Shown here piece after piece: positions 1-64,000 of a stretch of DNA of 64,000 nucleotides. Origin of the DNA: Bailinhaonella thermotolerans. GTDB lineage: Bacteria; Actinomycetota; Actinomycetes; Streptosporangiales; Streptosporangiaceae. The stretch spans positions 1 through 64,000 of the forward strand of contig NZ_QZEY01000015.1 of the NCBI RefSeq assembly GCF_003594875.1, written 5' to 3'. How positions within the stretch are numbered: position 1 is the first letter of the stretch; the number at the start of each line of letters is the position of its first letter. The translations under genes were made by a program, and so were the position numbers. The notes below the pieces were generated by a model, which was not told where the DNA came from, did not search any database, and saw only the letters and a list, made by a program, of their open reading frames with translations.

Positions 1-157
1 CCATCACAACCCGACCACCAGATCCACATCCACCGATCCACAAAACACGCCCTAGCCGGCGGGAGCCGCGCCGATTCCCCGCGCGGCCGCGCCGCTCTCT
101 CGCGCGGCCGCGCCGTTCCCTCTCGTGGGGGTGTCGTTTCCCCTCGTGGCGTGCCGT

Positions 158-577
<420 letters not shown>

Positions 578-3500
578 TCAGAGGGTCAGCCGGGTGATCG
601 CGGACTCCACGGCGGCCAGGCGGTCGGCCACGAGGCCCAGGGCGGCGACGGCTCGCGTCGCGGGCTCGTCGCCCGCGCCGCCGAGGGCCTGGTCGCGGAC
701 GTACGCCGCCTTGATCTCGGTCCAGCGGCGGGCCCGCTCGGGGGTCAGCGTGCCGCGCAGCTCGGCGAGCTTGAGGAGGTTGGCCTCCGCGCCGCTCGCC
801 AGCATCTGGGCCTCAGCCTGGTAGTGGTCGTCGATCAGGGCCTCCAGCTCATCCCGGTTCATGGCCGGGACGACCCGCTCGGCCAGCTTGTTCATGTTCC
901 GGTAGGAGCCCTGGAGCTGGAACGGGGGCTCGGTGCGGGAGGCGTCGGACCGCGCGGCGGAGTCGATGTAGGCGCGGTTCACCGCCATGACGACCTCCTG
1001 GACCCGCACGAGGTGGCGCAGCACGGCGAGGATCTGGTCGAGCTCGGCCGCGGAGTACGGCCGGGCCAGCCCGTCGGGGTGGGCGGTGGGGTCGCCCTGC
1101 GCCAGCCGTACGAGGAGGTCCAGGTCGGAGCGCCCGGCGGCGGCCAGCGGGGCCAGGACCGGGTTGGACGTCAGGGCGTTCTCCAGGTAGCTGAGGGCGA
1201 AGACCTCGTCGCGGCCGGAGAGGACGTCGCCCAGGTTCCACACGTCGGCCCGGTTCGCGAGCATGTCGGGGACGCGGAACCGGCGGCCGGACTCGGTGTA
1301 CGGGTTGCCGGCCATGCAGACGGCGAAGCGCTTCCCGCGCAGGTCGTAGGTGCGGGTGACGCCGTTCCAGACGCCCTCCATGCGCCGCTGGGCGTCGCAC
1401 AGGGAGATGAACCGCTGCAGCAGCTCGGGGCTGGTGTGCTGGATGTCGTCGAGGTAGAGCAGGACGTTGCCGCCCATCTCCAGGGCGAAGTTGATCTTGT
1501 CCACCTCCTGCCTGGCGGTGGCGTCGGGGGCCTCGGCGGGGTCCAGGCTCGTCACTGCGTGGCCCAGCGCGGGCCCGTTGACCTTGACGAACGTCAGGCC
1601 GAGGCGGTCGGCGACGTACTCCATCAGGGTGGTCTTGCCGTATCCCGGCGGGGAGATCAGCAGGAGCAGCCCCATCTGGTCCGTGCGCTTGGCGTCCCCG
1701 GCCGCGCCGAGCTGCTTGGCCAGGTTGTCGCCGATGAGCGGCAGGTAGACCTCGTCGAGCAGGCGGTTGCGGACGAACGCGCTCATCACCCGCGGCCGGT
1801 ACTCCTCCAGGCGCAGCCGCGCGCGCTCCCGGGCCACCAGGTCGTTGCGGAGCCGCTGGTAGGCGCGGTACGCCGGGACGCGTTCGGCGCGGAAGGCGCG
1901 GGTGCGGGCGAGGGTCTCGTCCAGGCGCAGGCCGAGACGGCGGCCGGCGATCCGGGGGTGGGCGCCGAGGAGGCCGTCCACGGTCGCGGTGAGCGTCGCC
2001 GCGGACTCGTGCCGGGGCAGGGCGCCCCCGCAGAGCTCGATCGCGATCGCCTCGGGCAGGTCGTGCTCGGCGCCCGCGGCCTCCTCCACGGCGCCCGACG
2101 CCCGCTCCGCCGCGAGGTAGGCCCGGAACCACGCCTCCGCGAGCTGCCGCCGGGCCGCCAGGTCGTCGCCCAGCGCGCGCAGGTCGTCGTCGAACTCCTT
2201 GGCGCGCGGCCCGCCCAGCGCCCGGCGGAACCGCTCCACCAGGCGGCGGGCCCCGGCGCCGGTCACGAACCCGAACGGCGCGGTCGCCAGCTCCTCGAAG
2301 AGGTACTCCCCGGCCAGGCCCGCGCCGCCCGCCGCGCTGACTCCACCAGCCGCGCCCGTCCCGCCGGAGTGCCCGTCCCCGGGGTGCCCGGTGAAGGCGG
2401 TGATCGCCGCGTCCAGCTCCGCGCACAGGGCGGCGATCGCGTCCCCGCCGAGCCCGAACGCCTCCCGGGCCCGACCGAGCGACCGCGCCCGGGTCGTCCA
2501 CGTCCCCCGCGCCCGCTCGTCCGCGCCGAAGGCCCAGAAGAGCTGCGCCGCCGCCCGCGCCGCCGGGGGATACCGCAGCGTGCCCGCCCCGGCGTGCAGC
2601 CGCAGCAGCGCGTCGAGGATCGCCGCCGCGTCGTGGTCGTGCACGCCGCGCTCGTACCCCTCGTCGTACCGGGACGCGGCGGCCCGCCGTACGACGTCGA
2701 GCAGCCCGCCCTCGGCCACCGCGGCCTCGTGCAGCGCCTCCAGCGTCAGCCCCCGCTCGCCGCCGGCCCGCGGCCCGGGACCCCCCGCCCCGTTCGCGCC
2801 GGTCGCGTGGCTCAGGCCGTACGGCGCGGCGCCCGACGCCTCGGCGAGGACGGCCGCGGCCAGGTGCTCGGCGCGGTACACCTCGGGCGTCTCGGAGACC
2901 AGGAGCTGGTCCCAGTACGGCCGGGTGGCCTCGAACGCGGCGTCGCGGACGGGCTGCCGGTAGTCGGTGCCGGTGATGGCGTACGCCATGCCGCCCTCGT
3001 GCGGCACGAGCGTCAGGTCGAGCGGCTGGGTGTTGACCGCGAACCGGTGCCGGCCCAGCCGGATCGCCGCGCCGCCGGCGTCGTAGAGGTCGGCCCGGTC
3101 GCGCAGCCCCCGCCCGGCCTCCTGGCGCGCGGCCTTGAGCCGCCCGGCCAGTTCCTCGGCGCGGACCTGGTCGCCGAGGGCGCGGAGCTCCTCGGCCACC
3201 GCGCGGACCCGCGCCACCATCGGGTCCGCCGCGAAGTAGGTGTTCACCTCGTCCTGCGAGCCCAGGGCGGCCAGGCGCCGCCGTACCCCGGACAGGACGC
3301 GCTCGGCCGACTCCATCAGCCGGTCCGCGCGCCGCGCGCGCTCGTCCAGGAGCGCCTGCCGCCGCGAGGAGAACGCCTCGTAGACGTCCTCCCGCTTGGT
3401 CGCCAGCTCGGCCAGGAAGTCGTCGAAGTCGGCGAACCGCGTCTCCAGGTTCTCCACCTGGAGCAGCAGCCGCCCGAGCTGTTCCTCGCACCGCTCCGGG

Positions 3501-5686
3501 GTGTCCGCCATCGCCAGCGCGCCCGTGATCGCCTGCCCGAGCAGCGCGAACTCGGCCGCGAACTCCGCCCGCCCCTCGGCCGACCGCAGCTCCCGGCGGC
3601 GCGCGTCCAGGGTGGCCCGAGCGCGGTTGACCCCGGCCAGCACCTCCCCGACGCGTTCCAGGATCGCCGTGCGCACGGTGGCGTCGGCGATGTCCAGCGT
3701 CCCGACGACCTCGACGACGATCTCCAGCCCCGCCGACTGCTCGCCCAGGCGCTCCCCGATCGGCCCGGCCTCCGCCACCGTCCCGATCCCGGCGGCCTGC
3801 CCGACCAGCTCCGACACCTGCGCCTGGTAGTCGGCGAACGCGTCCCGCCCGCGCAGGAACTCGACCGCCCGCCGGGCCGCCGCCGTGACCTCCTCCTCCA
3901 GCCGCGCCGCGAGCACGTCGATCCGCTCCAGGTCGGCGTACCGCAGCTCGCGCAGCGTCGCCAGGTGGCCCTGGGCCCGCCGCAGGTCCGCGAGCCGGGT
4001 CACCCACGCCCGCGCGCTGAGCGGGGTCTCGCCGCGCGCCCGCCGCGCCAGCGCCTCGACCGACGCCTCCGCCTCGCCGACCGCGGCCGCGGCCTGCTCC
4101 GTGAGCCGCTGGACCTGCTCGTACTCCTCCAGCGCGCGCTCGGCCGTCGCCCGCAGCTCCGCCAGCGGCGTGCGCAGGTCGCCCAGCTCGGGGTCGCCCA
4201 GCCAGTGGTACTGGTCGAACAGCCGCGTGCACGTCCCCACCAGCGCCTCGAACACCGCCGCCGACGGGTTCATCTCGCGCGCCATCCGGGCCGCCGACAC
4301 GCAGTCGGAGATGCCGCGCACCAGCTCGGCGTTCCCGATGCGCTCCAGCGGGCCGGTCCCCACCGGCTGCCGCGCGGCGTACGTGTCCGAGACGTACGGC
4401 GTCTGCCACACCTGCATCGGGTGCACCCGGGTCGGCTCGTCGGAGTCCGCCCGGAAGATCACCATCGTGCCGTCCTCGAACAGGGAGTACCCGTGGCACG
4501 GGATCGGCGTCGCCACCTCCTTGCGGATCATGTTGTACGGCAGGAGCAGCGTCCGCCCCTCGGCCCGCGCGTGGAACACGTACAGCGCGTCCTCGCCGTT
4601 GGGGGAGCGGATCACCCGCTCGAACTCCAGGCTCTCCACGTCGGTGTCGAACGTCTTCACGACCCCGGTGACCAGGTAGTACCCGCCGGGGAAGATGATC
4701 CCCTGGTCCTCGGGGAGCCGCTGGCACGCCTGCCCGATCCCGTCCAGCCGCGCCACGGTCCGCGTGCGCGTGTTGAAGACCAGGTGCCGCCAGGCCGTCT
4801 CGTTGTACGGCCGGACGCGCAGCAGGATCAGCGGCCCCACCCGGGCGTGGTGCACGTCGGCGTCCGCCAGGCTCTGCAGCCTCTCGGCGACCGGCTCGCT
4901 GTAGACGCCCTCCCCGGTCTCGGTGTTGTTCTCCACCTTGATCGTCAGGTCGCCGCCGATCGTCTCGACGAACAGCTCGCCCCCGATCGAGATGTGCGGG
5001 TGCCGCCCGAGCACGTGGTCCTCGCGGGTCGTCTCGACCCACTCGAAGTCGTGCGCGGGCGGGAACACGTGGTCACGCTCGCCCCGGTTGTCGATGTACT
5101 CGGCGGTCCCGTCCGGGGCCACCCGCCAGCGCAGCACCCGGATGTCCTCGGTGCGCGGCCCCGTCTGGAACACCGCCAGCAGCTTGCCCTCGACCCGCCG
5201 GAGCTGGAGCAGCCGGGTCTCCCGGTAGTAGCGGTACAGCTCGGCGAAGTCCCGCTCGAACGCCGGGTCGGCGAACAGCGCGGAGGACGCCCGGTCGAAC
5301 CGGAAGGCGTCCCCCTCCCGCGTGAAGGTGTGCAGCGAGAACACGTCCGCCACGGTCGTCTCGGGCTTGAGCCCGATGAACACGTTGTACCCGAACACCA
5401 TCACGCCGCCGACGGACACGATGTCGCGGGGCACGCAGTTGTTCTCGGTCCGCAGCCGCTCGGTCCCGACGACCCGCAGCTCCGCCCCGCCGAACACCTC
5501 CACCCGCCGCGAGTTCAGCCCCTCGGCCCGGCGCGCCAGCTCCCCGGCCTGCTCGGCCAGCCGCGCGCGCAGCACCTCGTAGGTCCCGGTCCCGAGGGCC
5601 GGGCCCTCCGCCGGCCCCGGCCCGGCGGTTCCCCGCCGGGCCGGCTCCCGCCGCCCTGACTCCTGCGGCACTGTCTCCTGCGTCAC
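578..5686 (-). CDS. Giant (1702 aa) protein with C-terminal AAA+ ATPase domain; N-terminal ~450-aa beta-rich domain and central ~700-aa Ala/Arg/Glu/Leu-rich helical (coiled-coil-like) region of unknown function
   Basis: Single uninterrupted ORF with GTG start and an aggaacgcggag RBS. Walker A LLLISPPGYGKTTLMEY, Walker B NVLLYLDDIQH and a sensor-like FAVCMAGNPY motif are confined to the last ~350 aa. No TM segments. Sits 79 bp downstream of the flotillin gene on the same strand. Confidence 0.85.
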   Translation of the reverse strand: MTQETVPQESGRREPARRGTAGPGPAEGPALGTGTYEVLRARLAEQAGELARRAEGLNSRRVEVFGGAELRVVGTERLRTENNCVPRDIVSVGGVMVFGYNVFIGLKPETTVADVFSLHTFTREGDAFRFDRASSALFADPAFERDFAELYRYYRETRLLQLRRVEGKLLAVFQTGPRTEDIRVLRWRVAPDGTAEYIDNRGERDHVFPPAHDFEWVETTREDHVLGRHPHISIGGELFVETIGGDLTIKVENNTETGEGVYSEPVAERLQSLADADVHHARVGPLILLRVRPYNETAWRHLVFNTRTRTVARLDGIGQACQRLPEDQGIIFPGGYYLVTGVVKTFDTDVESLEFERVIRSPNGEDALYVFHARAEGRTLLLPYNMIRKEVATPIPCHGYSLFEDGTMVIFRADSDEPTRVHPMQVWQTPYVSDTYAARQPVGTGPLERIGNAELVRGISDCVSAARMAREMNPSAAVFEALVGTCTRLFDQYHWLGDPELGDLRTPLAELRATAERALEEYEQVQRLTEQAAAAVGEAEASVEALARRARGETPLSARAWVTRLADLRRAQGHLATLRELRYADLERIDVLAARLEEEVTAAARRAVEFLRGRDAFADYQAQVSELVGQAAGIGTVAEAGPIGERLGEQSAGLEIVVEVVGTLDIADATVRTAILERVGEVLAGVNRARATLDARRRELRSAEGRAEFAAEFALLGQAITGALAMADTPERCEEQLGRLLLQVENLETRFADFDDFLAELATKREDVYEAFSSRRQALLDERARRADRLMESAERVLSGVRRRLAALGSQDEVNTYFAADPMVARVRAVAEELRALGDQVRAEELAGRLKAARQEAGRGLRDRADLYDAGGAAIRLGRHRFAVNTQPLDLTLVPHEGGMAYAITGTDYRQPVRDAAFEATRPYWDQLLVSETPEVYRAEHLAAAVLAEASGAAPYGLSHATGANGAGGPGPRAGGERGLTLEALHEAAVAEGGLLDVVRRAAASRYDEGYERGVHDHDAAAILDALLRLHAGAGTLRYPPAARAAAQLFWAFGADERARGTWTTRARSLGRAREAFGLGGDAIAALCAELDAAITAFTGHPGDGHSGGTGAAGGVSAAGGAGLAGEYLFEELATAPFGFVTGAGARRLVERFRRALGGPRAKEFDDDLRALGDDLAARRQLAEAWFRAYLAAERASGAVEEAAGAEHDLPEAIAIELCGGALPRHESAATLTATVDGLLGAHPRIAGRRLGLRLDETLARTRAFRAERVPAYRAYQRLRNDLVARERARLRLEEYRPRVMSAFVRNRLLDEVYLPLIGDNLAKQLGAAGDAKRTDQMGLLLLISPPGYGKTTLMEYVADRLGLTFVKVNGPALGHAVTSLDPAEAPDATARQEVDKINFALEMGGNVLLYLDDIQHTSPELLQRFISLCDAQRRMEGVWNGVTRTYDLRGKRFAVCMAGNPYTESGRRFRVPDMLANRADVWNLGDVLSGRDEVFALSYLENALTSNPVLAPLAAAGRSDLDLLVRLAQGDPTAHPDGLARPYSAAELDQILAVLRHLVRVQEVVMAVNRAYIDSAARSDASRTEPPFQLQGSYRNMNKLAERVVPAMNRDELEALIDDHYQAEAQMLASGAEANLLKLAELRGTLTPERARRWTEIKAAYVRDQALGGAGDEPATRAVAALGLVADRLAAVESAITRLTL

Positions 5687-5765
5687 GTACGGCTCCGCGT
5701 TCCTAGCCTGGTGGTCGTCGGTCGGGCCCGCGCCCCCGCGTGGCCCGGGCGGGGTTCCGGGGGCG

Positions 5766-7832
5766 TCAGTCGGCGCTGGTCGCGGTCACTGCCGGGGCGC
5801 GCTGGGGGGCCGCGGCGGAGGCGAGGAGTTCCTGGAGCCTGCCGGGGTCGCCGCCGCCGGACTGGAGGAACTTGGCGAGGGCCGCGGAGAGGGTCAGGTC
5901 GCGCACTCCGGCCGGGTTGAGCGAGCCGAGCAGCTTGGCCAGGTCCTCCGGGAGGCTGGACTCGCCGTCCAGCCAGGGGGCGCCGAGCCGCTGGGCGACC
6001 TGGGAGTGCTCCACGAAGCCGTCCACGCTCTTGCCCATGCCGACCGCCGAGGTGACGCGGTCGAAGAAGGCCCCGTCGCCGCCGACGATGTCGATGTCGG
6101 CCTTGGCCAGGCCCGCGGCGAGCACCTCGGCCTGGGCCTCGGCCACCCGGCGCTGGACCTCGATGCCGGCCAGCCGGACCTCCTTGTCGGCCTCCAGGCG
6201 CAGGCGGTACTCCTCGTGCGCCCGGCTGGCCTCGTCCAGCGCGGCCATCGCGGCGGCCTTCTCGGTCAGGCCCTCGGCCTCGGCCTTCAGCCGCTCGCCC
6301 ACCGCCGCCGCGGCCGCGAGCGCCTTGGCCTGCTCGCCCTCCGCCTCGGCCTTCAGCCGCTCGCCGATCCCGGCGGCCTCGGCCAGTGCCTTCTCGCGCT
6401 CGACGACCGCCTCGGCGCGGCCCACCTTCTCGATGGCCTCGGCGTCGCGCTCACGCACCTGCACCTGGGCCAGCCCCGCCGCCGCGGCCTCGGCCTGGAC
6501 ACCCTCGGCCAGCCGGATCTTGGCGCGCGCGTCCAGGTCGGCGGCCTGCTGCCGCGCCTCGGCGAGCACCAGCTCCTCGCGGGCCCGGAACTTGGCGGCC
6601 TGCTCGGCGGCCTCGGCGGCCTTGATGCCCTTGACCAGGTTCTCCTGCGCCTCGGCCTCGGCCTGGATCACCACCGCCTGGCGGGTGCGCTCGGCCTCCT
6701 CGACCACGCGCAGCCGCTTGATGTTCTCCTCCTGCTCGGCGACGGTCTTCTCGACCGCGATCCGCTCGCGGACCACCTCGGCCACGCCCCGCCGTTCGGT
6801 CTCGACCTCCTTGTCCTTGGCGATCTTGGACAGCTCGGTCTCCCGGTCGCGGGCGATGACCTCCAGCAGGCGGTCCTTCTCGATCCGCTCGCTCTCGATC
6901 GCGATCACGCGCTCGCGGTTCTTCTGGGCGACGGCGATCTCGCGGTCGCGGTTCTCGCGCTGGATGCCGAGCTGCTCGTCGGTGCGGATGCCCGCGGTCT
7001 GGGCCTTCAGCCGCTCCTCGGCCTGGACCTTGGCGATCTCGGCCTCCTCGCGGGCGCGCATGGTCTCGACCTCGCGCTTCTGCTTGATCTCCGCGTCGGC
7101 CTGGCGGCGTTCGAGTTCGAGGATGGCCTCCCGGGCGTCCACGTTCTGCCGGGTGATCTCCTTCTCCTCGTGGCGGCGGAACTCGTTGGTGCGCACGTGC
7201 TCGATCGCCGTCAGCTCGGTGATCTTGCGGATGCCCTGGGCGTCGAGGATGTTGTCGGCGTTGAGCTGGTCGAGCGGCGTCTGCTCCAGGTAGTCGATCG
7301 CCGCGTCCTCCAGGCTGTACCCGTTGAGGTCGGTGCCGATGACCTGGATGATCTGGTCGCGGAACTCCTCGCGCTTGGTGTAGAGGTCCACGAAGTCGAG
7401 CTGCTTGCCGACGGTCTTGAGCGCCTCGGAGAACTTGGCGTTGAACAGCGTCTGGAGCGTGCCCTCGTCGCTCGCGCGCTCGGTGCCGATGGCCTGCGCC
7501 ACCTTGATCACGTCCTCGGCGGTCTTGTTGACCCGCACGAAGAACGAGATGCGGATGTCCGCCCGGATGTTGTCCTGGCAGATCAGGCCCTCCTGGCCGC
7601 TGCGCTCGATCTCGATGGTCTTCACCGAGATGTCCATGATCTCGGCCTTGTGGAGCACGGGCAGCACCACGGCCCCGGTGAACGTCACGTCCACGTTCCG
7701 GACCTTGGAGATGATCAGCGCCTTGCCCTGCTCGACCTTGCGGAACAGGCGGCCGACGACGAGCAGCAGGACGAGCGCGAGCAGCAGGACGACGGCCAGG
7801 AGCACGCCGAAACCGGTGGAGATGACGTCCAT
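5766..7832 (-). CDS. Flotillin family protein (SPFH/band-7 domain, N-terminal membrane anchor, C-terminal EA-rich coiled coil)
   Basis: N-terminal hydrophobic segment GFGVLLAVVLLLALVLLLVV, then an SPFH core (ALIISKVRNVDVTF...ISVKTIEIERSGQEGLICQDNIRADIRISFFVRV) and a long C-terminal tail of AEAEG/EA repeats typical of FloT/YuaG. Confidence 0.9.
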   Translation of the reverse strand: MDVISTGFGVLLAVVLLLALVLLLVVGRLFRKVEQGKALIISKVRNVDVTFTGAVVLPVLHKAEIMDISVKTIEIERSGQEGLICQDNIRADIRISFFVRVNKTAEDVIKVAQAIGTERASDEGTLQTLFNAKFSEALKTVGKQLDFVDLYTKREEFRDQIIQVIGTDLNGYSLEDAAIDYLEQTPLDQLNADNILDAQGIRKITELTAIEHVRTNEFRRHEEKEITRQNVDAREAILELERRQADAEIKQKREVETMRAREEAEIAKVQAEERLKAQTAGIRTDEQLGIQRENRDREIAVAQKNRERVIAIESERIEKDRLLEVIARDRETELSKIAKDKEVETERRGVAEVVRERIAVEKTVAEQEENIKRLRVVEEAERTRQAVVIQAEAEAQENLVKGIKAAEAAEQAAKFRAREELVLAEARQQAADLDARAKIRLAEGVQAEAAAAGLAQVQVRERDAEAIEKVGRAEAVVEREKALAEAAGIGERLKAEAEGEQAKALAAAAAVGERLKAEAEGLTEKAAAMAALDEASRAHEEYRLRLEADKEVRLAGIEVQRRVAEAQAEVLAAGLAKADIDIVGGDGAFFDRVTSAVGMGKSVDGFVEHSQVAQRLGAPWLDGESSLPEDLAKLLGSLNPAGVRDLTLSAALAKFLQSGGGDPGRLQELLASAAAPQRAPAVTATSAD

Positions 7833-7860
7833 GTGGTCCCTTGAGGTGAGGAGACGTACG

Positions 7861-8481
7861 TCAGGTGAGAGGTCGTTCCGGGTCGAGCCCGGCGTCGTAC
7901 GGCATGACGCGGAAGAACTCGCCCGCCGTGTCGTAGTCGAAGATCAGCGCGCGGTCGCCGGCGCGCAGCGGCGCGTCCCCGTCGATCCCCCGGACCTGGA
8001 CGATCGCGGTGGAGCCGTCCGCGGCGCGCACCTCGGCCTGCCCGAAGTCCCCGGTCACGCGTCCGGTGCGGATCACGCACATCCGCCCCACGAAGTCGTT
8101 CCGTGAGGGCGCCCGCTCGCTCGCGAAGACCCGCCGCAGCGGCGTCACCAGCGACCGGGTCCCGAGCCAGGCGGCCCCGAGGGCGACGGCGAGCACGAGC
8201 ACGCGCATCGCCGTACCGGAGACCAGGGCGCTTCCGGCCAGGCTGACGAACCAGGCCAGCACGACGAGCAGCGAGAGCACGACGGTGACCGGAACGCCGC
8301 CGAGGCCGAGCGCCGGGAGAAAACCCGAGGAGGCGTTTTCTGCGCCGACGTCATCCCCGTCCAGAATGTCGAGATCGAGCCCGATGAGCAGGGCCAGGAG
8401 CCAGTAGATGACGACGATCACCAGGGCGAAGCTGAACAACACGGTGGGAAAAGCAAGTGCGACCCCCATGAATTCGCCCAT
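7861..8481 (-). CDS. NfeD-like (YuaF/YqiJ-type) membrane protein with C-terminal OB-fold beta-barrel
   Basis: C-terminal 206 aa of ORF 7861..9873, starting MGEFMGVALAF. Three predicted TM helices are followed by a soluble domain (GRMCVIRTGRVTGDFGQAEVRAADGSTAIVQVRG...LIFDYD). Stop lies 28 bp before the flotillin start, the classic NfeD-SPFH pairing. Confidence 0.8.
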   Translation of the reverse strand: MGEFMGVALAFPTVLFSFALVIVVIYWLLALLIGLDLDILDGDDVGAENASSGFLPALGLGGVPVTVVLSLLVVLAWFVSLAGSALVSGTAMRVLVLAVALGAAWLGTRSLVTPLRRVFASERAPSRNDFVGRMCVIRTGRVTGDFGQAEVRAADGSTAIVQVRGIDGDAPLRAGDRALIFDYDTAGEFFRVMPYDAGLDPERPLT

Positions 8482-8692
8482 GTCGGCGACGATCCTCCCC
8501 GGCCATCGGCCCCAACGATCCCCCGATCCTGGATGGCTGACCCCGGAACATATCCTCATATTTCCGGGGTTGCAATGCTTTCGACCGATTAATTGTGTGG
8601 GAAACGTGCGGAGAGCGCCGCGGAGTTCCCTCGCGGCGATCGTCTTTTGCGGAAATCGGGGTAACTTTCTGTCATCGACTCCATCGGATTCC
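8482..8692. promoter_or_regulatory. Divergent promoter region between the NfeD-flotillin operon and the sugar ABC operon, with a palindrome CCGGAACATATCCTCATATTTCCGG
   Basis: AT-richer 210-bp gap. Imperfect dyad CCGGAA-N13-TTCCGG at ~8545-8569 and TTGCAA / TTAATTGTGTGG -35/-10-like hexamers. Confidence 0.4.
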
Positions 8693-8844
8693 GTGACCGC
8701 GCTCACCGCCGGAGGAGGCCGCGCGCGCCTCGCCGCGCCCCCGCCTTCTCCCGCGGCCTCGCGGCGGGCTGCCTGCTCGCCGCGGCCGCCGCGTGCGGGG
8801 ATTCCGGTGAGCGGGACGCGCGGGAGCTGACCGTCTGGCTCCAG

Positions 8845-10002
8845 GTGGACGCGCGGCTCCAGTGGCCCGAGGCGGTCGCCGCCGCCACCGCGGACTTCTC
8901 CCGGCGGCATCCCGGGGTGCGGGTGAAGGTGGCCTACCAGTCCTGGTCGGACCACACCGCCAAGTTCGACGCCTCCGCGCAGGGCGGCCGGACCCCCGAC
9001 GTGATCGAGATGGGCACCACCGAGACGCCGCAGTACATAGCCGCGGGTGCCTTCGCCGACCTGACGGCCGAGAAGGCGACCTTCGAGCACTCCGCCGCCT
9101 GGCTGCCCGCGCTGACCACCGCGTGCACGCACGCCGGGCGCCTGCGCTGCGTGCCGTACTACGGCTCCAACCGCGCCGTCGTCTACCGCCGCGACCTGCT
9201 CGCGGAGGCCGGCGCGACCGAGCCGCCCCGCACCTGGCGGGAGCTGATGGCGCTGATCGGCCGGCTGTCCGCGCGGCACCGGGCCGACCCGGCGTTCTCG
9301 CCGTTCTTCTTCCCGGGCCAGCACCAGTACGCCGCGATGCCGTTCGTCTACGACGCGGGCGGCGCGGTCGCCGTACGGCGGGCCGACGGCTCGTGGGACG
9401 CGCGGTTCTCCTCGCCGGAGGGGCGGCGCGGGCTGGCGAACTGGAAGGCGCTGATGGACGCGGGCTACCGGGGCGACCGCACGATCAACGACCTGACCGC
9501 GTTCAGCACGATGGTCGCGGGCAAGACGGCGATGTTCTACGACGCGGGCGGGCACCTGCGCCGGGTGTACGGCCCGCAGGGCGATCCGGCGCTCGCGGAC
9601 CTGGTGGGCTCGTTCCGGCTGCCGAGCCCGGCGCGGAAGGGCGCGTACGTCCCGTCGTTCATGGGCGGGTCGGTGCTGGCCGTGCCGGTGAAGAGCCGGC
9701 ACCGGCGGTGGGCGTTGGACTGGATCCGGGCCTACACCGCGACGGCGAACCAGCGGCGGTTCGTCGCGGGCGGGGGACTGGCGAGCTCGACGGCGGTGAC
9801 GGCCCGCGACCCGCGCATGAAGGGCTACGTCGAGTCGCTGACCGGGACGTGGAGCGTGCCGTCCGCGGAGCACTGGGCGCAGGTGGAGAAGACCAAGATC
9901 ATCCCGAACATGCTGGTGGACATCGCCACCGGGCAGGTGAGCGTCGCCGCCGCGACCCGCGCCGCCGACGGCGCCATCGAAGAGATCCTGAACGGCTCGT
10001 GA
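8845..10002 (+). CDS. ABC transporter substrate-binding protein (family 1, sugar-type); 5' end apparently frameshifted (signal peptide/lipobox encoded upstream in a frame lacking a start codon)
   Basis: SBP family-1-like body. Upstream (8710-8844) the same frame encodes RRRPRAPRRAPAFSRGLAAGCLLAAAAACGDSGE (lipoprotein signal) with no ATG/GTG/TTG. A GTG at 8693 in the -1 frame would join if the C5 run at 8738-8742 were C6. Confidence 0.7.
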   Translation: MDARLQWPEAVAAATADFSRRHPGVRVKVAYQSWSDHTAKFDASAQGGRTPDVIEMGTTETPQYIAAGAFADLTAEKATFEHSAAWLPALTTACTHAGRLRCVPYYGSNRAVVYRRDLLAEAGATEPPRTWRELMALIGRLSARHRADPAFSPFFFPGQHQYAAMPFVYDAGGAVAVRRADGSWDARFSSPEGRRGLANWKALMDAGYRGDRTINDLTAFSTMVAGKTAMFYDAGGHLRRVYGPQGDPALADLVGSFRLPSPARKGAYVPSFMGGSVLAVPVKSRHRRWALDWIRAYTATANQRRFVAGGGLASSTAVTARDPRMKGYVESLTGTWSVPSAEHWAQVEKTKIIPNMLVDIATGQVSVAAATRAADGAIEEILNGS

Positions 10003-11042
10003 TGTCCGAGCGCGAGACCGCCGACCCAGGCCGCACGGCCGCGCGCCGCGACGCCCCGCGCGCCGGTTCGGGATCCGGTTCGGGATCCGGATCGGGTGCC
10101 GGGCCTGGTTCCGGTTCGCGTTCCGGTCCTCGGCACGGTTCGCGTTCCGGTTCGGGGTCCGGTTCGCGGCGGGGGCCGCGCGGCCTGCCGTACCTGCTCA
10201 TCGGGCCGGCGCTGGTCGTGATGGCGGCGGTGCTGGGGTTCCCGCTGGTCCGGGTCGTGGTGCTGTCGTTCCAGGACTGGGGGCTGGCGCAGATCTTCAC
10301 CGACCGCGCGCCGGAGTTCGCGGCCGGCCGTAACTACCGGCGGATCGTGACGGACCGGGCGTTCTGGAGCGCGCTGCGGCGCACGGTGGTGCTCACGGTG
10401 GCGATGGTCGCGCTGTCCATGGCGGCCGGGGTCTCGATCGCGCTGCTGATGGAGCGCGTGCCCGCGTGGATACGGCGGGCCGTGACGTTCGTGCTGGTGC
10501 TCGCGTGGGCCGTGCCGAGCTTCGTGTCCACGCAGGTGTTCGCGTGGATGACCGACCAGAACGCCGGGGTGCTGAACTCGCTGCTCGGGCTGGGCCGGCA
10601 CAACTGGTACATCGACAGCGCGCAGGGCCTGTCGGTCACGACCGCGATCGTGGTGTGGGGCGCGGTGCCGTTCATCGCGATCACGACGTACGCCGCGCTG
10701 ACCCAGGTCCCCGCCGAGATCGTCGAGGCGGCGCGGGTGGACGGCGCGACCGGGTGGCAGGTGCTGCGCCGCATCACGCTCCCGGTGATCCGGCCGGTCC
10801 TGGTGATCCTCACGGCGCTGTCGGTGATCTGGGACTTCCAGGTGTTCAACCAGATCTGGATCCTGCGCAACGCCGCCCCGGCGCCCGGCTACCAGACCCT
10901 GTCGATCTACTCCTACGTCAAGGCGTACCAGGGGCACGAGTACGGCTACGCGTCCGCCGTCGCCGTGGTCACCGTCCTGCTCCTGCTGGTCGTCATGGTG
11001 TTCTACCTGCGGCGCATTGTCCGGGCGGGGGAGGGCTCGTGA
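10002..11042 (+). CDS. ABC transporter permease (MalF/UgpA-like) with N-terminal Gly-Ser repeat region
   Basis: ATG overlaps the SBP stop (TGATG). Six TM segments, an EAA-like loop, and an N-terminal GSGSGSGSGSGAGPGSGS... stretch encoded by a ggttcgggatcc tandem repeat. Confidence 0.85.
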   Translation: MSERETADPGRTAARRDAPRAGSGSGSGSGSGAGPGSGSRSGPRHGSRSGSGSGSRRGPRGLPYLLIGPALVVMAAVLGFPLVRVVVLSFQDWGLAQIFTDRAPEFAAGRNYRRIVTDRAFWSALRRTVVLTVAMVALSMAAGVSIALLMERVPAWIRRAVTFVLVLAWAVPSFVSTQVFAWMTDQNAGVLNSLLGLGRHNWYIDSAQGLSVTTAIVVWGAVPFIAITTYAALTQVPAEIVEAARVDGATGWQVLRRITLPVIRPVLVILTALSVIWDFQVFNQIWILRNAAPAPGYQTLSIYSYVKAYQGHEYGYASAVAVVTVLLLLVVMVFYLRRIVRAGEGS

Positions 11043-11854
11043 GGCGATGGGTCTTCGGCGCGCTCGGGATCGCGGTCCTCGTGATCTGGGCGTTCCCGGT
11101 GTACTGGATGGCGGTGACGGCGTTCAAGCCGGGGCGGGAGATGTTCGCCGTGCCCCCGCGGCTGCTGCCCGCGAACCCGACCCTGGCCAACTTCGGTCAC
11201 GTCCTGTCCGACGGCGAGTTCTGGCGCAGCGCCCAGAACAGCCTGATCGTCGCCGCCTGCACGGTCCTGGCCGCGATGGCGTTCGCGTTCCTGGCCTCCC
11301 TGGCGCTGGCCCGCTTCGCGTTCCGGGGGCGGCGGGCGCTGCTGGTCGCCCTGATCGTCGTCCAGATGGTTCCGCACGTGGCGCTGGTCATCCCGATCTT
11401 CCTGACCCTCGGGCCGCTGCGGCTGACCGACGCCCTGCCCGGCCTCGTGATCTCCTACCTGGCGTTCGCGCTGCCGTTCGCGATCTGGACCCTGCGCGGC
11501 TTCGTCGCCGGGGTCCCGCGCGACCTGGAGGAGGCCGCGATGGTGGACGGGTGCACCCGCATGGGCGCGTTCCGCCGGGTCGTGCTGCCGCTGATCTTCC
11601 CCGGGCTCGTCGCCACCTCGATCTACACGCTGATCCTGGCCTGGAACGAATACCTCCTGACGTACTTCCTGATCAGCAGCCCCGAGCACTACACGCTGCC
11701 GCTGTGGCTGACCCACTTCATCACCACGGAGGGCACCGAGTACGGCCCGCTCATGGCGGGCGCGACCCTGATCGCCACCCCGGTGGCCGTGTTCTTCGCG
11801 CTCGTGCAGCGCCACCTCGCCCGCGGCCTGACCGCCGGCGCGGTCAAGGGCTGA
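11039..11854 (+). CDS. ABC transporter permease (MalG/UgpE-like)
   Basis: GTG overlaps the previous stop (GTGA). Six TM helices and a conserved EAAxxDG loop (LEEAAMVDGCTRMGAFRRVVLP). Confidence 0.85.
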   Translation: MRRWVFGALGIAVLVIWAFPVYWMAVTAFKPGREMFAVPPRLLPANPTLANFGHVLSDGEFWRSAQNSLIVAACTVLAAMAFAFLASLALARFAFRGRRALLVALIVVQMVPHVALVIPIFLTLGPLRLTDALPGLVISYLAFALPFAIWTLRGFVAGVPRDLEEAAMVDGCTRMGAFRRVVLPLIFPGLVATSIYTLILAWNEYLLTYFLISSPEHYTLPLWLTHFITTEGTEYGPLMAGATLIATPVAVFFALVQRHLARGLTAGAVKG

Positions 11855-11911
11855 GCCGGGGGACGGGCGGCCGGGGCGCGGCCCCCGGAACCTTTCGCGG
11901 CGAGCCCCGGT

Positions 11912-13120
11912 ATGAGGGGCGTGGATCTTGCGGCGAGAGGGGTTCCGATGCGGATGAGGGCGGCGGTCCTGGCGGCGGCGGGCGTGGTCGCCGTGGCGTG
12001 CGGGGCCGGATGCGCGCCGGCGGGCGGGCCGGCGTCCGCACCCGTCTCCGCGGGCACGGCGATCGCGTCCGGTACGGCTCACGCGCCCGGCACGCCCGGG
12101 ACGTCCGCCCCGGCGGGCGCGGGGGCGTCCCCGGCGGCGGACGGGGCGGGGCGGGAGCGGGCGGTGTACGCGATCGACTTCGCGGACGCCCGGCACGGCT
12201 ACGCGCTCCGGTCCTCCTGCACGGGCGGCGAGCGGTACCGGTGCGACACCGACGTGATCGCGACCGAGGACGGGGGACGGACGTGGGCGCGCCGGGCCTC
12301 GCCGGTGGGTGAGGTGCGGGCCCCGGACGGGCTGTCGGCGGGGCTGCACGTGCTGGGGCGGGACCGGGTGGTCGTGGAGGACCGCGGCCGCCGCTGGTTC
12401 AGCGCGGACGGCGCGCGCCGCTGGAAGGACGCCGACCGGCCCGGGGCGCGGCCGGTGGACGCCGTCCCCGGGGGCGGGGTGCTGACGGCGGTGTGCGGGG
12501 ACCAGGGGTGCGGGCGCCCGCTCGTGCTGCTCCCGGAGTCGGGGGCCCGCGCGCCGCTGGCCTCCCTGCCCGCGCTCACCGACTGGCGCGTCTCCCAGGG
12601 CGTGCCGGCGGCGGACGGGACGTGGTGGGCGGCGGGCCGGCGGCCGGGGTCGCGGGAATGGTCGCTGGCCGGGTCACGCGACTCGGGCCGGACCTGGTCG
12701 GTGCGGCCCCTCCCCGGCCTGACCGGCAACGTCTTCGGCGTGTCCGTGTCGGCCGGGCCGTCCGCGACGTACGCCGTGGTGCGCGGCGAGCTGCCGGGGG
12801 AGCAGGTGAAGAACGGGCTCCTGGCGATCTACCGGAGCGCGGACGGCGGGCGGACCTGGGAGCGGACGTGGCGGCACCGGCCCGGGGTCGCGCCGCTCTC
12901 GTCGCTGGGCGCCGGGATCGCCGCCGCGGACGGGCGGCTGATGATCGCGGGGGAGGACCGGCGCGTGCACACCAGCCGGGACGGCGGGCGCTCGTTCACG
13001 GCCTCCGGCCCGGCGGACGTGGCGGGCTGGGTGAGCTGGACCCGGGCGGGTTACCTGAACCAGGACGGCGACCGGCTGCGGCTGTCGGCGGACGGGCTCA
13101 CCTGGCGCGACATCGCCTGA
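11912..13120 (+). CDS. Secreted lipoprotein with BNR/Ycf48-like repeats (SxDGGxTW motifs)
   Basis: Lipobox AVACGAGC and repeated TEDGGRTW, SRDSGRTW, SADGGRTW, SRDGGRSF motifs. Real start may be the internal ATG at 11948. Confidence 0.7.
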   Translation: MRGVDLAARGVPMRMRAAVLAAAGVVAVACGAGCAPAGGPASAPVSAGTAIASGTAHAPGTPGTSAPAGAGASPAADGAGRERAVYAIDFADARHGYALRSSCTGGERYRCDTDVIATEDGGRTWARRASPVGEVRAPDGLSAGLHVLGRDRVVVEDRGRRWFSADGARRWKDADRPGARPVDAVPGGGVLTAVCGDQGCGRPLVLLPESGARAPLASLPALTDWRVSQGVPAADGTWWAAGRRPGSREWSLAGSRDSGRTWSVRPLPGLTGNVFGVSVSAGPSATYAVVRGELPGEQVKNGLLAIYRSADGGRTWERTWRHRPGVAPLSSLGAGIAAADGRLMIAGEDRRVHTSRDGGRSFTASGPADVAGWVSWTRAGYLNQDGDRLRLSADGLTWRDIA

Positions 13121-13145
13121 GACCACCGCGGCGACGGATGCCACG

Positions 13146-13220
13146 GCCGCGCCTGAGGCCATCCCGGGGACGGGCGCCGGGGGCCGCGCCTGAGGCCATC
13201 CCGGGGGCGGGCGCCGGGGC
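13146..13220. repeat. 2 x ~38-bp direct tandem repeat in convergent intergenic region
   Basis: gccgcgcctgaggccatcccggggacgggcgccggggg followed by a near-identical copy. Confidence 0.6.
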
Positions 13221-13241
13221 CGTGGCCCGTCGCGGTATCAG

Positions 13242-14000
13242 TCACTCGTCGCCGGGCGAGCGCTCGACGAGCCGGTAGTGCTGCCGCTTCTTGTGGTCGC
13301 GGACGACCACGCCGAGCCGGGCCAGCTCGTCGCGCAGCTCGGCGATGTCGTGCGCGTCGTCCTTCTCCAGCGCCTTCGCGCGGGCCTTGAGGAGGGCGTC
13401 CGCGCCGGGCGGGAGGCCGGGGACGCCCTCGACCCAGCGGCGGAACTCCTCGCGGTACGGGTCGCCGTCCAGCCAGGTGTAGCCGTGCGCGGTGAGCGTC
13501 TCGTGCACCGGCCCCTCCTTGAGGTCGGAGGTCTCGCGGGCCAGCTCGCCACCGTCCCGGCCCAGCAGCACCAGCGCCTTCCCGTCCCAGAACGCGCCGT
13601 TCACCCGGTCGGCGGGGATGGTGCGGGATTCTCCCTTGCGGGTCAGCGTGATCCCCTCGGGGGAGACCAGCACCTCCAGGCTCTCGTACTTGGCCATGAA
13701 CGCCACGAACAGCCCGCCGGCGGCTCCCAGCGCGAGGGCGCCGAGCGTGGCCTGCGGGTCCGGGATCGAGGCCAGGAACTTGACGATGTCCTCGAACGGC
13801 AGCCACGAGAGCGTCGCCGCCCCCCAGTCCACGATCAGCTTCACGACCCAGAGCGCGGCCGCGCCGATCACCGGGAAGAGCACGAAGTACAGGGCGAACA
13901 GCCACCCCGGCTCCGTGATCCTCGCCTCACGCGCGTTCACGACGACCCCCCGCTGTCCCACGATCACCGAACCCCCGAGACTAACGATCCCGCCGCCCAC
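13242..14000 (-). CDS. Hypothetical membrane protein (2 TM + soluble C-terminal domain)
   Basis: 252-aa ORF with two clear hydrophobic helices (WLFALYFVLFPVIGAAALWVV; LGALALGAAGGLFVAFMA). Codon usage matches neighbours. No recognisable motif. Confidence 0.55.
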   Translation of the reverse strand: MGGGIVSLGGSVIVGQRGVVVNAREARITEPGWLFALYFVLFPVIGAAALWVVKLIVDWGAATLSWLPFEDIVKFLASIPDPQATLGALALGAAGGLFVAFMAKYESLEVLVSPEGITLTRKGESRTIPADRVNGAFWDGKALVLLGRDGGELARETSDLKEGPVHETLTAHGYTWLDGDPYREEFRRWVEGVPGLPPGADALLKARAKALEKDDAHDIAELRDELARLGVVVRDHKKRQHYRLVERSPGDE

Positions 14001-14060
14001 GTGCCAGGCGGCCGAGGAGAGGGTACCGGGGAAGGCCTCGCCGCCGCCCCGGCGGCCGGA

Positions 14061-15575
14061 TCAGACCGGCCCGGCCCAGGGGTTCGGCCGTTCGTCGAGC
14101 CCCCAGTACAGGCTCTTCTGCCGGGTGTAGGCGAGGACGCCCTCCCGGCCCTTCTCCCGCCCGAGGCCGCTCTCCTTCTCGCCGCCGAAGGGCGTGGAGA
14201 CGCTGAACTGCTTGTAGGTGTTGATCCACACTGTCCCCGCCTCGACCCGGCGCGCCAGCCGTACCGCCGCCCGGTAGTCGCGGGTCCAGATCCCGCAGGC
14301 CAGGCCGTAGACGGTGGCGTTGGCGAGGGTCACCAGCTCCTCCTCGCCGGTGTACGGCAGGGCCACGAGCACCGGGCCGAAGATCTCCTCCTGGCACGCG
14401 GCCGAATCGGCGGGCAGGCCGTCGAGGATCGTGGGTGGGTAGAAGTTGCCGGGGCCGGGGAGCGGGGCGCCGCCGCAGCGGACGCGCGCGCCGTCGGCCC
14501 GCGCGCGGTCCACCATCGCCGCCACCCGGTCCCGGTGCTCGGCGGTGACCAGCGGCGCGACCTGGGTGGACGGGTCGTCCCCCGGGCCGACCCGCAGCTT
14601 CTCCGCCCCCGCGACCAGCCGCCCCAGGACCTCGTCGTACATCGCGCTCGGCAGGAGCACCCGGGAGCCCGCGACGCAGCTCTGCCCGGAGGAGGAGAAG
14701 ATCCCGAACAGGATGCCCGCCACCGCCAGGTCCAGGTCGGCGTCCGGCAGCACGATCGTCGGCGACTTCCCGCCCAGCTCCAGGGAGACCGGCATGATCT
14801 TCCGCGCGGCGATCGCCCCGATGGCGCGGCCGGTGGCCGTGCCCCCGGTGAACGACACCTTCCCCACGCCCGGATGCCGCACGATCGCGTCCCCGGTCAC
14901 CGGGCCCGGCCCCGGCAGGACCGACAGCAGCCCCTCGGGCAGCCCCGCCTCGCACACCAGCCGCCCGAGCGCGAGCGCCACCAGCGGCGTCCACTCGGCG
15001 GGCTTGAGCAGGACGGCGTTCCCCGCGGCGAGCGCGGGCGCGATCTTCTGCGCGTCGCTGGCGATCGGCGAGTTCCACGGCGTGATCGCCCCGACCACCC
15101 CGATCGGCTCGTGCGTGCTCATCGTCAGGTACGGCCCGCGCGGCGGCGTCAGCGCGCCCTCCAGCGTCTCCGCCACGCCCGCGAAGTACCGGAACGTCCC
15201 CGCCGCGCTCGCCACCAGCGCCCGCGTCTCGCCGATGGACTTGCCGGTGTCCGCCGTCTGCAGCCGCGCCAGCCCTTCGGCGTCCCGCTCGATCAGGGCC
15301 GCGATCGCCGTGAGCCACCGCGCCCGCTCGTGCGGCAGCGCGTCCCGCGTCAGCCGTACGGCCTCATGGCCCCGGCACACGGCCTCGTCCACGTCCCCGG
15401 CGCCGGTCGCGTGGATCTCCGCGAGCACCCGCCCGTCGGCCGGGTCGCGCGTGACCAGGGGATCCCCGCCTCCGCGCCGCCAGCGCCCGCCGACCAGGAT
15501 CTCGTCGGGAGGCACCGGGCGGACCGGGTCCGCCGGGAAGCCGTCCACCGGTCCCATGCCCACCATCGCGGCCAC
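14061..15575 (-). CDS. NAD(P)+-dependent aldehyde dehydrogenase
   Basis: ALDH-family motifs: catalytic Cys region GQSCVAGSRVL, Glu motif SLELGGKSP, NAD-binding GxxxxG, C-terminal EEIFGPV. Confidence 0.9.
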   Translation of the reverse strand: MAAMVGMGPVDGFPADPVRPVPPDEILVGGRWRRGGGDPLVTRDPADGRVLAEIHATGAGDVDEAVCRGHEAVRLTRDALPHERARWLTAIAALIERDAEGLARLQTADTGKSIGETRALVASAAGTFRYFAGVAETLEGALTPPRGPYLTMSTHEPIGVVGAITPWNSPIASDAQKIAPALAAGNAVLLKPAEWTPLVALALGRLVCEAGLPEGLLSVLPGPGPVTGDAIVRHPGVGKVSFTGGTATGRAIGAIAARKIMPVSLELGGKSPTIVLPDADLDLAVAGILFGIFSSSGQSCVAGSRVLLPSAMYDEVLGRLVAGAEKLRVGPGDDPSTQVAPLVTAEHRDRVAAMVDRARADGARVRCGGAPLPGPGNFYPPTILDGLPADSAACQEEIFGPVLVALPYTGEEELVTLANATVYGLACGIWTRDYRAAVRLARRVEAGTVWINTYKQFSVSTPFGGEKESGLGREKGREGVLAYTRQKSLYWGLDERPNPWAGPV

Positions 15576-15624
15576 CTCCCAGGGAGCGTCCTCTCCGCCA
15601 CGGTAACCCGGCTTCCGCGTGGTT

Positions 15625-16146
15625 CTAGGGGACGGCCCTGGCGGCCTGGTCGAGGGAGCGTTCCAGTTTCGCCAGGAGAGCGGACAGGCGGCGGCGCTCC
15701 GGCTCGGTCAGCCCGGCGAGCATCTCGCGCTCGTTGGCGAAGTGCGCCTCCACCACCTCGTCGACCAGGGCCAGGCCCTCCTTCGTGAGGCGGGCGTGGA
15801 CGACGCGGCGGTCGGCGGGATCGCGTTCGCGGACGACCAGGCCCGCGGCCTCCAGGCGGTCGATGCGGAGGGTGAGGCCGCCCGAGGTGACGAGCGTGAT
15901 CTCGGCGAGCTCCCCGGCCGTCCGGCGGTACGGCGGGCCGCTGCGGCGCAGCGCGGCCAGCACGTCGAACGCCGCCATCGTGATGCCGTAGCGGTCGAAG
16001 ACCTCCGAGATCCGGTCCTGGTAGCGCAGGAAGGAGCGGTGCAGGCGGCCGAAGACCGCGAGGGGGGAGACGTCCACGTCCGGCCGCTCGCGCCGCCACT
16101 GCGCCAGGATCGCCTCGACCGGGTCGGGCCGGTCCGCGCGTGCCAT
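15625..16146 (-). CDS. MarR family transcriptional regulator
   Basis: 173 aa. Winged-HTH core (ELAEITLVTSGGLTLRIDRLEAAGLVVRERDPADRRVVHARLTKEG). Divergent from the catabolic operon and upstream of the ALDH. Confidence 0.85.
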   Translation of the reverse strand: MARADRPDPVEAILAQWRRERPDVDVSPLAVFGRLHRSFLRYQDRISEVFDRYGITMAAFDVLAALRRSGPPYRRTAGELAEITLVTSGGLTLRIDRLEAAGLVVRERDPADRRVVHARLTKEGLALVDEVVEAHFANEREMLAGLTEPERRRLSALLAKLERSLDQAARAVP

Positions 16147-16183
16147 GCCACCCCCTCCGGAAGGGTAGACCGCCGTTCCCGCT

Positions 16184-16197
16184 ATTGCGCGGGCAAT
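16184..16197. promoter_or_regulatory. Candidate MarR operator (ATTGCgcggGCAAT dyad) in the MarR/cupin divergent promoter
   Basis: Inverted repeat ATTGC-N4-GCAAT between divergent starts at 16146 and 16272, next to an AT-rich catataggcatatat -10-like segment. Confidence 0.35.
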
Positions 16198-16271
16198 CCG
16201 CCGGTGTTAGGAACCATATAGGCATATATCTTGCCACTCAACTAAATCCCCCAGGTCACAAGAGGTGGAAC

Positions 16272-16769
16272 GTGGATCTGGAAGCGCTCATCGACTCCTG
16301 CGTCGCGACCCGCGAGAGCCGGTACGAAGACTGGGACACCCTGTCGTTCCAGGCCAAGGCGGGCGGCGACGCGTTCGCGCGGGCGCAGATCCGCTACATC
16401 GGCTCGGGCGCGACCGGCGACCACGAGACGGACCACCGCATCCTGCCGTCCGAGCACTTCACCTTCTCCAACATGCGCCTGCCCAGCGGCGCCGTCGGCC
16501 CCGAGCACACCCACCACGACGCGGAGGAGGTCTTCTTCGTGCTGGAGGGCGAGCTGGAGGTCACCGTGCACGACGTGGAGGACGGCACGAAGACCGCCAG
16601 CCGCGTGCTGGGCTACCGCGACCTGATCCGCGTCCCGGCCGGGGTCCCGCGCAGCCTGCGCAACGTGGGCGAGGGCGACGCCCTCTTCTGCGTCATCATC
16701 GGGGCGCGCAAGCCGCAGCTCCCCACCTACCCGCCCACCTCGCCGATGCACGGCGTCACCAGAGGCTGA
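16272..16769 (+). CDS. Cupin domain protein
   Basis: GTG start after an aagagg RBS. Cupin motifs (GPEHTHHDAEEVFFVLEGELEV...). First gene of the tightly packed plus-strand operon. Confidence 0.75.
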   Translation: MDLEALIDSCVATRESRYEDWDTLSFQAKAGGDAFARAQIRYIGSGATGDHETDHRILPSEHFTFSNMRLPSGAVGPEHTHHDAEEVFFVLEGELEVTVHDVEDGTKTASRVLGYRDLIRVPAGVPRSLRNVGEGDALFCVIIGARKPQLPTYPPTSPMHGVTRG

Positions 16770-16772
16770 CCG

Positions 16773-17762
16773 TTGCCCCGTGAGCTGCGCCTGGTGCGCT
16801 CGACCTGGCTGGCCGAGGACGTCGTCCAGCTCGGCTTCGCCGACCCGGCGGGCGCGGAGCTCCCCGAGTGGGCGCCCGGAGCGCATCTCACCCTGCACCT
16901 GCCGAACGGCATGAGCCGCGACTACTCCTTGTGCGGCGACCCCGCCGACCGCCGCCTCCTGTCGGTGGCCGTCCAGCGCGACCGGGCCTCCCGGGGCGGC
17001 AGCGCGTACGTCCACGACCGCCTCCGCGTCGGCGAGATCATCAAGGTGGACGGCCCCGACAACGACTTCCCGCTCGAACCCGCGGGCGCGTACGTCCTGG
17101 TCGCCGGGGGGATCGGCGTCACCCCGATCAAGGCCATGGCCGAGGAACTGCACCGCCGCGCCGCCCCCTGGCACCTGCTGTACTGCGGCAGGTCCCGCGC
17201 GTCCATGGCGTTCCTCGACGTCCTCGAAGCCTTCGGCCCCGCCCACGTCACGGTCCACGCCGACGACGAGCGCGGCGGGCCCCCGGACATCGCCGCCCTC
17301 CTCCCCGCGCTCGCCCCCGCACCGCCCGCCGCACCGGGCGGGCCGCCGTACGGCGGGGCGGGCGGGGAGCCGCTGGTGTACTGCTGCGGGCCCGAGCCGC
17401 TGATCCAGGCGGTGACGGCGAGCCTGGCGGACGTGTCACGGCTGCGGGTGGAGCGGTTCCGGGCGCCGGAGAGCGCCGGGCCCGCGGCCGGCGGGGAGGC
17501 GTTCGACGTGGTGTGCGCCACCTCGGGGGTGCGGGTGAGCGTGCCGCCGGGGCGGACGATCCTGGAGATCGTGCGGGAGGCCGGGGTGCCGGCGCTGTCG
17601 TCCTGCGAGGAGGGCGTCTGCGGCACCTGCGAGACCCGCGTGATCGAGGGCACGCCCGAGCACCGCGACTTCCTCCTCACCGACGAGGAGCGGGCGGCCG
17701 GCGAGGTCATGATGATCTGCTGCTCCCGCTCCCGCGACCCCGAACTCGTCCTCGACCTGTAG
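16773..17762 (+). CDS. PDR/VanB-type oxygenase reductase (FNR-like FMN/NAD(P)-binding domain + C-terminal plant-type [2Fe-2S] ferredoxin)
   Basis: RDYSL flavin-binding motif, NAD-binding GGIGVTP, C-terminal CEEGVCGTCETRV Fe-S cysteines. Confidence 0.85.
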   Translation: MPRELRLVRSTWLAEDVVQLGFADPAGAELPEWAPGAHLTLHLPNGMSRDYSLCGDPADRRLLSVAVQRDRASRGGSAYVHDRLRVGEIIKVDGPDNDFPLEPAGAYVLVAGGIGVTPIKAMAEELHRRAAPWHLLYCGRSRASMAFLDVLEAFGPAHVTVHADDERGGPPDIAALLPALAPAPPAAPGGPPYGGAGGEPLVYCCGPEPLIQAVTASLADVSRLRVERFRAPESAGPAAGGEAFDVVCATSGVRVSVPPGRTILEIVREAGVPALSSCEEGVCGTCETRVIEGTPEHRDFLLTDEERAAGEVMMICCSRSRDPELVLDL

Positions 17763-17792
17763 AACCCCCGCGCGCACTCCCAGGAGTACCCG

Positions 17793-18014
17793 ATGGAACT
17801 GCGACTCGACCCCGTGCAGTCCCGGTCCCGCCCGCTGACCAGCTACGAGCACGTGCTCGCCGACGAGCTGGAGAACGTGTTCCGGAGCGGGGCGCACGAC
17901 CTGCCCGGCGTGGTCGCCCGCCTCAACGAGACCGGGGTGCGGCCCCCGGACGGCGCCGACTGGACCGAGGCGTCGTTCACCGCCGAGATGGCGCGGCTGG
18001 GAGCCCTCGAATGA
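17793..18014 (+). CDS. Small (73 aa) hypothetical protein translationally coupled to the Rieske oxygenase gene
   Basis: ORF with a ggagtacccg RBS. Its stop overlaps the oxygenase ATG (ATGA). Acidic protein (MELRLDPVQSRSRPLTSYEHVLADELENVF...). Function unknown. Confidence 0.55.
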   Translation: MELRLDPVQSRSRPLTSYEHVLADELENVFRSGAHDLPGVVARLNETGVRPPDGADWTEASFTAEMARLGALE

Positions 18015-19054
18015 GCGCCCCGCGGACCGTCGAGGCCCTGATCGAGCTGGGCCTGCGCAACCGCTGGTACGCCCTGTGCCGATCCGACCGGGTACGGCGG
18101 GGCGAACTCGTGCGGCTGGACCGGGCGGGGGAGGAACTGCTGCTGTGGCGCGACGCCGCGGGCCGGATCCGGGTGCAGGAGGACCGCTGCCCGCACCGGG
18201 GCGCGCGGCTCTCGCGCGGGGTGCACATGGGGGACCGGATCGCCTGCGACTACCACGGGGTCCAGGTGGACGGCGAGGGCGTGGTGGTCTCGGTGCCCGG
18301 CAGCCCCGGATGCCGGCTGGAGGGCAGGCGGGCGCTGCGCACGTTCCCCGCGGCCGAGCACGCCGGGGCGGTGTTCGCCTGGTTCGGCGACCCGGAGGAC
18401 GCCGAGCCCGCCCCGCTGGGGCTGCCCGCGCAGCTCGCCGACGACGCCTGGGCCCACTTCCTGGCGTACGCCGAATGGGCCGCCCCCTGGACGTACTCCC
18501 TGGACAACCTCATGGACCCGATGCACGGCGCGTTCCTGCACCGGCAGACGCACACGATGTTCGCGGGCAAGCGCGAGGCGGTCTTCCAGATCCGCGACAC
18601 CGACACCGGGTTCGTGTTCGAGAAGACCGACCAGCGCGGCGTGAACTTCGACTGGTCGGAGTGGATCGACACGGGCGCGCAGTGGGTGCGCCTGGAGATC
18701 CCGTACCCGCCCACGGCCGGGCCGGGCGGCCCCTTCACGATCATCGGCACGGCCACGCCCATCGACGCGGACCGGCACGCGGCGTTCTTCTGGCGCTGCC
18801 GGAAGGTGAGCGGGTGGGAGCGCGACACCTGGCGGTTCCTCTACAAGGCGCGGCTGGAGGAGCGCCACTGGGCGGTGCTGGAGCAGGACCGGGCGATGCT
18901 GGAGGCCATGCCGCGGGACGCCTGGGACCGGGAGAACCTCTACCAGCACGACCTGGCGGTGGTACGGCTCCGCCGCATGATCCGCAACGAGGCGGGACGG
19001 CAGCTCGCGGCCAGGGCGGAGCGCGCCCGGCCGCTGCGGGAGGTGAGGGCGTGA
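18011..19054 (+). CDS. Rieske [2Fe-2S] non-heme-iron oxygenase alpha subunit (VanA/phthalate-dioxygenase-like, no beta subunit)
   Basis: Rieske motif CPHRGARLSRG...CDYHG. Mononuclear Fe ligands in DNLMDPMHGAFLH. Only the last third of track ORF 16868..19054 is in the correct frame and context. Confidence 0.88.
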   Translation: MSAPRTVEALIELGLRNRWYALCRSDRVRRGELVRLDRAGEELLLWRDAAGRIRVQEDRCPHRGARLSRGVHMGDRIACDYHGVQVDGEGVVVSVPGSPGCRLEGRRALRTFPAAEHAGAVFAWFGDPEDAEPAPLGLPAQLADDAWAHFLAYAEWAAPWTYSLDNLMDPMHGAFLHRQTHTMFAGKREAVFQIRDTDTGFVFEKTDQRGVNFDWSEWIDTGAQWVRLEIPYPPTAGPGGPFTIIGTATPIDADRHAAFFWRCRKVSGWERDTWRFLYKARLEERHWAVLEQDRAMLEAMPRDAWDRENLYQHDLAVVRLRRMIRNEAGRQLAARAERARPLREVRA

Positions 19055-19968
19055 ACGAGCCGATCGCGCGTCTGCGCACGCTGCGCAGCGTCGCCGTGCG
19101 CACGCCCCGCGCGGGGGACGCGGCGGAGTTCTACCGCGAGGTCTGGGGCCTGACCGAGGTCGAGAGCGACACGGGCGTGTCCTGGCTGCGCGGCACCGGC
19201 GAGGAGCACCACATCCTGGAGGTCCGGCAGGCCGCCCAGAACGCCCTGGGCAAGATCGCCTTCTCGGTCGGCTCGCCCCGTGAGGTGGACGAGGCCGCCA
19301 AGCGCCTGGCCGGGCGCGGGATCCCGCTGGTCGCCGAGCCGGGCCGCCTCGACCAGGCCGGGCACGGGTACGGCCTGCGCTTCGCCGACCCCGAGGGGCG
19401 GCTGATCGAGATCTCCTGCGACGTCGAGGCCGTGACGCCGCAGGACCCCGGCGGGCTGCCCGCCGTACCCCGCAAGCTCGCCCACGTCGTCCTGAACACC
19501 GTGGACATCGACGCCGCGGCCGAGTTCTACACCGGCGTGCTGGGCATGCGCGTGTCGGACTGGTCCGAGCACCAGATGGTCTTCCTGCGCTGCAACCGGG
19601 ACCACCACGTGATCGCGTTCAACAGCGCCGCGTGGACCTCGGTGAACCACATGGCCTACGAGATGCCGTCGATCGACCACTTCATGCGCGGCATCGGCCG
19701 GCTGCGGCACCACGGCCTCACGCCGCTGTGGGGCCCGGGGCGGCACGGCCCCGGCAACAACACGTTCTCCTACTTCGCCGACCCCGCGGGGCTCGTCTGC
19801 GAGTACACCTCCGAGGTCCAGCAGGTCGAGGAGGACGCCTGGCTCTGCCGGGTCTGGCGCCGGGTCCCCGAGCTGTCCGACCTCTGGGGCACGGCCGGGC
19901 CCCCGTCCAAGGACGTGCGCGCCCACATGGCGGGCGTCCCCGACCCCGGCCGCTGGTGGGAGTGCTGA
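19051..19968 (+). CDS. Type I extradiol ring-cleavage dioxygenase (VOC/glyoxalase superfamily, catechol 2,3-dioxygenase-like)
   Basis: Two-domain VOC protein. Metal ligands in HHILEV..., HVVLN..., HMAYE... GTG overlaps the previous stop (GTGA). Confidence 0.85.
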   Translation: MNEPIARLRTLRSVAVRTPRAGDAAEFYREVWGLTEVESDTGVSWLRGTGEEHHILEVRQAAQNALGKIAFSVGSPREVDEAAKRLAGRGIPLVAEPGRLDQAGHGYGLRFADPEGRLIEISCDVEAVTPQDPGGLPAVPRKLAHVVLNTVDIDAAAEFYTGVLGMRVSDWSEHQMVFLRCNRDHHVIAFNSAAWTSVNHMAYEMPSIDHFMRGIGRLRHHGLTPLWGPGRHGPGNNTFSYFADPAGLVCEYTSEVQQVEEDAWLCRVWRRVPELSDLWGTAGPPSKDVRAHMAGVPDPGRWWEC

Positions 19969-20004
19969 CGCGCGGCGGCCACGGGCGGGATGGAGAGGGA
20001 GCGG

Positions 20005-20100
20005 ATGGGATGGCCCGGTGGGCGTGATGGCCGGCCGGGCGTGATGGGTGGCCGGGTGTGATGGCTGGGCGGATGTGACGACGGAGCGGGTGTGATGACG
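20005..20100. repeat. Degenerate ~16-bp tandem repeats (GGCCGGGYGTGATGG-like x5) immediately upstream of the hydrolase start
   Basis: cccggtgggcgtgatgg / ccggccgggcgtgatggg / tggccgggtgtgatgg / ctgggcggatgtgacg / gcgggtgtgatgacgg. The last unit contains the ATGATG start. Confidence 0.6.
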
Positions 20101-20871
20101 GAATCGCCGGACGGCGGGGTCCACGTCGCCGAGGCCGGGGCGGGCGGGGACCCCGTGCTGCTGCTGCACGGGATCGGGGGGAGCGCGGAGTCGTTCGCCG
20201 CGCAGATCCCGGCGCTGGCCGGGCGGTACCGGGTGCTGGCGTGGGACGCGCCGGGGTACGGCCGGTCGGCCGACCTCGCGGGCCCGCCCGGGATCGAGGG
20301 GTACGCCGAGATCGCGGCCCGCGTGCTGCGCGGACGCGGCGCGGCGCCCGCGCACGTCGTCGGCGTCTCCTGGGGCGGGGTGATCGCCGCCCGCCTCGCC
20401 GCCGACCACCCCGGCCTGGTCCGGTCGCTGGTCCTCGCCTCCTCCTCCCGGGGCTCGGGCCGCGACCCCGGGCGCGCGGCGGCCATGCGGAGCCGGGCGG
20501 AGGAGCTGGCGCGCCTGGGCCCCGCTGCGTTCGCGGCCCGCAGGGCGCCCCGCCTGGTCTCCCCGAAGGCGCCCGCGGAGCTGGTCGAACGCGTGCGGAC
20601 GGTGATGGCCGCCGCGATCCGCCTCCCCGGCTACGCCCACGCCGCCGCCTCCATGGCCGAGGCCGACCTCACCCCCGTGCTCGGCCGGGTGGCGGCGCCC
20701 GCGCTCGTCATCGCCGGGACCGAGGACGAGGTCACCGGCCCGGAGGAGAGCGAGGCGATCGCGTCCGCCATCCCCGGCGCCCGCCTCGCGCTGGTCCCCG
20801 CCGCCGGCCACGCCGTCAACCAGGAACGCCCCGGCCCGTTCAACAGCCTCCTGAAGGAGTTCCTCCCATGA
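20092..20871 (+). CDS. Alpha/beta-fold hydrolase (meta-cleavage-product hydrolase / enol-lactonase-like)
   Basis: HG oxyanion motif LLLHGIGGS, nucleophile GVSWGG, C-terminal His in AGHAVNQE. Confidence 0.85.
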   Translation: MMTESPDGGVHVAEAGAGGDPVLLLHGIGGSAESFAAQIPALAGRYRVLAWDAPGYGRSADLAGPPGIEGYAEIAARVLRGRGAAPAHVVGVSWGGVIAARLAADHPGLVRSLVLASSSRGSGRDPGRAAAMRSRAEELARLGPAAFAARRAPRLVSPKAPAELVERVRTVMAAAIRLPGYAHAAASMAEADLTPVLGRVAAPALVIAGTEDEVTGPEESEAIASAIPGARLALVPAAGHAVNQERPGPFNSLLKEFLP

Positions 20872-21695
20872 CCGCCCCCATCCCCCGATCCGGTACGGCT
20901 CACGAGGCGGGCGCGAGCCGTACGGCCGCGGGCCGGGAGGCGGCGGACGGGAGGGCGCTGGAGGGGCGGCTCGTCGTGGTGACGGGGGCGGGGCGGGGGC
21001 TGGGGCTGGAGATCGCGCGGGCCGTGGGGAGGGCCGGGGCGCGGGTGGTCGTGGCCGAGGTGGACCCGGACCGGGCGGGCCGGGCGGTCGCGGAGCTGGC
21101 CGGGGAGGGGGTGGACGTGCGCCGGGCGGACACGGACGTGGCCTCGGCCGGGTCGTGCGCGGCGCTCGCGGCCGCCGTGGAGCCGCTCGGGCCGGTGTAC
21201 GCGCTGGTCAACAACGCGGCGCTGGCGGACGGGGTGGGCGGCAAGCCGTTCCACGAGATCGGGGTGGCCGAGTGGGACCGGCTGATGGCGGTGAACGCGC
21301 GAGGGCCCTGGCTGGTGAGCCGCGCGCTGTTCCCGCTGATGGCGCGGCCGGGACGGATCCTCAACGTGGCCTCCGACGCGGCCTTCCACGGCTCGCCCCG
21401 GCTGGCCCACTACGTGGCGTCCAAGGGCGCGGTGATCGCGCTGACCCGGGCGATGGCGCGCGACGCCGGGCCGTACGGGATCACGGTGAACGCGGTCGCG
21501 CCGGGCCTGACCGAAGGGGAGGCGGCGGAGCGGATCCCGGCGGAACGCCACGAGCTGTACCGCCGCAACCGGGCCCTGACCCGCCCGCAGCGGCCGGGCG
21601 ACCTGACCGGCGCGGTCGTCTTCCTGCTGTCGGACGCCGCCGAGTACATCACCGGCCAGACCCTCGTCGTGGACGGCGGCTTCGTCTTCCATTGA
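20868..21695 (+). CDS. SDR family short-chain dehydrogenase/reductase
   Basis: TGAGRGLG cofactor motif, NNAA, YVASK catalytic motif. ATG overlaps the hydrolase stop. Confidence 0.85.
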   Translation: MTAPIPRSGTAHEAGASRTAAGREAADGRALEGRLVVVTGAGRGLGLEIARAVGRAGARVVVAEVDPDRAGRAVAELAGEGVDVRRADTDVASAGSCAALAAAVEPLGPVYALVNNAALADGVGGKPFHEIGVAEWDRLMAVNARGPWLVSRALFPLMARPGRILNVASDAAFHGSPRLAHYVASKGAVIALTRAMARDAGPYGITVNAVAPGLTEGEAAERIPAERHELYRRNRALTRPQRPGDLTGAVVFLLSDAAEYITGQTLVVDGGFVFH

Positions 21696-21806
21696 TTTAT
21701 CCAGACATTTCCAAATCGACTAAAAAGCGCGAAGTGTGCCGAGTTTCGAGATGAAGCATTAAGGAATGCGATGAACGCGACGACCGGCGAATGGAGACGT
21801 GAAACG

Positions 21807-21869
21807 AAGGTGTCCGAAATCGGCTATCGACCGACCGTGGTCCCGGTGCTAACTTCAAGGTGTCCGAAA
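21807..21869. promoter_or_regulatory. Two perfect 13-bp direct repeats AAGGTGTCCGAAA spaced 50 bp apart, upstream of the low-GC small gene
   Basis: Copies at 21807-21819 and 21857-21869 (about five helical turns apart) within a 198-bp AT-rich leader (21697-21894). Confidence 0.5.
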
Positions 21870-21894
21870 AGCCGTCAAGAAAGGGCGGTAAAAC

Positions 21895-22245
21895 ATGGCC
21901 GAAGCCTATTTCGCGTTCACGCAGCACCCGGGCCAGGAATTCGTCTTCAAGCTCACCGACGAAGAGAAGATCGCCCACGCCCGCCGGATCCTGAGCGGTC
22001 AAGAAAAGGATCGCGTCCACGTCCACGGGCGCATCCTGAAGCGGAAGGAGTCCTACAACCCGAACTGGGACTACCATCTCGACCCGGACACCATCCAGTT
22101 CTTCGAGGTCGCCATCGAGGTCTGCGACGCCAATATGCAGTACGTCGAGGACCATCTCGACGAAGCCTGCGGAGCCTTCCTCCCCGGGTGCCACTGGTGC
22201 CCCTGGGATTCCCGCCTGACCCGCGAGGTCAAGCCCAACTCGTAG
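21895..22245 (+). CDS. Small (116 aa) Lys/Glu/Asp-rich, Cys-containing conserved hypothetical protein in a lower-GC pocket
   Basis: ATG with an aagaaagggcgg RBS. MAEAYFAFTQHPGQEFVFKLTDEEKIAHARRILSG...CGAFLPGCHWCPWDSRL. Local GC is clearly lower than flanks but the third-position G/C bias is kept. Confidence 0.65.
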   Translation: MAEAYFAFTQHPGQEFVFKLTDEEKIAHARRILSGQEKDRVHVHGRILKRKESYNPNWDYHLDPDTIQFFEVAIEVCDANMQYVEDHLDEACGAFLPGCHWCPWDSRLTREVKPNS

Positions 22246-22274
22246 CCCCCCGCCCCCTTCCCTTCTTCGGTCCC

Positions 22275-22343
22275 CTCTCTCGCGCCGATCTCGCGGTTTC
22301 AATCACGTCGTGTGCTTGAAGCCGCGAGATCGGCGCGAGAGAG
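22275..22343 (+). terminator. Perfect 22-bp inverted repeat (stem) with 25-nt loop: intrinsic-terminator-like hairpin
   Basis: CTCTCTCGCGCCGATCTCGCGG ...25 nt... CCGCGAGATCGGCGCGAGAGAG. Ends 15 nt before the next SDR ATG. Confidence 0.7.
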
Positions 22344-22357
22344 GGCGGCGGTGGAGT

Positions 22358-23137
22358 ATGGATCTGGGTTTACGCGGGCGCACGGTGATCGTGACCGGCG
22401 CGAGCGGTGGCGTCGGGCTCGCGACCGCCGCGATGTCGCTGGCCGAGGGCGCGTCCGTGGCCGCGTGCGCGAGGGACGGCGTACGGCTGGCGCGGGCGCT
22501 GGAACCCCTGCCCCGGGCGGATGGCGCCCGCCTGTTCCACGCGAGCTGCGACGTGACCGACGCCGAGGCCGTACGGCGGTTCGCGGAGGCGGCGGCGGGA
22601 GAGCTGGGCGGGATCGACGGCCTGGTGAACAACGCGGGGCGGTCGCTGATGGCGGGGGCCGGGGAGACCACGCCGGAGCAGTGGCGCGACGAGTTCGAGC
22701 TGAAGATCTTCGGCGTGCTGAACCCGCTGCGGGCGGCGCTGCCGTACCTGACGAGGTCGCCGGTGGGCGCGATCGTCAACGTGAACGCGATCCTGGCGCG
22801 CCAGCCCGAGCCACGCCTGGCCGCCACCTCGGCGGCGCGGGCCGCGCTGCTCAACCTCACCAAGACGCTCTCCGCCGAACTGGCGCCGGTGCGCGTCAAC
22901 TCGGTGTGCCTCGGGCTGATCGACACCGGGCAGTGGCGGCGGCGGTTCGAGGCGTCGGGCGAGCCGTCGTACGAGGCGTGGACCGGCGCGCTCGCCGCCG
23001 ACCGGGGGATCGCCCTGGGCCGGCTCGGGCGGGCGGAGGAGGCGGCGTACGCCATCGTCATGCTGCTGTCGCCGCTCGCGTCGTACATCACCGGCGCCTC
23101 GCTCGACGTCGGAGGAGGGGTGTCCAGATATGCCTGA
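22358..23137 (+). CDS. SDR family oxidoreductase
   Basis: Starts MDLGLRGRTVIVTGASGGVGLA (TGxxxGxG), NNAG, Y-x3-K catalytic motif. The upstream part of track ORF 22310 is leader. Confidence 0.85.
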   Translation: MDLGLRGRTVIVTGASGGVGLATAAMSLAEGASVAACARDGVRLARALEPLPRADGARLFHASCDVTDAEAVRRFAEAAAGELGGIDGLVNNAGRSLMAGAGETTPEQWRDEFELKIFGVLNPLRAALPYLTRSPVGAIVNVNAILARQPEPRLAATSAARAALLNLTKTLSAELAPVRVNSVCLGLIDTGQWRRRFEASGEPSYEAWTGALAADRGIALGRLGRAEEAAYAIVMLLSPLASYITGASLDVGGGVSRYA

Positions 23138-24884
23138 CATCCACGGAAACGGCGGAGACGTCCTGGTGCAGGTCCTGCGGGCGCACCGCGTGGGCGTCGT
23201 CTTCGGCGTGGTCAGCGTGCACAACCTGCCCCTCGTCGAGGCCGTGGACCGCGACCTGCGTTTCGTCCCGGTGCGCCACGAGGCCGCCGCGGTCAACGCC
23301 GCCGACGCGTACGCCCGCGTCTCGGGCGGCCTCGGCTGCGCCCTGACCAGCACCGGCACGGGGGCGGCCAACGCGGCGGGCGCCCTGGTCGAGGCCCTGG
23401 CCGCGAGCAGCCGGGTCCTCCACGTCACCGGCCAGATCGACAGCCGCTACCTCGGCCAGGGCCGCGGCGTCATCCACGAGACCAAGGACCAGCCCGGCAT
23501 GCTCGCCGCGATCTCCAAGCACGCCCGCACCGTCACCGCCCCGGCCACCGCCGCCGGCGTCCTCCTGGACGCGGTGCGGCACGCCCTGGCCGTCCCGTGC
23601 GGCCCCGTCAGCGTGGAATGGCCCGTGGACCTCCAGTACGAACCCCACCCGCCCGCGGAGATCCCGCCCCCCGGCGCGGGCCGCGATCGTGTGACGTATG
23701 ACGCCCCGGGTGGCACGTATGACGAGGCCGCCGTCGGGCGGGCGGCGGAGCTGGTGGCCGGGGCACGGCGGCCGGTGCTGTGGATCGGGGGAGGGTGCCG
23801 GGGCGCGCGCGAGGAGGCCCGCGCGCTCGCCGAGCTGCTGGGCGCGCCGGTGCTCACCTCCAACTCCGGGCGCGGGGTGATCCCGGAGGACCACGAGCTG
23901 GTCGTGGGGAACTTCGCGAGCGGCGCGGCGGGGGCCGGCCTGCTCGCCGGCAGCGACCTGCTCGTGAGCGTGGGCACGCGTTTCCGGTCGAACGAGACGC
24001 GGCACTACACGCTGAAGGTGCCGGAGGCCCACGTGCAGATCGACGTGGACCCGGCGGCGATCGGCCGCGTCTACCCGGTGACGGCGGGGGTGCTCGGCGA
24101 CGCCGCCGCCGTGCTCGCCGCCCTGACCAGGGCGATCACCGAGCCGCGCCGGACCCCGGCGGAAGGCGGTCCGGGGACCGACGGGCCGGGGACGGGTGGT
24201 CCGGGGTCGGGTGGTCCAGGGCCGGGCGGGCGCGCGGGGCGGGACGGGTGGCGGGAGCGGGGGAGGGAGGCCCGGCGGGCCGCCAGGGAGCGGCTGCGCG
24301 CCGAGATCGGGGTGTACGCCGAGGTCTGCGACGCCGTCCGGGCCTGCTTCGACCGGCGGTCGCCGCTGGTCCGGGACGTCACCATCCCGTCGAGCCAATG
24401 GGGCAACCGGCTGCTGCCCGTCTACGAGCCGGAGACCAACGTGTTCCCGCTGGGCGGCGGCATCGGCCAGGGCCTGGCGATGGGGCTCGGGGCGGCGCTG
24501 GCCAGGCCGGGCGTGCCCACCCTGATCATGGCGGGCGACGGCGGCCTCGCCGTGCACCTGGGCGAGCTGGCCACGCTCGCCCAGGAACGGCCCTGGGCGG
24601 TGGTGCTCGTGTTCAACGACCGGGGTTACGGCGTGCTCCGCAACACCCAGGACGCCTACCGGGGACGCCGGGCGGGGGTGGACCTGTTCACGCCGGACCT
24701 CGCCGCGCTCGCCGCCGCGATGGCCATGCCGTACGGCCGGGTGGTCCGCCCCGGGGAGATCGGGGAGGCGCTGGCGAAGGCCGTCGCCGCGCGCGAGCCG
24801 TACCTGCTGGAGATCGACGTGGACCGGCTCGGGCCGCCTCCGGTGCCGTTCGTGCCGCCGGTCCCCGTGCCCGGGACTCGGTGA
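23130..24884 (+). CDS. Thiamine-diphosphate-dependent enzyme (acetolactate synthase / benzoylformate decarboxylase family)
   Basis: N-terminal TPP-pyrimidine domain, central domain, C-terminal TPP-binding motif (GDGGLAVHLGELATLAQERPWAVVLVFNDRGYG). Contains an internal Gly/Pro-rich low-complexity insert (GGPGTDGPGTGGPGSGGPGPGG). Confidence 0.85.
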   Translation: MPDIHGNGGDVLVQVLRAHRVGVVFGVVSVHNLPLVEAVDRDLRFVPVRHEAAAVNAADAYARVSGGLGCALTSTGTGAANAAGALVEALAASSRVLHVTGQIDSRYLGQGRGVIHETKDQPGMLAAISKHARTVTAPATAAGVLLDAVRHALAVPCGPVSVEWPVDLQYEPHPPAEIPPPGAGRDRVTYDAPGGTYDEAAVGRAAELVAGARRPVLWIGGGCRGAREEARALAELLGAPVLTSNSGRGVIPEDHELVVGNFASGAAGAGLLAGSDLLVSVGTRFRSNETRHYTLKVPEAHVQIDVDPAAIGRVYPVTAGVLGDAAAVLAALTRAITEPRRTPAEGGPGTDGPGTGGPGSGGPGPGGRAGRDGWRERGREARRAARERLRAEIGVYAEVCDAVRACFDRRSPLVRDVTIPSSQWGNRLLPVYEPETNVFPLGGGIGQGLAMGLGAALARPGVPTLIMAGDGGLAVHLGELATLAQERPWAVVLVFNDRGYGVLRNTQDAYRGRRAGVDLFTPDLAALAAAMAMPYGRVVRPGEIGEALAKAVAAREPYLLEIDVDRLGPPPVPFVPPVPVPGTR

Positions 24885-24893
24885 GGAGGCCCG

Positions 24894-25649
24894 ATGGGAC
24901 ACGCGCACGCGCACGGACCGGCCAACCGGGGCAGGCGGGTGCTGCGGACCGCCGCGCCGCTGTTCGTCCGCGAACCCGGGACCGGGGCGTACGGCGGGGC
25001 CGTGGTGCTGCACGACGTGTTCGGGGTGACCGAGTACGCCGAGGGGGCGTGCCGCAGGCTGGCGCGCGAGGGATGGATCGCGGTGTCGCCGTACCTCTAC
25101 CACGAGCGCGGCGGACCGGCCTACGAGCCGGCCGAGCCCGCCGAGCGGGAGCGGGCGCGCGGCGAGCTGGCCCGGCTGTCCCCGGAGGACCTGGCGGCCG
25201 ACGTCGAGGGCGCCCTGGCGTACCTCACGGGACGCCGGGGGCTGCGGCGCGCCGTGGTCGTGGGCCTGGAGGCGGGCGGATACCTGGCGACCTGGGCGGC
25301 GACGAGGTTCCCCGAGGTCGCGGCCGTGGCGGCGGTGAGCCCCGCGGGCGTGGGGGCCGCGCCGTGGGAGGGCCTGCCGCCGCTGGAACTGCTGGTTCCC
25401 GACCGGCGCGCGCCCTGGCTCGCGGTGGCCGCGGACGGGGACCCGGGGACGGAGCGGCTGCGGCCGGCCGCGGCGTCGGCGGGGCCGCGCGCGGAGGTGC
25501 GCGTGCTTCCCGGGACGGGCCCGGGGTTCTACCGGGAGGGGGCGCCGGAGCACGATCCCGCGGCGGCCACGACCTGCTGGGACCTCGTCCTCGCCTTCCT
25601 CTCCGAGGCCGAACGCCCACCCGGCGGAACGGCCGACCACGACGGTTGA
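24894..25649 (+). CDS. Dienelactone hydrolase family protein
   Basis: DLH-like alpha/beta hydrolase, 251 aa (VVLHDVFGVTEY...VGLEAGGYLA). Confidence 0.75.
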   Translation: MGHAHAHGPANRGRRVLRTAAPLFVREPGTGAYGGAVVLHDVFGVTEYAEGACRRLAREGWIAVSPYLYHERGGPAYEPAEPAERERARGELARLSPEDLAADVEGALAYLTGRRGLRRAVVVGLEAGGYLATWAATRFPEVAAVAAVSPAGVGAAPWEGLPPLELLVPDRRAPWLAVAADGDPGTERLRPAAASAGPRAEVRVLPGTGPGFYREGAPEHDPAAATTCWDLVLAFLSEAERPPGGTADHDG

Positions 25650-25715
25650 TCGCAGCGGCCGATCTCAGCGGTTGATCCAGCGGCTGGTCGCGACGGCCGA
25701 TCTCAACGGTGTCCA
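25632..25715. promoter_or_regulatory. Array of GATC-containing ~16-bp direct repeats upstream of the MFS transporter gene
   Basis: cggttgatcgcagcgg / ccgatctcagcgg / ttgatccagcgg / ccgatctcaacgg, ending ~20 bp before the 25737 start. Confidence 0.45.
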
Positions 25716-25736
25716 GGTCCCCGAACCCCCGAGGGA

Positions 25737-27098
25737 GTGCCCATGACCACGGCCGATACCTCCGTAGCCTCGATCGCCGCCCGGCTGGAGCGGCTGCCGA
25801 CCTCGCTCTGGCACCTCAAGGTGCGCACCGTCATCGGGGTCGTGACGTTCTTCGAGGCGTTCGACCAGCTCCTCGTGGCCTCGGCGCTCCCGCTGCTCAC
25901 GCGCGAGTGGGGGCTGACGCCCGGGGACGCGACCGTGGCGATCACCAGCGGCTCGGTGGGCATGCTGGCCGGCGCGCTGGCGGGCGGCTGGCTCGCGGAC
26001 CGCGTGGGGCGGGTCCGGCTGGTCGCGCTGGCGGTGGGGCTGACCGCCGTCACCAGCCTGGCGATCGCGTTCGCGCCCGGATTCGCCGCCTTCGTCCTGC
26101 TGCGGTTCCTGCAGGGTCTCGGGATCGGGGCCGAGGTGCCGGTCGCGGCGACGTACATCAACGAGATCGCCAAGGCGCGGCACCGGGGTCGCTTCGTGCT
26201 GCTGTACGAGCTGGTGTTCCCGGCCGGGCTCACCGCCGCCACGCTGGTGGCGGCCTGGGTGGTGCCGAACCTGGGCTGGCGCGCCATGTTCGTGATCGGC
26301 GCGGTCCCGGCGCTGATGGTGGTGTTCCTGCAGCGCCGGGTGCCGGAGTCGCCGCGCTGGCTGGCCGCGCGGGGGCGGCTGGCGGAGGCGGACCGGGTGC
26401 TCGCCGGGATCGAGCGCGAGGTGGCGCGGGGCGGGACGTTGCCCGCGCCGGTGGTCACGGCGGGCGGCGCGGCGGGCGCGCCGAGCACGCTGCGGGACCT
26501 GTTCGCGGGCGTCTACCTGCGGCGGACGGTGGTCGTGTCGCTGATCTGGTTCTTCGGGTACTTCGTGAACTACGGGATCACCGCGTGGCTGCCCACGCTC
26601 TACGTCCGCGCCGGGCTGCCGCTGGACGAGGCCCTGCGGTACAACCTGGTGACCAGCGCGGCGGGGCTGCTCGGCTGCCTGGTCGCCGCGCTGGTCGTCG
26701 ATCGCGTCGGCCGCCGGTGGTGCCTGGTCACCGGGCTCGCCGGGGCGGCGGTGACGCTGCTCCTGCTGTCGCAGACCGGCGCGCGGACGGGCGGGCAGCT
26801 CGCGGTGTGGGCGTCGGTGGCGGCGCTGTTCGTGTTCGCCACCAACATCACCCTGTATCTGTACGGGCCGGAGCTGTACCCGACGCGCAGCCGCGCCCTC
26901 GGCTCCTCCTTCGGCGGGGCCATGAACCGGCTCGGCGTGATCGTCGGCCCCGTCGTCGTCGGCGCCCTCCTCGCGCGCGGCGCCGGGCTCGGCGCGGTCT
27001 TCGCGGTGCTCGGCGGCGCGGCCCTGCTCGGGGCGGTGGCGGCCCTGTTCGCCGTCGAGACCCGCCATCGCCGCCTGGAGGAGCTGTCTCCCGAGTGA
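25737..27098 (+). CDS. MFS transporter (aromatic-acid/H+ symporter-like, 12 TMS)
   Basis: 12 predicted TM helices. MFS signature loop GWLADRVGR. Last gene of the catabolic operon. Confidence 0.85.
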   Translation: MPMTTADTSVASIAARLERLPTSLWHLKVRTVIGVVTFFEAFDQLLVASALPLLTREWGLTPGDATVAITSGSVGMLAGALAGGWLADRVGRVRLVALAVGLTAVTSLAIAFAPGFAAFVLLRFLQGLGIGAEVPVAATYINEIAKARHRGRFVLLYELVFPAGLTAATLVAAWVVPNLGWRAMFVIGAVPALMVVFLQRRVPESPRWLAARGRLAEADRVLAGIEREVARGGTLPAPVVTAGGAAGAPSTLRDLFAGVYLRRTVVVSLIWFFGYFVNYGITAWLPTLYVRAGLPLDEALRYNLVTSAAGLLGCLVAALVVDRVGRRWCLVTGLAGAAVTLLLLSQTGARTGGQLAVWASVAALFVFATNITLYLYGPELYPTRSRALGSSFGGAMNRLGVIVGPVVVGALLARGAGLGAVFAVLGGAALLGAVAALFAVETRHRRLEELSPE

Positions 27099-27229
27099 TC
27101 GGCGTCACGTCCGGGGACTATCGGCGTCACCGCCGGGGGCGATCGGCGTCACGTCCGGGGACTATCGGCATCACGTCCGGGGGCGATCGGCGTCACGTCC
27201 GGGGACGATCGGCGTCACGGCCAGGGGGC
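27098..27229. repeat. 6 x 22-bp perfect-register tandem repeat (ATCGGCGTCACGTCCGGGGRCK), iteron-like, with alternating variants
   Basis: Units at 27098, 27120, 27142, 27164, 27186 and 27208. Odd and even units differ consistently, suggesting a 44-bp higher-order unit x3. Starts at the MFS stop codon and overlaps the 3' end of the convergent minus-strand gene. Confidence 0.85.
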
Positions 27230-27886
27230 CAGCTCGGGCAGGTCGCCGTCGAGGCGGCCGTCCGGGGCGCGGCCGGCGAGCCAGGCGGTCAGGTCCTGCG
27301 CCGTGCCGCGCGCCGTGACCGGGTCACCCTCGCCGACGACCCAGCGCCGCTCGCCCGAGTCCAGCGTGAGGGCGATCCCGCCCGGCACGCGCGGCGCGAG
27401 GAAGCGCACCGTGTGGTCGCAGAAGTCCGTGCTCCACCTGGCCGGCCGGTACCCCAGGTCCAGGTCGACCAGGTGGATCTCCACCTCACGCCACCGCGCG
27501 TACACCAGGCCCAGCAGCGGCCCGGTCCGGAAGTTGACGTACTGGTCCCAGTCGCGGGTGTCCGCCCACGCCGCCTCCACCGCCGCGACCGCCCCGGCCA
27601 CGGCCTCCCGCAGTTGGCCCGCCGTACGGCTCGCGCCCCGCTCGATCGCGGCGTCCCGGGCCGGGCGCCCGCCCGCGTACATCTCGACGATCTCGCCCCG
27701 GTTCGCGCGCTCGGTCAGGCGGGTGACGCCGGACGCGTGCTCGGCGAGGTGGGTGATCACGTGCCCGCGCGACCAGCCGGGCAGCGCGGAGGGGGCGCGC
27801 ACGTCGTCGTCGCCGAGCCCGGCGAGGGTGTCGATCAGCAGGCGGTGCCCGGCGCGGACGCGGGCGATCAGCTCGTCTGGAGTCAT
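27215..27886 (-). CDS. Mycothiol-dependent maleylpyruvate-isomerase-family (DinB_2/MDMPI N-terminal domain) protein
   Basis: MDMPI_N-like four-helix bundle with a HxxxE metal motif (GHVITHLAEHASG). Confidence 0.7.
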   Translation of the reverse strand: MTPDELIARVRAGHRLLIDTLAGLGDDDVRAPSALPGWSRGHVITHLAEHASGVTRLTERANRGEIVEMYAGGRPARDAAIERGASRTAGQLREAVAGAVAAVEAAWADTRDWDQYVNFRTGPLLGLVYARWREVEIHLVDLDLGYRPARWSTDFCDHTVRFLAPRVPGGIALTLDSGERRWVVGEGDPVTARGTAQDLTAWLAGRAPDGRLDGDLPELAPWP

Positions 27887-27943
27887 GGGCGGCCACGTTA
27901 CCGGTTAGACGGGTAACTCCGGAAGCCGGGGTAGCGTGGCGGG

Positions 27944-28507
27944 GTGAAAGGGTTCGACTTCCGGGGCGGACGGCACTGCCTGAACCTCGCCGCGACCGTG
28001 CGCCGCCGCTGGGGCGCCCCCGTCGAGCAGCTCACGGCGCCCGCGGACCTGGCCCGCTGGTTCACCGAGGCCGGCCTGACCGCCGGGCCGATCCCGGTCG
28101 AGGACGCCGACCTGGTGGCCGCCCGGGAGCTGCGCGAGGCGATCTACGACGTGATCACCGCGCACCGCCTGGGGCGCGAGATCCCCGCCGGGCCGCTGGC
28201 CACCCTCAACGCGTGGGCCGCCCGTCCGCCCCGGCCCCTCCGCCTCGACCCGGTGCCCGGCGCGCGCCCCCTCCTGGCGTACGGCGAGCAGCCGGCCGCG
28301 GGCCTCCTCGCCGAACTGGCCCGCGACGCCGTGGACCTCCTGGCCGGGCCGCACTCCCAGCGCATCCGCGAATGCGAGAACGACCGCTGCTCCTACCTCT
28401 TCGTGGACACCAGCCGCGCCGCCCACCGCCGCTGGTGCTCCATGGGCGCCTGCGGCGCGCGCGCCAAGATGGCCGCCTACCGCGCCCGGACCGCCGCCTC
28501 CCGATGA
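27944..28507 (+). CDS. CGNR zinc-finger / ABATE-domain protein (putative stress-responsive regulator)
   Basis: C-terminal CENDRCSYLFVDTSRAAHRRWCSMGACGARAK matches the CGNR zinc-finger pattern. Confidence 0.75.
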   Translation: MKGFDFRGGRHCLNLAATVRRRWGAPVEQLTAPADLARWFTEAGLTAGPIPVEDADLVAARELREAIYDVITAHRLGREIPAGPLATLNAWAARPPRPLRLDPVPGARPLLAYGEQPAAGLLAELARDAVDLLAGPHSQRIRECENDRCSYLFVDTSRAAHRRWCSMGACGARAKMAAYRARTAASR

Positions 28508-28558
28508 CGCCGCCCCGCCGTACGGCCCGCGCGCCGGCGAGGTGGGACACTGGACGCC

Positions 28559-28975
28559 GTGGGACGCAAGCCGACCGTGGACCGAGAAGAGCTGCGCCGC
28601 CTGGCCGCCGCCGGACTGACCAACGCCGAGCTGGCGGCGCGCTTCGGCGTCAGCGAGTCCGGCATCCTCCAGGCCAAGCGCGCCGCCGGCCTGAGCCGCC
28701 CCATGCTCGACCACGGCGCCGCCATCCCCTGGAAGCTCCGCCGCGAGCACAACCAGTCCGGCCCGGCCACCAACCTCCGCAACCTGTCGGCCCTGGCCCA
28801 GGGCGCCCCGGTCCCCCCGACCAAGGCCAACACCGCCCTCCGCTGGGCCCGCCGCCTCACCGAGGCCGGCCTCGACATCACCTATCACCCCGACCGAGGC
28901 TTCGAAGAGATCCCCGCGGGCCCCGAAAGCCACCTGGCCCGAGTCCTCAAATCCGCCGAGGACCACCTGGCCTGA
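28559..28975 (+). CDS. Small helix-turn-helix protein (138 aa), possible regulatory or excisionase-like
   Basis: LTNAELAARFGVSESGILQAKR HTH. No other motif recognised. Confidence 0.55.
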   Translation: MGRKPTVDREELRRLAAAGLTNAELAARFGVSESGILQAKRAAGLSRPMLDHGAAIPWKLRREHNQSGPATNLRNLSALAQGAPVPPTKANTALRWARRLTEAGLDITYHPDRGFEEIPAGPESHLARVLKSAEDHLA

Positions 28976-29039
28976 CCGGCCCTAGGGCGTTCTCCCAAAG
29001 GAACGGGACGAACCGCTAGGGTTGGGCGGCTTCCCCGCG

Positions 29040-29520
29040 CCTGATCTTGAGGCTTCTGCTCTGTCACCGATTCGGGCTCCCCGCCCTCCTGCTCACGTCC
29101 GCGTATCTGCTCGCGGTGGCCGTCCTCGGCGTCCTTGATCCTCGTCGCAGCCCTGCGCGATAGCCGCCGCGGTCTGCGGCCGCCCGCCCTCGGCCTCGTC
29201 GCGGCGGCCCTGCTCGGCGTGCTCGCGACCATCCCCCTGCCCGAGATCGCCCTGGACGTGCCGAGCGAGGCCGCCCAGCCCGACCCCACGATGGGCTCGC
29301 TCTTCCACCGGCCCCTGGAGATCTAGGGCTGGCCCCTCCACGACCTCCAGGACCCATTCGACGGATAGCCCCGTTCTGGTTCAGGGTGGCGTTCCTCATC
29401 TCGGCGTCCGCCCTGCTCATCCTGCGCCGCGGATCGCGTCGGCCGTCGCCGACAGCCGTACGCCCTTGACACTCGAGGTGGCGCGGCCGGGCCGGGGGTG
29501 AGGACCTGCCCTGCCCCAGC
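29040..29520 (+). pseudogene. Possible degraded membrane-protein gene (three hydrophobic ORF fragments in different frames)
   Basis: Fragments ...LLLTSAYLLAVAVLGVLD*, MILVAALRD...LVAAALLGVLATIPL...*, and ...WFRVAFLISASALLILRR... are separated by stops and frame changes. No intact ORF of more than 63 aa. Confidence 0.3.
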
Positions 29521-29627
29521 GCGCGCCGGCGCCCCGGCCCGGCCACGGCTTTACTCTTCTTGAAATGAAAATCATTGTCAAATCGCCCGGGGCGGCTTGG
29601 TGCGGGTGGGGATGGCGGTTAGGGGGG

Positions 29628-30284
29628 TCAGGGGCGGTGGGCGGTGAAGAGGGCGGCGGCGCCGGTGGATTCCACTGTGACGCCGGTCAGGCCCAGGGCG
29701 GAGAGCCAGGTGCGGAGGAGGGCGGGGGTGATCTCGGCGGGGCCGAACACGCCCACGGCCCGGGACGCGGCGATCAGGGCGTTCTGGCGGAGGCCCGCCC
29801 CGGAGACCAGGCAGGTGCCGCGGAGTTCGCCGCCGGGGCGGAGGACGCGGGCCATCTCCGCGAGCGCGGCGCGCGGGTCGGGGAAGCAGTGGAGGCCGAA
29901 GAAGGTGAGGCACAGGTCGAACACGGCGTCGCCGTACGGGAGGGACTCGACGGAGGCGCGGACGAAGGACGCCCGGACGCCGCGCCGCCGGGCCTCGGAC
30001 CTGGCGCGGTCCAGCATGAAGGGGGAGAGGTCGCAGGCGACGTACTCGGCGGGGCCGGTCAGGCCGCGGAACGCCACCCCGCCGCCGCAGGGGACGTCGA
30101 GGACCCGCCCGCCCTCGGCCGCGGCGCCCGCCGCCGCGATCGCGGCGTAGAAGCGGCGCAGGTCGGCGCCCCACAGGACACGGGCGAAGGCGCGGGCGAC
30201 GGGTTCCCTCTCGACCGCGGAGTCGTACGCCAGGGCCGTCAGCCTCGACCGCCGCCAGTGATCCATTCCCTCACTGTCGCACAT
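29628..30284 (-). CDS. Class I SAM-dependent methyltransferase
   Basis: Motif I VLDVPCGGG, then the acidic residue and motif post-I. 218 aa. Confidence 0.8.
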   Translation of the reverse strand: MCDSEGMDHWRRSRLTALAYDSAVEREPVARAFARVLWGADLRRFYAAIAAAGAAAEGGRVLDVPCGGGVAFRGLTGPAEYVACDLSPFMLDRARSEARRRGVRASFVRASVESLPYGDAVFDLCLTFFGLHCFPDPRAALAEMARVLRPGGELRGTCLVSGAGLRQNALIAASRAVGVFGPAEITPALLRTWLSALGLTGVTVESTGAAALFTAHRP

Positions 30285-30297
30285 CCGGCCGGTGAGG

Positions 30298-31206
30298 TCA
30301 CCGCGAGAGGACGGCCTCGGCGATCATCACCTGGCTCGGGTGCATCTCGCGCTCGCCGTCCGCGACGTCCCACAGCGTGTTCTGGAGCGCCCGGCCGAGG
30401 GTCCAGCCCGCCGCGCGCTCCCGGTCCAGCCCCATCACCTCGGTCATCAGGTCGAACCGCCGCAGCACGCGCGCCGGGTCGCCCGTCTCGGCCGTCTCGT
30501 CCCAGAGGTCGCCGAGCGCGGGCATCAGGTCGAACCCGGGGTCCCCGGCGAGCGGGTTCGGGTCGATGGCCAGCCACGGCTCCCGCTCCCCGGCCAGCAC
30601 GTTCTTGTGGTGCAGGTCCCAGTGGAGCAGCCGGTCCCCGGACTCGGGCAGCAGCTCCCGCACCGCGCCCGCGCACATCTTCAGCAGGTGCCGGTCCCGC
30701 TCGCCGGCCAGCCGCTCCAGCGCCGCCGGCACCTCGCCGAGCATGTCCGCCGCCACGTCCGCCAGCCTGCGCATGCCGGGCGGGGCGGGGTGGGCGTGCA
30801 GCCGTACGAGCATCTCGGCGATGATCCGCGCCTCCTCGGCCTCGTCCCCGAGGACCGACAGCGGACGGGTGAAGTCCAGCCGCTCCAGCAGCATCGCCCC
30901 GGCCACGGGGTCGTCGGCGAGCAGCCGCACGGCGCCCCGCCCGTCCCAGATCCGCAGCGCGTCGTAGGACCCGGCGCTCTCCTCGTTCACCGGCTGGATC
31001 TTCAGCGCCGCCGGCGTCCCGTCCTCCCGCGTCACGGGGAGCACCAGCCCGGCGTACCCGTGCATCGCGTCCCCGTCGATCCGCAGCCCCCACTCGCCGA
31101 GGAACCGCTCCACGAGCCCCGGGACCGTCGCGATCCACGCCGGTCCCCCGTCCTCCGGCCCGTACTCCGCGTGCCGCGCCGCCAGCCCCTCCGGAACCGA
31201 GATCAT
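30298..31206 (-). CDS. Aminoglycoside phosphotransferase, APH(6)/streptomycin-6-kinase-like family
   Basis: Brenner motif LLHWDLHHKNVL and DxxxxxD (AIDPNPLAGDPGFD). 302 aa, typical for APH(6). Confidence 0.8.
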   Translation of the reverse strand: MISVPEGLAARHAEYGPEDGGPAWIATVPGLVERFLGEWGLRIDGDAMHGYAGLVLPVTREDGTPAALKIQPVNEESAGSYDALRIWDGRGAVRLLADDPVAGAMLLERLDFTRPLSVLGDEAEEARIIAEMLVRLHAHPAPPGMRRLADVAADMLGEVPAALERLAGERDRHLLKMCAGAVRELLPESGDRLLHWDLHHKNVLAGEREPWLAIDPNPLAGDPGFDLMPALGDLWDETAETGDPARVLRRFDLMTEVMGLDRERAAGWTLGRALQNTLWDVADGEREMHPSQVMIAEAVLSR

Positions 31207-31825
31207 TTCCCGAGGCTACCCATCCGCCCTGTGTGTCCGCTTCCGATTTTCTCCTCCGCCGGGGCGGTGGCGGCTGTACGGCTGACGCGGGGTCGGGCAC
31301 CCGAATCGCCGGTGTCGGCGCGGACCCCTTCGGGCAGTCCGCCTCGGGGTGAAGCGGCCCCGGCTCGCCTGGCTGCCCGTTCCCGGCGCCAGGCCGAAAG
31401 CCTCGGGACCGGTCCCACCCGCGTCCTCACCCGATCCCCGGCACCTCGGGCCGAGCGCCGGTGCTCACCTATCGCCGCCCCGGCCCTGGCCCCGACACCT
31501 CGGGCGGGACCGTCGCCGTGGCGTGTCGTGCCGCCTCCCCTCGCTCAGCCCGCTTCCCCTCCTCGTGCCGTGATCTCGCGATCCCGCCCCATCCTCGGCT
31601 CCTCCCGGCGCCTCGGGTGGAGCCGGCGCCAGGGTGGAACTGCAAGATCACGGCTGGGGGATGGGGCCTGCGCCGTCCTCGCGTGGGGTCATATGTGGGG
31701 CGGGATCGCGAGATCACGGCCAGGAGGGGGTGGCGCCTGCGCCGCCCTCACCTCGGGTCGTGTGCGGGGTGGGACCGCATGATCACGGTCAGGAGGCGCG
31801 CCCCACGCGTGAGGATGGGCCGGGG
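31207..31825. repeat. 620-bp repeat-rich non-coding spacer containing a MITE-like element copy and tandem partial copies
   Basis: Element copy at 31568-31654 with imperfect terminal IRs (ccgtgatctcgcgatcccgcc / ggtggaactgcaagatcacgg), followed by two ~72-bp tandem partial units each ending ...gatcacggYcaggagg. Upstream, degenerate cctcggg/ggcgcc segments. Confidence 0.7.
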
Positions 31826-33304
31826 TCAGGGGGTGCCGAACCAGCGGGTCAGGGCCGCCTGGAGACGGGACGGGCGGTCGCCCAGCCAGGCGACGTGGCC
31901 GTCGGGGCGGATCAGGAGGGCGTCCGCGCCCAGGGGGCTCTCGGACACGGCGGTGACGATGGCGACGCGCTCGGACCAGGGGGCGGCGGCGTCGCGGAGG
32001 TCGGGGCGGTCGGCGAGGTCGAGGAGGATGGGGAAGGCCGGGCGGAGGAGGTCGGCGAGCCGGTGGGTCTGGTCGCCGACCTTGAGCGCGGCGTTCGGGG
32101 CCAGGTGCCCGGCGCCGGGGACGCCGACGTCGTACCGGATGTCGAGCCCGCTGATCATGTTGCCGAGGTAGGCGTTGACCTCGTCGAGATGCATCAGGTC
32201 GGTGAACAGCTCGCGGAGGGGGTCCACCGAGGGGTCCGGGTTCATCAGGGCCATCTGGGCGCTGACGTTCCACAGCACGCGGGCGGCGACCGGGTGCCGC
32301 TCGGAGTGGTAGGTGTCCAGCAGCCCCGGCGGAGCCCACCCGTTGACCTCGGCGGCGAGCTTCCAGCCCAGGTTGAACGCGTCCTGCAGGCCGGTGTTGA
32401 CGCCCTGCCCGCCCGCCGGGAAGTGCACGTGCGCGGCGTCCCCCGCGAGCAGGACCCGCCCCTTCCGGTACACCTCGGCCTGCAGCGCGGCGTCGCCGTA
32501 CCGCGTGAGCTGGGCGGGGTCGGTCATGCGGACGGGGAACCCGGCGATGCGCTCGACGCTCGCCCGCAGCTCGTCCAGCGTGACGGGCGCCCGGCGGTCG
32601 GCGTGCGGCCCGCTCCAGTCGTACGTCGAGACGCGGCTGAGCCCCGCGGGGTGCACGTAGAACTGGACCCAGCCGCGCGGCGTGCGGGTCCAGCCCCAGG
32701 GCACGTCGTACGGGTCGAGCAGCCGCACGTCGCCCATCAGCGCCGCCACCGTCGCGCCCTTGCCGGCGAAGGGGATCCCGGCGAGCTTGCGCGTGGCGGA
32801 GCGCGCCCCGTCCGCGCCGACGACCCACGACGCGGTGAGGGTGTACCGGCCGTCGGGCCCGGCGATCTCCAGGGCGACGTGGTCGCCCCGGTCGTCGAGG
32901 CCGACGAGTTCGTGCCCGCGCCGGACCTCGGCCCCCAGCGAGGTCGCGCGCTCGAAGAAGACGTGCTCGGCCCACGCCTGCGGCGCGCCCACGTGCGCGG
33001 GCCCCTCCAGGTCGAGCTTGGCCAGGTCCAGGTCGAACATCAGCCCGAAGTGGAACGCGAACGGCCGGTCCGGCGGCCTCCGGTCGACCCGCCGCCCGCC
33101 GATCCCGCCCACCGCGTCGAGCAGCCCGCGCCGTTCCAGCATCTGCGCCGTGCGGGCGTGCAGCGTGCCCGCCTTCGACTGCCACGTGGGCTCGGGCAGC
33201 CGCTCCAGCACCACCGGCCGGACCCCCTGCAAGGTCAGCTCCGCCGCCAGCAGCATGCCCACGGGCCCGCCGCCCACGATGGCGACGCCGTACTCGACAC
33301 TCAT
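31826..33304 (-). CDS. FAD-dependent aromatic-ring monooxygenase (PHBH-fold, PheA/TfdB/Rox-like)
   Basis: GxGxxG (VAIVGGGPVGMLLA), DG motif (VVGADGARS), GD motif (LLAGDAAHVHFPAGGQGVNTGLQDAFNL). Confidence 0.85.
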   Translation of the reverse strand: MSVEYGVAIVGGGPVGMLLAAELTLQGVRPVVLERLPEPTWQSKAGTLHARTAQMLERRGLLDAVGGIGGRRVDRRPPDRPFAFHFGLMFDLDLAKLDLEGPAHVGAPQAWAEHVFFERATSLGAEVRRGHELVGLDDRGDHVALEIAGPDGRYTLTASWVVGADGARSATRKLAGIPFAGKGATVAALMGDVRLLDPYDVPWGWTRTPRGWVQFYVHPAGLSRVSTYDWSGPHADRRAPVTLDELRASVERIAGFPVRMTDPAQLTRYGDAALQAEVYRKGRVLLAGDAAHVHFPAGGQGVNTGLQDAFNLGWKLAAEVNGWAPPGLLDTYHSERHPVAARVLWNVSAQMALMNPDPSVDPLRELFTDLMHLDEVNAYLGNMISGLDIRYDVGVPGAGHLAPNAALKVGDQTHRLADLLRPAFPILLDLADRPDLRDAAAPWSERVAIVTAVSESPLGADALLIRPDGHVAWLGDRPSRLQAALTRWFGTP

Positions 33305-33795
33305 CTCTTTCCCCTCACCAGGCCGGGCCTTCCGTCCCAGGAACCCCGGCCGCCCCCCGCGCGTTGCGCCGGCCGTCGGTACGGCGGGCCGCGCCGGGCC
33401 GGGGGCCGGAAGTCATGGGACCCTTCGCGGAGTTGTCACGACTGTCCGGGAAGGACGCAATTTCGATCGTACGTAAACAGTCGTACAAAGCCGCCCTCCT
33501 GTCAAAGCGGCGCCGGCCGCCCCCGTCGCCGGCGGCCCGAGGCCGTACGGCGGGAGGCGTGGCGGGAGGCGGCCGTTCCCGGACGGGTCCGGAAGGGTCC
33601 CAGCGCTTCCCGGCGGTTCTGGAGGTTCTGGGAGGTTCCTGGAGGTTCCGGGAGGTGGAACGGCCGGGTTCCGCGCGGCGGAACGAGGCGTGGTTTCCGG
33701 GGCCCGGGTGGCACAGGCTGCGCAGCAACTCGCGCGGGAGTGCCGCGCGGGACGCGCGCGGAGCGCTCCCCCCGCCCGCGCCGAGAAAGGCTGCG

Positions 33796-35589
33796 ATGAT
33801 GCGAAACCGTCTCCGCCGCGCCGTGGCGACGTCGAGCGCCGGCGTGTTCCTGCTGGCCATGGGCGCGCAGGCGACATCGGCCCAGGCCGCGCCCGCCGAC
33901 TCCCACATCCCCTCCGCCTGCGGCGACCGCCGTCCGCAGGAGGCGGACCCCGGGTCGTACGGCATGCAGCTCGACGGGTCGTTCCGGCATCCGGGACTGA
34001 CCCCGGCGGGGGAGGAGCGGCACTCCTTCCCCGGCGGCGCGCGGGACCTCTTCCCCGCGACGAAGGGGTACGACCCCCGGTCGTACACGGAGGGGCCGGT
34101 GAAGGTGGAGGCGGCGTACCGCGGGCCGGACTTCACCCCGGACTACTTCCACACCTGGCAGAACGTGGTGGACTTCGGCGGGCGGCGCTACCTGTTCCAG
34201 TACGACCGCAGCGAGGCCCGCGTCTACGACGTCACCGACGTGCGGAAGGTCACCATCGTCGAACGGCTGAGCCGGAGCGACGTGGACGTGCCGTACGGCG
34301 AGAACCCCGAGCTGCGGGACGGGAAGGACTGGAAGGCGCACGACTACTGGGGCGCCTCGACCATCCAGTGGAACGCCCGGCTCAAGGCGTACGTCATGGT
34401 GCAGAGCTTCGAGCAGAAGCGCCAGGTGGGCGAGCTGGGCGACGCGCCCGGGCGCACCAAGTTCGAGAACCCCGAGGGCGTGGCCAGGCTGCGCGCGACG
34501 CCCGGCCTGAAGGGCTTCAAGGTCTACCGGCTGGACGGGCCGCGCAAGAAGGACTGGAAGCTGCTGTCCACGGTCACCACGGACAGCACGGTCGCGAACC
34601 CGCTGGACTCGCGGCCGGAGAGCACCCCGCAGCAGGGCTCGGGCTCGCTCGACGTGCCGTACTACATCGGCGAGAAGTACCTGTTCCTGGCCGCCGCGCC
34701 GCGTGACGACTGGGGCAACACCGAGGTCCCGACGTACCTCTACTCGGCGGGGTACCAGGCGTGGGACCTGTCGGACCCGGCCAAGCCCCGCAAGCTGGGC
34801 GAATGGCACCGCCCCGGCCAGGTCAGGGGCGAGGAGGCGGAGTACCGCAAGGACCCGCGCTGCGGGAACCGCACCTCCTGGATGGGCGCCCGCATGCCCC
34901 TCTTCTTCCCCAAGCCCGTCGAGCACGGCGGGAAGATCGCCTTCGCGGCCCTCGGCGGCTTCGGCCTGTCCGTCCTGGACGTGTCCGACCCGGCGAACAT
35001 GAAGGAGATCTCGCACCTCTCCCTCCCCATGTCCGTCGGGGGCACGGAGGCGGACAACGTGGACGTCTCCCAGTACGAGCGCACGGGCATGATCTACGTC
35101 AGCGGGTACCCGCTCGGCGAGGACTGCTACGAGCCGTACAAGGACGTCTTCCAGGTCGACGTCAGGGACCCCGCCAGGCCACGCGTCGTCGGCGCGCTCC
35201 CGCGTCCCAAGCCCCCGGCGGGCGCGAAGTTCACCGACTACTGCCAGCGCGGCGGCAGCTTCGGCCCCAAGCGCACCGGCTACTACACCTCCCCAGGCGA
35301 CCCGCGGCAGGGCCTGTTGCCGTACGCCTTCTACAACGCCGGGGTCCAGTTCTACGACGTCCGCGACGTCCGCCGTCCCCGCGTGGCCGCCCAGTTCGTC
35401 CCGCCGGGCTACAGCCCCGCGGTCCCCGACTACGCCCTCGGCAACCAGACCCACGGCATCTACGTCGAGTGGGACCGCAAGATCGTCTGGGTGTTCACCA
35501 ACGACGGCGTCTACGCCCTGTCGTCCCGCCTCCTCGGCCGCCCCAACCTGGAAGCCCCCCGCACCCCCTTCCGCAACAGCGCCCTCTGA
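33796..35589 (+). CDS. Secreted LVIVD-repeat beta-propeller protein
   Basis: Signal peptide MMRNRLRRAVATSSAGVFLLAMGAQATSAQA. Repeated VYDVTDVRK, LDVSDPANMKE, VDVRDPARPRVVG and YDVRDVRRPRVAAQF motifs characteristic of LVIVD repeats. The upstream part of track ORF 33364 is leader. Confidence 0.7.
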   Translation: MMRNRLRRAVATSSAGVFLLAMGAQATSAQAAPADSHIPSACGDRRPQEADPGSYGMQLDGSFRHPGLTPAGEERHSFPGGARDLFPATKGYDPRSYTEGPVKVEAAYRGPDFTPDYFHTWQNVVDFGGRRYLFQYDRSEARVYDVTDVRKVTIVERLSRSDVDVPYGENPELRDGKDWKAHDYWGASTIQWNARLKAYVMVQSFEQKRQVGELGDAPGRTKFENPEGVARLRATPGLKGFKVYRLDGPRKKDWKLLSTVTTDSTVANPLDSRPESTPQQGSGSLDVPYYIGEKYLFLAAAPRDDWGNTEVPTYLYSAGYQAWDLSDPAKPRKLGEWHRPGQVRGEEAEYRKDPRCGNRTSWMGARMPLFFPKPVEHGGKIAFAALGGFGLSVLDVSDPANMKEISHLSLPMSVGGTEADNVDVSQYERTGMIYVSGYPLGEDCYEPYKDVFQVDVRDPARPRVVGALPRPKPPAGAKFTDYCQRGGSFGPKRTGYYTSPGDPRQGLLPYAFYNAGVQFYDVRDVRRPRVAAQFVPPGYSPAVPDYALGNQTHGIYVEWDRKIVWVFTNDGVYALSSRLLGRPNLEAPRTPFRNSAL

Positions 35590-35757
35590 CCCGCCCCGGC
35601 CCGCCGTCCGCACCGTACCGGGGGCCGGCCCGCCGATCCTGTACGGCGGGGCGGCCCGCTCCACCGCGCCCCCCCGCGATGAGCCCTGCGCGAGGGAGCC
35701 CTACGCGATGAACCCCTCGCGAAGGGGCCCCTCGCGCAGGGTCCCCTCCGAAAACCC

Positions 35758-35845
35758 CCCCGTGATCTTGCGATTCCGCGCCCACCCCACACTCCCCGAG
35801 GCCTCGCGTGGTGCCGGCGGCGGTGCGGAATCGCAAGATCACGGG
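35758..35845. repeat. MITE-like 88-bp element with 21-bp near-perfect terminal inverted repeats (CCCGTGATCTTGCGATTCCGC)
   Basis: Left end cccgtgatcttgcgattccgcgcc. Right end ggcggtgcggaatcgcaagatcacggg, whose reverse complement matches 20/20. Interior ccgaggcctcgcgtggtgccggcgg is shared with the copies at 31568 and 40426. Confidence 0.75.
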
Positions 35846-35918
35846 CGAGGGAGTGAGGGGAGCGGGGGCTGCGAGAGGGGCATGGGAGAGGTGCGCAGGG
35901 GGTGCCGGGGCCCGGGGT

Positions 35919-37301
35919 CTAGGGGCGGGCTCCGGCCGGCGCCGCGGGTGGCGAGGGTGCGGGGACCGCTCTGGGGAGGGTGAGGGACAGGAGGGCGGCG
36001 GTCGCGGGGAAGAGGGTGATCACGGCCAGGGACGGGGCGAGGCCCAGGGGGGCCGACAGGGCGGCGGTGAGGGCCGAGGCCGTCGCGCCGCCGGCGAAGA
36101 AGGCGAGGTTGAGCAGCCCCATGCCGCCGCCCCGGGTCGCCGGGGGCAGGTGGGCGGACATGATGGCGGTCACCGCGACCTGGGCGGTGGAGAACGCGGC
36201 GAAGCCCAGCGACGCGGCGGCGATCAGGAGCACGGCCCCGCCCGCCAGCGCCGCCGCCAGGAGGACCGCGGCGAACGCGGCGGCCACGGCCGCCAGCAGT
36301 GTGTTCCTGGCCCGGGGGGAGCGGACCGCGCCGACCGCGCGGGACGCGACCACGCCGACCACCGCGCCGGGGAGCAGCCAGGCCCCGACCGCGAGGACGC
36401 TCATGCCGTGCTCCCTGACGAGGAGCTGGGGCGCGGCGTACATCGTGGCGAACAGCCCGCCGTACACCCCGATGCCCACGGCGGCCGCGACCAGGTAGGG
36501 GCGGTCGCCCACCAGGCGGCGGGGGACGAACCCAGAGGGGACGCGCCGGACGCGCAGGGCCAGGCCCGCCGCCGCGACCACGAACACCGCGCCGACCACG
36601 GCCGCGGCCACGCCGGGCAGGCCCAGCGTGCCCGCCTGGATCAGGATGAGGAACGCCGAGGCGGCCCCCGTGAGCAGGCCCGCGCCGGTGAGGTCCACGC
36701 GCGCGCCCGTGCCCGGCCGTACGGCGAGGCCCGCGCAGAGCGGGGCGGCCAGCAGCGACAGCGCGGGCAGGACCAGGGTGATCCGCCAGGACGCCAGCTC
36801 GGTGACCACGCCGCCCGCGAGGGTCGCCGCCGCCGAGAACACCGCCATCGACGCGCCGAACCCCGCGAGCATGGAGGCCCGCCGCTCCGGCGCGGCCGCC
36901 GCCGTCAGCGCGAGCGCGCACGCCGACATCGCCCCCGATCCGGCCGCGAGCACGAACCGGCCCGCGACCAGTACCCGCAGGTCGGGCGCGACCAGGCAGA
37001 CGACCGTCCCGAGGGCGAGCACGATCGCCCCCGCGGCCAGCGTCCTGCGCACGCCCCAGGCGTCGGACAGCCGCCCGAAGAACGCCGTCCTCAGCCCGAG
37101 CGCGAGCGCGTGCGCCGTCAGCACCCACGCCACCTCGGCGGGCCCGGCCCGCAGCTCCGCGCCCACGTCCGGCAGCGCGACCCCGGCCGCCGTCACCCCG
37201 AACACCGCGGGCCCGAACAGCGCCCCGACCCGCACGCCCGCCGACCGGGCCCCGGCGGGCGCCGCCGCGACGGCCGCGTCCACGGAACTCGCGGAGCTCA
37301 C
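35919..37301 (-). CDS. MFS transporter
   Basis: C-terminal portion of track ORF 35919..38564. About 12 hydrophobic helices. GTG start overlaps the stop of the upstream FAD-oxidase gene (GTGA). Confidence 0.75.
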   Translation of the reverse strand: MSSASSVDAAVAAAPAGARSAGVRVGALFGPAVFGVTAAGVALPDVGAELRAGPAEVAWVLTAHALALGLRTAFFGRLSDAWGVRRTLAAGAIVLALGTVVCLVAPDLRVLVAGRFVLAAGSGAMSACALALTAAAAPERRASMLAGFGASMAVFSAAATLAGGVVTELASWRITLVLPALSLLAAPLCAGLAVRPGTGARVDLTGAGLLTGAASAFLILIQAGTLGLPGVAAAVVGAVFVVAAAGLALRVRRVPSGFVPRRLVGDRPYLVAAAVGIGVYGGLFATMYAAPQLLVREHGMSVLAVGAWLLPGAVVGVVASRAVGAVRSPRARNTLLAAVAAAFAAVLLAAALAGGAVLLIAAASLGFAAFSTAQVAVTAIMSAHLPPATRGGGMGLLNLAFFAGGATASALTAALSAPLGLAPSLAVITLFPATAALLSLTLPRAVPAPSPPAAPAGARP

Positions 37302-38605
37302 AGCTCCCCCTTCCCGGCCGGAAGCGCCGCGGCCCCGGCGAAGACCCCGTCCGGATCGTGCGTGGCCCGCAGTTCCGCGAGCCGGGCCAGCGAGGCCGGG
37401 TCGTACGCCTCCCGGGCGAGCGGCGCCGCCGAGGGCCCGCCGAGGAAGTTGGCGAACCGCAACCCCGTGCTCCAGGGGGCGAGCGCGTCCAGCGGCGCCG
37501 GCTCGGGCGACACCGTGAGCACGGCGTAGGCCGCGTCGCGGTGGCCGAGCGCGCTGTCCTGGCCGGTCCTGCGCGACAGCGCGCCGCCGAGGTGCCGGGC
37601 CGCCGTCACGATCGCGCGGTCGTCCAGGTCGAGCAGGCGCTCGGCCGGCAGGTCGCGCAGCATCAGCGAGGTCTCGTGGTAGGCGTTCGGCTCGGTCGGG
37701 TCGTTGTGGACGTGGGCGACGTCGCCGTACGGCATCTCGCCGACCGCGTCGATGAGCGGCGCGGCGACGGCGCGCAGCGGGCGGACCAGCGCCTCGCCCT
37801 CCATCGCCGAGCCGGTGAACGCCACGGTGACCTGCACGCTCAGCCTCCCGCGCAGCGGCGCGGGCACGCCCTCGGCGTCCGGGAGGCGCAGCAGCGCGAT
37901 CGAGGAGTTCATCTCCTCGGGGACGCCCCCGGTCCACTCCCGCCAGGCCGCGAGCAGGTCCCGCGCCGCGTCGCCCCCGAAGTAGAGCGAGCCGCCGTGG
38001 AGCCGCCGCACCGGCACCAGCCCGAACTCCACCTCGGTGACCACGCCGAAGCCGCCCTTGCCGCCGCCGCGCAGCGCCCAGAACAGGTCGCCGCCGGTCA
38101 CCGTGATCTGCTCGCCCGCCGCCGTGACCAGCTCGAACGCGGTAACGCGGTCCGCCGCCCAGCCGTACGTCCGGCCGAGCACGGGCAGGCCGCCGCCGAG
38201 GGTGTACCCGACCACGCCGACCCGCGGCGACGACCCGTTCAGCGGGGCCAGCCCGTACGCCGCCGCGGCCCGCACGACCTGGTCCCAGCGGGCCCCGGCC
38301 CCGGCACGGGCGGTCCGCCGCACCGGGTCCACGCGGACGCCGTCCATGCGGCGAGTGCTGATCAGCAGGCCGCCGGCGGCGGGGAGGGCACCGCCGTGGC
38401 CGGTCGCCTGCACGGTCACGGGCAGCCCGCGGGCGGCGGCGTGGCGCACGGCCTCCGCGACGTCCCCGGGGCCTGTCGCGCCCACGACGATCTCCGGGCG
38501 GTGCTCGACGGCCAGGTTGAAACCGCTCGTCTCCCGCCGATATCCGTCCTGGCCGGGCGTCCACACCGGACCCCGGACCTGTGGTGACTGCTGGGTCGAT
38601 CTCAT
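37298..38605 (-). CDS. FAD-linked oxidase (PCMH-type FAD-binding domain, BBE/6-hydroxy-D-nicotine-oxidase-like)
   Basis: N-terminal FAD_binding_4 (RPEIVVGATGPGDVAEAVRHAAARGLPVTVQATGHG; GYTLGGGLPVLGRTYG). Start taken at MRSTQQ (38605) because the longer ORF would overlap the LysR box. Confidence 0.8.
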   Translation of the reverse strand: MRSTQQSPQVRGPVWTPGQDGYRRETSGFNLAVEHRPEIVVGATGPGDVAEAVRHAAARGLPVTVQATGHGGALPAAGGLLISTRRMDGVRVDPVRRTARAGAGARWDQVVRAAAAYGLAPLNGSSPRVGVVGYTLGGGLPVLGRTYGWAADRVTAFELVTAAGEQITVTGGDLFWALRGGGKGGFGVVTEVEFGLVPVRRLHGGSLYFGGDAARDLLAAWREWTGGVPEEMNSSIALLRLPDAEGVPAPLRGRLSVQVTVAFTGSAMEGEALVRPLRAVAAPLIDAVGEMPYGDVAHVHNDPTEPNAYHETSLMLRDLPAERLLDLDDRAIVTAARHLGGALSRRTGQDSALGHRDAAYAVLTVSPEPAPLDALAPWSTGLRFANFLGGPSAAPLAREAYDPASLARLAELRATHDPDGVFAGAAALPAGKGEL

Positions 38606-38664
38606 GGGGCCCACCCCATCGCGGACGGGCCGGGCGAACCAGCGGTGATCCGCTCGTACTGTTA

Positions 38665-38683
38665 TCACCTATCGTGATAAATG
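38665..38683. promoter_or_regulatory. LysR-type T-N11-A box (TTATCAC-N5-GTGATAA)
   Basis: Perfect 7-bp dyad arms immediately upstream of the LysR start (38693) in the divergent region shared with the FAD-oxidase/MFS operon. Confidence 0.7.
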
Positions 38684-38692
38684 GAGGTCGGG

Positions 38693-39565
38693 ATGGAGTT
38701 GCGGCAACTGGCGTACTTCGTCGCGGTGGCCGACCACGGCGGCTTCGCGCGGGCGGCCGAGAGCCTGCACATCGTGCAGCCGGCGGTGAGCCAGCAGGTC
38801 CAGCGGCTGGAGCGCGAGCTGGGCGTGCGGCTGTTCGACCGCTCCACCCGGCACGTGCGCCTGACCGACGAGGGCGCGCGCCTGCTGCCCGAGGCCCGCG
38901 CCGCGCTCGCCGCCGCCGACCGGGTGCGGCAGGTCGCCGCCGACCTCGTGACCGGGGCCTCCGTCACGCTGCGGCTGGGCACGAGTCCCGGGCCGGGGCC
39001 GCAGGTCTACCGGGTGCTGGAGGAGCTGGCCGGGGTGCGCGCCCGGCTGGTCAAGGTGCCCCTCGCCGAACGGCTGGCCGGGGTGCGGTCCGGCGAACTG
39101 GACGCGGCGCTGGTCCGGTCGCTGCCCGCGGTGCCCGGGCTGGAGCTGATCCCGGTCTGGTCCGACCCGCTGATCGTCGCCCTCCCGGCCGACCATCCGC
39201 TGGCCGCCGAGCCGGTGCTGCGCCTGGAACAGCTCGGGGACCTGCCGCTGCGCCTGGCGCCCCGGGAGAACAACCCGCCGTTCCACGATCTGATCACCGC
39301 CGCCTGCCGTACGGCGGGCGTGGATCCCCCGGCGGGCCCGCCGTTCACGACCCTGCAGGACACCCTCGCCGACCTGGCCTCGGGGTTCCCCTCGTGGACG
39401 GTGTTCTACCCGGTGCAGTCGGAGCTGCCGCGGGTGCGCAGCGTCGCCTTCCGGCCGCTGGCCGAGCCGGTCGCCGTGACCTACCTCGCGGTGCCCCCGG
39501 GGCCGCCCGCCGTGCCGCTGCGGCACCTGCTGGCGGCCTGCGCGAAGGTGTTCCCCGAGGTCTGA
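38693..39565 (+). CDS. LysR family transcriptional regulator
   Basis: N-terminal HTH MELRQLAYFVAVADHGGFARAAESLHIVQPAVSQQVQRLEREL, then a C-terminal substrate-binding domain. Confidence 0.88.
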   Translation: MELRQLAYFVAVADHGGFARAAESLHIVQPAVSQQVQRLERELGVRLFDRSTRHVRLTDEGARLLPEARAALAAADRVRQVAADLVTGASVTLRLGTSPGPGPQVYRVLEELAGVRARLVKVPLAERLAGVRSGELDAALVRSLPAVPGLELIPVWSDPLIVALPADHPLAAEPVLRLEQLGDLPLRLAPRENNPPFHDLITAACRTAGVDPPAGPPFTTLQDTLADLASGFPSWTVFYPVQSELPRVRSVAFRPLAEPVAVTYLAVPPGPPAVPLRHLLAACAKVFPEV

Positions 39566-39578
39566 CAGGATCGTTCGG

Positions 39579-40376
39579 GTGCGTATCAGCCTGGCCACCG
39601 AGCCCGCCCGCCCCGGACGGATCAACGAGGACCACGTCGCCGCCACCCCGGACACGATCGTGGTGCTCGACGGCGTGTCGACCCCCGAGGGGTTCCCGCT
39701 CGGCTGCCGCCACGGCACCCCCTGGTACGCCCGCGAGCTGTCCACCGCGATCCTGCGCCACGCCGCGCCTCAGGTCCCGCTCCCGGAGGCCGTGGCCGCC
39801 GCGATCGCCGAGGTCGCCAAGGCCCACGGCCCCGGCTGCGACCTCACCCATCCCGACCAGCCGGCCGCCGCCCTGGCGGTGGTACGGCGGGCCGCCCGCG
39901 CCGTGGAGTACCTCGTCCTCGCCGACTGCGTGGTCGTCCTGGACACCGGCGACGAGGTGGCCGCGATCACCGACGACCGGCTCGCCCGCCTCCCGATCCC
40001 CGAACGCGAGGCCGCCCGCGGCCCCGGCCGGGACCGCGCGGCCGCCGAGGCCCTCATCGCCGCCAAGCGCCCCCTCCGCAACCGCCCCGGCGGCTACTGG
40101 GTGGCCGAACTCGACCCGTCCGCCGCCCACCACGCCGTCACGGGCGCGGCCGAGGGCGTCCGCCGCCTCGCGGTCCTCACCGACGGCGCGTCCTGCCTGG
40201 TGGACGCCTACGCCCGGACGACCTGGCCCGCCCTCCTGGACCTGGCCGAATCCCAGGGCGCGCAGGCGGTGATCGCCGAAGTCCGCCGCGCCGAACTCAC
40301 CGACCCCGCGGGCACCCGCTGGCCGCGCCACAAACCCCACGACGACGCCACCCTCGCCTACGCCCACCTGCCCTGA
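39579..40376 (+). CDS. PP2C-like (PPM-family) phosphatase-domain protein
   Basis: NEDHVAA...IVVLDGVSTPEG and ...VLTDGASCLVD resemble PP2C metal-binding motifs. 14 bp downstream of the LysR stop. Confidence 0.55.
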   Translation: MRISLATEPARPGRINEDHVAATPDTIVVLDGVSTPEGFPLGCRHGTPWYARELSTAILRHAAPQVPLPEAVAAAIAEVAKAHGPGCDLTHPDQPAAALAVVRRAARAVEYLVLADCVVVLDTGDEVAAITDDRLARLPIPEREAARGPGRDRAAAEALIAAKRPLRNRPGGYWVAELDPSAAHHAVTGAAEGVRRLAVLTDGASCLVDAYARTTWPALLDLAESQGAQAVIAEVRRAELTDPAGTRWPRHKPHDDATLAYAHLP

Positions 40377-40425
40377 CCGCCTCCCCCTTCCCTCCCGGCC
40401 CGTGATCCATCCCCGCCCGTGATCT

Positions 40426-40498
40426 TGCGATTCCGCGCCGGCCCCTCACGGGCCGAGGCTTCGGGTGGTGCCGGCGGGGGTGCCGGGCCGCACGATCC
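40426..40498. repeat. Third copy (right end degenerate) of the CCCGTGATCTTGCGATTCCGC MITE-like element
   Basis: Left end cccgtgatcttgcgattccgcgcc is identical to the 35758 copy. Interior ccgaggcttcgggtggtgccggcggg is homologous. The right IR has decayed to ccgcacgatcc. Confidence 0.65.
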
Positions 40499-40536
40499 TG
40501 GAGAGGTTCTTCGCCTTGGCGCGGGGGCGTCGGGGG

Positions 40537-42366
40537 TCAGGAGGTGACGCGGACGTCGTCGACGGCGGATTCGACGAGGGAGGCGGGGTCGGCGTCGGTG
40601 GCCTCTATCTGGAGGCGGATGGTCTGGCCTGCGTAGGGGGTGAGGTCGGCGGTGGCCTGCCGCCAGGTGGCGGGGACCTGGCTGGCGGAGGCGGGGCGGT
40701 CGAGGATCGTCGCCGTCGTCGTGGGGGTGATCACGCGGACGCGGAGGTGGTCGGCCGCCGAGGCGTTGTTCAGGTGGGACAGGTAGTAGGACAGGGTCAG
40801 CGTGGGGCGGGTGCCGGCCGGGAGGGCGATCTCGGGGGAGCGGACGCTGGTGGTGCCGCCGTCCACGTCGCCCGCGCCCGCCGAGGAGCCCGCGGCGCGC
40901 CCGGTGACCAGGGCGTTCGTGCCGCTGACGGTCGTGCCGGACTGGATGGTGGCGCCGTTGTACGTCGTGGGCTCGGGGTCGCCGCGCTCCCAGCGGCCCG
41001 AGGTCGCGGTGTCGGCGCCCGCCGCGTTGACCGTCCAGCCGCGGTCGGACTCGAAGTCGTCGGCGAACAGCGGGGGCGTCGTCGTCCGGGGCGGGAAGCG
41101 CACGACGCGGTCGTCCTCGGGGACCGGGGTGCCGCGGCCGTCGCGGTTGCTCGTCAGGATCCACAGGTGCCCGTCGGGCGCCACGGCCACGTGCCGCAGC
41201 CTGCCGTACGTCCCGTTGAGGACGGAGTCGGGGGTGCCCGCGCCGCCGGAGCCGGTCAGCGGGACGCGCCAGAGGCGGGTGCCGCGCAGCGCGGCGGCGA
41301 ACAGGGTGTCGCCGGCGATCGCGGCGCCGCTGGGGGAGGCCTCGGCGGTGGTCCACGTGACGATGGGGTTGCGGAATCGGGGGTCGGTGCCGGTGCCCTC
41401 GACCGTCGGCCAGCCGTAGTTCCCGCCCGCGACGATGTGGTTGACCTCGTCCCAGCGGTTCTGGCCGAACTCGGTGGCGTACATCAGGCCGCGCGCGTCC
41501 CAGGCGAGCCCCTGCACGTTGCGGTGGCCGAGCGTGTAGACGAGCGACCCGCCGGTCGGGTTGTCCGGCGGGACGGTGCCGTCCGGGCGCATGCGCAGGA
41601 TCTTGCCGCCGAGGCTCTGCGGGTTCTGCGCGTTGGCGGTCTGGCCGGCGTCGCCGGTGCCGGCGTAGAGCATCCCGTCGGGGCCGAAGTGGATCCGGCC
41701 GCCGTTGTGGATGCTCGCCTTGGGGATGCCGGACCTGATGACCTGCGGGGTGATCGTGCCGCCGAGGCGGAAGCGCACGACGCGGTTGTCGGCGCTCGCC
41801 GTGAAGTAGGCGTAGACGTACCCGTCCTGGGCGTACGACGGGGACACCGCGATCCCCAGCAGCCCGCCCTCGCCCCCGGGCACGACCCCGGGCACCCGCG
41901 CGACCTCCTGGGCCGCCCCGCCCGGCCGTACCTGGAGGATCCGGCCCGAGTTCCGCTCCGAGACCAGCGCGCTCCCGTCGGGCAGGAACGCCAGCCCCCA
42001 CGGGATGGCCAGGCCGCTCGCCACGACCTCGGGCCGCGTGAAGTCGAAGTCCGCGAGCCGCGCGGACGCCGCCGCGTCCCCGGGCCGCGCGGACGCCGCG
42101 TCCCCGGGCCGCGCGGAGCCGGCCGAGCCCCCCGGCCGGGCGGTCACCGTCGCGGCCGGCACGGCGGAGGCGGGCGGCGTGGCGGCGGGCGGCGCGGCCG
42201 TGCCGCCCGGGGCGGGCGCGTGCGTGGCGCCCGCGGACGCGGTGATCGTGGGCCGGGGTACGGCGGGGCCGCCCGCGACCTCGCCGTGGGCGGGGGAGGA
42301 GAGGGCGGCCGGGGCGGCCAGGGCCAGGATGGCGGTCACGACCGGCGTCAGGCGGGGCTTCATGCG
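40537..42366 (-). CDS. Secreted PQQ-dependent soluble sugar/aldose dehydrogenase (YliI/sGDH-like beta-propeller) with C-terminal extra domain
   Basis: Signal peptide MKPRLTPVVTAILALAAPAALSS. sGDH motifs GLAFLPDGSALVSER..., HNGGRIHFGPDGMLY, GHRNVQGLAWD. Confidence 0.8.
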   Translation of the reverse strand, partial: RMKPRLTPVVTAILALAAPAALSSPAHGEVAGGPAVPRPTITASAGATHAPAPGGTAAPPAATPPASAVPAATVTARPGGSAGSARPGDAASARPGDAAASARLADFDFTRPEVVASGLAIPWGLAFLPDGSALVSERNSGRILQVRPGGAAQEVARVPGVVPGGEGGLLGIAVSPSYAQDGYVYAYFTASADNRVVRFRLGGTITPQVIRSGIPKASIHNGGRIHFGPDGMLYAGTGDAGQTANAQNPQSLGGKILRMRPDGTVPPDNPTGGSLVYTLGHRNVQGLAWDARGLMYATEFGQNRWDEVNHIVAGGNYGWPTVEGTGTDPRFRNPIVTWTTAEASPSGAAIAGDTLFAAALRGTRLWRVPLTGSGGAGTPDSVLNGTYGRLRHVAVAPDGHLWILTSNRDGRGTPVPEDDRVVRFPPRTTTPPLFADDFESDRGWTVNAAGADTATSGRWERGDPEPTTYNGATIQSGTTVSGTNALVTGRAAGSSAGAGDVDGGTTSVRSPEIALPAGTRPTLTLSYYLSHLNNASAADHLRVRVITPTTTATILDRPASASQVPATWRQATADLTPYAGQTIRLQIEATDADPASLVESAVDDVRVTS

Positions 42367-42563
42367 GACTCCCAGGGTCGCGGGCGCGGCCCTCGTCCCA
42401 CCCGCCCCGGGACGCGCGCGGGCGGAAGGGCCCTCCGTCCCGTTATCCCGACCCGCCCGCGCGCACGTCAACCCATACGCCCCGGCGTCACCCTCCTTAA
42501 CCTTTAAGACTCTTGCCCGGAAGGCCGCGGTTTCCGGCGGGCCGACGCGGGCAGTCGGCAGTC

Positions 42564-43067
42564 ATGATGAGGCGCCTGATGTCCGGAGCCGCCGGCGGAG
42601 CCCTGGCCACGGCGGCGATGAGCGCGGTGATGTACGCCGGCGACAAGGCCGGCCTGATGCCCGACCAGCCGCCCAAGCGCATCACCCGGGCCGTCCTGCC
42701 CGGCGGCCGCTCCCTGCCCAAACCCGGCGAAGGGGCCTTGGGCCTCGTCTCCCACTTCGCCTTCGGCACCGCCGCGGGTGCCCTCCTCTCCCTCCTGCGC
42801 GGGAACCGCCGGGTGCCCCCCGCCGCCGGCGCCGCCTACGGCCTGGCCATCTGGCTGGCCAGCTACCAGGGCTGGGTTCCGGCCATCGGCGCCCTCCCCC
42901 CGATCACCCGCGACCACCCCTCGCGGGCCGCCCTGATGGCCGCCGCCCACATCGCCTACGGCACCACCCTCGCCACCGCGCTCAACCGGGCCCGCCCCAC
43001 CCCTCCGACCCCCTGGCCCCCCGCCGCCCAGCCCGCCACCACTCCCCACCACACCCCCGCCTTCTGA
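42564..43067 (+). CDS. Hypothetical membrane protein
   Basis: Three or four hydrophobic helices. No motif recognised. Confidence 0.5.
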   Translation: MMRRLMSGAAGGALATAAMSAVMYAGDKAGLMPDQPPKRITRAVLPGGRSLPKPGEGALGLVSHFAFGTAAGALLSLLRGNRRVPPAAGAAYGLAIWLASYQGWVPAIGALPPITRDHPSRAALMAAAHIAYGTTLATALNRARPTPPTPWPPAAQPATTPHHTPAF

Positions 43068-43214
43068 CCCCGCCCCAGACGCCCCCTGGCCGCCCCATCA
43101 GGCACCGCCCGCCGCCGCCGAGCCGTACCGCGTCGTCGGCGGCTCGCCCTCCTCGAAGGCCCGACAATGGGGGGTTTCTTGACAAGGGGAATTGTCGGGC
43201 GGCAGGGTTGGGGG

Positions 43215-43844
43215 ATGTTCGAGGTGGCGGTCATCGAGGATCCGGCGGCGGCCGAGGTGTCGCTCGATCCGGTGCGGGCCCGGTTGCTGGCCGAGCTGGC
43301 GGAGCCCGCCTCGGCGGCGACGCTGGCGGGGCGGGTCGGGCTGCCCCGGCAGAAGGTGAACTATCACCTGCGCACGCTGGAGCAGCACGGGCTGGTGGAG
43401 CTCGTCGAGGAGCGGCGCAAGGGGAACATGACCGAGCGCGTGATGCGGGCCACCGCCGCGTCCTACGTGATCTCCCCCCAGGCGCTGGCGGCGGTGCAGC
43501 CGGACCCGGCGCGGGCGCCCGACCGGCTGTCGGCGCGGTGGCTGCTGGCGGTGGCGGGGCGGCTCGTGCGGGACGTGGGGGCGCTGATCACGGGTGCGGA
43601 GCGGGCCGGGAAACGCGTCGCCACGTTCGCGATCGACGGCGAGGTGCGGTTCGCCTCCGCCGCCGACCGGTCCGCCTTCGCGCGGGAGCTCGCCGAGGCC
43701 GTCACCCGGCTTGTCGGCAAATACCATGACGAGTCGGCCAGAGGCGGGCGCGCTCACCGGATCGTCGTCGCCGTCCACCCGGCCGCGCCCCCGGCCGAGG
43801 CGGAACCGTCCCCGGCCGCGCCGTCCACCGCCGGGGAGGACTGA
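43215..43844 (+). CDS. ArsR/SmtB-like HTH transcriptional regulator with C-terminal extension
   Basis: DPVRARLLAELAEPASAATLAGRVGLPRQKVNYHLRTLEQHGLV winged-HTH. Stop overlaps the next start (TGATG). Confidence 0.75.
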   Translation: MFEVAVIEDPAAAEVSLDPVRARLLAELAEPASAATLAGRVGLPRQKVNYHLRTLEQHGLVELVEERRKGNMTERVMRATAASYVISPQALAAVQPDPARAPDRLSARWLLAVAGRLVRDVGALITGAERAGKRVATFAIDGEVRFASAADRSAFARELAEAVTRLVGKYHDESARGGRAHRIVVAVHPAAPPAEAEPSPAAPSTAGED

Positions 43845-44590
43845 TGGGTCACCGCTTCGAGACGTCCCACGAGACCGAGGTGGCCGCGACGCCCGAGCAG
43901 GTGTGGGAGGCCATCGCCACCGGGCCCGGGATCACCTCGTGGTTCATGGGGCGCAACGAGGTCGAGCCCGGCGAGGGCGGGGTGGTCCGGCTGGCGTTCG
44001 GCGACTACAGCCCCGAGCAGCCGATCACCGCGTGGGACCCCGGGCGGCGGCTGGCGTACGGCGCCGAGCCCGGCCCCGACGGCCGCTTCGTCGCCTACGA
44101 GTTCCTGGTCGAGGGCCGGGAGCGCGGAAGCGCGGTGATACGGGTCGTGACCAGCGGATTCCTGCCCGGGGACGACTGGGAGGACGAGTTCGAGGCGATG
44201 TCGCGGGGCGGCGCGCTCTTCTTCCGCACGCTCGTGGAGTACCTCGGCCGGTTCGCCGGCCGCGCGGCCACCCCGATCACCGTGGCCGGGCCCCCGGCAC
44301 CGGATCTGGACCACGCCTGGGCGGCCCTCCGCAAGGCCCTCGGCCTCCCGGGCGTGACCGCGATCGGCGACCGCGTACGGCTCGCGCCCGGCGGCGGCCT
44401 GCCGGAGATCGACGGCGTCGTGTACTTCGCCGACGACCAGGCCCTCGGCGTCCGCGCCGGCGACGCGATGTACCGGTTCGTCCGGGGCTTCTTCGGCGCC
44501 TTGGTCGTCCAGCACCTCGTCTTCGCCGACGTGGACGTCTCCGCCGCCGAATCCGCCTGGTCCGCCTGGCTCACCCCCCTCTCCGCCTGA
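43844..44590 (+). CDS. SRPBCC / AHSA1-like domain protein
   Basis: ATPEQVWEAIATGPGITSWFMG is the typical start of the Aha1/SRPBCC family. The ArsR-SRPBCC pairing is common. Confidence 0.7.
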   Translation: MGHRFETSHETEVAATPEQVWEAIATGPGITSWFMGRNEVEPGEGGVVRLAFGDYSPEQPITAWDPGRRLAYGAEPGPDGRFVAYEFLVEGRERGSAVIRVVTSGFLPGDDWEDEFEAMSRGGALFFRTLVEYLGRFAGRAATPITVAGPPAPDLDHAWAALRKALGLPGVTAIGDRVRLAPGGGLPEIDGVVYFADDQALGVRAGDAMYRFVRGFFGALVVQHLVFADVDVSAAESAWSAWLTPLSA

Positions 44591-44652
44591 CCGCCCCTCG
44601 CCGCCCGCCCGGCACCCGAGGGGGCGCGGTGGCCCCCGTGCTTGCCTTAATC

Positions 44653-44689
44653 GACAACTAGGTTTACCTTAATGGGCAACCAGGTTGTC
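44653..44689. promoter_or_regulatory. Near-perfect palindrome GACAACTAGGTT-N13-AACCAGGTTGTC in AT-rich leader of the AhpD-like gene
   Basis: 12-bp arms, 11/12 complementary, ~70 bp upstream of the 44758 start. Confidence 0.5.
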
Positions 44690-44757
44690 TTTTTGATCCG
44701 CCGTGCCAGGCCACGGCCGGTCCACAGGCACCACCCCTCGGCGTCCCAGGAGGATCC

Positions 44758-45306
44758 GTGAGCGTCTTCACCACCCACACCGTCGAGACCGCCCCCGCCG
44801 AGGCGCGCGCCGGGCTCGACGCCATCGCCCGCAAGCAGGGCTTCCTCCCCGAGGCCGCAGCCCGCATGGCCGAGTCGCCGCAGGCGCTCAAGGCGTTCCT
44901 GACCGGGCTGTCCATCTTCGCGCAGTCCGGCCTGGAGCCGGTCGAGCGCGAGGTCGTGACCTTCGCCGTGGCCACCCGCACCCGCTGCCACGTCTGCGTC
45001 GCCATGCACACCGGGGTGCTCACCGGGGCGGGCGCCGACCCCGAGCTGATCGCCGCGCTGCGCGCCGGGCGGCCGCTGCCGGACGCCCGCCTGGAGGCCC
45101 TGCGGATCTTCACCCACGCGGTGATGGACCACCACGGCGGCGTGCCCGACGAGGACCTGAAGGCGTTCCTCGACGCCGGCTACACGACCCGCGACTCCCT
45201 CGACGTCGTGCTCGGCGTCGGCGTCTACACCCTGTCCACCTACGCCAACCGCCTCACCGGGGCCGCCGTGGACCCCGCCCTGTCCCGGTTCGCCTGGGAC
45301 GGCTGA
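44758..45306 (+). CDS. Carboxymuconolactone-decarboxylase-family (AhpD-like) protein
   Basis: CMD/AhpD-like helical domain with a Cys/His motif (TRCHVCVAMH). Confidence 0.75.
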   Translation: MSVFTTHTVETAPAEARAGLDAIARKQGFLPEAAARMAESPQALKAFLTGLSIFAQSGLEPVEREVVTFAVATRTRCHVCVAMHTGVLTGAGADPELIAALRAGRPLPDARLEALRIFTHAVMDHHGGVPDEDLKAFLDAGYTTRDSLDVVLGVGVYTLSTYANRLTGAAVDPALSRFAWDG

Positions 45307-45378
45307 CCCGCCCCGCGTCCCGTACGGCGGCGCGGCGGGCGTCGCCGTACCGGACGCGGGCGGAGCGGGGGAGGGCGG

Positions 45379-46245
45379 TCAGGAGTTCTCCGGGATCATG
45401 TCCACGATGCGGATCACGCTGTCGGCCCCGTGGCCCGCCTCGACCGCCCGGCGGATCAGGTCGCGCATCGGGAGCAGGACGTCAGGCCGCAGGCCCAGGG
45501 CCCGGCTGGCCTCGATGAAGTTCGGGAACGCGGTGTCGTTCATGGCCAGGCTGGACACGTCGGTGACGAAGTCCCCCGAGTCCACCTGGGCGGCGGCGGC
45601 CGGCAGGGTCTGGAACATCGCCTGGAGCCACCCGCTGACGTACGGCTCGAACTCGGTCGCGGAGACACCCTCGGCCCTGACCATGGCCAGAGCGTGGGCG
45701 AAACCGCCGTACATGCCGTACATCGCGCTGAGCATGGCCAGGTCGTACAGCGCCGCCCGGCCCGCGTCGTCGCCCAGGTAGCGGGCCTCGGCCAGCACCT
45801 CGAACGTCTCGCGGTACCGCTCGAACGCGTCCGGGTGGCCGCTGTAGAGGATCAGCGCGCCCGGCTTGGCGATCATCTGCGGGACGGCCATGATCCCGCC
45901 GTCCAGGTACTCCGAGCCCGCCGCGAGGGCCTCGGCCTTGCGCGCCTGCTCGGGGGTGCCGTTGGTGAGGTTCACGATCGTGCGGCCCGCGATCGAGCCG
46001 CCGGCCGCCGCGAGCACGTCCTCCACCGAGTCGTGGGTGAGCACGCAGATGATCGTGAGCGGGCCCGCCTCGACGGCCTCGGCCACGGTCGCCGCCTGCT
46101 TCGCGCCCCTGGCGACCAGATCGGCGGCCTTCTCCGGAGTGCGGTTCCACACGGTCGTGGGGTGGCCCGCGTCCAGGAACGCCTGCGCGAGCACCCGGCC
46201 CATCAGCCCCAGGCCGATCACGGTCACGGGAGTCTTGTCGCTCAT
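45379..46245 (-). CDS. NAD(P)-dependent beta-hydroxyacid-dehydrogenase-fold oxidoreductase (imine-reductase-like)
   Basis: N-terminal Rossmann VTVIGLGLMGRVLAQAFLDAGHPTTVWNRT. 6PGDH-like C-terminal helical domain. Start taken at MSDKTPV. Confidence 0.75.
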   Translation of the reverse strand: MSDKTPVTVIGLGLMGRVLAQAFLDAGHPTTVWNRTPEKAADLVARGAKQAATVAEAVEAGPLTIICVLTHDSVEDVLAAAGGSIAGRTIVNLTNGTPEQARKAEALAAGSEYLDGGIMAVPQMIAKPGALILYSGHPDAFERYRETFEVLAEARYLGDDAGRAALYDLAMLSAMYGMYGGFAHALAMVRAEGVSATEFEPYVSGWLQAMFQTLPAAAAQVDSGDFVTDVSSLAMNDTAFPNFIEASRALGLRPDVLLPMRDLIRRAVEAGHGADSVIRIVDMIPENS

Positions 46246-46339
46246 CTTGTACCTCGTCGGATTCGTGGTGGTTCGTTGACGTAGGTCCAGGCTGCGGCGG
46301 GTCACTCCGGATTCACTCAAGGTCGTCTATAGATAGCGT

Positions 46340-49300
46340 GTGTCCATGCGTTTCGGGGTGCTGGGCCCGCTCGAGGGGTGGACGGAGGAGGGGAGACCCG
46401 TCCGCGTCCCGGAGACCAAGGTCCGGGCGCTGCTCGCCGACCTCCTCGTCCACCGGGGCCATCCGGTCAGTCCCGACCGCCTGGCCGACGACCTGTGGGG
46501 AGGGCGTCCCCCGGCCGACCCCGCCGCCGCCGTGCAGACGCGCGTCTGGCAGCTCCGCCGCGCCCTCGACCTGGCCGAACCCGGCGCCCGCGACCTCGTC
46601 GTGCGCGGCCCGGCCGGATACCTGCTGCGGGCCGGGACCGACGCCGACCGCTTCACCGAACTGGGGGACCGGGCCCGCGCCGCCGGCGACCCGGCCGACC
46701 GCGCCGCCCTGCTCACCGAGGCCCTGGGCCTGTGGAGGGGTACGGCGTACGCCGACTTCGCCGACGAGGACTTCGCCCGCCCCGAGATCCACCGGCTTGA
46801 AGAGCTCCGCCTTGCGGCGCTCGAAGATCTCGCCGAGGCCCGCCTGGACCTGGGCGACCACCTGCGGGTCACCGCCGACCTGGCCGACCTGGTGAGCGCC
46901 CACCCGCTGCGCGAACGCCTCCACGCCCTCCACATCCTCGCGCTGTACCGCGCGGGCCGCCAGCACGAGGCCCTGACGGCGTACCACGCCCTGCGCACGC
47001 GCCTGGCCGACGACCTCGGCCTCGACCCGTCGCCCTCCCTCCGGTCCCTCCACGAGGCGATCCTCCGCCACGACCCCTCCCTCGTCCCGCCCCCGCGGTC
47101 CGCGATCTCCGTTCCCCCCGGAGACGGCGCGGCGGCCGGGCCGCCCGGCGAGGTGGCCGCCTCCGGGACGCCGGCCGGCCCGCCGCGGGAGATCGGTGAG
47201 ACCGGGGACGGCGGGCCGTACGGCGGGCCCGGGTCCTCGCTCGCGGGCGGCGAGGAGGCCGCGCCCGCCGCCGTGCCGTACCCGGGTGTGCCGGTGCCGG
47301 TGAACGCCCTGGTGGGGCGCGAGGACGACCTTTCCGGGGTGCGGGAGGCGCTGGGCTCCGCGCGCGTGGTGACGCTGGTCGGGCCCGGCGGGGTGGGGAA
47401 GACGCGGCTGGCGCTGGAGGTGGCCGCCGGGCTGGGCGGGCGCGTCCTGGTCGTGGAGCTGGGCGGCCCTGGGGACCCCGGCGAGGAGGTGCTCGCGGGG
47501 CTGGGGGTCCCCGACGACGGGGCGATGCCCGTGGACGACCGGGTCGTCGCCGCGCTGCGCGGAGTCCGGGGCGTGCTCGTGCTCGACAACTGCGAGCACG
47601 TGATCGAGCGGGCCGCCGAGCTGGTCGTGCGCGTCGCCGCCGCCTGCCCCCGGATGTCGGTGCTCGCCACCAGCCGCGAGCCGCTGGGCGTCCCCGGGGA
47701 GGCGCTGTGGCCGGTCGAGCCGCTGGACGTGCCGGAGTCCGCCGGGGTGGAGGCGGTACGGCGGGCCGGCGCGGCGCGGCTGTTCCTCGACCGGGTCGCG
47801 GCGGCCGCGCCGGGGTTCCGGCTGGACGAGGAGAACGCCGCGGCCGTCGCGGCCGTCTGCGCCAGGCTCGACGGCATCCCGCTGGCCCTGGAGCTGGCCG
47901 CAACACGCGTGCGCGGGCTGGGCGTGCACGAGCTGGCCCGGCGGCTGGGGGACGAGGGACGGTTCCGGGTGCTGGACTCGGGCCGGCGCGGGGTGCCCGC
48001 CCGGCAGCGCACGCTGCGCGCCGTGATCGACTGGAGCTGGGACCTGCTCTCCGGCGCGGAGCGCGTGGTGCTGCGGCGGCTGTCCGCGCACGCGGAGGGC
48101 TGGGACCTGGAGGCCGCCGAGAGCGTCTGCGCCGGGGGAGAGGTGGCGGCGGAGGAGGTCGCCGGGCTGCTCGCGCGGCTGGTGGACCGGTCGCTCGTCG
48201 CGGTGACCCCGGCGGGGCGGTACCGCCTGCTGGAGTCCGTCGGCGCGTACGCCGCCGAGCGGCTGGCCGAGTCGGGGGAGGCCGCCGCCGTGCGCCTGCG
48301 GCACGTCCGGCACTACCTGGAGCTGGCCGAACTCGCCGCGCCCGGGCTGCGCGGCCCCGATCAGCGGCGGTGGCTGGAACGGCTGGACGCCGAGACCGCC
48401 AACCTGCGCACCGCGCTCGCGCACGCCGGGCCCGGTCTCGCGCTGCGGCTCGTGGACGCGCTGGCCTGGTACTGGTTCCTGCGCGGCCGCCTCACCGAGG
48501 CCCGCCGCTCCCTCGCCGCCGCCCTCGCCTCCGCGACCCCCGGAGCGCCTCCCGCGCCTGGAACGCACCCCGCGCCCGGTGCGCCTCCTGCACCTGGACC
48601 GCACCCCGCGCCCGGTGCGCCTCCCGCGCCCGGGGCTCAGGCCGTACCGGGGGTTCAGGCCGTACCGGCGGAGGACCGGGCGGCCTACGCGCGGGTGGCG
48701 GCGTGGCTGGCCGGGTTCGCGCTGCTGGCCGGGGACGACGAGGAGCCGGTACGGCGGGCCGGGGCGGCGCTGGCGCTCTTCGAGGACGTGGACGACGCGC
48801 CCGGCCGCGCCCGGGCGGAGTGGTTCGTGGCGTTCGCGCGGCGCGGGATCGGGGACCCGGCGGACACGGACCGGCTGGTGGAGCGGGCGCTCGACGGATT
48901 CCGGGCGGCCGGGGACCGGTGGGGCGTCGCGGCGGCGCTCGGGGCGCGGGCGACGCGGGCGCTGGCGCGCGGCGACCTCGCGGCGCTGGTGCGGAACGCC
49001 GAGGAGAGCCTCCGGCTGTTCCGGGAGATCGGGGACCGCTGGGGGCGGCTCCGGGCGGGCGAGAACCTGGCGGTGGCCGCCGAGGTCGCCGGCGACTACG
49101 ACCGCGCGGCCGAGCTGCGCGCCGAGGGCCTGCGGATGGCCGAGGACCTGGGGCTGTGGACGGAGGTGTCCTGGCGGCTGTCGGGGCTGGGCCGGCTGGC
49201 GCTGCTCACCGGTGACCACGACCGGGCCTACGAGCTGCACGAACGCGCCCGCGCGCTCGCGAAGGAGCAGGCGAGCCGCCCGGCGGAGGAGTTCGCCGAG

Positions 49301-49768
49301 ACCGGGCTCGCCCTCGGGGCCCGGCGGGCCGGGCGGCTGGACGAGGCCGAGACGCGGCTGCGCAAGTGGCTCGGCTGGATGGACCGGCTGGAGGCGTCCA
49401 ACGGGCGCGCGCTCGCGCTGGCCGAGCTGGGATTCGTCGCGGAGCTGCGCGGCGACGCCGAGCGGGCGCTGGAGCTGCACCGCGAGGGGCACGCCGTGGC
49501 CAGGGGCACCGGGGACCCCCGGGCGCTGGCGCTCGCGCTGGAGGGGCTGGCGGGCGCGCACACCCTGACCGGCGACCACGCGCACGCGGCCCGCCTGCTC
49601 GGGGCCGCCGCCACCCTGCGCACGTCGGCCGGAGCCCCCCTCCCCGAGGCCGAGCGCGCCGACGTCGACCGAATCGCCGGACGCGCCCGCGCCGCCCTCG
49701 GCGAGGCCGCGTTCACCGAGTCGTACGCCGCGGGCCAGGCCCGTCCCGACGTCCCCCCGCTCCCCTGA
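46340..49768 (+). CDS. SARP/AfsR-family large transcriptional regulator (BTAD DNA-binding + NB-ARC ATPase + TPR)
   Basis: N-terminal OmpR-like wHTH with BTAD (FGVLGPLE...LLADLLVHRG...); central P-loop VTLVGPGGVGKTRLALEVA; C-terminal helical repeats. Internal proline-rich tandem repeat at 48540-48660. Confidence 0.88.
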   Translation: MSMRFGVLGPLEGWTEEGRPVRVPETKVRALLADLLVHRGHPVSPDRLADDLWGGRPPADPAAAVQTRVWQLRRALDLAEPGARDLVVRGPAGYLLRAGTDADRFTELGDRARAAGDPADRAALLTEALGLWRGTAYADFADEDFARPEIHRLEELRLAALEDLAEARLDLGDHLRVTADLADLVSAHPLRERLHALHILALYRAGRQHEALTAYHALRTRLADDLGLDPSPSLRSLHEAILRHDPSLVPPPRSAISVPPGDGAAAGPPGEVAASGTPAGPPREIGETGDGGPYGGPGSSLAGGEEAAPAAVPYPGVPVPVNALVGREDDLSGVREALGSARVVTLVGPGGVGKTRLALEVAAGLGGRVLVVELGGPGDPGEEVLAGLGVPDDGAMPVDDRVVAALRGVRGVLVLDNCEHVIERAAELVVRVAAACPRMSVLATSREPLGVPGEALWPVEPLDVPESAGVEAVRRAGAARLFLDRVAAAAPGFRLDEENAAAVAAVCARLDGIPLALELAATRVRGLGVHELARRLGDEGRFRVLDSGRRGVPARQRTLRAVIDWSWDLLSGAERVVLRRLSAHAEGWDLEAAESVCAGGEVAAEEVAGLLARLVDRSLVAVTPAGRYRLLESVGAYAAERLAESGEAAAVRLRHVRHYLELAELAAPGLRGPDQRRWLERLDAETANLRTALAHAGPGLALRLVDALAWYWFLRGRLTEARRSLAAALASATPGAPPAPGTHPAPGAPPAPGPHPAPGAPPAPGAQAVPGVQAVPAEDRAAYARVAAWLAGFALLAGDDEEPVRRAGAALALFEDVDDAPGRARAEWFVAFARRGIGDPADTDRLVERALDGFRAAGDRWGVAAALGARATRALARGDLAALVRNAEESLRLFREIGDRWGRLRAGENLAVAAEVAGDYDRAAELRAEGLRMAEDLGLWTEVSWRLSGLGRLALLTGDHDRAYELHERARALAKEQASRPAEEFAETGLALGARRAGRLDEAETRLRKWLGWMDRLEASNGRALALAELGFVAELRGDAERALELHREGHAVARGTGDPRALALALEGLAGAHTLTGDHAHAARLLGAAATLRTSAGAPLPEAERADVDRIAGRARAALGEAAFTESYAAGQARPDVPPLP

Positions 49769-49784
49769 CCCCGCCCCGCTGCGG

Positions 49785-51725
49785 TCACTCGCGGGCGGCG
49801 ATGAGCCGCACCGGCGGGATCCGGGTCGCGGACCAGGCGGACCAGGCGCTCGCGGCGCCGCTCACCGCGTAGGCGCCCGCGGCCAGGGCGAGCAGCAGGC
49901 CCCACGGCACGGCGAGCAGGGGCCGGCCGACGGCGGCGATCGCGGAGGCGCGGATCCCGGCGAGCGCCCCGGCCGCGACCAGGCAGCCGAGCAGCAGGCC
50001 GATCGTGGTCACCGCCCAGGTCTCGATCACCGCCGCCCGGACCACCTGGGGCCTGGACAGGCCGGTCACGCGCGCGTTCGCGAACTCCACACGCCGCTCG
50101 GAGGTGGCGATGACCACCGCGTTGACCACCGCGACCAGGGCGTACACCGCCGCCAGGCCCATCAGCGCGGCCAGGATGCCCACGTTCCCGCGCTGCTGCT
50201 CCTCCGACCGGTCCTCGGCCCACCGCGCGACCGTCCGCGCGGTGCCGATCCCCGCCGCGCGGACGCGCTCGGCGACCTCCCCGGGGTCGGTCCCGTCCGC
50301 GACGACCACCACGCTCTCGGCCTCCGCCTTCGCGAGCACGCCCGCGGGCACGATCTCGCGGGGGAGCAGGAACCTCTCCGCGTAGTTCTCCATGGTGGCG
50401 GGCAGCGCGGCGACGACCTTGAGGGTCCGGCGCTCCCCGGCGACGCGCGCGGTCACCGTGGAACCGAGGCGGATGCCCTCCCCGTCCAGCCCCGGCCCGA
50501 CCGCGACGGTGTTCCCGCGCAGCCGGTCCAGCCCGCCCCGCGCCTTCAGCCGGTGCGTGCGCGCGTAGGCCGCCGGGTCCACCGCCACGACCCCCGCGTG
50601 GTAGGTCGCCCGCCGCTTGCGCCCCTCCTCGCGCAGCGTCGCCGTCACCGACACGGGCACCGTGAACTGGGCGGACACCGTCTCCACGCCGGGGATCGCG
50701 GCGATGCGGTCCGCCGCCGCCCCGGAGGAGGCCACCACCAGGTCCCCGCGCACGACGCGCTTCAGGTCCTCCCCGACGAACAGCGCGAGCGACTGCAGCG
50801 TGCCCGTCAGCCCGATCACCAGCGACACCAGCACGATCAGCGGCGCCGCGACCGAGGCGCCGCGCCGTACGCCGTCGGCCAGGTTGGCCCGGGCCAGCTC
50901 CCCGAGCGGGCCGCCGCCGAGGAGCGCGCCGAGCGCCCGGCCGGTGAGCGGCACCGCCAGCGGGCTGAGCGCGCTCAGCGCGACCGCGCCGGTCATCGAC
51001 ACCACCAGCGCCACCATGACCGCGCCGAGCACGTCGGCCGACTGGGCGGCCACCACCATCCACACCGTCAGGGCCAGCGACCCGAGGCCGCAGACCCACC
51101 GCGTGGCCGTCATCACCCGGGCCGCGCCGCCCGTGTCGCGCAGCGCCTCCAGCGGGCGCACCCGGGCGGCGCGCACGGCGGCGGAGAGCACCCCGAGCAG
51201 CGCCACCCCGACGCCGACGGGCGCGGCGACGGCGACGGCCGCCCCGGAGAACGGGGCCGCGAAGTCGTCCGGCAGCATCCCCAGCGCGACCAGCAGCCGG
51301 GCCTGCGCCCACGCCGCCGGGATCCCGAGCGGCACGCCCAGCGCCGAGCCGGCCGCGCCCAGCAGCAGCCCCTCGGCCAGCAGCAGCCGCACGACCCGGC
51401 CGCGGCCCGCGCCGACCAGCCGGAACAGCGCCAGCTCCCGGCGGCGCTGCGCGACCGTGAAGGCGAACGTCGAGGCCACGACGAACACCGCGAGGAACCA
51501 CGCCAGCATCACGGTCATGCCCAGCAGCGTCGCCGCCCCGGCGTACCCCTCGCGGATCGCCTCGGCCTCGCGCCCGGACACCCCCGCGGGGACCTCCGGC
51601 TCCCCGGTCGCCACCAGGACCTGGATCGCCGACTGCACCAGGGCCACGCCGAGCGCCACCGACAGGATCGCCCCGGCGAACAGCCGCCACCGCTCGGCGA
51701 GCGTGCTCAGCGACATCCACAGCAC
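49785..51725 (-). CDS. FtsX-family ABC transporter permease (BceB/MacB-like, 10 TMS, 646 aa)
   Basis: Duplicated FtsX four-helix units with a large extracytoplasmic loop. Size and topology match BceB-type permeases. Confidence 0.8.
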   Translation of the reverse strand: MLWMSLSTLAERWRLFAGAILSVALGVALVQSAIQVLVATGEPEVPAGVSGREAEAIREGYAGAATLLGMTVMLAWFLAVFVVASTFAFTVAQRRRELALFRLVGAGRGRVVRLLLAEGLLLGAAGSALGVPLGIPAAWAQARLLVALGMLPDDFAAPFSGAAVAVAAPVGVGVALLGVLSAAVRAARVRPLEALRDTGGAARVMTATRWVCGLGSLALTVWMVVAAQSADVLGAVMVALVVSMTGAVALSALSPLAVPLTGRALGALLGGGPLGELARANLADGVRRGASVAAPLIVLVSLVIGLTGTLQSLALFVGEDLKRVVRGDLVVASSGAAADRIAAIPGVETVSAQFTVPVSVTATLREEGRKRRATYHAGVVAVDPAAYARTHRLKARGGLDRLRGNTVAVGPGLDGEGIRLGSTVTARVAGERRTLKVVAALPATMENYAERFLLPREIVPAGVLAKAEAESVVVVADGTDPGEVAERVRAAGIGTARTVARWAEDRSEEQQRGNVGILAALMGLAAVYALVAVVNAVVIATSERRVEFANARVTGLSRPQVVRAAVIETWAVTTIGLLLGCLVAAGALAGIRASAIAAVGRPLLAVPWGLLLALAAGAYAVSGAASAWSAWSATRIPPVRLIAARE

Positions 51726-51728
51726 GGC

Positions 51729-52448
51729 TCAGCCCTCCAGCCTCACGAGCCGGTCGGCCACCCGGGTCGCCGTCGGGCGGACCAGCCGGTCCACGATCCG
51801 GCCGTCCGCCAGGAACACCACCGCGTCCGCGCGCGCCGCGGCGGCCGGGTCGTGCGTGACCATCACGATCGTCTGGCCCGCGTCCGCCATCTCGCGCATC
51901 AGCCCGAGCACGGTCCTCGCCGAGGCCGAGTCCAGCGCCCCGGTCGGCTCGTCGGCGAACAGCACCGCGGGCGACATGATCATCGCGCGGGCGATCGCCA
52001 CCCGCTGCTGCTGCCCGCCCGACAGCTCGCGCGGCCGGTGCCGGACCCGGTCGCCCAGGCCCACCCGGGCCAGCGCCGCGTGCACGTCCCGGCGCGGCAC
52101 CCGCACCCCCGACAGCTTCAGCGGCAGCGCCACGTTCTGCTCGGCCGTGAGCGAGCCGATCAGGTTGAAGCTCTGGAACACGAACCCGACCGACCTGCGC
52201 CGCATCGCGGTCAGCGCCGCGTCCGGGGCGGCCGTGATGTCGCGCCCGGCCAGCAGCACCCGGCCCCGGGTGACCTGCTCCAGCCCCGCGGCGCAGTGCA
52301 GCAGGGTGGACTTGCCCGACCCCGAGGGGCCCATGACCGCCGTCCACGTCCCGGCGGGGAACACGGCGCTGACCCCGTCCAGCGCGCGCACGCCCAGCCC
52401 GTACTCCCTGCTCACCTCGTGCAGCTCCACCGCGTTGCCGTACGTCAT
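51729..52448 (-). CDS. ABC transporter ATP-binding protein (BceA/MacB-NBD-like)
   Basis: Walker A GPSGSGKST, signature LSGGQQQR, Walker B LFADEPT. Start taken at MTYGNAVELHEV. Confidence 0.85.
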   Translation of the reverse strand: MTYGNAVELHEVSREYGLGVRALDGVSAVFPAGTWTAVMGPSGSGKSTLLHCAAGLEQVTRGRVLLAGRDITAAPDAALTAMRRRSVGFVFQSFNLIGSLTAEQNVALPLKLSGVRVPRRDVHAALARVGLGDRVRHRPRELSGGQQQRVAIARAMIMSPAVLFADEPTGALDSASARTVLGLMREMADAGQTIVMVTHDPAAAARADAVVFLADGRIVDRLVRPTATRVADRLVRLEG

Positions 52449-52507
52449 GGACCGATCCCACCGGTCGCGCCCGCCCCGGCGCATCACCCCGGAACCCCAG
52501 ATCGGAG

Positions 52508-54043
52508 GTGGGGTTAACCCCACCAGCGCCCTTTCGGAGCCCGCCGTCCTCCGCGACTACCGTGGACGGGGTGTCCACCGCCGACCCCTCCATCACCGAT
52601 CCCTCCATCACCGATCCCTCCACCGCCGACCCCGCGGCCCCGGACCCGTCCGCCCCGGACTCCCGCGACGCGCCCGCGCTTGCACCCGCACCCGCACCCG
52701 GACCCGGTACGGCGGGGCGCGCGCGTCCCGGGGAGGAGGCCGGGCCCGCGCGGACCGTGCTGGCGGCGATGGCCCGGCGGGCGTACGCCGTCACCGGGTG
52801 GCCCTGGCGGGCGCTGGCGTACCTCCTGACGACGGGGATCCCGATGGCGGGCGCGGTGCTCCTGCTGGCCCCGGCGGCCGCGGTGTGGGCGTTCGTTCCG
52901 TCGGCCGGGCCCGGGATCGGGGAGCGCGTGGCCCTGGCCGTGCTGGGCGCGGCGCTGCCCGCGGTGGCCGCCCCGCCGCTCGCGCCGGCCCTCGCGCGGC
53001 TGGAGCGGCTGCGGCTGCGCCTGGTGGACTCCCGTCCGCTCGGCCCCGCGTTCCGCGCCCCCGCCGCCCCCGGGCTCGCCGCCTGGGCGCGCGCCCGCTA
53101 CGCCGACGGGGCCGCCTGGCGCGCCCTGGCGTACCTCCTGCTGCTGGTCACCGTGGTCGCGCCGGCCGGCCTGGCGCTGCTGACGTTCCTGCTCACGGTG
53201 GCCGGCCTCCTCGTGAGCCCCTTCCTGTCGTACGGCGACGGCGAACGCCTCGCGCTGGGCTTCGCCGAGGTCTCCGGGCGCGGGCAGGCCGTGCCGTACG
53301 CCGTGCTCGGGGTGGTGCTGCTGGCGGCCGTGCCGTACCTGCTCGGGCTGGCGGCGGGGGCGCAGGGGGCGCTGGCGCGCACGCTGCTGGGCCCCGGGGG
53401 GAGGCTGCGCGCCGAGCTGGTGGAGGTGGCGCGGTCGCGGGCGCGGCTGGTGGACGCGTTCGAGGCCGAGCGGCGGCGCATCGAGCGCGACCTGCACGAC
53501 GGGGCGCAGCAGCGGCTCCTGTCGCTCAGCCTGCGGCTGGGCCTCGCCCGGCACGCGCTGGACGCCGGCTCCGAGGCGGGGCGGACCGTGGCCGAGGCGC
53601 ACGAGGAGGCCAAGCTCCTCATGGCCGAGCTGCGCGAGCTCGTGCGGGGCATCCACCCCCGCGTGCTGACCGACCGGGGCCTGGCCGCCGCGCTGGAGGA
53701 GCTGGGCGACCGCTGCCCGCTGCCCGTCACCGTCCGCGCCGACCTGGCCGTACGGCCCCCGGCAGGGGTGGAGTCGGCGGCGTACTTCGCGGTGGCCGAG
53801 GCGCTGAACAACGCGGTCAAGCACAGCGGCGCGCGGGCCGTGCTGATCACGGCGCGGCTCGCGCGGGGGATCCTGGTCGTGGAGGTGACCGACGACGGCC
53901 GCGGCGGGGCCGAGCCGGGGCGGGGGAGCGGGCTGACCGGGCTGGCGGACCGGGTCGCCGTGGTGGACGGCAGAATGTTCCTGTCCAGTCCGGCCGGAGG
54001 GCCGACCGTCGTGCGTGTGGAGCTGCCGTGCCCGTCCGAGTAG
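52508..54043 (+). CDS. Sensor histidine kinase (HisKA_3/NarL-type, multi-TM intramembrane-sensing); start uncertain
   Basis: H-box ERRRIERDLHDGAQQRL, N/G-boxes in the HATPase_c. The N-terminal ~200 aa is multi-TM with no periplasmic domain. Low-complexity TDPSITDPSITDPS repeat near the N-terminus. GTG at 52508 has a ggagg RBS, but alternative GTGs exist at 52562 and 52571. Confidence 0.75.
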   Translation: MGLTPPAPFRSPPSSATTVDGVSTADPSITDPSITDPSTADPAAPDPSAPDSRDAPALAPAPAPGPGTAGRARPGEEAGPARTVLAAMARRAYAVTGWPWRALAYLLTTGIPMAGAVLLLAPAAAVWAFVPSAGPGIGERVALAVLGAALPAVAAPPLAPALARLERLRLRLVDSRPLGPAFRAPAAPGLAAWARARYADGAAWRALAYLLLLVTVVAPAGLALLTFLLTVAGLLVSPFLSYGDGERLALGFAEVSGRGQAVPYAVLGVVLLAAVPYLLGLAAGAQGALARTLLGPGGRLRAELVEVARSRARLVDAFEAERRRIERDLHDGAQQRLLSLSLRLGLARHALDAGSEAGRTVAEAHEEAKLLMAELRELVRGIHPRVLTDRGLAAALEELGDRCPLPVTVRADLAVRPPAGVESAAYFAVAEALNNAVKHSGARAVLITARLARGILVVEVTDDGRGGAEPGRGSGLTGLADRVAVVDGRMFLSSPAGGPTVVRVELPCPSE

Positions 54044-54702
54044 TGCTGGCCGAGGACGGCGTGCTGCTGCGCGAGGGGCTGGCCGGGCTGCTGGACCGGT
54101 TCGGCTTCGAGGTCGCCGCCACCGCGGGGGACGCCGGCGGGCTGCGCGAGGCGGTCGCCGCGCACGACCCCGACCTCGTGGTCACCGACATCCGCATGCC
54201 CCCGGGATTCACCGACGAGGGGCTGCGCGTGGCCGCGGCGCTGCGGAAGGAGCGGCCGGGCCTGGCCGTGGTCGCGCTCAGCCAGTACGTCGAGCTGAGC
54301 TACGCGGCCGACCTGCTCGACTCGGGTGACGGGCGGCGGGTGGGCTACCTGCTCAAGGACCGGATCGTGGACGTGGCCGAGTTCGCCGACACGCTGCGGC
54401 GGGTCGTGGCGGGTGGCACGGTGATCGATCCGAAGGTCGTCGGGCAGCTCCTGCGCCGCCGCCGCGACCCGCTCGAACGGCTGTCCCCGCGCGAGCGCGA
54501 GGTGCTCGCGCTCATCGCCGAGGGCCACTCCAACTCCGCCATCGCCCGGCGGCTCGTCCTCACCGAGACGACGGTGGGCAAGCACGTCGGCGCGGTCTTC
54601 GCCAAGCTCGACCTGCCGCCCGCCGAGGACGTCCACCGCCGGGTCCTGGCGGTGCTCGCCTACCTGCGCAGTCAGCCGAGCTGGACGTCGGCGCAGGAGT
54701 AG
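54028..54702 (+). CDS. Response regulator, NarL/LuxR family
   Basis: REC domain (VLAEDGVLLREG...DLVVTDIRMP) and LuxR HTH (SPREREVLALIAEGHSNSAIARRLVLTETTVGKHV). Overlaps the HK stop. Confidence 0.88.
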   Translation: MPVRVVLAEDGVLLREGLAGLLDRFGFEVAATAGDAGGLREAVAAHDPDLVVTDIRMPPGFTDEGLRVAAALRKERPGLAVVALSQYVELSYAADLLDSGDGRRVGYLLKDRIVDVAEFADTLRRVVAGGTVIDPKVVGQLLRRRRDPLERLSPREREVLALIAEGHSNSAIARRLVLTETTVGKHVGAVFAKLDLPPAEDVHRRVLAVLAYLRSQPSWTSAQE

Positions 54703-55271
54703 AAGGCGTTCGAGGTGTCCGCGATGTCCCAGACGGCGAGGATCAGGTGGCGGCCCGTCTTGCCGGCCGGGATCGTGCCCTGGTGGGTGGCGGTGGAGCC
54801 GGGGCGCGTGCCGTTGTAGGCCCTGGTGAGGAACGGCGCGGGCTCCAGGGCGGCCCGGGTCAGCGGCTGCGCGGGATTCCAGCCGTTGCGCGTGATGAAG
54901 TAGCGGAACGACGTGGTGGCGTGCGGGGCGGTGAACCGCCAGCTGAAACTGGAGACGACGCCGCTGGTCATGCGCGCGGCCGGCCACGTGCCGCCGCGCG
55001 GGTCGTCGAGCGGGGCCCAGCGCCGGTCGCCTGCGGCGCAGATCGTGCCGTCGCGGGGGCCGGCCGCGGGGAAGCCCTTCGGGCCCTCGACGCTCTGCGG
55101 CTCCCACTGGATCGGGCCGCAGTTGGCGACCTCTCCCGTGGCGCAGCGCGAACTGCGGCTGGGCGGGTTGGTGGTGTAGCCGTGCGAGTGGGCGGGGAGG
55201 GCGACGGCCACGGGGGCCAGCACGGCGATGGCCCCGGCGATCGCGAGGCCGGTCCTGGTCGGCATGGGCAT
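54672..55271 (-). CDS. AA10 lytic polysaccharide monooxygenase (CBP21-like, chitin-active type), single domain
   Basis: Signal peptide then mature N-terminal His (AHS/HGYTTNPPSRS). QWEPQSVEGPKGFPAAGPRDG, FRYFITRNGWNPAQPLTR and HLILAVWDIADTSNAFYSCADVQL closely parallel S. marcescens CBP21 motifs. 3' end overlaps the RR gene by 31 bp (convergent). Confidence 0.85.
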   Translation of the reverse strand: MPMPTRTGLAIAGAIAVLAPVAVALPAHSHGYTTNPPSRSSRCATGEVANCGPIQWEPQSVEGPKGFPAAGPRDGTICAAGDRRWAPLDDPRGGTWPAARMTSGVVSSFSWRFTAPHATTSFRYFITRNGWNPAQPLTRAALEPAPFLTRAYNGTRPGSTATHQGTIPAGKTGRHLILAVWDIADTSNAFYSCADVQLG

Positions 55272-55299
55272 GCTCCTCGGGTGGGGGCGGAGCGCACTA

Positions 55300-55316
55300 A
55301 TAGGAAAGCTTCCTAT
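55300..55316. promoter_or_regulatory. Palindrome ATAGGAA-agc-TTCCTAT upstream of the LPMO gene
   Basis: 7-bp perfect dyad arms ~30 bp upstream of the LPMO start in an AT-rich leader. A second dyad tccggaa-N6-ttccgg lies nearby. Confidence 0.45.
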
Positions 55317-55388
55317 CTGAATACGAAGCTAACCGCCGGTCAGGAAGTCCGGAATGCACCTTCCGGCGTAACCCTCCTGTCGCTCCGG

Positions 55389-56066
55389 TTACGTACCAGT
55401 CGTCGGCTCGCCGCGGTTCTCCCGCGACGACCGGTACGCCTTGCTCCGGAACGTCTGGAACGGCCCGGTGGGGTGGATGTCGGGCAGCCGGTTCGTCTCC
55501 GGGTCGAACGCCGGGACCTCCTCGGCCATCGGCTCGATCACCCGCAGCAGCCCGCACGGCTCCCAGCGGCCCAGGAGTGGAGCCGTGACCAGGGCGAACG
55601 TCAGAGGCGCGGTGCGCACGGCGTCGTCGAGCAGGTCGAGCCGCGCGGGCAGGTGCCAGCGCGGCGACGGCAGCAGCCCGATCGCGCGCGTCGCCCCGCC
55701 GATCTTGTACGGCAGGAGCGTGGTGTAGAGCCCGCCGAGGAACGAGGACCGCGGCACCAGCACGTGCCGTGCGACCGGGGACCACCCGGTGGTCGCGAAC
55801 AGCAGGTCCAGCGTCGCGCCGCCGTACGGCACGCGCAGCGCGACGCCGAGGACGTCGGGCAGGCCCTCCCCCGTCACGGCCTTGGAGATCCGCGCGACCG
55901 CGTCGTGCTCCCCGGCCCGGCCCAGCAGCCCGGTCTCCTCGGGCACGTCCGTCATCCCGGTCACCTTCAGCCGCGCCCGGTACGTGCGCCCGCGCAGGTG
56001 CAGCGGCCTGTCGTGCCGCTCCCGCGCCGCCTCCCCGAACGCCGACGCCGCCACGTCCGACACCAT
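55389..56066 (-). CDS. Hypothetical protein (225 aa)
   Basis: ORF with host-like codon usage. No motif recognised. Confidence 0.45.
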   Translation of the reverse strand: MVSDVAASAFGEAARERHDRPLHLRGRTYRARLKVTGMTDVPEETGLLGRAGEHDAVARISKAVTGEGLPDVLGVALRVPYGGATLDLLFATTGWSPVARHVLVPRSSFLGGLYTTLLPYKIGGATRAIGLLPSPRWHLPARLDLLDDAVRTAPLTFALVTAPLLGRWEPCGLLRVIEPMAEEVPAFDPETNRLPDIHPTGPFQTFRSKAYRSSRENRGEPTTGT

Positions 56067-56331
56067 CTCGACCCTCCTCCTCGTCGCCGCCCGCCGCGGA
56101 CTCCTCACCGCCCGCCGCGGAACCCCCCTCGCCCTACCCCGCCCGCGCCCGCCCTCACGCGCCCCGCCGTACGGCCCGCGCGCAAGCCGTACGCCCCGGG
56201 CCTCGCGGCGGGGGCGGCGGAAGGCCGGGGCGGGCGGGACGGGAAGGAAGGCGTCGCGGGCAGGACAGGAGACAGGGGGATCTTCCGGTGTTCAAGTTGG
56301 GGGAAACGTCCTGTTCTGTGCGGGGAGGGCG

Positions 56332-58179
56332 ATGGACACGCGGCGTCGTGCGAGCAGGTTCCTCCGGATCACCGTCGTCGCCGCCGCGCTGGGTCTCACC
56401 CTGCCCGCGTGCGGCGCCCCGGCGGACGGGACCGTGACCGCGCTGAGGACCCAGGCCCCGCAGGTCGTGTCGCCGCAGGCGGCGGGCACCCCTGCGGCCG
56501 CGGGAGAGCCGGACCTCCCGGAGGTGGAGCGTTCCGCCGCCCCTCTGGTGGAGCGTTCCGCGGAGCCGGAGAGCGCGGCCGATCCCTGCCCGGCGCGCGA
56601 CACCCGGGTGGCCACGCCGTACCCGATCACCGGGTACTGGCTCTTCCCCCGCTCCGACCTGTGCGAGACGCGGGAGGCCGTGGAGGCGATCCACAAGATC
56701 GGCGGCGACACGCTGATCACGTTCGGGCCCCGCCTGTCGCCCCGCGAGGTGGACTCCCGGGGCCGCCCGCTCAAGGACGGCGCGGTCGATCCCGAGTACG
56801 CCGGCTGCGTGGAGGGGACGCGGACCTGCCACCGGGCCGCGCGGGAGGCCGCCGGGGGGAAGCCGATCAGGAACGTCTTCGTCGTCCAGGCGCGCGAGGA
56901 CTTCGGCCCGGCGCTGCGCCGCTGCCCGGGCCTGGACCGGCGGGTCGAGAACGCCGGCCGCGTCTACCACCGACTGCTCATCCCCGCGGGCGGCGGCTGC
57001 TCCGGCACGGCGTACGACCTGGTCATCGTCTGGTCGAACGGCGCTGGCACCGAGCACCTGATCGAGGAGGCCGCGGCGTACGGCATGAGCGTCTTCCCCG
57101 GCCTGCCCGCCGCGCCCACGCTGGCCGAACGGCCCTGGGAGCCCGACCTCGCGCACACCCGCACCCTGAGCGCCTTCACCGCCCGCGTGCTCGCCGACTA
57201 CCGGAGCCGGTACGGCGACTCGCCCGCGCTGGCCGGGGTCTACCAGTCGTTCGAGACGACCCTGAAGGGCAAGCGCGACACCGACCCGGTGATCACCCTC
57301 TACCGGGCCCAGCACGCCGTCGTCGGATCGGCCCTGCCCGGGCGGAAGATCCTGGTCAGCCCGTACTGGGACGCGCGCAGGGACCGGGGCTTCCCGCCGG
57401 GCGAGGCCGGGGCGGGCTTCGCGGACATCGCCGCCACCCGCGCGGGGTCGCCCATGGCGATCGCGCCGCAGGACGGGCGCGGCGTCGGCAAGGTCGGCCT
57501 CTACCTGCCCGATGAGGCGGGCGAGCGCGTGGACCCGCGGGTCGCGCCGGTCGTGGGGGAGGTGTCCAACGAGGAGGCGTACTTCGGGTCGATCCGGGAC
57601 TACTACCGCGCCGCGGGCCGGGCCAGGGACGCCCTGGACGGGGTGGAGCTGTGGATGAACCTGGAGGCCATGGAGCCCACCGCGCTGCCCGGCGAGTGCG
57701 GCGCCCCGCCCCGCGCCCGCACCACCGGAGAACGGGTGGACCGGCAGCTCATGGTCGCCGGGCCGCACGTGGAGAAGGTGGTGGGGTACGCCTGGGACCC
57801 CTTCCTCCGCTGCCGCTCCGAGGACGGCTCCCCGCCGCTGCACGCCGAGCTCGCCGCCGCCTGGGACCGGCCGATCATCGTCTCGGCCGCCGAACGGTCG
57901 CGCGGCGGCCGTCCCGGCGTCGAGGTCCAGGGCTACAACCTGGCCGGCGCGACCCTGCGCCTCACCCACCTCCGCCCCGGCGACGACGCGCCGCAGGCGG
58001 TGAGCGCGCCGCTCGCCGTGTCCGCGCCGCCGTCCGGCCGCCCGTACCCCGCCGCGTTCCAGTCGGCCTGGGCCCCCGTCGTCCCCGACGGGATCGACCC
58101 CGACCGGCCCTGGGCCCGCCTCACCGCGATCTCGCCCGCGGGCGGCGCGAGCACCGGTTCCTTCCCGCTCCGCTACTGA
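56332..58179 (+). CDS. Secreted lipoprotein, function unknown (~615 aa)
   Basis: Lipoprotein signal MDTRRRASRFLRITVVAAALGLTLPACG. The upstream part of track ORF 55789 is not used. Confidence 0.6.
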   Translation: MDTRRRASRFLRITVVAAALGLTLPACGAPADGTVTALRTQAPQVVSPQAAGTPAAAGEPDLPEVERSAAPLVERSAEPESAADPCPARDTRVATPYPITGYWLFPRSDLCETREAVEAIHKIGGDTLITFGPRLSPREVDSRGRPLKDGAVDPEYAGCVEGTRTCHRAAREAAGGKPIRNVFVVQAREDFGPALRRCPGLDRRVENAGRVYHRLLIPAGGGCSGTAYDLVIVWSNGAGTEHLIEEAAAYGMSVFPGLPAAPTLAERPWEPDLAHTRTLSAFTARVLADYRSRYGDSPALAGVYQSFETTLKGKRDTDPVITLYRAQHAVVGSALPGRKILVSPYWDARRDRGFPPGEAGAGFADIAATRAGSPMAIAPQDGRGVGKVGLYLPDEAGERVDPRVAPVVGEVSNEEAYFGSIRDYYRAAGRARDALDGVELWMNLEAMEPTALPGECGAPPRARTTGERVDRQLMVAGPHVEKVVGYAWDPFLRCRSEDGSPPLHAELAAAWDRPIIVSAAERSRGGRPGVEVQGYNLAGATLRLTHLRPGDDAPQAVSAPLAVSAPPSGRPYPAAFQSAWAPVVPDGIDPDRPWARLTAISPAGGASTGSFPLRY

Positions 58180-58336
58180 CCGCCCCGCGAGGTCTCCGCC
58201 GTACGGCGAGGCCCCCGGCTCCGGCCCCGCTCGGGCCGTACGGCCGCGCCCGGGCCGCGCCCGGGTCGGGCCGGGCGCGGGCTCAGGCCGTACGGACGGG
58301 GGAGACGGGACGGGTCCTAGGGAGACGGGACGGGTC

Positions 58337-60037
58337 CTAGGGAGGGGGCGTGACGGTGGAGCCGCGCTTGACCGGGAGCTGGTTCTGGACCAGGTGCCCG
58401 TAGTGGAGGTCGAAGGCGGGGCGCTCGGAGCGGATGGGGGGCAGGCGCGTGAAGTTGTGGCGCGGCGGCGGGCAGGAGGTGGCCCATTCCAGGGAGTTGC
58501 CGAAGCCCCAGGGGTCGTCCACGGTGACGCGGTCGCCCCGGCGGGCGGTGCGCCAGACGTTGTAGAGGAAGACCAGCGTGGACAGGGCGAGGAGCAGGAC
58601 GCCCGCCGAGGAGATCTGGTTGAGCAGGGTGAACCCGTCGGCGGGGGCGTAGTCGGAGTAGCGGCGGGGCATCCCGGCGGCGCCGAGCCAGTGCTGGACC
58701 AGGAAGCCCACGTGGAAGCCGAAGAACAGCATCCAGAAGTGCAGCTTGCCCAGTCCGTCGTGGAACATGGTGCCGGTGAACTTGGGCCACCAGAAGTAGA
58801 AGCCGCCGAACATCGCGAACACCACGGTGCCGAACAGCACGTAGTGGAAGTGGGCGACCACGAAGTAGCTGTCGGTGACGTGGAAGTCCAGCGGCGGCGA
58901 GGCCAGCAGGACCCCGGTGAGCCCGCCGAACAGGAACGTCACCAGGAACCCCACGGCGAACAGCATCGGCGTCGCGAACGTGAGCTGACCCTGCCACATC
59001 GTGCCGACCCAGTTGAAGAACTTCACCCCGGTGGGCACGGCGATCAGGAACGACATGAAGGAGAAGAACGGCAGCAGCACCTGCCCGGTCCCGAACATGT
59101 GGTGGGCCCACACGGTCATGGACAGGCCGGCGATCACGATCGTGGCGCCGACCAGGCCGGTGTACCCGAAGATCGGCTTGCGGCTGAAGACCGGGATGAT
59201 CTCGGTGACGATGCCGAAGAAGGGCAGCGCCACGATGTAGACCTCCGGGTGGCCGAAGAACCAGAACAGGTGCTGCCACAGCATGGCCCCGCCGGTCTCG
59301 GCGTCGAAGAAGTGGCTCCCGAGCTTGCGGTCGAGCCCCAGCGCCAGCAGCGCGCCCGTCAGCACCGGGAAGGCCATGAGCACCAGCGCCGCCGTGAGCA
59401 GGGTGTTCCAGGTGAAGATGGGCATCCGGAACATCGTCATTCCGGGCGCGCGCATGCACACGATGGTCGCGATGAAGTTGACCGAGCCCAGGATCGTCCC
59501 CAGCCCGGACAGCACCAGCCCCATCACCCACAGGTCGCCGCCCGGGCCGGGGGAGGCGATCCCGTCCGAGAGCGGCGTGTAGGCGAACCACCCGAAGCTG
59601 GCGGCCCCGCCCGGCGTGAGGAAGCCGGCCATCACGATCAGCCCGCCGAACAGGAACAGGTAGTAGCTCAGCATGTTCATCCGGGGGAAGGCCACGTCGG
59701 GCGCCCCGATCTGCAGCGGCACGATCACGTTCGCGAACCCGATGAACAGCGGCGTCGCGAACAGCAGCAGCATGATCGTGCCGTGCATGGTGAACATCTG
59801 GTTGTACTGCTCGTTCGTGGTGAACTGCAGCCCCGGCTCGAACAGCTCGGCCCGGATCACCAGCGCCATCACGCCCGCGGCGAGGAAGAACGCGAACGCG
59901 GTGATCAGGTACATGTACCCGATCACCTTGTGGTCCGTGGACGACAGCCACGGGACCAGCACCGAACCCTTGCGGCCGCGCCCCCGGGAGCGGGCCGGAA
60001 CCCCCGCGCCCTCCCCGGCCCCGCGCCCACGCGTCAC
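58337..60037 (-). CDS. ctaD: Cytochrome c oxidase subunit I (heme-copper oxidase catalytic subunit), stand-alone copy
   Basis: Near-canonical CtaD sequence: [15 protein letters not shown], heme/CuB ligands (HAFVMIFF-equivalent, [11 protein letters not shown]). 12 TM helices. No ctaC/ctaE adjacent. Confidence 0.9.
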
Positions 60038-60237
60038 CCCGGACTCCTTCCCACGATCTCCGCCGAGTCCTGCCCGCTCCGCGCTCCCCGCCCACCCGCC
60101 CCAGCCCGCTCCGGGCCGAACCTTTACCCATCCCCGACCGCCGCCCCGGCCGAGTGACGAGGTCGTACGGCCGCGCGGGGGAGATAGGGATGGTCGCGGA
60201 TAATCCGGCGCGGGACGGTTTTGGGTAACCTGAGGTC

Positions 60238-60726
60238 ATGACTGCCATGGCGCCCGCGCGCACCGAGACCGATCTGTCGTTCCTGCTCGACCACACGAGC
60301 CGGGTGCTGAGATCGCGGATGACCGCCGCGCTGGCGGAGATCGGGCTGACGCCGCGGATGCACTGCGTGCTGGTGCACGCGCTGGAGGAGGAGCGGACGC
60401 AGATCCAGCTCGCCGAGATCGGGGACATGGACAAGACCACGATGGTGGTGACCGTGGACGCGCTGGAGGAGGCGGGGTACGCCGAGCGCCGGCCGTCGAG
60501 CAAGGACCGGCGGGCGCGGATCATCGCCGTCACCGAGGCGGGCGCGGAGATCGCGCGGCGGAGCCAGGAGGTGGTGGACGGGGTGCACAGGGACGCCCTG
60601 GCGACGTTGCCCGAGGACGAGCGGGAGGTGCTCGTCCGGGCGCTGAACCGGCTGGTCAGCGGCCACCTGGCGACGCCCGTCGAAGGGGAGCGCCAGGTGC
60701 GGCGGGCCCGGGAGCGCACAAAGTAG
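60238..60726 (+). CDS. MarR family transcriptional regulator
   Basis: wHTH core QIQLAEIGDMDKTTMVVTVDALEEAGYAERRPSSKDRRARIIAVTEAG. Confidence 0.85.
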   Translation: MTAMAPARTETDLSFLLDHTSRVLRSRMTAALAEIGLTPRMHCVLVHALEEERTQIQLAEIGDMDKTTMVVTVDALEEAGYAERRPSSKDRRARIIAVTEAGAEIARRSQEVVDGVHRDALATLPEDEREVLVRALNRLVSGHLATPVEGERQVRRARERTK

Positions 60727-60762
60727 GTCCGATAAATATCGTCTATAACGGAACTATCTGTT

Positions 60763-60802
60763 ATGGTCTCTCTCGTCGACTTCGCGAAACGGGAGAGACC
60801 AT
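60763..60802. promoter_or_regulatory. 10-bp inverted repeat ATGGTCTCTC-N20-GAGAGACCAT whose right arm covers the RBS and ATG of the MFS gene
   Basis: Perfect 10-bp arms. The right arm spans gggaGAGAGACCATg (the start codon at 60801). Preceded by an AT-rich tataacgg...ctgttatgg partial dyad. Confidence 0.5.
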
Positions 60803-62243
60803 GTCTGATCTGCGCACCTCGCGCTGGACCGCCCTCGGGGTCCTGTCCGCCGCCGGGCTCATGACGATCCTGGACGGCAGCATCGTGACCGTGGCCCTGC
60901 CGGCCATCCAGCACGACCTGGGCTTCTCGCCCGCCGGGCTGAGCTGGATCCTCAACGCGTACCTGATCGCGTTCGGCGGGCTGCTGCTGCTCGCGGGCCG
61001 CCTCGGGGACCTGATCGGCCGCCGGGCCATGTTCCTGGCCGGGAACGTGGTCTTCACCGCCGCCTCCGTGCTGGCCGGCCTGGCGGTCAGCCCCGGCATG
61101 CTGATCGCCGCGCGGTTCCTCCAGGGGGTCGGCAGCGCCATGGCCTCCGCGGTCGTCCTGGGCATCCTGGTCACGCTGTTCACCGAGCCCCGCGAGCGCG
61201 GCAAGGCGATCGGGATCTTCAGCTTCACCGGCGCGGCCGGCGCGTCCATCGGCCAGGTCCTCGGCGGAGTGCTCACCGACGCCCTGAGCTGGGAATGGAT
61301 CTTCCTGATCAACGTGCCGATCGGCCTGGCCACCGTCGCGCTCGCCCTGGTGGCCCTGCCCGCCGACCGCGGCATCGGCCTGGCCGCGGGCGCGGACGTC
61401 GTCGGCGCGGTCCTGGTCACCTCCGGCCTCATGCTGGGCATCTACACCGTGGTCAAGGTGGAGGAGCACGGCTGGCTCGCCGCCCACACCCTCGGCCTCG
61501 GCGCGGTCTCCCTGGCCCTGCTCGCCGGGTTCGTCGTCCGGCAGGCCACCGCCCGCACCCCGCTCATGCCGCTGCGGATCTTCCGCTCCCGCAACGTCGT
61601 CGGCGCCAACCTCGCCCAGATGCTCACCCTGTCCGGGATGTTCGCCTTCCAGATCCTGGCCGCGCTCCACATGCAGAAGGTCCTCGGATACGGCGCCCTG
61701 GAGACCGGCCTGGCGATGCTCCCCGCCGCCGTCGGCATCGGCTCGGTCTCGCTGTTCGTCTCCGCCCGGGTCAGCGCCCGCTTCGGCCCCCGCGCCGTGC
61801 TGGTGGCCGGGCTCGTCCTCCTCGCCGCCGCGATGGGCCTGCTCAGCCGCATCCCGGTGGACGCCGACTACGTCACCCACCTGCTCCCGGTCATGGTCCT
61901 GATCTCCGGCGGCGGCCTGGTCCTGCCCGCGCTGGCCACGCTGGGCATGTCCGGCGCCAAGGAGAGCGACGCCGGGCTCGCCTCGGGCCTGTTCAACACC
62001 ACCCAGCAGGTCGGCATGGCGATCGGCGTCGCGGTCCTGTCCACGCTGGCCGCCTCCCGCACCGGGAACCTGCTGGCCGCCGGCGCCACCGAGGCCGCCG
62101 CGCTGACCGAGGGGTACCGCCTGGCGTTCACCGTCTCCGCCGGACTCCTCGTCGCCGCCCTGCTCGTCGGCCTGACCGTCCTGCGCCGTCCCGCCGCCGC
62201 CGGAGCCGCCGAGGGTTCCGAGGCCGTCCACGTGGGCGTCTGA
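60801..62243 (+). CDS. MFS efflux transporter, DHA2 (14-TMS, EmrB/QacA) family
   Basis: 14 predicted TM helices. Motif A GRLGDLIGRR. Downstream of the MarR. Confidence 0.85.
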   Translation: MSDLRTSRWTALGVLSAAGLMTILDGSIVTVALPAIQHDLGFSPAGLSWILNAYLIAFGGLLLLAGRLGDLIGRRAMFLAGNVVFTAASVLAGLAVSPGMLIAARFLQGVGSAMASAVVLGILVTLFTEPRERGKAIGIFSFTGAAGASIGQVLGGVLTDALSWEWIFLINVPIGLATVALALVALPADRGIGLAAGADVVGAVLVTSGLMLGIYTVVKVEEHGWLAAHTLGLGAVSLALLAGFVVRQATARTPLMPLRIFRSRNVVGANLAQMLTLSGMFAFQILAALHMQKVLGYGALETGLAMLPAAVGIGSVSLFVSARVSARFGPRAVLVAGLVLLAAAMGLLSRIPVDADYVTHLLPVMVLISGGGLVLPALATLGMSGAKESDAGLASGLFNTTQQVGMAIGVAVLSTLAASRTGNLLAAGATEAAALTEGYRLAFTVSAGLLVAALLVGLTVLRRPAAAGAAEGSEAVHVGV

Positions 62244-62450
62244 CCGCTCCTCCCGCGCCGGGAGCCGTGCCCTCACCCGGGTACGGCTCCCGCCGCGTCC
62301 GGCCCCGCCGTACCCGGGCCGCTCACCCCGCTCGCCGTTCTCCCGTACGGCGTCCGCGGGGCTCGCGTGCCGTACGGGATGACAACCGTCATGGGGAGGA
62401 GGTGACGGACGGACGAGGCGCGGGGGAGGCCGCGGCGGGAAGGTCGGGGC

Positions 62451-63368
62451 ATGGATGATCCGGTGGCCGCGGGTGCGGCGGTGCGGCTCTCGGGGCTGCG
62501 CAAATCGTTCGGTGAGGTGCGCGCGGTGCGCGGGGTCGAGCTGACCGTGGCGCCCGGCGAGGTGCTGGCGCTGCTCGGCCCCAACGCGGCGGGCAAGACG
62601 ACCACGATGGAGATGCTGCTCGGGCTGACCACCCCGGACGCGGGGGAGGTGACGGTGTTCGGGCGGACCCCCCGGCGCGCGACGGCGGAGGGGCTGGTGG
62701 GCGCCATGCTCCAGTCGGGCGGCTTCCTCGGCGAGATGACCGCGCGGGAGATCGTGGGCGTCATGGCGGCGCAGTACCCCGGGTCGCTCCGCGTCGCCGA
62801 CGCGCTGGCCAGGGCCGGGGTCGAGAAGTACGCCAAGGCCAGGTACGGCGGGCTGTCCGGCGGCCAGAAGCAGCGGGTGCGGTTCGCGGCGGCGCTCGTG
62901 TGCGACCCCGACCTGCTGGTGCTGGACGAGCCCACGGTGGCGATGGACGTGGCGGCGCGGGCCGACTTCTGGGCGGCGATGCGGGAGTACACCACCGGCG
63001 GGCGGACGGTGATCTTCGCGACGCACTACCTGGCGGAGGCGCAGGAGTTCGCCGACCGGGTGGTGCTCATGCGGCACGGCGAGGTGATCGCGGACGGCTC
63101 GGTGGCGGCGATCTGCGCCAAGGTGGACGGGCGCACGATCAGGGCGAACGTGCCCGGCGCCGCCCTCGCGGAGCTGCGGCGGCTGCCCGGCGTCGGCTCG
63201 GCCGAGACGCGCGGGGAGCGGGCCGAGCTGCACTGCGCCGACTCCGACGCGGCGCTGCGCGCGCTGCTGGCCGCCTGGCCCGCGGCGTACGACGTGTCGG
63301 TGACGGCGATGTCGCTGGAGGACGCGTTCGTGGTGCTCACCGCCGACGACGCCGGGGAGAGGGTCTGA
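62451..63368 (+). CDS. ABC transporter ATP-binding protein (ABC-2 / DrrA-like)
   Basis: Walker A GPNAAGKTT, signature LSGGQKQR, Walker B LLVLDEPT. Confidence 0.88.
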   Translation: MDDPVAAGAAVRLSGLRKSFGEVRAVRGVELTVAPGEVLALLGPNAAGKTTTMEMLLGLTTPDAGEVTVFGRTPRRATAEGLVGAMLQSGGFLGEMTAREIVGVMAAQYPGSLRVADALARAGVEKYAKARYGGLSGGQKQRVRFAAALVCDPDLLVLDEPTVAMDVAARADFWAAMREYTTGGRTVIFATHYLAEAQEFADRVVLMRHGEVIADGSVAAICAKVDGRTIRANVPGAALAELRRLPGVGSAETRGERAELHCADSDAALRALLAAWPAAYDVSVTAMSLEDAFVVLTADDAGERV

Positions 63369-63369
63369 C

Positions 63370-64000
63370 ATGGGGACGCTGGTCTGGACCGAACTGCGCA
63401 CGCTGTCCAGGAACACCACCTTCCTGCTGATCACGATCGCGCTGCCGGTCGTGTTCTTCCTGGTCATGTCGGAGGTCTTCGGCGGGCAGGACGCCGGCGG
63501 CTTCGACATGGCCCGCTACATGATGATCAGCATGGCGGCGTTCGCGGCCATGTCCGTCTCGATCGCCGTCGGGACGCGGGTGGGCCAGGAGCGGCTGGCC
63601 GGGTGGAACCGCCAGCTCCGGCTCACCCCGCTGCCCGGCTGGGCGTACGTCGCCTCGAAGGTGGTCGTCGCGCTCGCGCTGGTGCTCCCCGCGGTGGCGC
63701 TGGTCTTCCTCGCCGGTCTGGCGATCAAGGGGGTCTCGCTGTCCGGCGGGCAGTGGCTCGGGCTGCTCGTGACGGTGTGGCTCGGGTCGCTGCCGTTCGG
63801 GGTGATCGGGCTCGCGCTGGGCCTCGCGGTCAAGCCCGACGCCGCCGAGGGGGTCGGCGTCGCGGTGTACCTGCCGATGGCCATGCTCGGCGGCCTGTGG
63901 GTGCCGGTCGAGGTGCTGCCCCCGTTCATGGCGGCGGTGGCCAAGGCCCTGCCGAGCTACTGGGTGGCCGAGAACGCGCGCCGGCAGCTCGCCGACGGCC
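63370..64000 (+). CDS. ABC-2 type transporter permease (partial, runs off window end)
   Basis: ATG 2 nt after the ATPase stop. Multiple TM helices (FLLITIALPVVFFLV...). Confidence 0.75.
   Translation, partial: MGTLVWTELRTLSRNTTFLLITIALPVVFFLVMSEVFGGQDAGGFDMARYMMISMAAFAAMSVSIAVGTRVGQERLAGWNRQLRLTPLPGWAYVASKVVVALALVLPAVALVFLAGLAIKGVSLSGGQWLGLLVTVWLGSLPFGVIGLALGLAVKPDAAEGVGVAVYLPMAMLGGLWVPVEVLPPFMAAVAKALPSYWVAENARRQLADG

What the first reader, a model, noticed from the sequence alone, without database searches (positions are those of the whole stretch)
578..5686. 1702-aa protein: AAA+ module confined to the C-terminal ~350 aa; ~1300 aa of unassigned N-terminal and coiled-coil sequence
Walker A (GYGKTT), Walker B (LLYLDDIQH) and an NP-containing sensor motif occur once, near residue 1290-1450. 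The first ~450 aa are beta-rich with aromatic/acidic motifs. Residues ~480-1150 are extremely Ala/Arg/Glu/Leu-rich, consistent with a long coiled coil or helical bundle. No TM helices. The architecture resembles neither a STAND NTPase nor a dynamin and is unusual for bacteria.
Basis: seen in the sequence. Interest (0 to 1): 0.7.

Follow-up and report, generated by a model that had tools for sequence, protein, structure and literature searches.

The report
Flotillin-linked giant AAA+ ATPase, BacE-like
The 1,702-residue gene is real, but it belongs to a widespread, already catalogued family (labelled "DNA repair ATPase"; BacE in Pseudomonas aeruginosa) that always sits beside a membrane flotillin gene and whose function has never been tested directly.

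Summary
The ORF 578..5686 (- strand) is one genuine gene. GC3 is 0.97-1.00 in every 300-nt block, and homologues align collinearly over 98-100% of its length.

The N-terminal part is not unassigned. It matches Pfam DUF3686 (E=1e-223) and DUF7902 (E=1e-30). The architecture is not unusual: more than 6,500 90%-identity clusters across at least nine phyla carry it.

The gene ends a conserved operon: a YqiJ/NfeD-like 3TM protein (7861..8481), a YqiK-like flotillin (5766..7832), then the ATPase. The flotillin gene lies directly upstream in every related locus that has enough flank.

Ravi et al. 2024 described this operon computationally as PspA-linked. All three proteins are full-length homologues (35-50% identity) of P. 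aeruginosa BacC, BacD and BacE. The bacABCDEF operon there has a putative sigma54 promoter and is induced by phage infection.

The most likely role is an ATP-driven remodeller working with the flotillin (and PspA) scaffold under the membrane. The "DNA repair" name has no support. The family is known and the mechanism remains untested, so interest is modest.

The parts
578..5686 (-). Gene for the 1702-aa DUF3686/DUF7902/AAA+ protein (BacE-like; named 'DNA repair ATPase' in databases). The stop codon is 578-580.
   Evidence: ORF and translation. Uniform GC3 of 0.985. Pfam hits. 100% identity to nr 'DNA repair ATPase [Bailinhaonella thermotolerans]'. 49% identity over 1659 aa to P. aeruginosa P0390, which is PA3728/BacE.
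4205..5542 (-). N-terminal beta-rich domain (aa 49-494, Pfam DUF3686); a divergent beta-propeller-like fold preceded by a long helix (aa 35-65).
3086..4204 (-). Long-helix region (aa 495-867) of spectrin-like antiparallel bundles. It includes DUF7902 (aa 615-699, window 3590-3844).
2951..3067 (-). Small five-strand beta domain (aa 874-912) containing the conserved G-x-H-R-F-x-V-N-T-Q motif.
   Evidence: The same strands appear in both AF2 models. G878, F882, V884 and N885 are invariant.
1799..2875 (-). Helical middle domain (aa 938-1296) with the invariant motif G-Y-x-R-G-x-H-D-x-D (aa 1010-1019, window 2630-2659) and two disordered inserts (aa 956-977 and 1106-1119). Its function is unknown.
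   Evidence: AF2 at pLDDT >90 apart from the inserts. Invariant G1010, G1014, H1016, D1017, D1019 and R1044. No fold match other than AAA+ for this model.
947..1789 (-). AAA+ module (aa 1300-1580). Walker A SPPGYGKTT is at window 1628-1654, Walker B LLYLDDIQH at 1436-1462, sensor-1 MAGNPYTE at 1292-1315 and candidate Arg finger PDMLANR at 1250-1270. A beta hairpin lies between helix 3 and strand 4 (pre-sensor-1 position).
   Evidence: Pfam AAA, AAA_5, AAA_22 and RuvB_N hits are weak. Foldseek gives RuvB, NorQ, MCM and ClpB at probability 1.0 and E about 1e-4. Motifs are invariant across phyla. Secondary structure is and coordinates.
581..931 (-). C-terminal helical domain (aa 1586-1702), starting with the invariant E-P-x-F-x-L-Q-G-S-Y-R-N-M motif, which includes a possible sensor-2 arginine.
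   Evidence: AF2 helices. Invariant columns.
5766..7832 (-). Upstream partner gene: a 688-aa flotillin-type protein with an N-terminal TM helix, an SPFH/Band-7 domain, a long Glu/Ala-rich coiled coil and a conserved C-terminal region (YqiK/BacD/PaFlo3-like).
   Evidence: Band_7 at E=7e-11 on the first 250 aa. 29% identity over 459 aa to E. coli YqiK, E=7e-40. 50% identity over 636 aa to P. aeruginosa BacD. It lies directly upstream on the same strand in 77-78 of 82 related loci.
7861..8481 (-). First gene of the operon: a 206-aa protein with three hydrophobic segments and a C-terminal beta domain (YqiJ/short-NfeD/BacC-like).
   Evidence: Translation. tblastn with homologues from other loci. 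Conserved in 47 loci. Alignment across five phyla. hhalign to E. coli YqiJ gives probability 67% and E=5e-5. 35% identity to P. aeruginosa BacC, E=8e-25. No Pfam hit.

Best explanation
The protein is the ATPase subunit of a three-gene, membrane-associated module: a YqiJ/NfeD-like 3TM protein, a YqiK-type flotillin, and this beta-propeller-like + helical-bundle + AAA+ protein. The module corresponds to bacC-bacD-bacE of Pseudomonas aeruginosa.

Proposed mechanism:
- The flotillin is anchored by one N-terminal TM helix, and its SPFH and coiled-coil parts face the cytoplasm, where they form an oligomeric scaffold.
- The soluble ATPase docks on that scaffold through its N-terminal beta domain and spectrin-like helical arm, and oligomerises through its AAA+ module.
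- It uses ATP to assemble, disassemble or reshape the flotillin lattice, and the PspA/ESCRT-III-like lattice where one is present, during envelope stress.

This would parallel Vps4 acting on ESCRT-III, or FtsH working inside the HflK/C cage.

Shown here: gene reality, domain anatomy, intact and invariant ATPase motifs, strict gene linkage to the flotillin and 3TM genes across phyla, and repeated fusion of the module to yjfI-pspA operons. Taken from papers on the P. aeruginosa operon: co-transcription, co-regulation and phage induction. Inferred: physical docking, oligomeric state, the identity of the substrate, and that ATP hydrolysis drives remodelling.
For: 1. Linkage. The flotillin gene is immediately upstream on the same strand in 77-78 of 82 loci. 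The exceptions are loci truncated upstream, plus Vibrio, where BLASTP still finds the homologue. It shares 49-50% identity with the Myxococcus and Pseudomonas partners. The 3TM gene is conserved in Actinomycetota, Myxococcota, Deinococcota, Pseudomonadota and Verrucomicrobiota. Intergenic gaps in the window are 28 and 79 nt.

2. PspA link. The order yjfI(DUF2170)-PspA_IM30-3TM-SPFH-DUF3686 AAA+ occurs in a MAG, Reinekea, plasmid pQBR103 and P. aeruginosa. Ravi et al. 2024 describe the same operon and its 'abbreviated' form.

3. Experimental context in P. aeruginosa, from papers:
- bacA-F are co-transcribed.
- A sigma54-type promoter is proposed.
- BacB-F rise 6-13.5-fold, and PA14_16190 8.9-fold, in a bacA mutant.
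- BacB increases on osmotic shock.

4. Topology. The flotillin has a single N-terminal TM helix followed by R/K residues, and the ATPase has no TM helix, so both can meet in the cytoplasm.

5. ATPase. The AAA+ fold is confirmed, and the Walker A, Walker B, sensor-1 and Arg-finger positions are invariant in 93 sequences from at least eight phyla.

6. Conservation. Identity is 70-75% between actinomycete orders over 1650 aa, which implies strong constraint along the whole protein, as expected for a multi-contact machine.
Against: No direct experiment on any family member was found: there is no knockout phenotype, ATPase assay or interaction data for BacE.
- Walker B is hhhhDD rather than DE in every member, and the first Walker A glycine is Ser. 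Hydrolysis may therefore be slow or use other residues.
- No aromatic pore-loop-1 motif lies between strand 2 and helix 2 (read directly from the alignment), so classical substrate threading is doubtful.
- Deleting the P. aeruginosa flotillin partner paFlo3 changed biofilm by only about 20%.
- No PspA or YjfI homologue lies in the 64-kb window or within 6 kb of the 82 related loci, so the PspA connection is not universal.
- No complex prediction could be run.
Confidence: 0.5

Rival explanations
1. Client-directed chaperone or extractase. The flotillin only provides a platform, and the ATPase acts on other membrane or sub-membrane proteins recruited into flotillin microdomains, unfolding, extracting or assembling them. 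This would resemble FtsH with HflK/C, or MoxR/NorQ-type maturation ATPases, rather than remodelling the flotillin lattice itself.
For: The closest AAA+ structures include NorQ (MoxR family) and RuvB. PF07728 AAA_5 scores 23.8 bits against a cutoff of 22. SPFH-AAA+ protease partnerships such as HflK/C-FtsH are established (papers listed). The large beta-propeller-like domain and the unexplained invariant GYxRGxHDxD domain could bind clients.
Against: No protease, VWA or other client-handling partner is conserved next to the gene. There is no aromatic pore loop. No client is known.
Confidence: 0.2
2. Anti-phage or conflict system. The module senses phage-induced membrane damage and triggers a protective or abortive response.
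For: PA3728-PA3732 are upregulated in all phage-infected P. aeruginosa samples. In Vibrio chagasii the module lies among RNA-ligase/kinase, HipBA, TelA and NAD-salvage genes, an island-like context. Copies exist on megaplasmids such as pQBR103 and Deinococcus plasmids.
Against: No significant PADLOC match: the best is IetA at E=0.0019 on the P-loop only. The gene is very strongly conserved across actinomycete orders (70-75% identity), and one cluster of 3,222 sequences covers P. aeruginosa. That pattern is unlike patchy defence genes. Induction by phage is also what a general envelope-stress (Psp-type) operon would show.
Confidence: 0.1
3. Mainly structural or regulatory protein. The AAA+ module binds nucleotide as a switch but does no mechanical work, and the protein serves as a long scaffold under the membrane.
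For: Walker B has DD rather than DE, and the Walker A variant SPPGYGKT is invariant. About 800 residues of long helices resemble spectrin repeats.
Against: The sensor-1 Asn, the Arg-finger position and the motifs flanking the AAA+ module are all invariant across phyla. That is typical of an active, oligomerising ATPase.
Confidence: 0.1
4. DNA repair ATPase, as the database name states: a RuvB-like motor acting on DNA.
For: The name is carried by Pfam PF12458 and NCBI. There is weak local similarity to RuvB around the P-loop: NCBIfam RuvB 25 bits, Pfam RuvB_N E=1.7e-4, and Foldseek top hits to RuvB.
Against: The RuvB equivalog score is 25 bits against a cutoff of 282. The sequence similarity is confined to about 45 residues at the P-loop. 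No DNA-binding domain was found. The conserved neighbours are membrane proteins, not repair genes. The only papers found that use the label quote or shorten the annotation.
Confidence: 0.03

Closest known systems
Pseudomonas aeruginosa BacE (PA3728 / PA14_16190) in the bacABCDEF 'biofilm-associated cluster' operon (Wallart et al. 2024, PMC10948618; Mace et al. 2008 as cited there)
   Same: Full-length homologue: 49% identity over 1659 aa with the same DUF3686-DUF7902-AAA+ architecture. The two upstream genes also correspond: flotillin BacD/PaFlo3 at 50% identity, and 3TM BacC at 35% identity.
   Different: The window lacks bacA (DUF2170/YjfI), bacB (PspA) and bacF (PLD-like). The regulation (sigma54, RsmA) described for Pseudomonas has not been examined in this actinomycete.
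The 'Betapropeller+Coiled-coil+AAA-ATPase' protein of the CesT/Tir-PspA-YqiJ/YuaF-Band-7/flotillin operon (Ravi et al. 2024, mSystems, PMC11237479)
   Same: Same domain order and same two neighbours. The paper explicitly notes 'abbreviated operons' with only the flotillin, the YqiJ/YuaF protein and the AAA+ ATPase, which is what the window has. The full form carries DUF3686 proteins.
   Different: That description is purely computational. Here the beta domain matches solved propellers only weakly, so 'propeller' is a fold-class call rather than a close match.
Escherichia coli yqiJ-yqiK (NfeD-like membrane protein plus flotillin)
   Same: The window's flotillin aligns with YqiK at 29% identity over 459 aa, E=7e-40. 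The 3TM protein family aligns with YqiJ (hhalign E=5e-5). The gene order is the same.
   Different: E. coli K-12 has no ATPase gene after yqiK; small RNA/toxin genes follow instead.
HflK/C-FtsH, and other SPFH cages paired with AAA+ proteases
   Same: An SPFH-family membrane scaffold is genetically and functionally coupled to an AAA+ ATPase.
   Different: FtsH is membrane-anchored and carries a protease domain, and HflK/C face the periplasm (established knowledge). Here the ATPase is soluble, has no protease domain, and its partner is predicted to face the cytoplasm.
Vps4 with ESCRT-III, including PspA/Vipp1 as bacterial ESCRT-III relatives
   Same: A soluble AAA+ ATPase is linked to a polymerising, membrane-shaping helical protein. 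The module is fused to pspA operons in several proteobacterial lineages.
   Different: There is no MIT domain. The AAA+ module is not the classical clade: it has a pre-sensor-1 hairpin, and its nearest structures are RuvB, NorQ and MCM. PspA is absent from the window.
MoxR/NorQ-type and RuvB-type AAA+ ATPases
   Same: These are the nearest solved AAA+ folds. The 'NP...E..G....PDxLxNR' sensor-1 to Arg-finger stretch looks MoxR-like (my reading of the motif), and there is a borderline AAA_5 hit.
   Different: No VWA partner, RuvA/RuvC partner or DNA-binding domain is present. The protein has about 1300 extra N-terminal residues, and Walker B is DD.

Membership tests
Pfam DUF3686 / DUF7902 'DNA repair ATPase' family (NCBI name) | Full-length match to PF12458 above the gathering score | tested here: met
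   743.2 bits against a cutoff of 25, aa 49-494, profile positions 1-448 of 448.
Pfam DUF3686 / DUF7902 'DNA repair ATPase' family (NCBI name) | PF25472 (DUF7902) in the helical middle region | tested here: met
   105.8 bits against a cutoff of 26, aa 615-699.
Pfam DUF3686 / DUF7902 'DNA repair ATPase' family (NCBI name) | Single C-terminal AAA+ module with the family motifs SPPGYGKTT, DDIQH, MAGNPYTE and PDMLxNR, and a total length of about 1600-2050 aa | tested here: met
   Invariant columns in the 16- and 93-sequence alignments. Lengths of full-length members.
YqiJ/YuaF - flotillin - (beta-propeller + coiled-coil + AAA+) operon of Ravi et al. 2024 / bacCDE of P. aeruginosa | Adjacent upstream gene with TM + Band-7/SPFH + coiled coil + flotillin-type C-terminus | tested here: met
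   Band_7 E=7e-11. Homology to YqiK (E=7e-40) and to BacD (50% identity). Adjacency in 77-78 of 82 loci. The Pfam 'Flot' model itself did not hit.
YqiJ/YuaF - flotillin - (beta-propeller + coiled-coil + AAA+) operon of Ravi et al. 2024 / bacCDE of P. aeruginosa | 3TM YqiJ/YuaF (short NfeD)-type gene in the operon | tested here: met
   Three hydrophobic segments. BLASTP to BacC gives E=8e-25. hhalign to E. coli YqiJ gives E=5e-5 at only 67% probability. No Pfam DUF1449 or NfeD hit.
YqiJ/YuaF - flotillin - (beta-propeller + coiled-coil + AAA+) operon of Ravi et al. 2024 / bacCDE of P. aeruginosa | N-terminal beta-propeller followed by a coiled coil in the ATPase | tested here: inconclusive
Full PspA-linked form (bacABCDEF; CesT/Tir-PspA dyad) | yjfI (DUF2170) and pspA genes directly upstream, and a PLD-like gene downstream | tested here: not met
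   tblastn with PspA and YjfI queries finds nothing in the window or in the 82 loci. The gene downstream in the window is an atpE-like gene. The window therefore holds the abbreviated form.
AAA+ superfamily | AAA+ alpha/beta core and lid fold | tested here: met
   Foldseek probability 1.0 to RuvB, NorQ, MCM, ClpB and FtsH. The strand order is visible in the AF2 secondary structure.
AAA+ superfamily | Canonical Walker A GxxxxGK[ST] and Walker B hhhhDE | tested here: inconclusive
   GK[T] is present, but the first Gly is Ser. Walker B is LLYLDD, with Asp in place of the catalytic Glu. Both variants are invariant in the family.
AAA+ superfamily | ATP hydrolysis and ring oligomerisation | not testable with these tools
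   This needs purified protein. No multimer prediction was available.
MoxR / AAA_5 subfamily | PF07728 match and a VWA-domain partner | tested here: inconclusive
   PF07728 scores 23.8 bits against a cutoff of 22. No conserved VWA neighbour was found. No helix-2 insert is evident in the AF2 secondary structure.
RuvB / DNA-repair motors | Equivalog-level match to RuvB and a DNA-repair gene context | tested here: not met
   NF000868 scores 25.4 bits against a cutoff of 282, and TIGR00635 scores 21.6 against 299. The similarity is limited to about 45 residues. The conserved neighbours are membrane proteins.
Known anti-phage defence systems (PADLOC-DB) | Significant match to a defence-system protein model | tested here: not met
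   Best hits are IetA at E=0.0019 and mad8 at E=0.0098, on the P-loop only.

The most novel reading that the evidence does not exclude
The family is a dedicated disassembly and remodelling motor for flotillin/SPFH lattices, in effect a 'Vps4 or NSF for flotillin'. Its propeller-like head and spectrin-like arm would grip the flotillin coiled-coil cap, while the AAA+ ring pulls subunits out. To my knowledge no ATP-driven recycling factor is known for any SPFH assembly in any organism. A variant not excluded is that the unexplained invariant GYxRGxHDxD domain carries a second, enzymatic activity.
Probability: 0.25. Interest if true: 0.7.

Novelty: already known. Interest (0 to 1): 0.3.

Why it matters
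How bacterial flotillin and other SPFH scaffolds are built, turned over and coupled to the PspA/ESCRT-III membrane-repair machinery is still unclear. This family is the one ATPase that is genetically locked to a flotillin in at least nine phyla, and it is present in tractable organisms such as P. aeruginosa, Streptomyces, Myxococcus and Vibrio. Three practical points follow. The database name 'DNA repair ATPase' is unsupported and misleads annotation. The actinomycete operon is the minimal three-gene form, which makes it a clean system for testing flotillin-ATPase coupling without PspA. The invariant motifs listed here give ready mutagenesis targets. As a discovery from this window, however, it is a member of a family that is already catalogued and already noted in the literature.

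Tried and rejected
- Frameshift or gene fusion: rejected on uniform GC3 and collinear full-length homologues.
- Alternative long ORFs on the other strand or frame: rejected as high-GC shadows.
- Sequence search of PDB with the protein and with a 16-sequence profile: only P-loop matches, so no solved relative exists.
- PADLOC: nothing significant.
- NCBIfam: only sub-threshold RuvB, CDC48 and RFC P-loop hits.
- Pfam on the full-length flotillin partner: no hit, because the low-complexity coiled coil masks it. It hit only when the first 250 aa were given. The Pfam 'Flot' model did not hit the C-terminus.
- Pfam and PDB on the 3TM protein: nothing.
- Self-profile comparison for propeller blades: no repeats.
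- Promoter and terminator scan: uninformative in this high-GC DNA.
- The downstream ATP-synthase c-like gene as a fourth operon member: rejected, 0 of 82 loci.
- PspA or YjfI nearby: none.
- Literature searches for DUF3686, PF12458, 'DNA repair ATPase' + flotillin or SPFH, and PilZ + Myxococcus + AAA + flotillin: zero papers.
- Two of nine encoding-contig look-ups found no record.
Full report
**Is the gene real?**

The window has about 73% G+C. It comes from Bailinhaonella thermotolerans (Streptosporangiales), judged by a 100% identical nr protein. ORF 578..5686 on the minus strand encodes 1702 aa from a GTG start. Its codon-position GC is 0.77/0.50/0.985, and GC3 stays at 0.97-1.00 in all seventeen 100-codon blocks. 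The two other long ORFs over the same DNA, 824..5659 (+) and 849..5042 (-), have the GC-rich position in the wrong codon slot and translate to Arg/Pro/Gly-rich nonsense.

Homologues of 1600-1750 aa from other actinomycete orders align over 98-100% of the length at 70-75% identity. It is therefore one gene, with no frameshift or fusion. The GTG at 5686 has GGAG six bases upstream. The shorter 1665-aa database start would delete the near-invariant G34/Y36, so the long start is preferred.

**Anatomy**

Pfam gives DUF3686 (PF12458, 'ATPase involved in DNA repair') at aa 49-494 with E=1e-223. It gives DUF7902 at aa 615-699 with E=1e-30, and only weak AAA, AAA_5, AAA_22 and RuvB_N hits at aa 1331-1464.

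Two AlphaFold2 models were built on a 93-sequence alignment spanning several phyla. The model of aa 30-1000 has pLDDT 87.5 and pTM 0.65. The model of aa 860-1702 has pLDDT 90.4 and pTM 0.85. Together they show:
- a long N-terminal helix (aa 35-65);
- about 28 beta strands (aa 71-428);
- long helices of up to 58 residues (aa 446-867);
- a small five-strand beta domain (aa 874-912);
- a second helical domain (aa 938-1296) with two disordered inserts;
- an AAA+ core and lid (about aa 1300-1580);
- a C-terminal helical domain.

The fold searches gave these results:
- Foldseek on the C-terminal half finds only AAA+ proteins (RuvB, NorQ, MCM, ClpB, FtsH) at E about 1e-4 and probability 1.0.
- Foldseek on the N-terminal half finds only beta-propeller proteins: TLE6 in the SCMC complex, sialidases, prolyl oligopeptidase, clathrin heavy chain, paraoxonase and WD40 proteins. 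These score E=7e-6 to 6e-4 but with low TM-scores.

The beta domain is therefore propeller-like but divergent, and the helical arm resembles spectrin repeats. No TM helix is present. No solved structure of a relative exists, by either sequence or profile search.

**ATPase motifs**

Several motifs are invariant across 16 sequences from eight phyla, and nearly so across 93:
- Walker A S-P-P-G-Y-G-K-T-T (aa 1345-1353);
- Walker B L-L-Y-L-D-D-I-Q-H (aa 1409-1417);
- M-A-G-N-P-Y-T-E (sensor-1 Asn 1461);
- P-D-M-L-A-N-R (candidate Arg finger R1479);
- F-V-R-N..L..Y.P just before the module;
- E-P-x-F-x-L-Q-G-S-Y-R-N-M after the lid.

Three features deviate from the norm. Walker A begins with Ser rather than Gly. 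Walker B has Asp-Asp rather than Asp-Glu. No aromatic pore-loop motif lies between strand 2 and helix 2. A beta hairpin sits between helix 3 and strand 4, the position of the pre-sensor-1 hairpin of the RuvB/MCM/MoxR-type clades. That clade assignment rests on my knowledge of AAA+ classification.

An unexplained invariant motif, G-Y-x-R-G-x-H-D-x-D (aa 1010-1019), lies in the middle helical domain.

**How common is it?**

The full protein retrieves 6,573 90%-identity clusters, and a Pseudomonas member retrieves 5,870. The N-terminal domain alone hits 747 50%-identity clusters among 1.84 billion representatives. In full-length hits it is always at the N-terminus of proteins of 1600-2050 aa.

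Members occur in:
- Actinomycetota;
- Gammaproteobacteria (Vibrio, Reinekea, Pseudomonas, Lysobacter, Proteus);
- Myxococcota;
- Clostridia;
- Verrucomicrobiota;
- Acidobacteriota;
- Armatimonadota;
- Bacteroidota;
- Deinococcota.

Some members carry an extra N-terminal PilZ domain. The architecture is thus common, not unusual.

**Neighbourhood**

The gene directly upstream (5766..7832, minus strand, 79-nt gap) encodes a 688-aa protein. It has one N-terminal TM helix, an SPFH/Band-7 domain (E=7e-11 once the low-complexity coiled coil is removed), a long Glu/Ala-rich coiled coil and a conserved C-terminal region. It is homologous to E. coli flotillin YqiK at 29% identity over 459 aa, E=7e-40.

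A homologue lies immediately upstream on the same strand in 77-78 of 82 related loci. The exceptions are three or four loci with no or too little upstream sequence, and Vibrio, where BLASTP still shows the homologue.

A third gene (7861..8481, 28-nt gap) encodes a 206-aa protein with three hydrophobic segments and a C-terminal beta domain. It is conserved in 47 of the loci and in Myxococcus, Deinococcus, Pseudomonas and Verrucomicrobiales. It aligns with E. coli YqiJ (hhalign E=5e-5, probability 67%).

The ATP-synthase c-like gene downstream (158..388) occurs in none of the 82 loci and is not part of the module.

**What the literature already says**

Ravi et al. 2024 (mSystems, PMC11237479) describe an operon combining five elements:
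- a CesT/Tir-like YjfI protein;
- PspA;
[quoted passage not shown] - a 3TM YqiJ/YuaF-type protein.

They add that abbreviated operons with only the last three genes are more widespread and may work with PspA encoded elsewhere. Their table lists 'Betapropeller+Coiled-coil+AAA-ATPase'.

I confirmed that the ATPase in the full form is a DUF3686 protein. The order DUF2170-PspA_IM30-3TM-SPFH-DUF3686 AAA+ occurs in a MAG, in Reinekea, on plasmid pQBR103 and in the P. aeruginosa chromosome.

In P. aeruginosa the downstream genes are PLD-like, YaeQ, RecJ and the M4 peptidase LasB. These place the ATPase at PA3728 = PA14_16190, which is BacE of the bacABCDEF 'biofilm-associated cluster'. The window's three proteins are full-length homologues of the P. 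aeruginosa proteins:

| Window protein | P. aeruginosa homologue | Identity |
|---|---|---|
| ATPase | BacE | 49% over 1659 aa |
| Flotillin | BacD/PaFlo3 | 50% over 636 aa |
| 3TM protein | BacC | 35%, E=8e-25 |

Published data on that operon:
- Co-transcription of bacA-F by RT-PCR, and a proposed sigma54 promoter.
- A 6-13.5-fold rise of BacB-F in a sessile bacA mutant, with PA14_16190 up 8.9-fold.
- Biofilm, rhamnolipid and virulence defects in bacA and bacB mutants (PMC10948618).
- Upregulation of PA3728-PA3732 in all phage-infected samples (PMC12041424).
- About 20% less biofilm in a paFlo3 deletion (PMC13086221).
- Recurrent PA3728 mutations in cystic-fibrosis isolates (PMC8190622).
- Listing of PA14_16190 in an RsmA-regulation analysis (PMC8855297).

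I found no experiment that tests the ATPase itself.

**Most likely mechanism**

Shown:
- The ATPase is strictly co-inherited with a flotillin and a YqiJ/NfeD-like membrane protein in one operon.
- The module is repeatedly appended to yjfI-pspA envelope-stress operons.
- The ATPase is soluble. The flotillin's single TM helix is followed by basic residues, which by the positive-inside rule places its bulk in the cytoplasm.
- The AAA+ motifs are under strong purifying selection.

Inferred:
- The ATPase docks through its propeller-like head and spectrin-like arm on the flotillin scaffold.
- It forms a ring through the AAA+ module.
- It uses ATP to assemble, disassemble or reshape flotillin (and PspA) assemblies during membrane stress.

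I put this at about 0.5.

The nearest rival, at 0.2, is that the flotillin is only a platform and the ATPase works on client proteins. A defence-system reading (0.1) fits the phage induction and some island or plasmid contexts, but not the strong conservation across lineages or the lack of PADLOC matches. A mostly structural role (0.1) is suggested by the DD Walker B. The 'DNA repair' name (0.03) rests only on a P-loop-level resemblance to RuvB: 25 bits against a cutoff of 282.

**Novelty and verdict**

The protein belongs to a family already in Pfam and NCBI. The family has been described in comparative genomics and has a named orthologue in a model pathogen, so I rate it 'already known'. What remains open is the biochemical function. 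The most novel reading still allowed is a dedicated flotillin-lattice remodelling motor (probability about 0.25). Interest is 0.3.

Noticed in passing
window 158-388 (- strand): An orphan 76-aa F0 ATP-synthase c-subunit-like gene lies directly downstream of the big gene, with an AGGAAGG ribosome-binding site. It passes TIGR01260 (47.9 bits against a cutoff of 43.95) but scores below the cutoff of the actinobacterial equivalog NF005900 (78.5 against 114). No atpB gene precedes it, and it is absent next to the module in all 82 related loci.
   Followed up: partly
window 5576-5686 (- strand): The database version of the protein (P0001, 1665 aa) starts 37 codons downstream of the GTG at 5686. That start would remove the near-invariant G34/Y36. 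The GTG at 5686 has GGAG 6 nt upstream, so the public start is probably annotated too short.
   Followed up: partly
window 2630-2659 (- strand), aa 1010-1019: The motif G-Y-x-R-G-x-H-D-x-D, together with R1044, is invariant across phyla. It sits in a helical domain that has no fold or family match. It could be a catalytic or metal site, or a conserved interface.
   Followed up: no
window 824-5659 (+) and 849-5042 (-): ORFs of 1611 aa and 1397 aa overlap the real gene. They are shadows typical of ~75% G+C DNA: the GC-rich codon position is in the wrong slot.
   Followed up: yes
proteins P0343, P0352, P0361, P0365, P0367-P0369, P0371, P0386; locus L084 4517-5998: Some family members (one from a Polyangiaceae MAG, most from unnamed metagenome records) carry an N-terminal PilZ domain (PF07238). 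In a Deinococcus plasmid a GGDEF gene sits directly upstream of the three-gene module. This hints at c-di-GMP control in some lineages.
   Followed up: no
L001 (Vibrio chagasii) 2575-5232 and 13191-20821: The Vibrio copy lies in an island-like region. Neighbours include RNA ligase, an HD/AAA_33 kinase-like gene, R2K genes, HipBA, TelA, NUDIX and NAPRTase.
   Followed up: no
L083 (plasmid pQBR103, NC_009444.1) 968-14172: The P. fluorescens megaplasmid carries a long same-strand array: yjfI, PspA, rhomboid, DUF2491, DUF350, DUF1190, glutathionylspermidine-synthase-like, the 3TM gene, SPFH and the ATPase. This merges two of the PspA contexts that Ravi et al. describe separately.
   Followed up: partly
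L090 (P. aeruginosa) 13260-13952: A PLD-like (PLDc_2) gene, bacF, follows the ATPase in Pseudomonas. It is absent from the window. The actinomycete operon is the minimal three-gene form.
   Followed up: partly
window 7000-8500: G+C drops to 0.665-0.68, against 0.70-0.80 elsewhere, across the 5' part of the flotillin gene and the 3TM gene. Strong AT skew of opposite sign appears on either side of about 7500.
   Followed up: no

Follow-up and report, generated by a model that had tools for sequence, protein, structure and literature searches.

Palindromic spacer repeats built from a modular half-unit in a 64-kb stretch of Bailinhaonella DNA

Introduction

Structured spacer repeats are well catalogued in Proteobacteria and Firmicutes. 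A single REP is an imperfect palindrome of 20-40 nt, REPs carry a GTAG or CGTC tag, and REP/BIME elements act in transcripts as stabilisers or terminators. The BOX elements have an internal module in variable tandem number and are co-transcribed with neighbouring genes. The Correia element of Neisseria has terminal inverted repeats of ~25 nt, and its hairpin in read-through RNA can terminate or process transcripts. The ERIC/IRU elements are located in transcribed spacers, their copy number varies widely between lineages and their mode of spread is not known. Among actinobacterial repeats, the MIRUs consist of 40-100-nt units in tandem and lie in spacers that separate co-directional genes.

For high-G+C actinomycetes, only a few catalogued examples of structured spacer repeats are known to us, and we know of no actinomycete family of such small structured repeats. 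We also found in the literature neither an actinomycete MITE, REP or RAYT family of such kind nor relevant work on Bailinhaonella. A general description of the REP/BIME elements is given in PMC2817692, and the mycobacterial MIRU minisatellites are cited in PMC2267715.

The window analysed in this work is the whole 64-kb stretch of Bailinhaonella thermotolerans DNA, with a G+C content of about 75%. It contains a family of non-coding palindromic repeats that are restricted to spacers. The repeats are composed of a modular half-unit that occurs both inverted and in direct tandem, and they have strong hairpin potential in two of the three loci.

Results

Identification of the repeat family

The 20-mer CCGTGATCTTGCGATTCCGC was searched with at most 3 mismatches, and six sites were identified in the window compared with 0.02 expected from dinucleotide shuffles. 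An nhmmer profile was built from the alignment of eight half-units of ~55 nt and was then run on the 64-kb window. The same eight copies were recovered with E values of 1.7e-13 to 2.4e-8, and the next-best match had E=0.08. These eight copies of the ~45-nt half-unit occupy three spacers (A, B, and C), and the profile recovered no copy elsewhere in the window. The repeat family with inverted terminal sequences, which had been proposed by a model from the letters alone (the sequence-only reading), is therefore real by both the arm sites and the half-unit profile. That reading listed three copies. Three loci do exist; however, the third starts at 40416-40417 and not at 40426, locus A is no simple copy, and the right arm of C is degenerate. 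The features of the three loci are shown in Table 1.

Table 1. Coordinates of the repeat elements, their parts, and the neighbouring features in the window.
Feature	Coordinates	Strand	Description
Sites of the 20-mer CCGTGATCTTGCGATTCCGC	31568, 35760, 40417	+	
Sites of the 20-mer CCGTGATCTTGCGATTCCGC	31653, 31719, 35844	-	
Locus A mosaic	31556-31825		one left arm facing three right arms, these in 66-69-nt direct tandem units
Locus A inner hairpin	31556..31665	.	I2; 52-nt arms, 71% complementary
Left arm of A	31567-31591		
Right arm R1 of A	31634-31653		
Locus A unit U2	31657..31725	-	69 nt; D5, I17, I5; TRF period 69, 2.3 copies
Right arm R2 of A (in U2)	31696-31720		
Locus A unit U3	31726..31794	-	69 nt; 80% identical to U2 (D5, D3, TRF)
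Right arm R3 of A (in U3)	31769-31788		
Partial fourth unit of A	31795..31825	-	by-eye resemblance to the linker part of U2/U3 only
Element B	35759..35845	.	complete palindromic copy; near-perfect 87-nt hairpin
Arms of B	35759-35782 and 35822-35845		inverted repeat I9
Element C	40416..40501	.	D2; 83% identity to B over 86 nt
Left arm of C	40416-40439		intact
Right arm of C	40480-40501		decayed
Tandem duplication at C edge	40389..40424	+	17 nt; TRF period 17, 2.1 copies, 89% matches
Extra partial arm at C	40400-40408		one-mismatch pattern match at 40400
Long mechanical ORFs across repeat loci	31634-33799, 30292-31782, 35808-37529	+	
Long mechanical ORF across a repeat locus	40358-42001	-	
Neighbouring genes			APH(6)-type kinase, FAD monooxygenase, 597-aa protein without Pfam match, MFS transporter
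Further neighbouring genes			FAD_binding_4 oxidoreductase, LysR regulator, PP2C-like protein, glucose/sorbosone dehydrogenase

Architecture of the half-unit

The half-unit consists of a C-rich tract (CCTCC or CCCC), a 20-25-nt arm CCGTGATCTYGCGATYCCGC, and a C-rich inner module that ends in CGAGG, in this order. Two types of inner module were distinguished by eye from the half-unit alignment. Type x reads CCCACCCCACAC-TCCCCGAGG, also given as CCCACACAC..CCCGAGG, and is found in four half-units: B_L, C_L, and, when small indels are allowed, A_R2 and A_R3. Type y reads CGCCGGCACCACSCGAGG, also given as CGCCGGCNCCACSCGAGG, and is present in B_R, C_R, and A_R1, with A_L close to it. Both B and C are built of arm-x followed by the complement of arm-y, which gives an imperfect palindrome of ~85 nt. 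This ~85-nt hairpin unit of two inverted half-units is present in B, in C, and in the core of locus A, where half-units with a linker also occur as direct tandem copies of 66-69 nt.

The arms begin with (C)CCGTGATC, and the two ends of element B are CCGTGATC and GATCACGG. Homology between the copies stops sharply at CCGTGATC, and the sequence common to the loci is the element only and not the flanking genes (D2, 86 nt; D6, 58 nt). The arm is invariant over 20-24 nt in B_L, B_R, and C_L and over 25 nt in A_L and A_R2. Two of 20 arm positions distinguish A from B and C. The interiors drift more than the arms; when half-units of A and B are compared, most pairs share no more than 6-9 of 23 interior positions. 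The internal core CCGAGGCYTCGSGTGGTGCCGGCGG, which had been described as shared by all three copies, is exact in B and C but only approximate in A, where it reads CCGGCGCCTCGGGTGGAGCCGGCGC.

Element B

The terminal inverted repeats of element B had been read as matching at 20 of 20 positions. They match at all 21 outer bases, and the full arms of 24 nt are 96% complementary. The interior is imperfectly paired with the apex at CGAGGCCTCG. On the + strand, the element folds as RNA at -60.4 kcal/mol (z -8.2). The value for the - strand is -66.6 kcal/mol (z -7.6), and the stem on this strand is followed by the U-run GGGGGGGUUUUCGG. The element is flanked by the stop codon of a + strand gene at 35589 and that of the - strand MFS gene at 35919.

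Two further structures are located in the same spacer. A separate palindrome lies immediately upstream of element B at 35684-35741 (25-nt arms, 88% complementary; -50.2 kcal/mol, z -8.4). It is composed of 15-nt CCCCTCGCGAAGGGG-like units, and no other copy of its motif was found in the window. A third small hairpin is present at 35622-35657.

Locus A

In the inner hairpin of locus A, the left arm, a GGCTCC...GGAGCC stem, and the right arm R1 follow each other, and R1 has 3 mismatches to the 20-mer. The RNA fold of this hairpin has -57.7 kcal/mol on the + strand and -65.2 kcal/mol on the - strand. The left arm has several mismatches to the nearer R1 but is complementary to R2 at 25 of 25 positions. 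When the whole spacer is folded, the structure of lowest energy has the left arm paired with R2 and not with R1, and the stem formed by the left arm and R2 is extended by the flanks CCCCCTCCTGG and CACGAGGAGGGG. The third right arm, R3, reads CCGTGATCATGCGGTCCCAC on the - strand. The partial fourth unit lies directly next to the FAD monooxygenase gene, at its stop codon (31826-31828). The order on the - strand after this stop codon is the partial linker, U3, U2 (arm-x-linker), and the arm-y / y'-arm' hairpin.

A CRISPR array was also considered for the arms of locus A with their 66-69-nt period and was rejected. The arms are only 17-20 of 25 identical, the stretches between the arms are 80% identical, and no cas domains were found among the about 50 genes of the window.

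Element C

The left arm of element C is identical to that of B over 24 nt, with C_L and B_L matching at 23 of 25 arm positions in the half-unit alignment, and the interior is B-like. The folding of the element is no better than that of shuffled sequence (z=0.04 and -0.49). The hairpin is lost in C, so that not all copies have kept the structure. The tandem duplication at its edge is a repeat of CCCGTGATC, with which the left arm starts. The element is located between the stop codon of the + strand PP2C-like gene at 40376 and that of the - strand GSDH gene at 40537.

Hairpin potential and covariation of the arms

Both A and B exhibit strong hairpin potential on either strand (-58 to -67 kcal/mol, z -5.7 to -8.2 against shuffled sequences), and their stems are retained in the folds of the whole spacers. 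The structure prediction that had been suggested for read-through transcripts gives hairpin potential for A and B but not for C. The half-unit at 35752-35800 alone does not fold (-4.6 kcal/mol, z -1.2), and neither do the tandem units U2 and U3 alone (z -1.7 and -0.75).

The copies vary inside, but each intact locus has kept its arms complementary. The paired arms of A (L and R2) both have C at arm positions 10, 16, and 21. The arms of B have T in both at positions 10 and 16, and G and A at position 21. Pairing has therefore been kept even though the sequence changed. When the three full elements were analysed with RNAalifold, two further pairs, in the interior, were found to have changed on both sides (columns 36/81 and 48/69). 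The covariation term of +1.68 is not favourable, and with three sequences only, the statistics are weak. The covariation of the arms matches a pairing constraint, and it fits equally a foldback or template-switch origin or an intra-element conversion that keeps the arms identical.

Genomic position and neighbouring genes

The frame plots of third-position GC and the GC3-based gene call place every copy in non-coding DNA, in agreement with the intergenic position given by the sequence-only reading. The non-coding share of the window is roughly 13%, so that three independent loci would all fall in spacers with p about 0.002. Both B and C are located between convergent stop codons and A is located between two co-directional - strand genes, while none of the 10 divergent spacers in the window has a copy. 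Every locus is at gene 3' ends, with the stems 37-170 nt from stop codons. The other convergent spacers in the window have unrelated hairpins or tandem repeats, which puts the family in a niche where terminator-like structures are expected.

The G+C-rich stem-loop downstream of a stop codon that is expected of an intrinsic terminator is present. The U-run after the stem was identified only in B on the - strand and not in A and C, and none of the three elements was flagged by a consensus terminator scan. The role of U-less hairpins as terminators in actinomycetes is debated.

The long mechanical ORFs that run across the repeat loci on non-coding frames are listed in Table 1, and one of them translates the 69-nt units as DHGQEGVAPAPP... 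No clear coding signal was found by the frame plots in the three repeat spacers. Such ORFs could be mis-annotated as genes, and the repeats flag three spacers of this kind together with likely transcript ends.

All copies are located within 31.5-40.5 kb and none was found in the other 55 kb of the window. The clustering of the three loci within 9 kb of 64 kb has p about 0.04-0.05 by arithmetic. Such clustering and the short distances to stop codons are compatible with ordinary terminator or 3'-UTR stabiliser hairpins at gene ends. Their shared sequence would then come from local duplication or conversion within these 9 kb, and neither a genome-wide family nor mobility would be involved. The spacers here also readily make tandem duplications, including the 17-nt one at the C edge. 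However, the clustering is only marginally significant, and a 22-nt solo arm in a spacer of Streptosporangium vulgare, described below, may indicate that the motif predates this part of the genome. Since the flanks are unrelated and the element alone is shared, simple segmental duplication is excluded and a short-patch transfer would still be required. We consider such a purely local origin rather unlikely.

The neighbouring genes are ordinary accessory genes, and the three loci bracket two blocks of them (4.2 and 4.6 kb, with 2-4 genes of mixed orientation in each). This bracketing would suit an arm that is itself the functional site, either bound by a protein (a nucleoid-associated protein or a regulator) or used for recombination in the manner of attC, with the hairpin being secondary. 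The arm is invariant in several copies while the interiors drift, and C keeps a perfect left arm despite its lost hairpin. However, two of the three loci are between convergent stop codons and not near promoters, a position that also disfavours an operator site, and the arm has no internal dyad symmetry (half-unit fold z -1.2). Integron attC was rejected because the ends lack RYYYAAC/GTTRRRY and are unlike attC cores, blocks of 2-4 genes in mixed orientation are unlike integron cassettes, and no integrase or recombinase was found in the window. A protein-binding or recombination site as the primary role appears quite improbable.

Other structured spacers and genes in the window

A near-perfect hairpin at 22273-22345 (34-nt arms, 94% complementary, 5-nt loop; -76.8 kcal/mol, z -12.6) is located just after a gene without Pfam match at 21897-22245, which itself follows a spacer of 50% G+C at 21696-21896. 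The best alignment in the window for its left arm with flank (CCCCTCTCTCGCGCCGATCTCGCG) is A_L, with a score of 31 compared with a background maximum of 25. Membership of this hairpin in the family was considered, but its right arm is not above background, and the hairpin is at most a putative member. Another hairpin at 45312-45360 (22-nt arms, 91% complementary) has a sequence unrelated to the repeat family. The genes 44758-45306 and 45379-46305 on either side of it are convergent, and it takes up the 72-nt spacer that separates them.

Many spacers in the window have short tandem repeats of their own, which are located at 27097-27229, 13114-13219, 10063-10166, 20001-20097, 25628-25709, and 58300-58344 with periods of 22/44, 37, 12, 17, 13, and 20 nt, respectively. 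Several of them are between convergent genes, and spacer repeats seem to be unusually abundant in this genome.

The region 578-7832 of the window encodes on the - strand a 1702-aa protein, in which DUF3686 ('ATPase involved in DNA repair'), DUF7902, and AAA domains were identified, and after it a 688-aa protein without Pfam match. The two look like a two-gene module of unassigned role.

Mobility tests and searches in other sequences

Five definitions of the element were examined with boundary offsets of -4 to +4, and no flanking direct repeat of at least 3 nt was found at any boundary. Only 2-nt flanking matches are present; they are trivial and follow from the palindrome itself. The Pfam search of about 50 genes in the window identified no transposase, integrase, Y1/RAYT, or cas domains. 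Neither the target-site duplications nor the transposase with matching inverted repeats for which the sequence-only reading had proposed a search were found in the 64-kb window, and the collections scanned contain no insertion sequence bounded by the arms. Since neither target-site duplications nor, in the window, a partner enzyme were found, any mobility of the family is putative.

The scan for the arm pattern gave 12 single hits among 185,579 representative species genomes, 18 among the JGI metagenomes, and 1 among viral contigs. The hits are mostly from unrelated taxa, and no paired arms or extended similarity was found among them. With loci A and B as blastn queries, only short chance matches or none were obtained from plasmids and phages, and the six-frame translation of the element used as a protein query gave no match at E<=10.

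A MITE, that is, a deletion derivative of an insertion sequence that is moved in trans with the arms as the terminal inverted repeats bound by the transposase, has to be weighed against these results. It would agree with a family that is non-coding and multi-copy, with elements of ~85 nt that have no coding capacity, with the perfect terminal inverted repeats of 21-24 nt in B, with arms far better conserved than the interior, and with the sharp end of homology between copies. However, neither a duplication of at least 3 nt, nor a transposase in the 64 kb, nor a two-arm locus in the public collections scanned was found. The single arms in the direct tandem units of locus A are not predicted by cut-and-paste transposition with terminal inverted repeats. 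The arm variants also co-vary between loci, which is better explained by a structural constraint than by a single transposase that binds them. A true MITE is therefore judged unlikely.

The Rfam search gave nothing at the gathering threshold, and a relaxed scan gave only microRNA-precursor models below the threshold. The very stable RNA hairpins might suggest that each element is an sRNA gene that has its own promoter and acts in trans. However, no promoter-like site was found between 30 and 43 kb, no Rfam family was assigned, and the microRNA-precursor models score any long hairpin. The element is also symmetric on both strands with a poorly conserved interior, and we regard sRNA genes at these loci as very hard to credit.

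The two proteins of the window that were used as queries are 100% identical to proteins of B. thermotolerans, a member of the Streptosporangiaceae, and their next-best homologues have an identity of only 71% and 53%. A search with an AfsR/SARP-type regulator for paralogues on other Bailinhaonella contigs gave only the regulator itself. About 53 kb was sampled from Actinomadura, Streptosporangium roseum, and S. vulgare, and neither family members nor comparably perfect spacer hairpins were found there. A solo match, CCCGTGATCTCGCGATCCCGCC, was identified in a spacer of S. vulgare JCM 3028, where 22 nt are identical to the A-type arm. It is located at 3846-3867 of an 8-kb segment, where it is preceded by five CGCGTTCCC repeats of 9 nt each and followed by a C-rich tract, and no inverted partner was found in this segment. 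The match may be meaningful; S. vulgare also belongs to the Streptosporangiaceae, and ~0.08 chance hits were estimated among the genomes of this taxon.

Discussion

Of the readings offered from the letters alone (a MITE, a REP-like palindrome, or a protein-binding module), the MITE lost ground with the missing duplication and transposase, and protein binding is disfavoured by position. The REP-like one is favoured in the form of a REP/BIME/BOX-like mosaic. Because the half-element is the repeat unit and also occurs in direct tandem, a mosaic of REP/BIME or BOX type is preferred over a classical transposon with terminal inverted repeats. With modest confidence, we lean towards a lineage-restricted mosaic palindromic repeat of the REP/BIME/BOX/MITE class, with stems that would act as barriers or protectors and with spread by copy-and-paste or conversion. 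Judging by the collections scanned, the family seems confined to its lineage.

The mosaic repeat would act when a flanking gene is transcribed and the element in the transcript adopts a stem whose predicted energy of -58 to -67 kcal/mol makes it very stable. The stem could stop read-through or block 3'-to-5' exonucleases, as REP, ERIC, BOX, and Correia elements do. By analogy with these elements, the probable role of the hairpins at gene ends is to terminate or protect the transcripts. The copies would have arisen from copy-and-paste (mobilisation in trans) or from recombination or gene conversion rather than from independent evolution.

A more radical reading is also conceivable, although we hold it to be improbable. 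The repeats may form an undescribed family of structured repeats in Streptosporangiaceae that spreads without a RAYT or a transposase for terminal inverted repeats, or the arms may be recombination sites that delimit the accessory-gene blocks. Hairpin-templated copying is a candidate mechanism for such spread and could also yield the direct tandem half-units. If the arms were recombination sites, the solo arm of S. vulgare would be a remnant in a sister genus.

Small structured repeats in spacers influence where transcripts end, how stable the mRNA is, and how genomes rearrange. If abundant in Bailinhaonella, this family would provide a clear case from actinomycetes, unusual in its modular build (an arm with alternative inner modules, arranged both inverted and in direct tandem), and a convenient marker for strain typing. 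The kind of element is ordinary for bacteria and opens no long-standing question.

Comparison with known systems

The mosaic repeat favoured here shares features with several of the described systems. Like the Correia element and bacterial MITEs, it is ~100 nt or less, non-coding, and bounded by terminal inverted repeats. Unlike the Correia element and most MITEs, target-site duplications and a parent insertion-sequence family were not found here. Like the ERIC/IRU elements of Enterobacteria, the repeats are imperfect palindromes of ~100 nt in spacers, but they have no sequence similarity to them and the host belongs to a different phylum. The 66-69-nt tandem units of locus A between co-directional genes resemble the MIRUs. 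However, the MIRUs are neither palindromic nor arranged in inverted pairs, and loci B and C have no tandem units.

The likeness to the REP/BIME/REPIN elements of Enterobacteria and Pseudomonas comprises the non-coding repeats confined to spacers at gene 3' ends, the inverted pairs that make a long hairpin, and the mosaic clusters with linker motifs. In contrast to a REP, a single half-unit forms no fold by itself, neither GTAG nor CGTC is present at the foot of the stem, and the host is an actinomycete. No RAYT was found among the about 50 genes of the window, and the units of locus A are in direct tandem, unlike the BIMEs with their strictly alternating orientations. Because the REP features and the MITE duplication fail, the family is filed only under the broad class of small structured intergenic repeats. 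The BOX elements of Streptococcus pneumoniae exhibit a similar modular build, end modules that pair into a stem, and a similar location in spacers. They differ in having no sequence relationship to the repeats described here and in belonging to a different phylum, and the tandem module of the present family carries the arm. By analogy, the element would work most like the REP/BIME and BOX elements.
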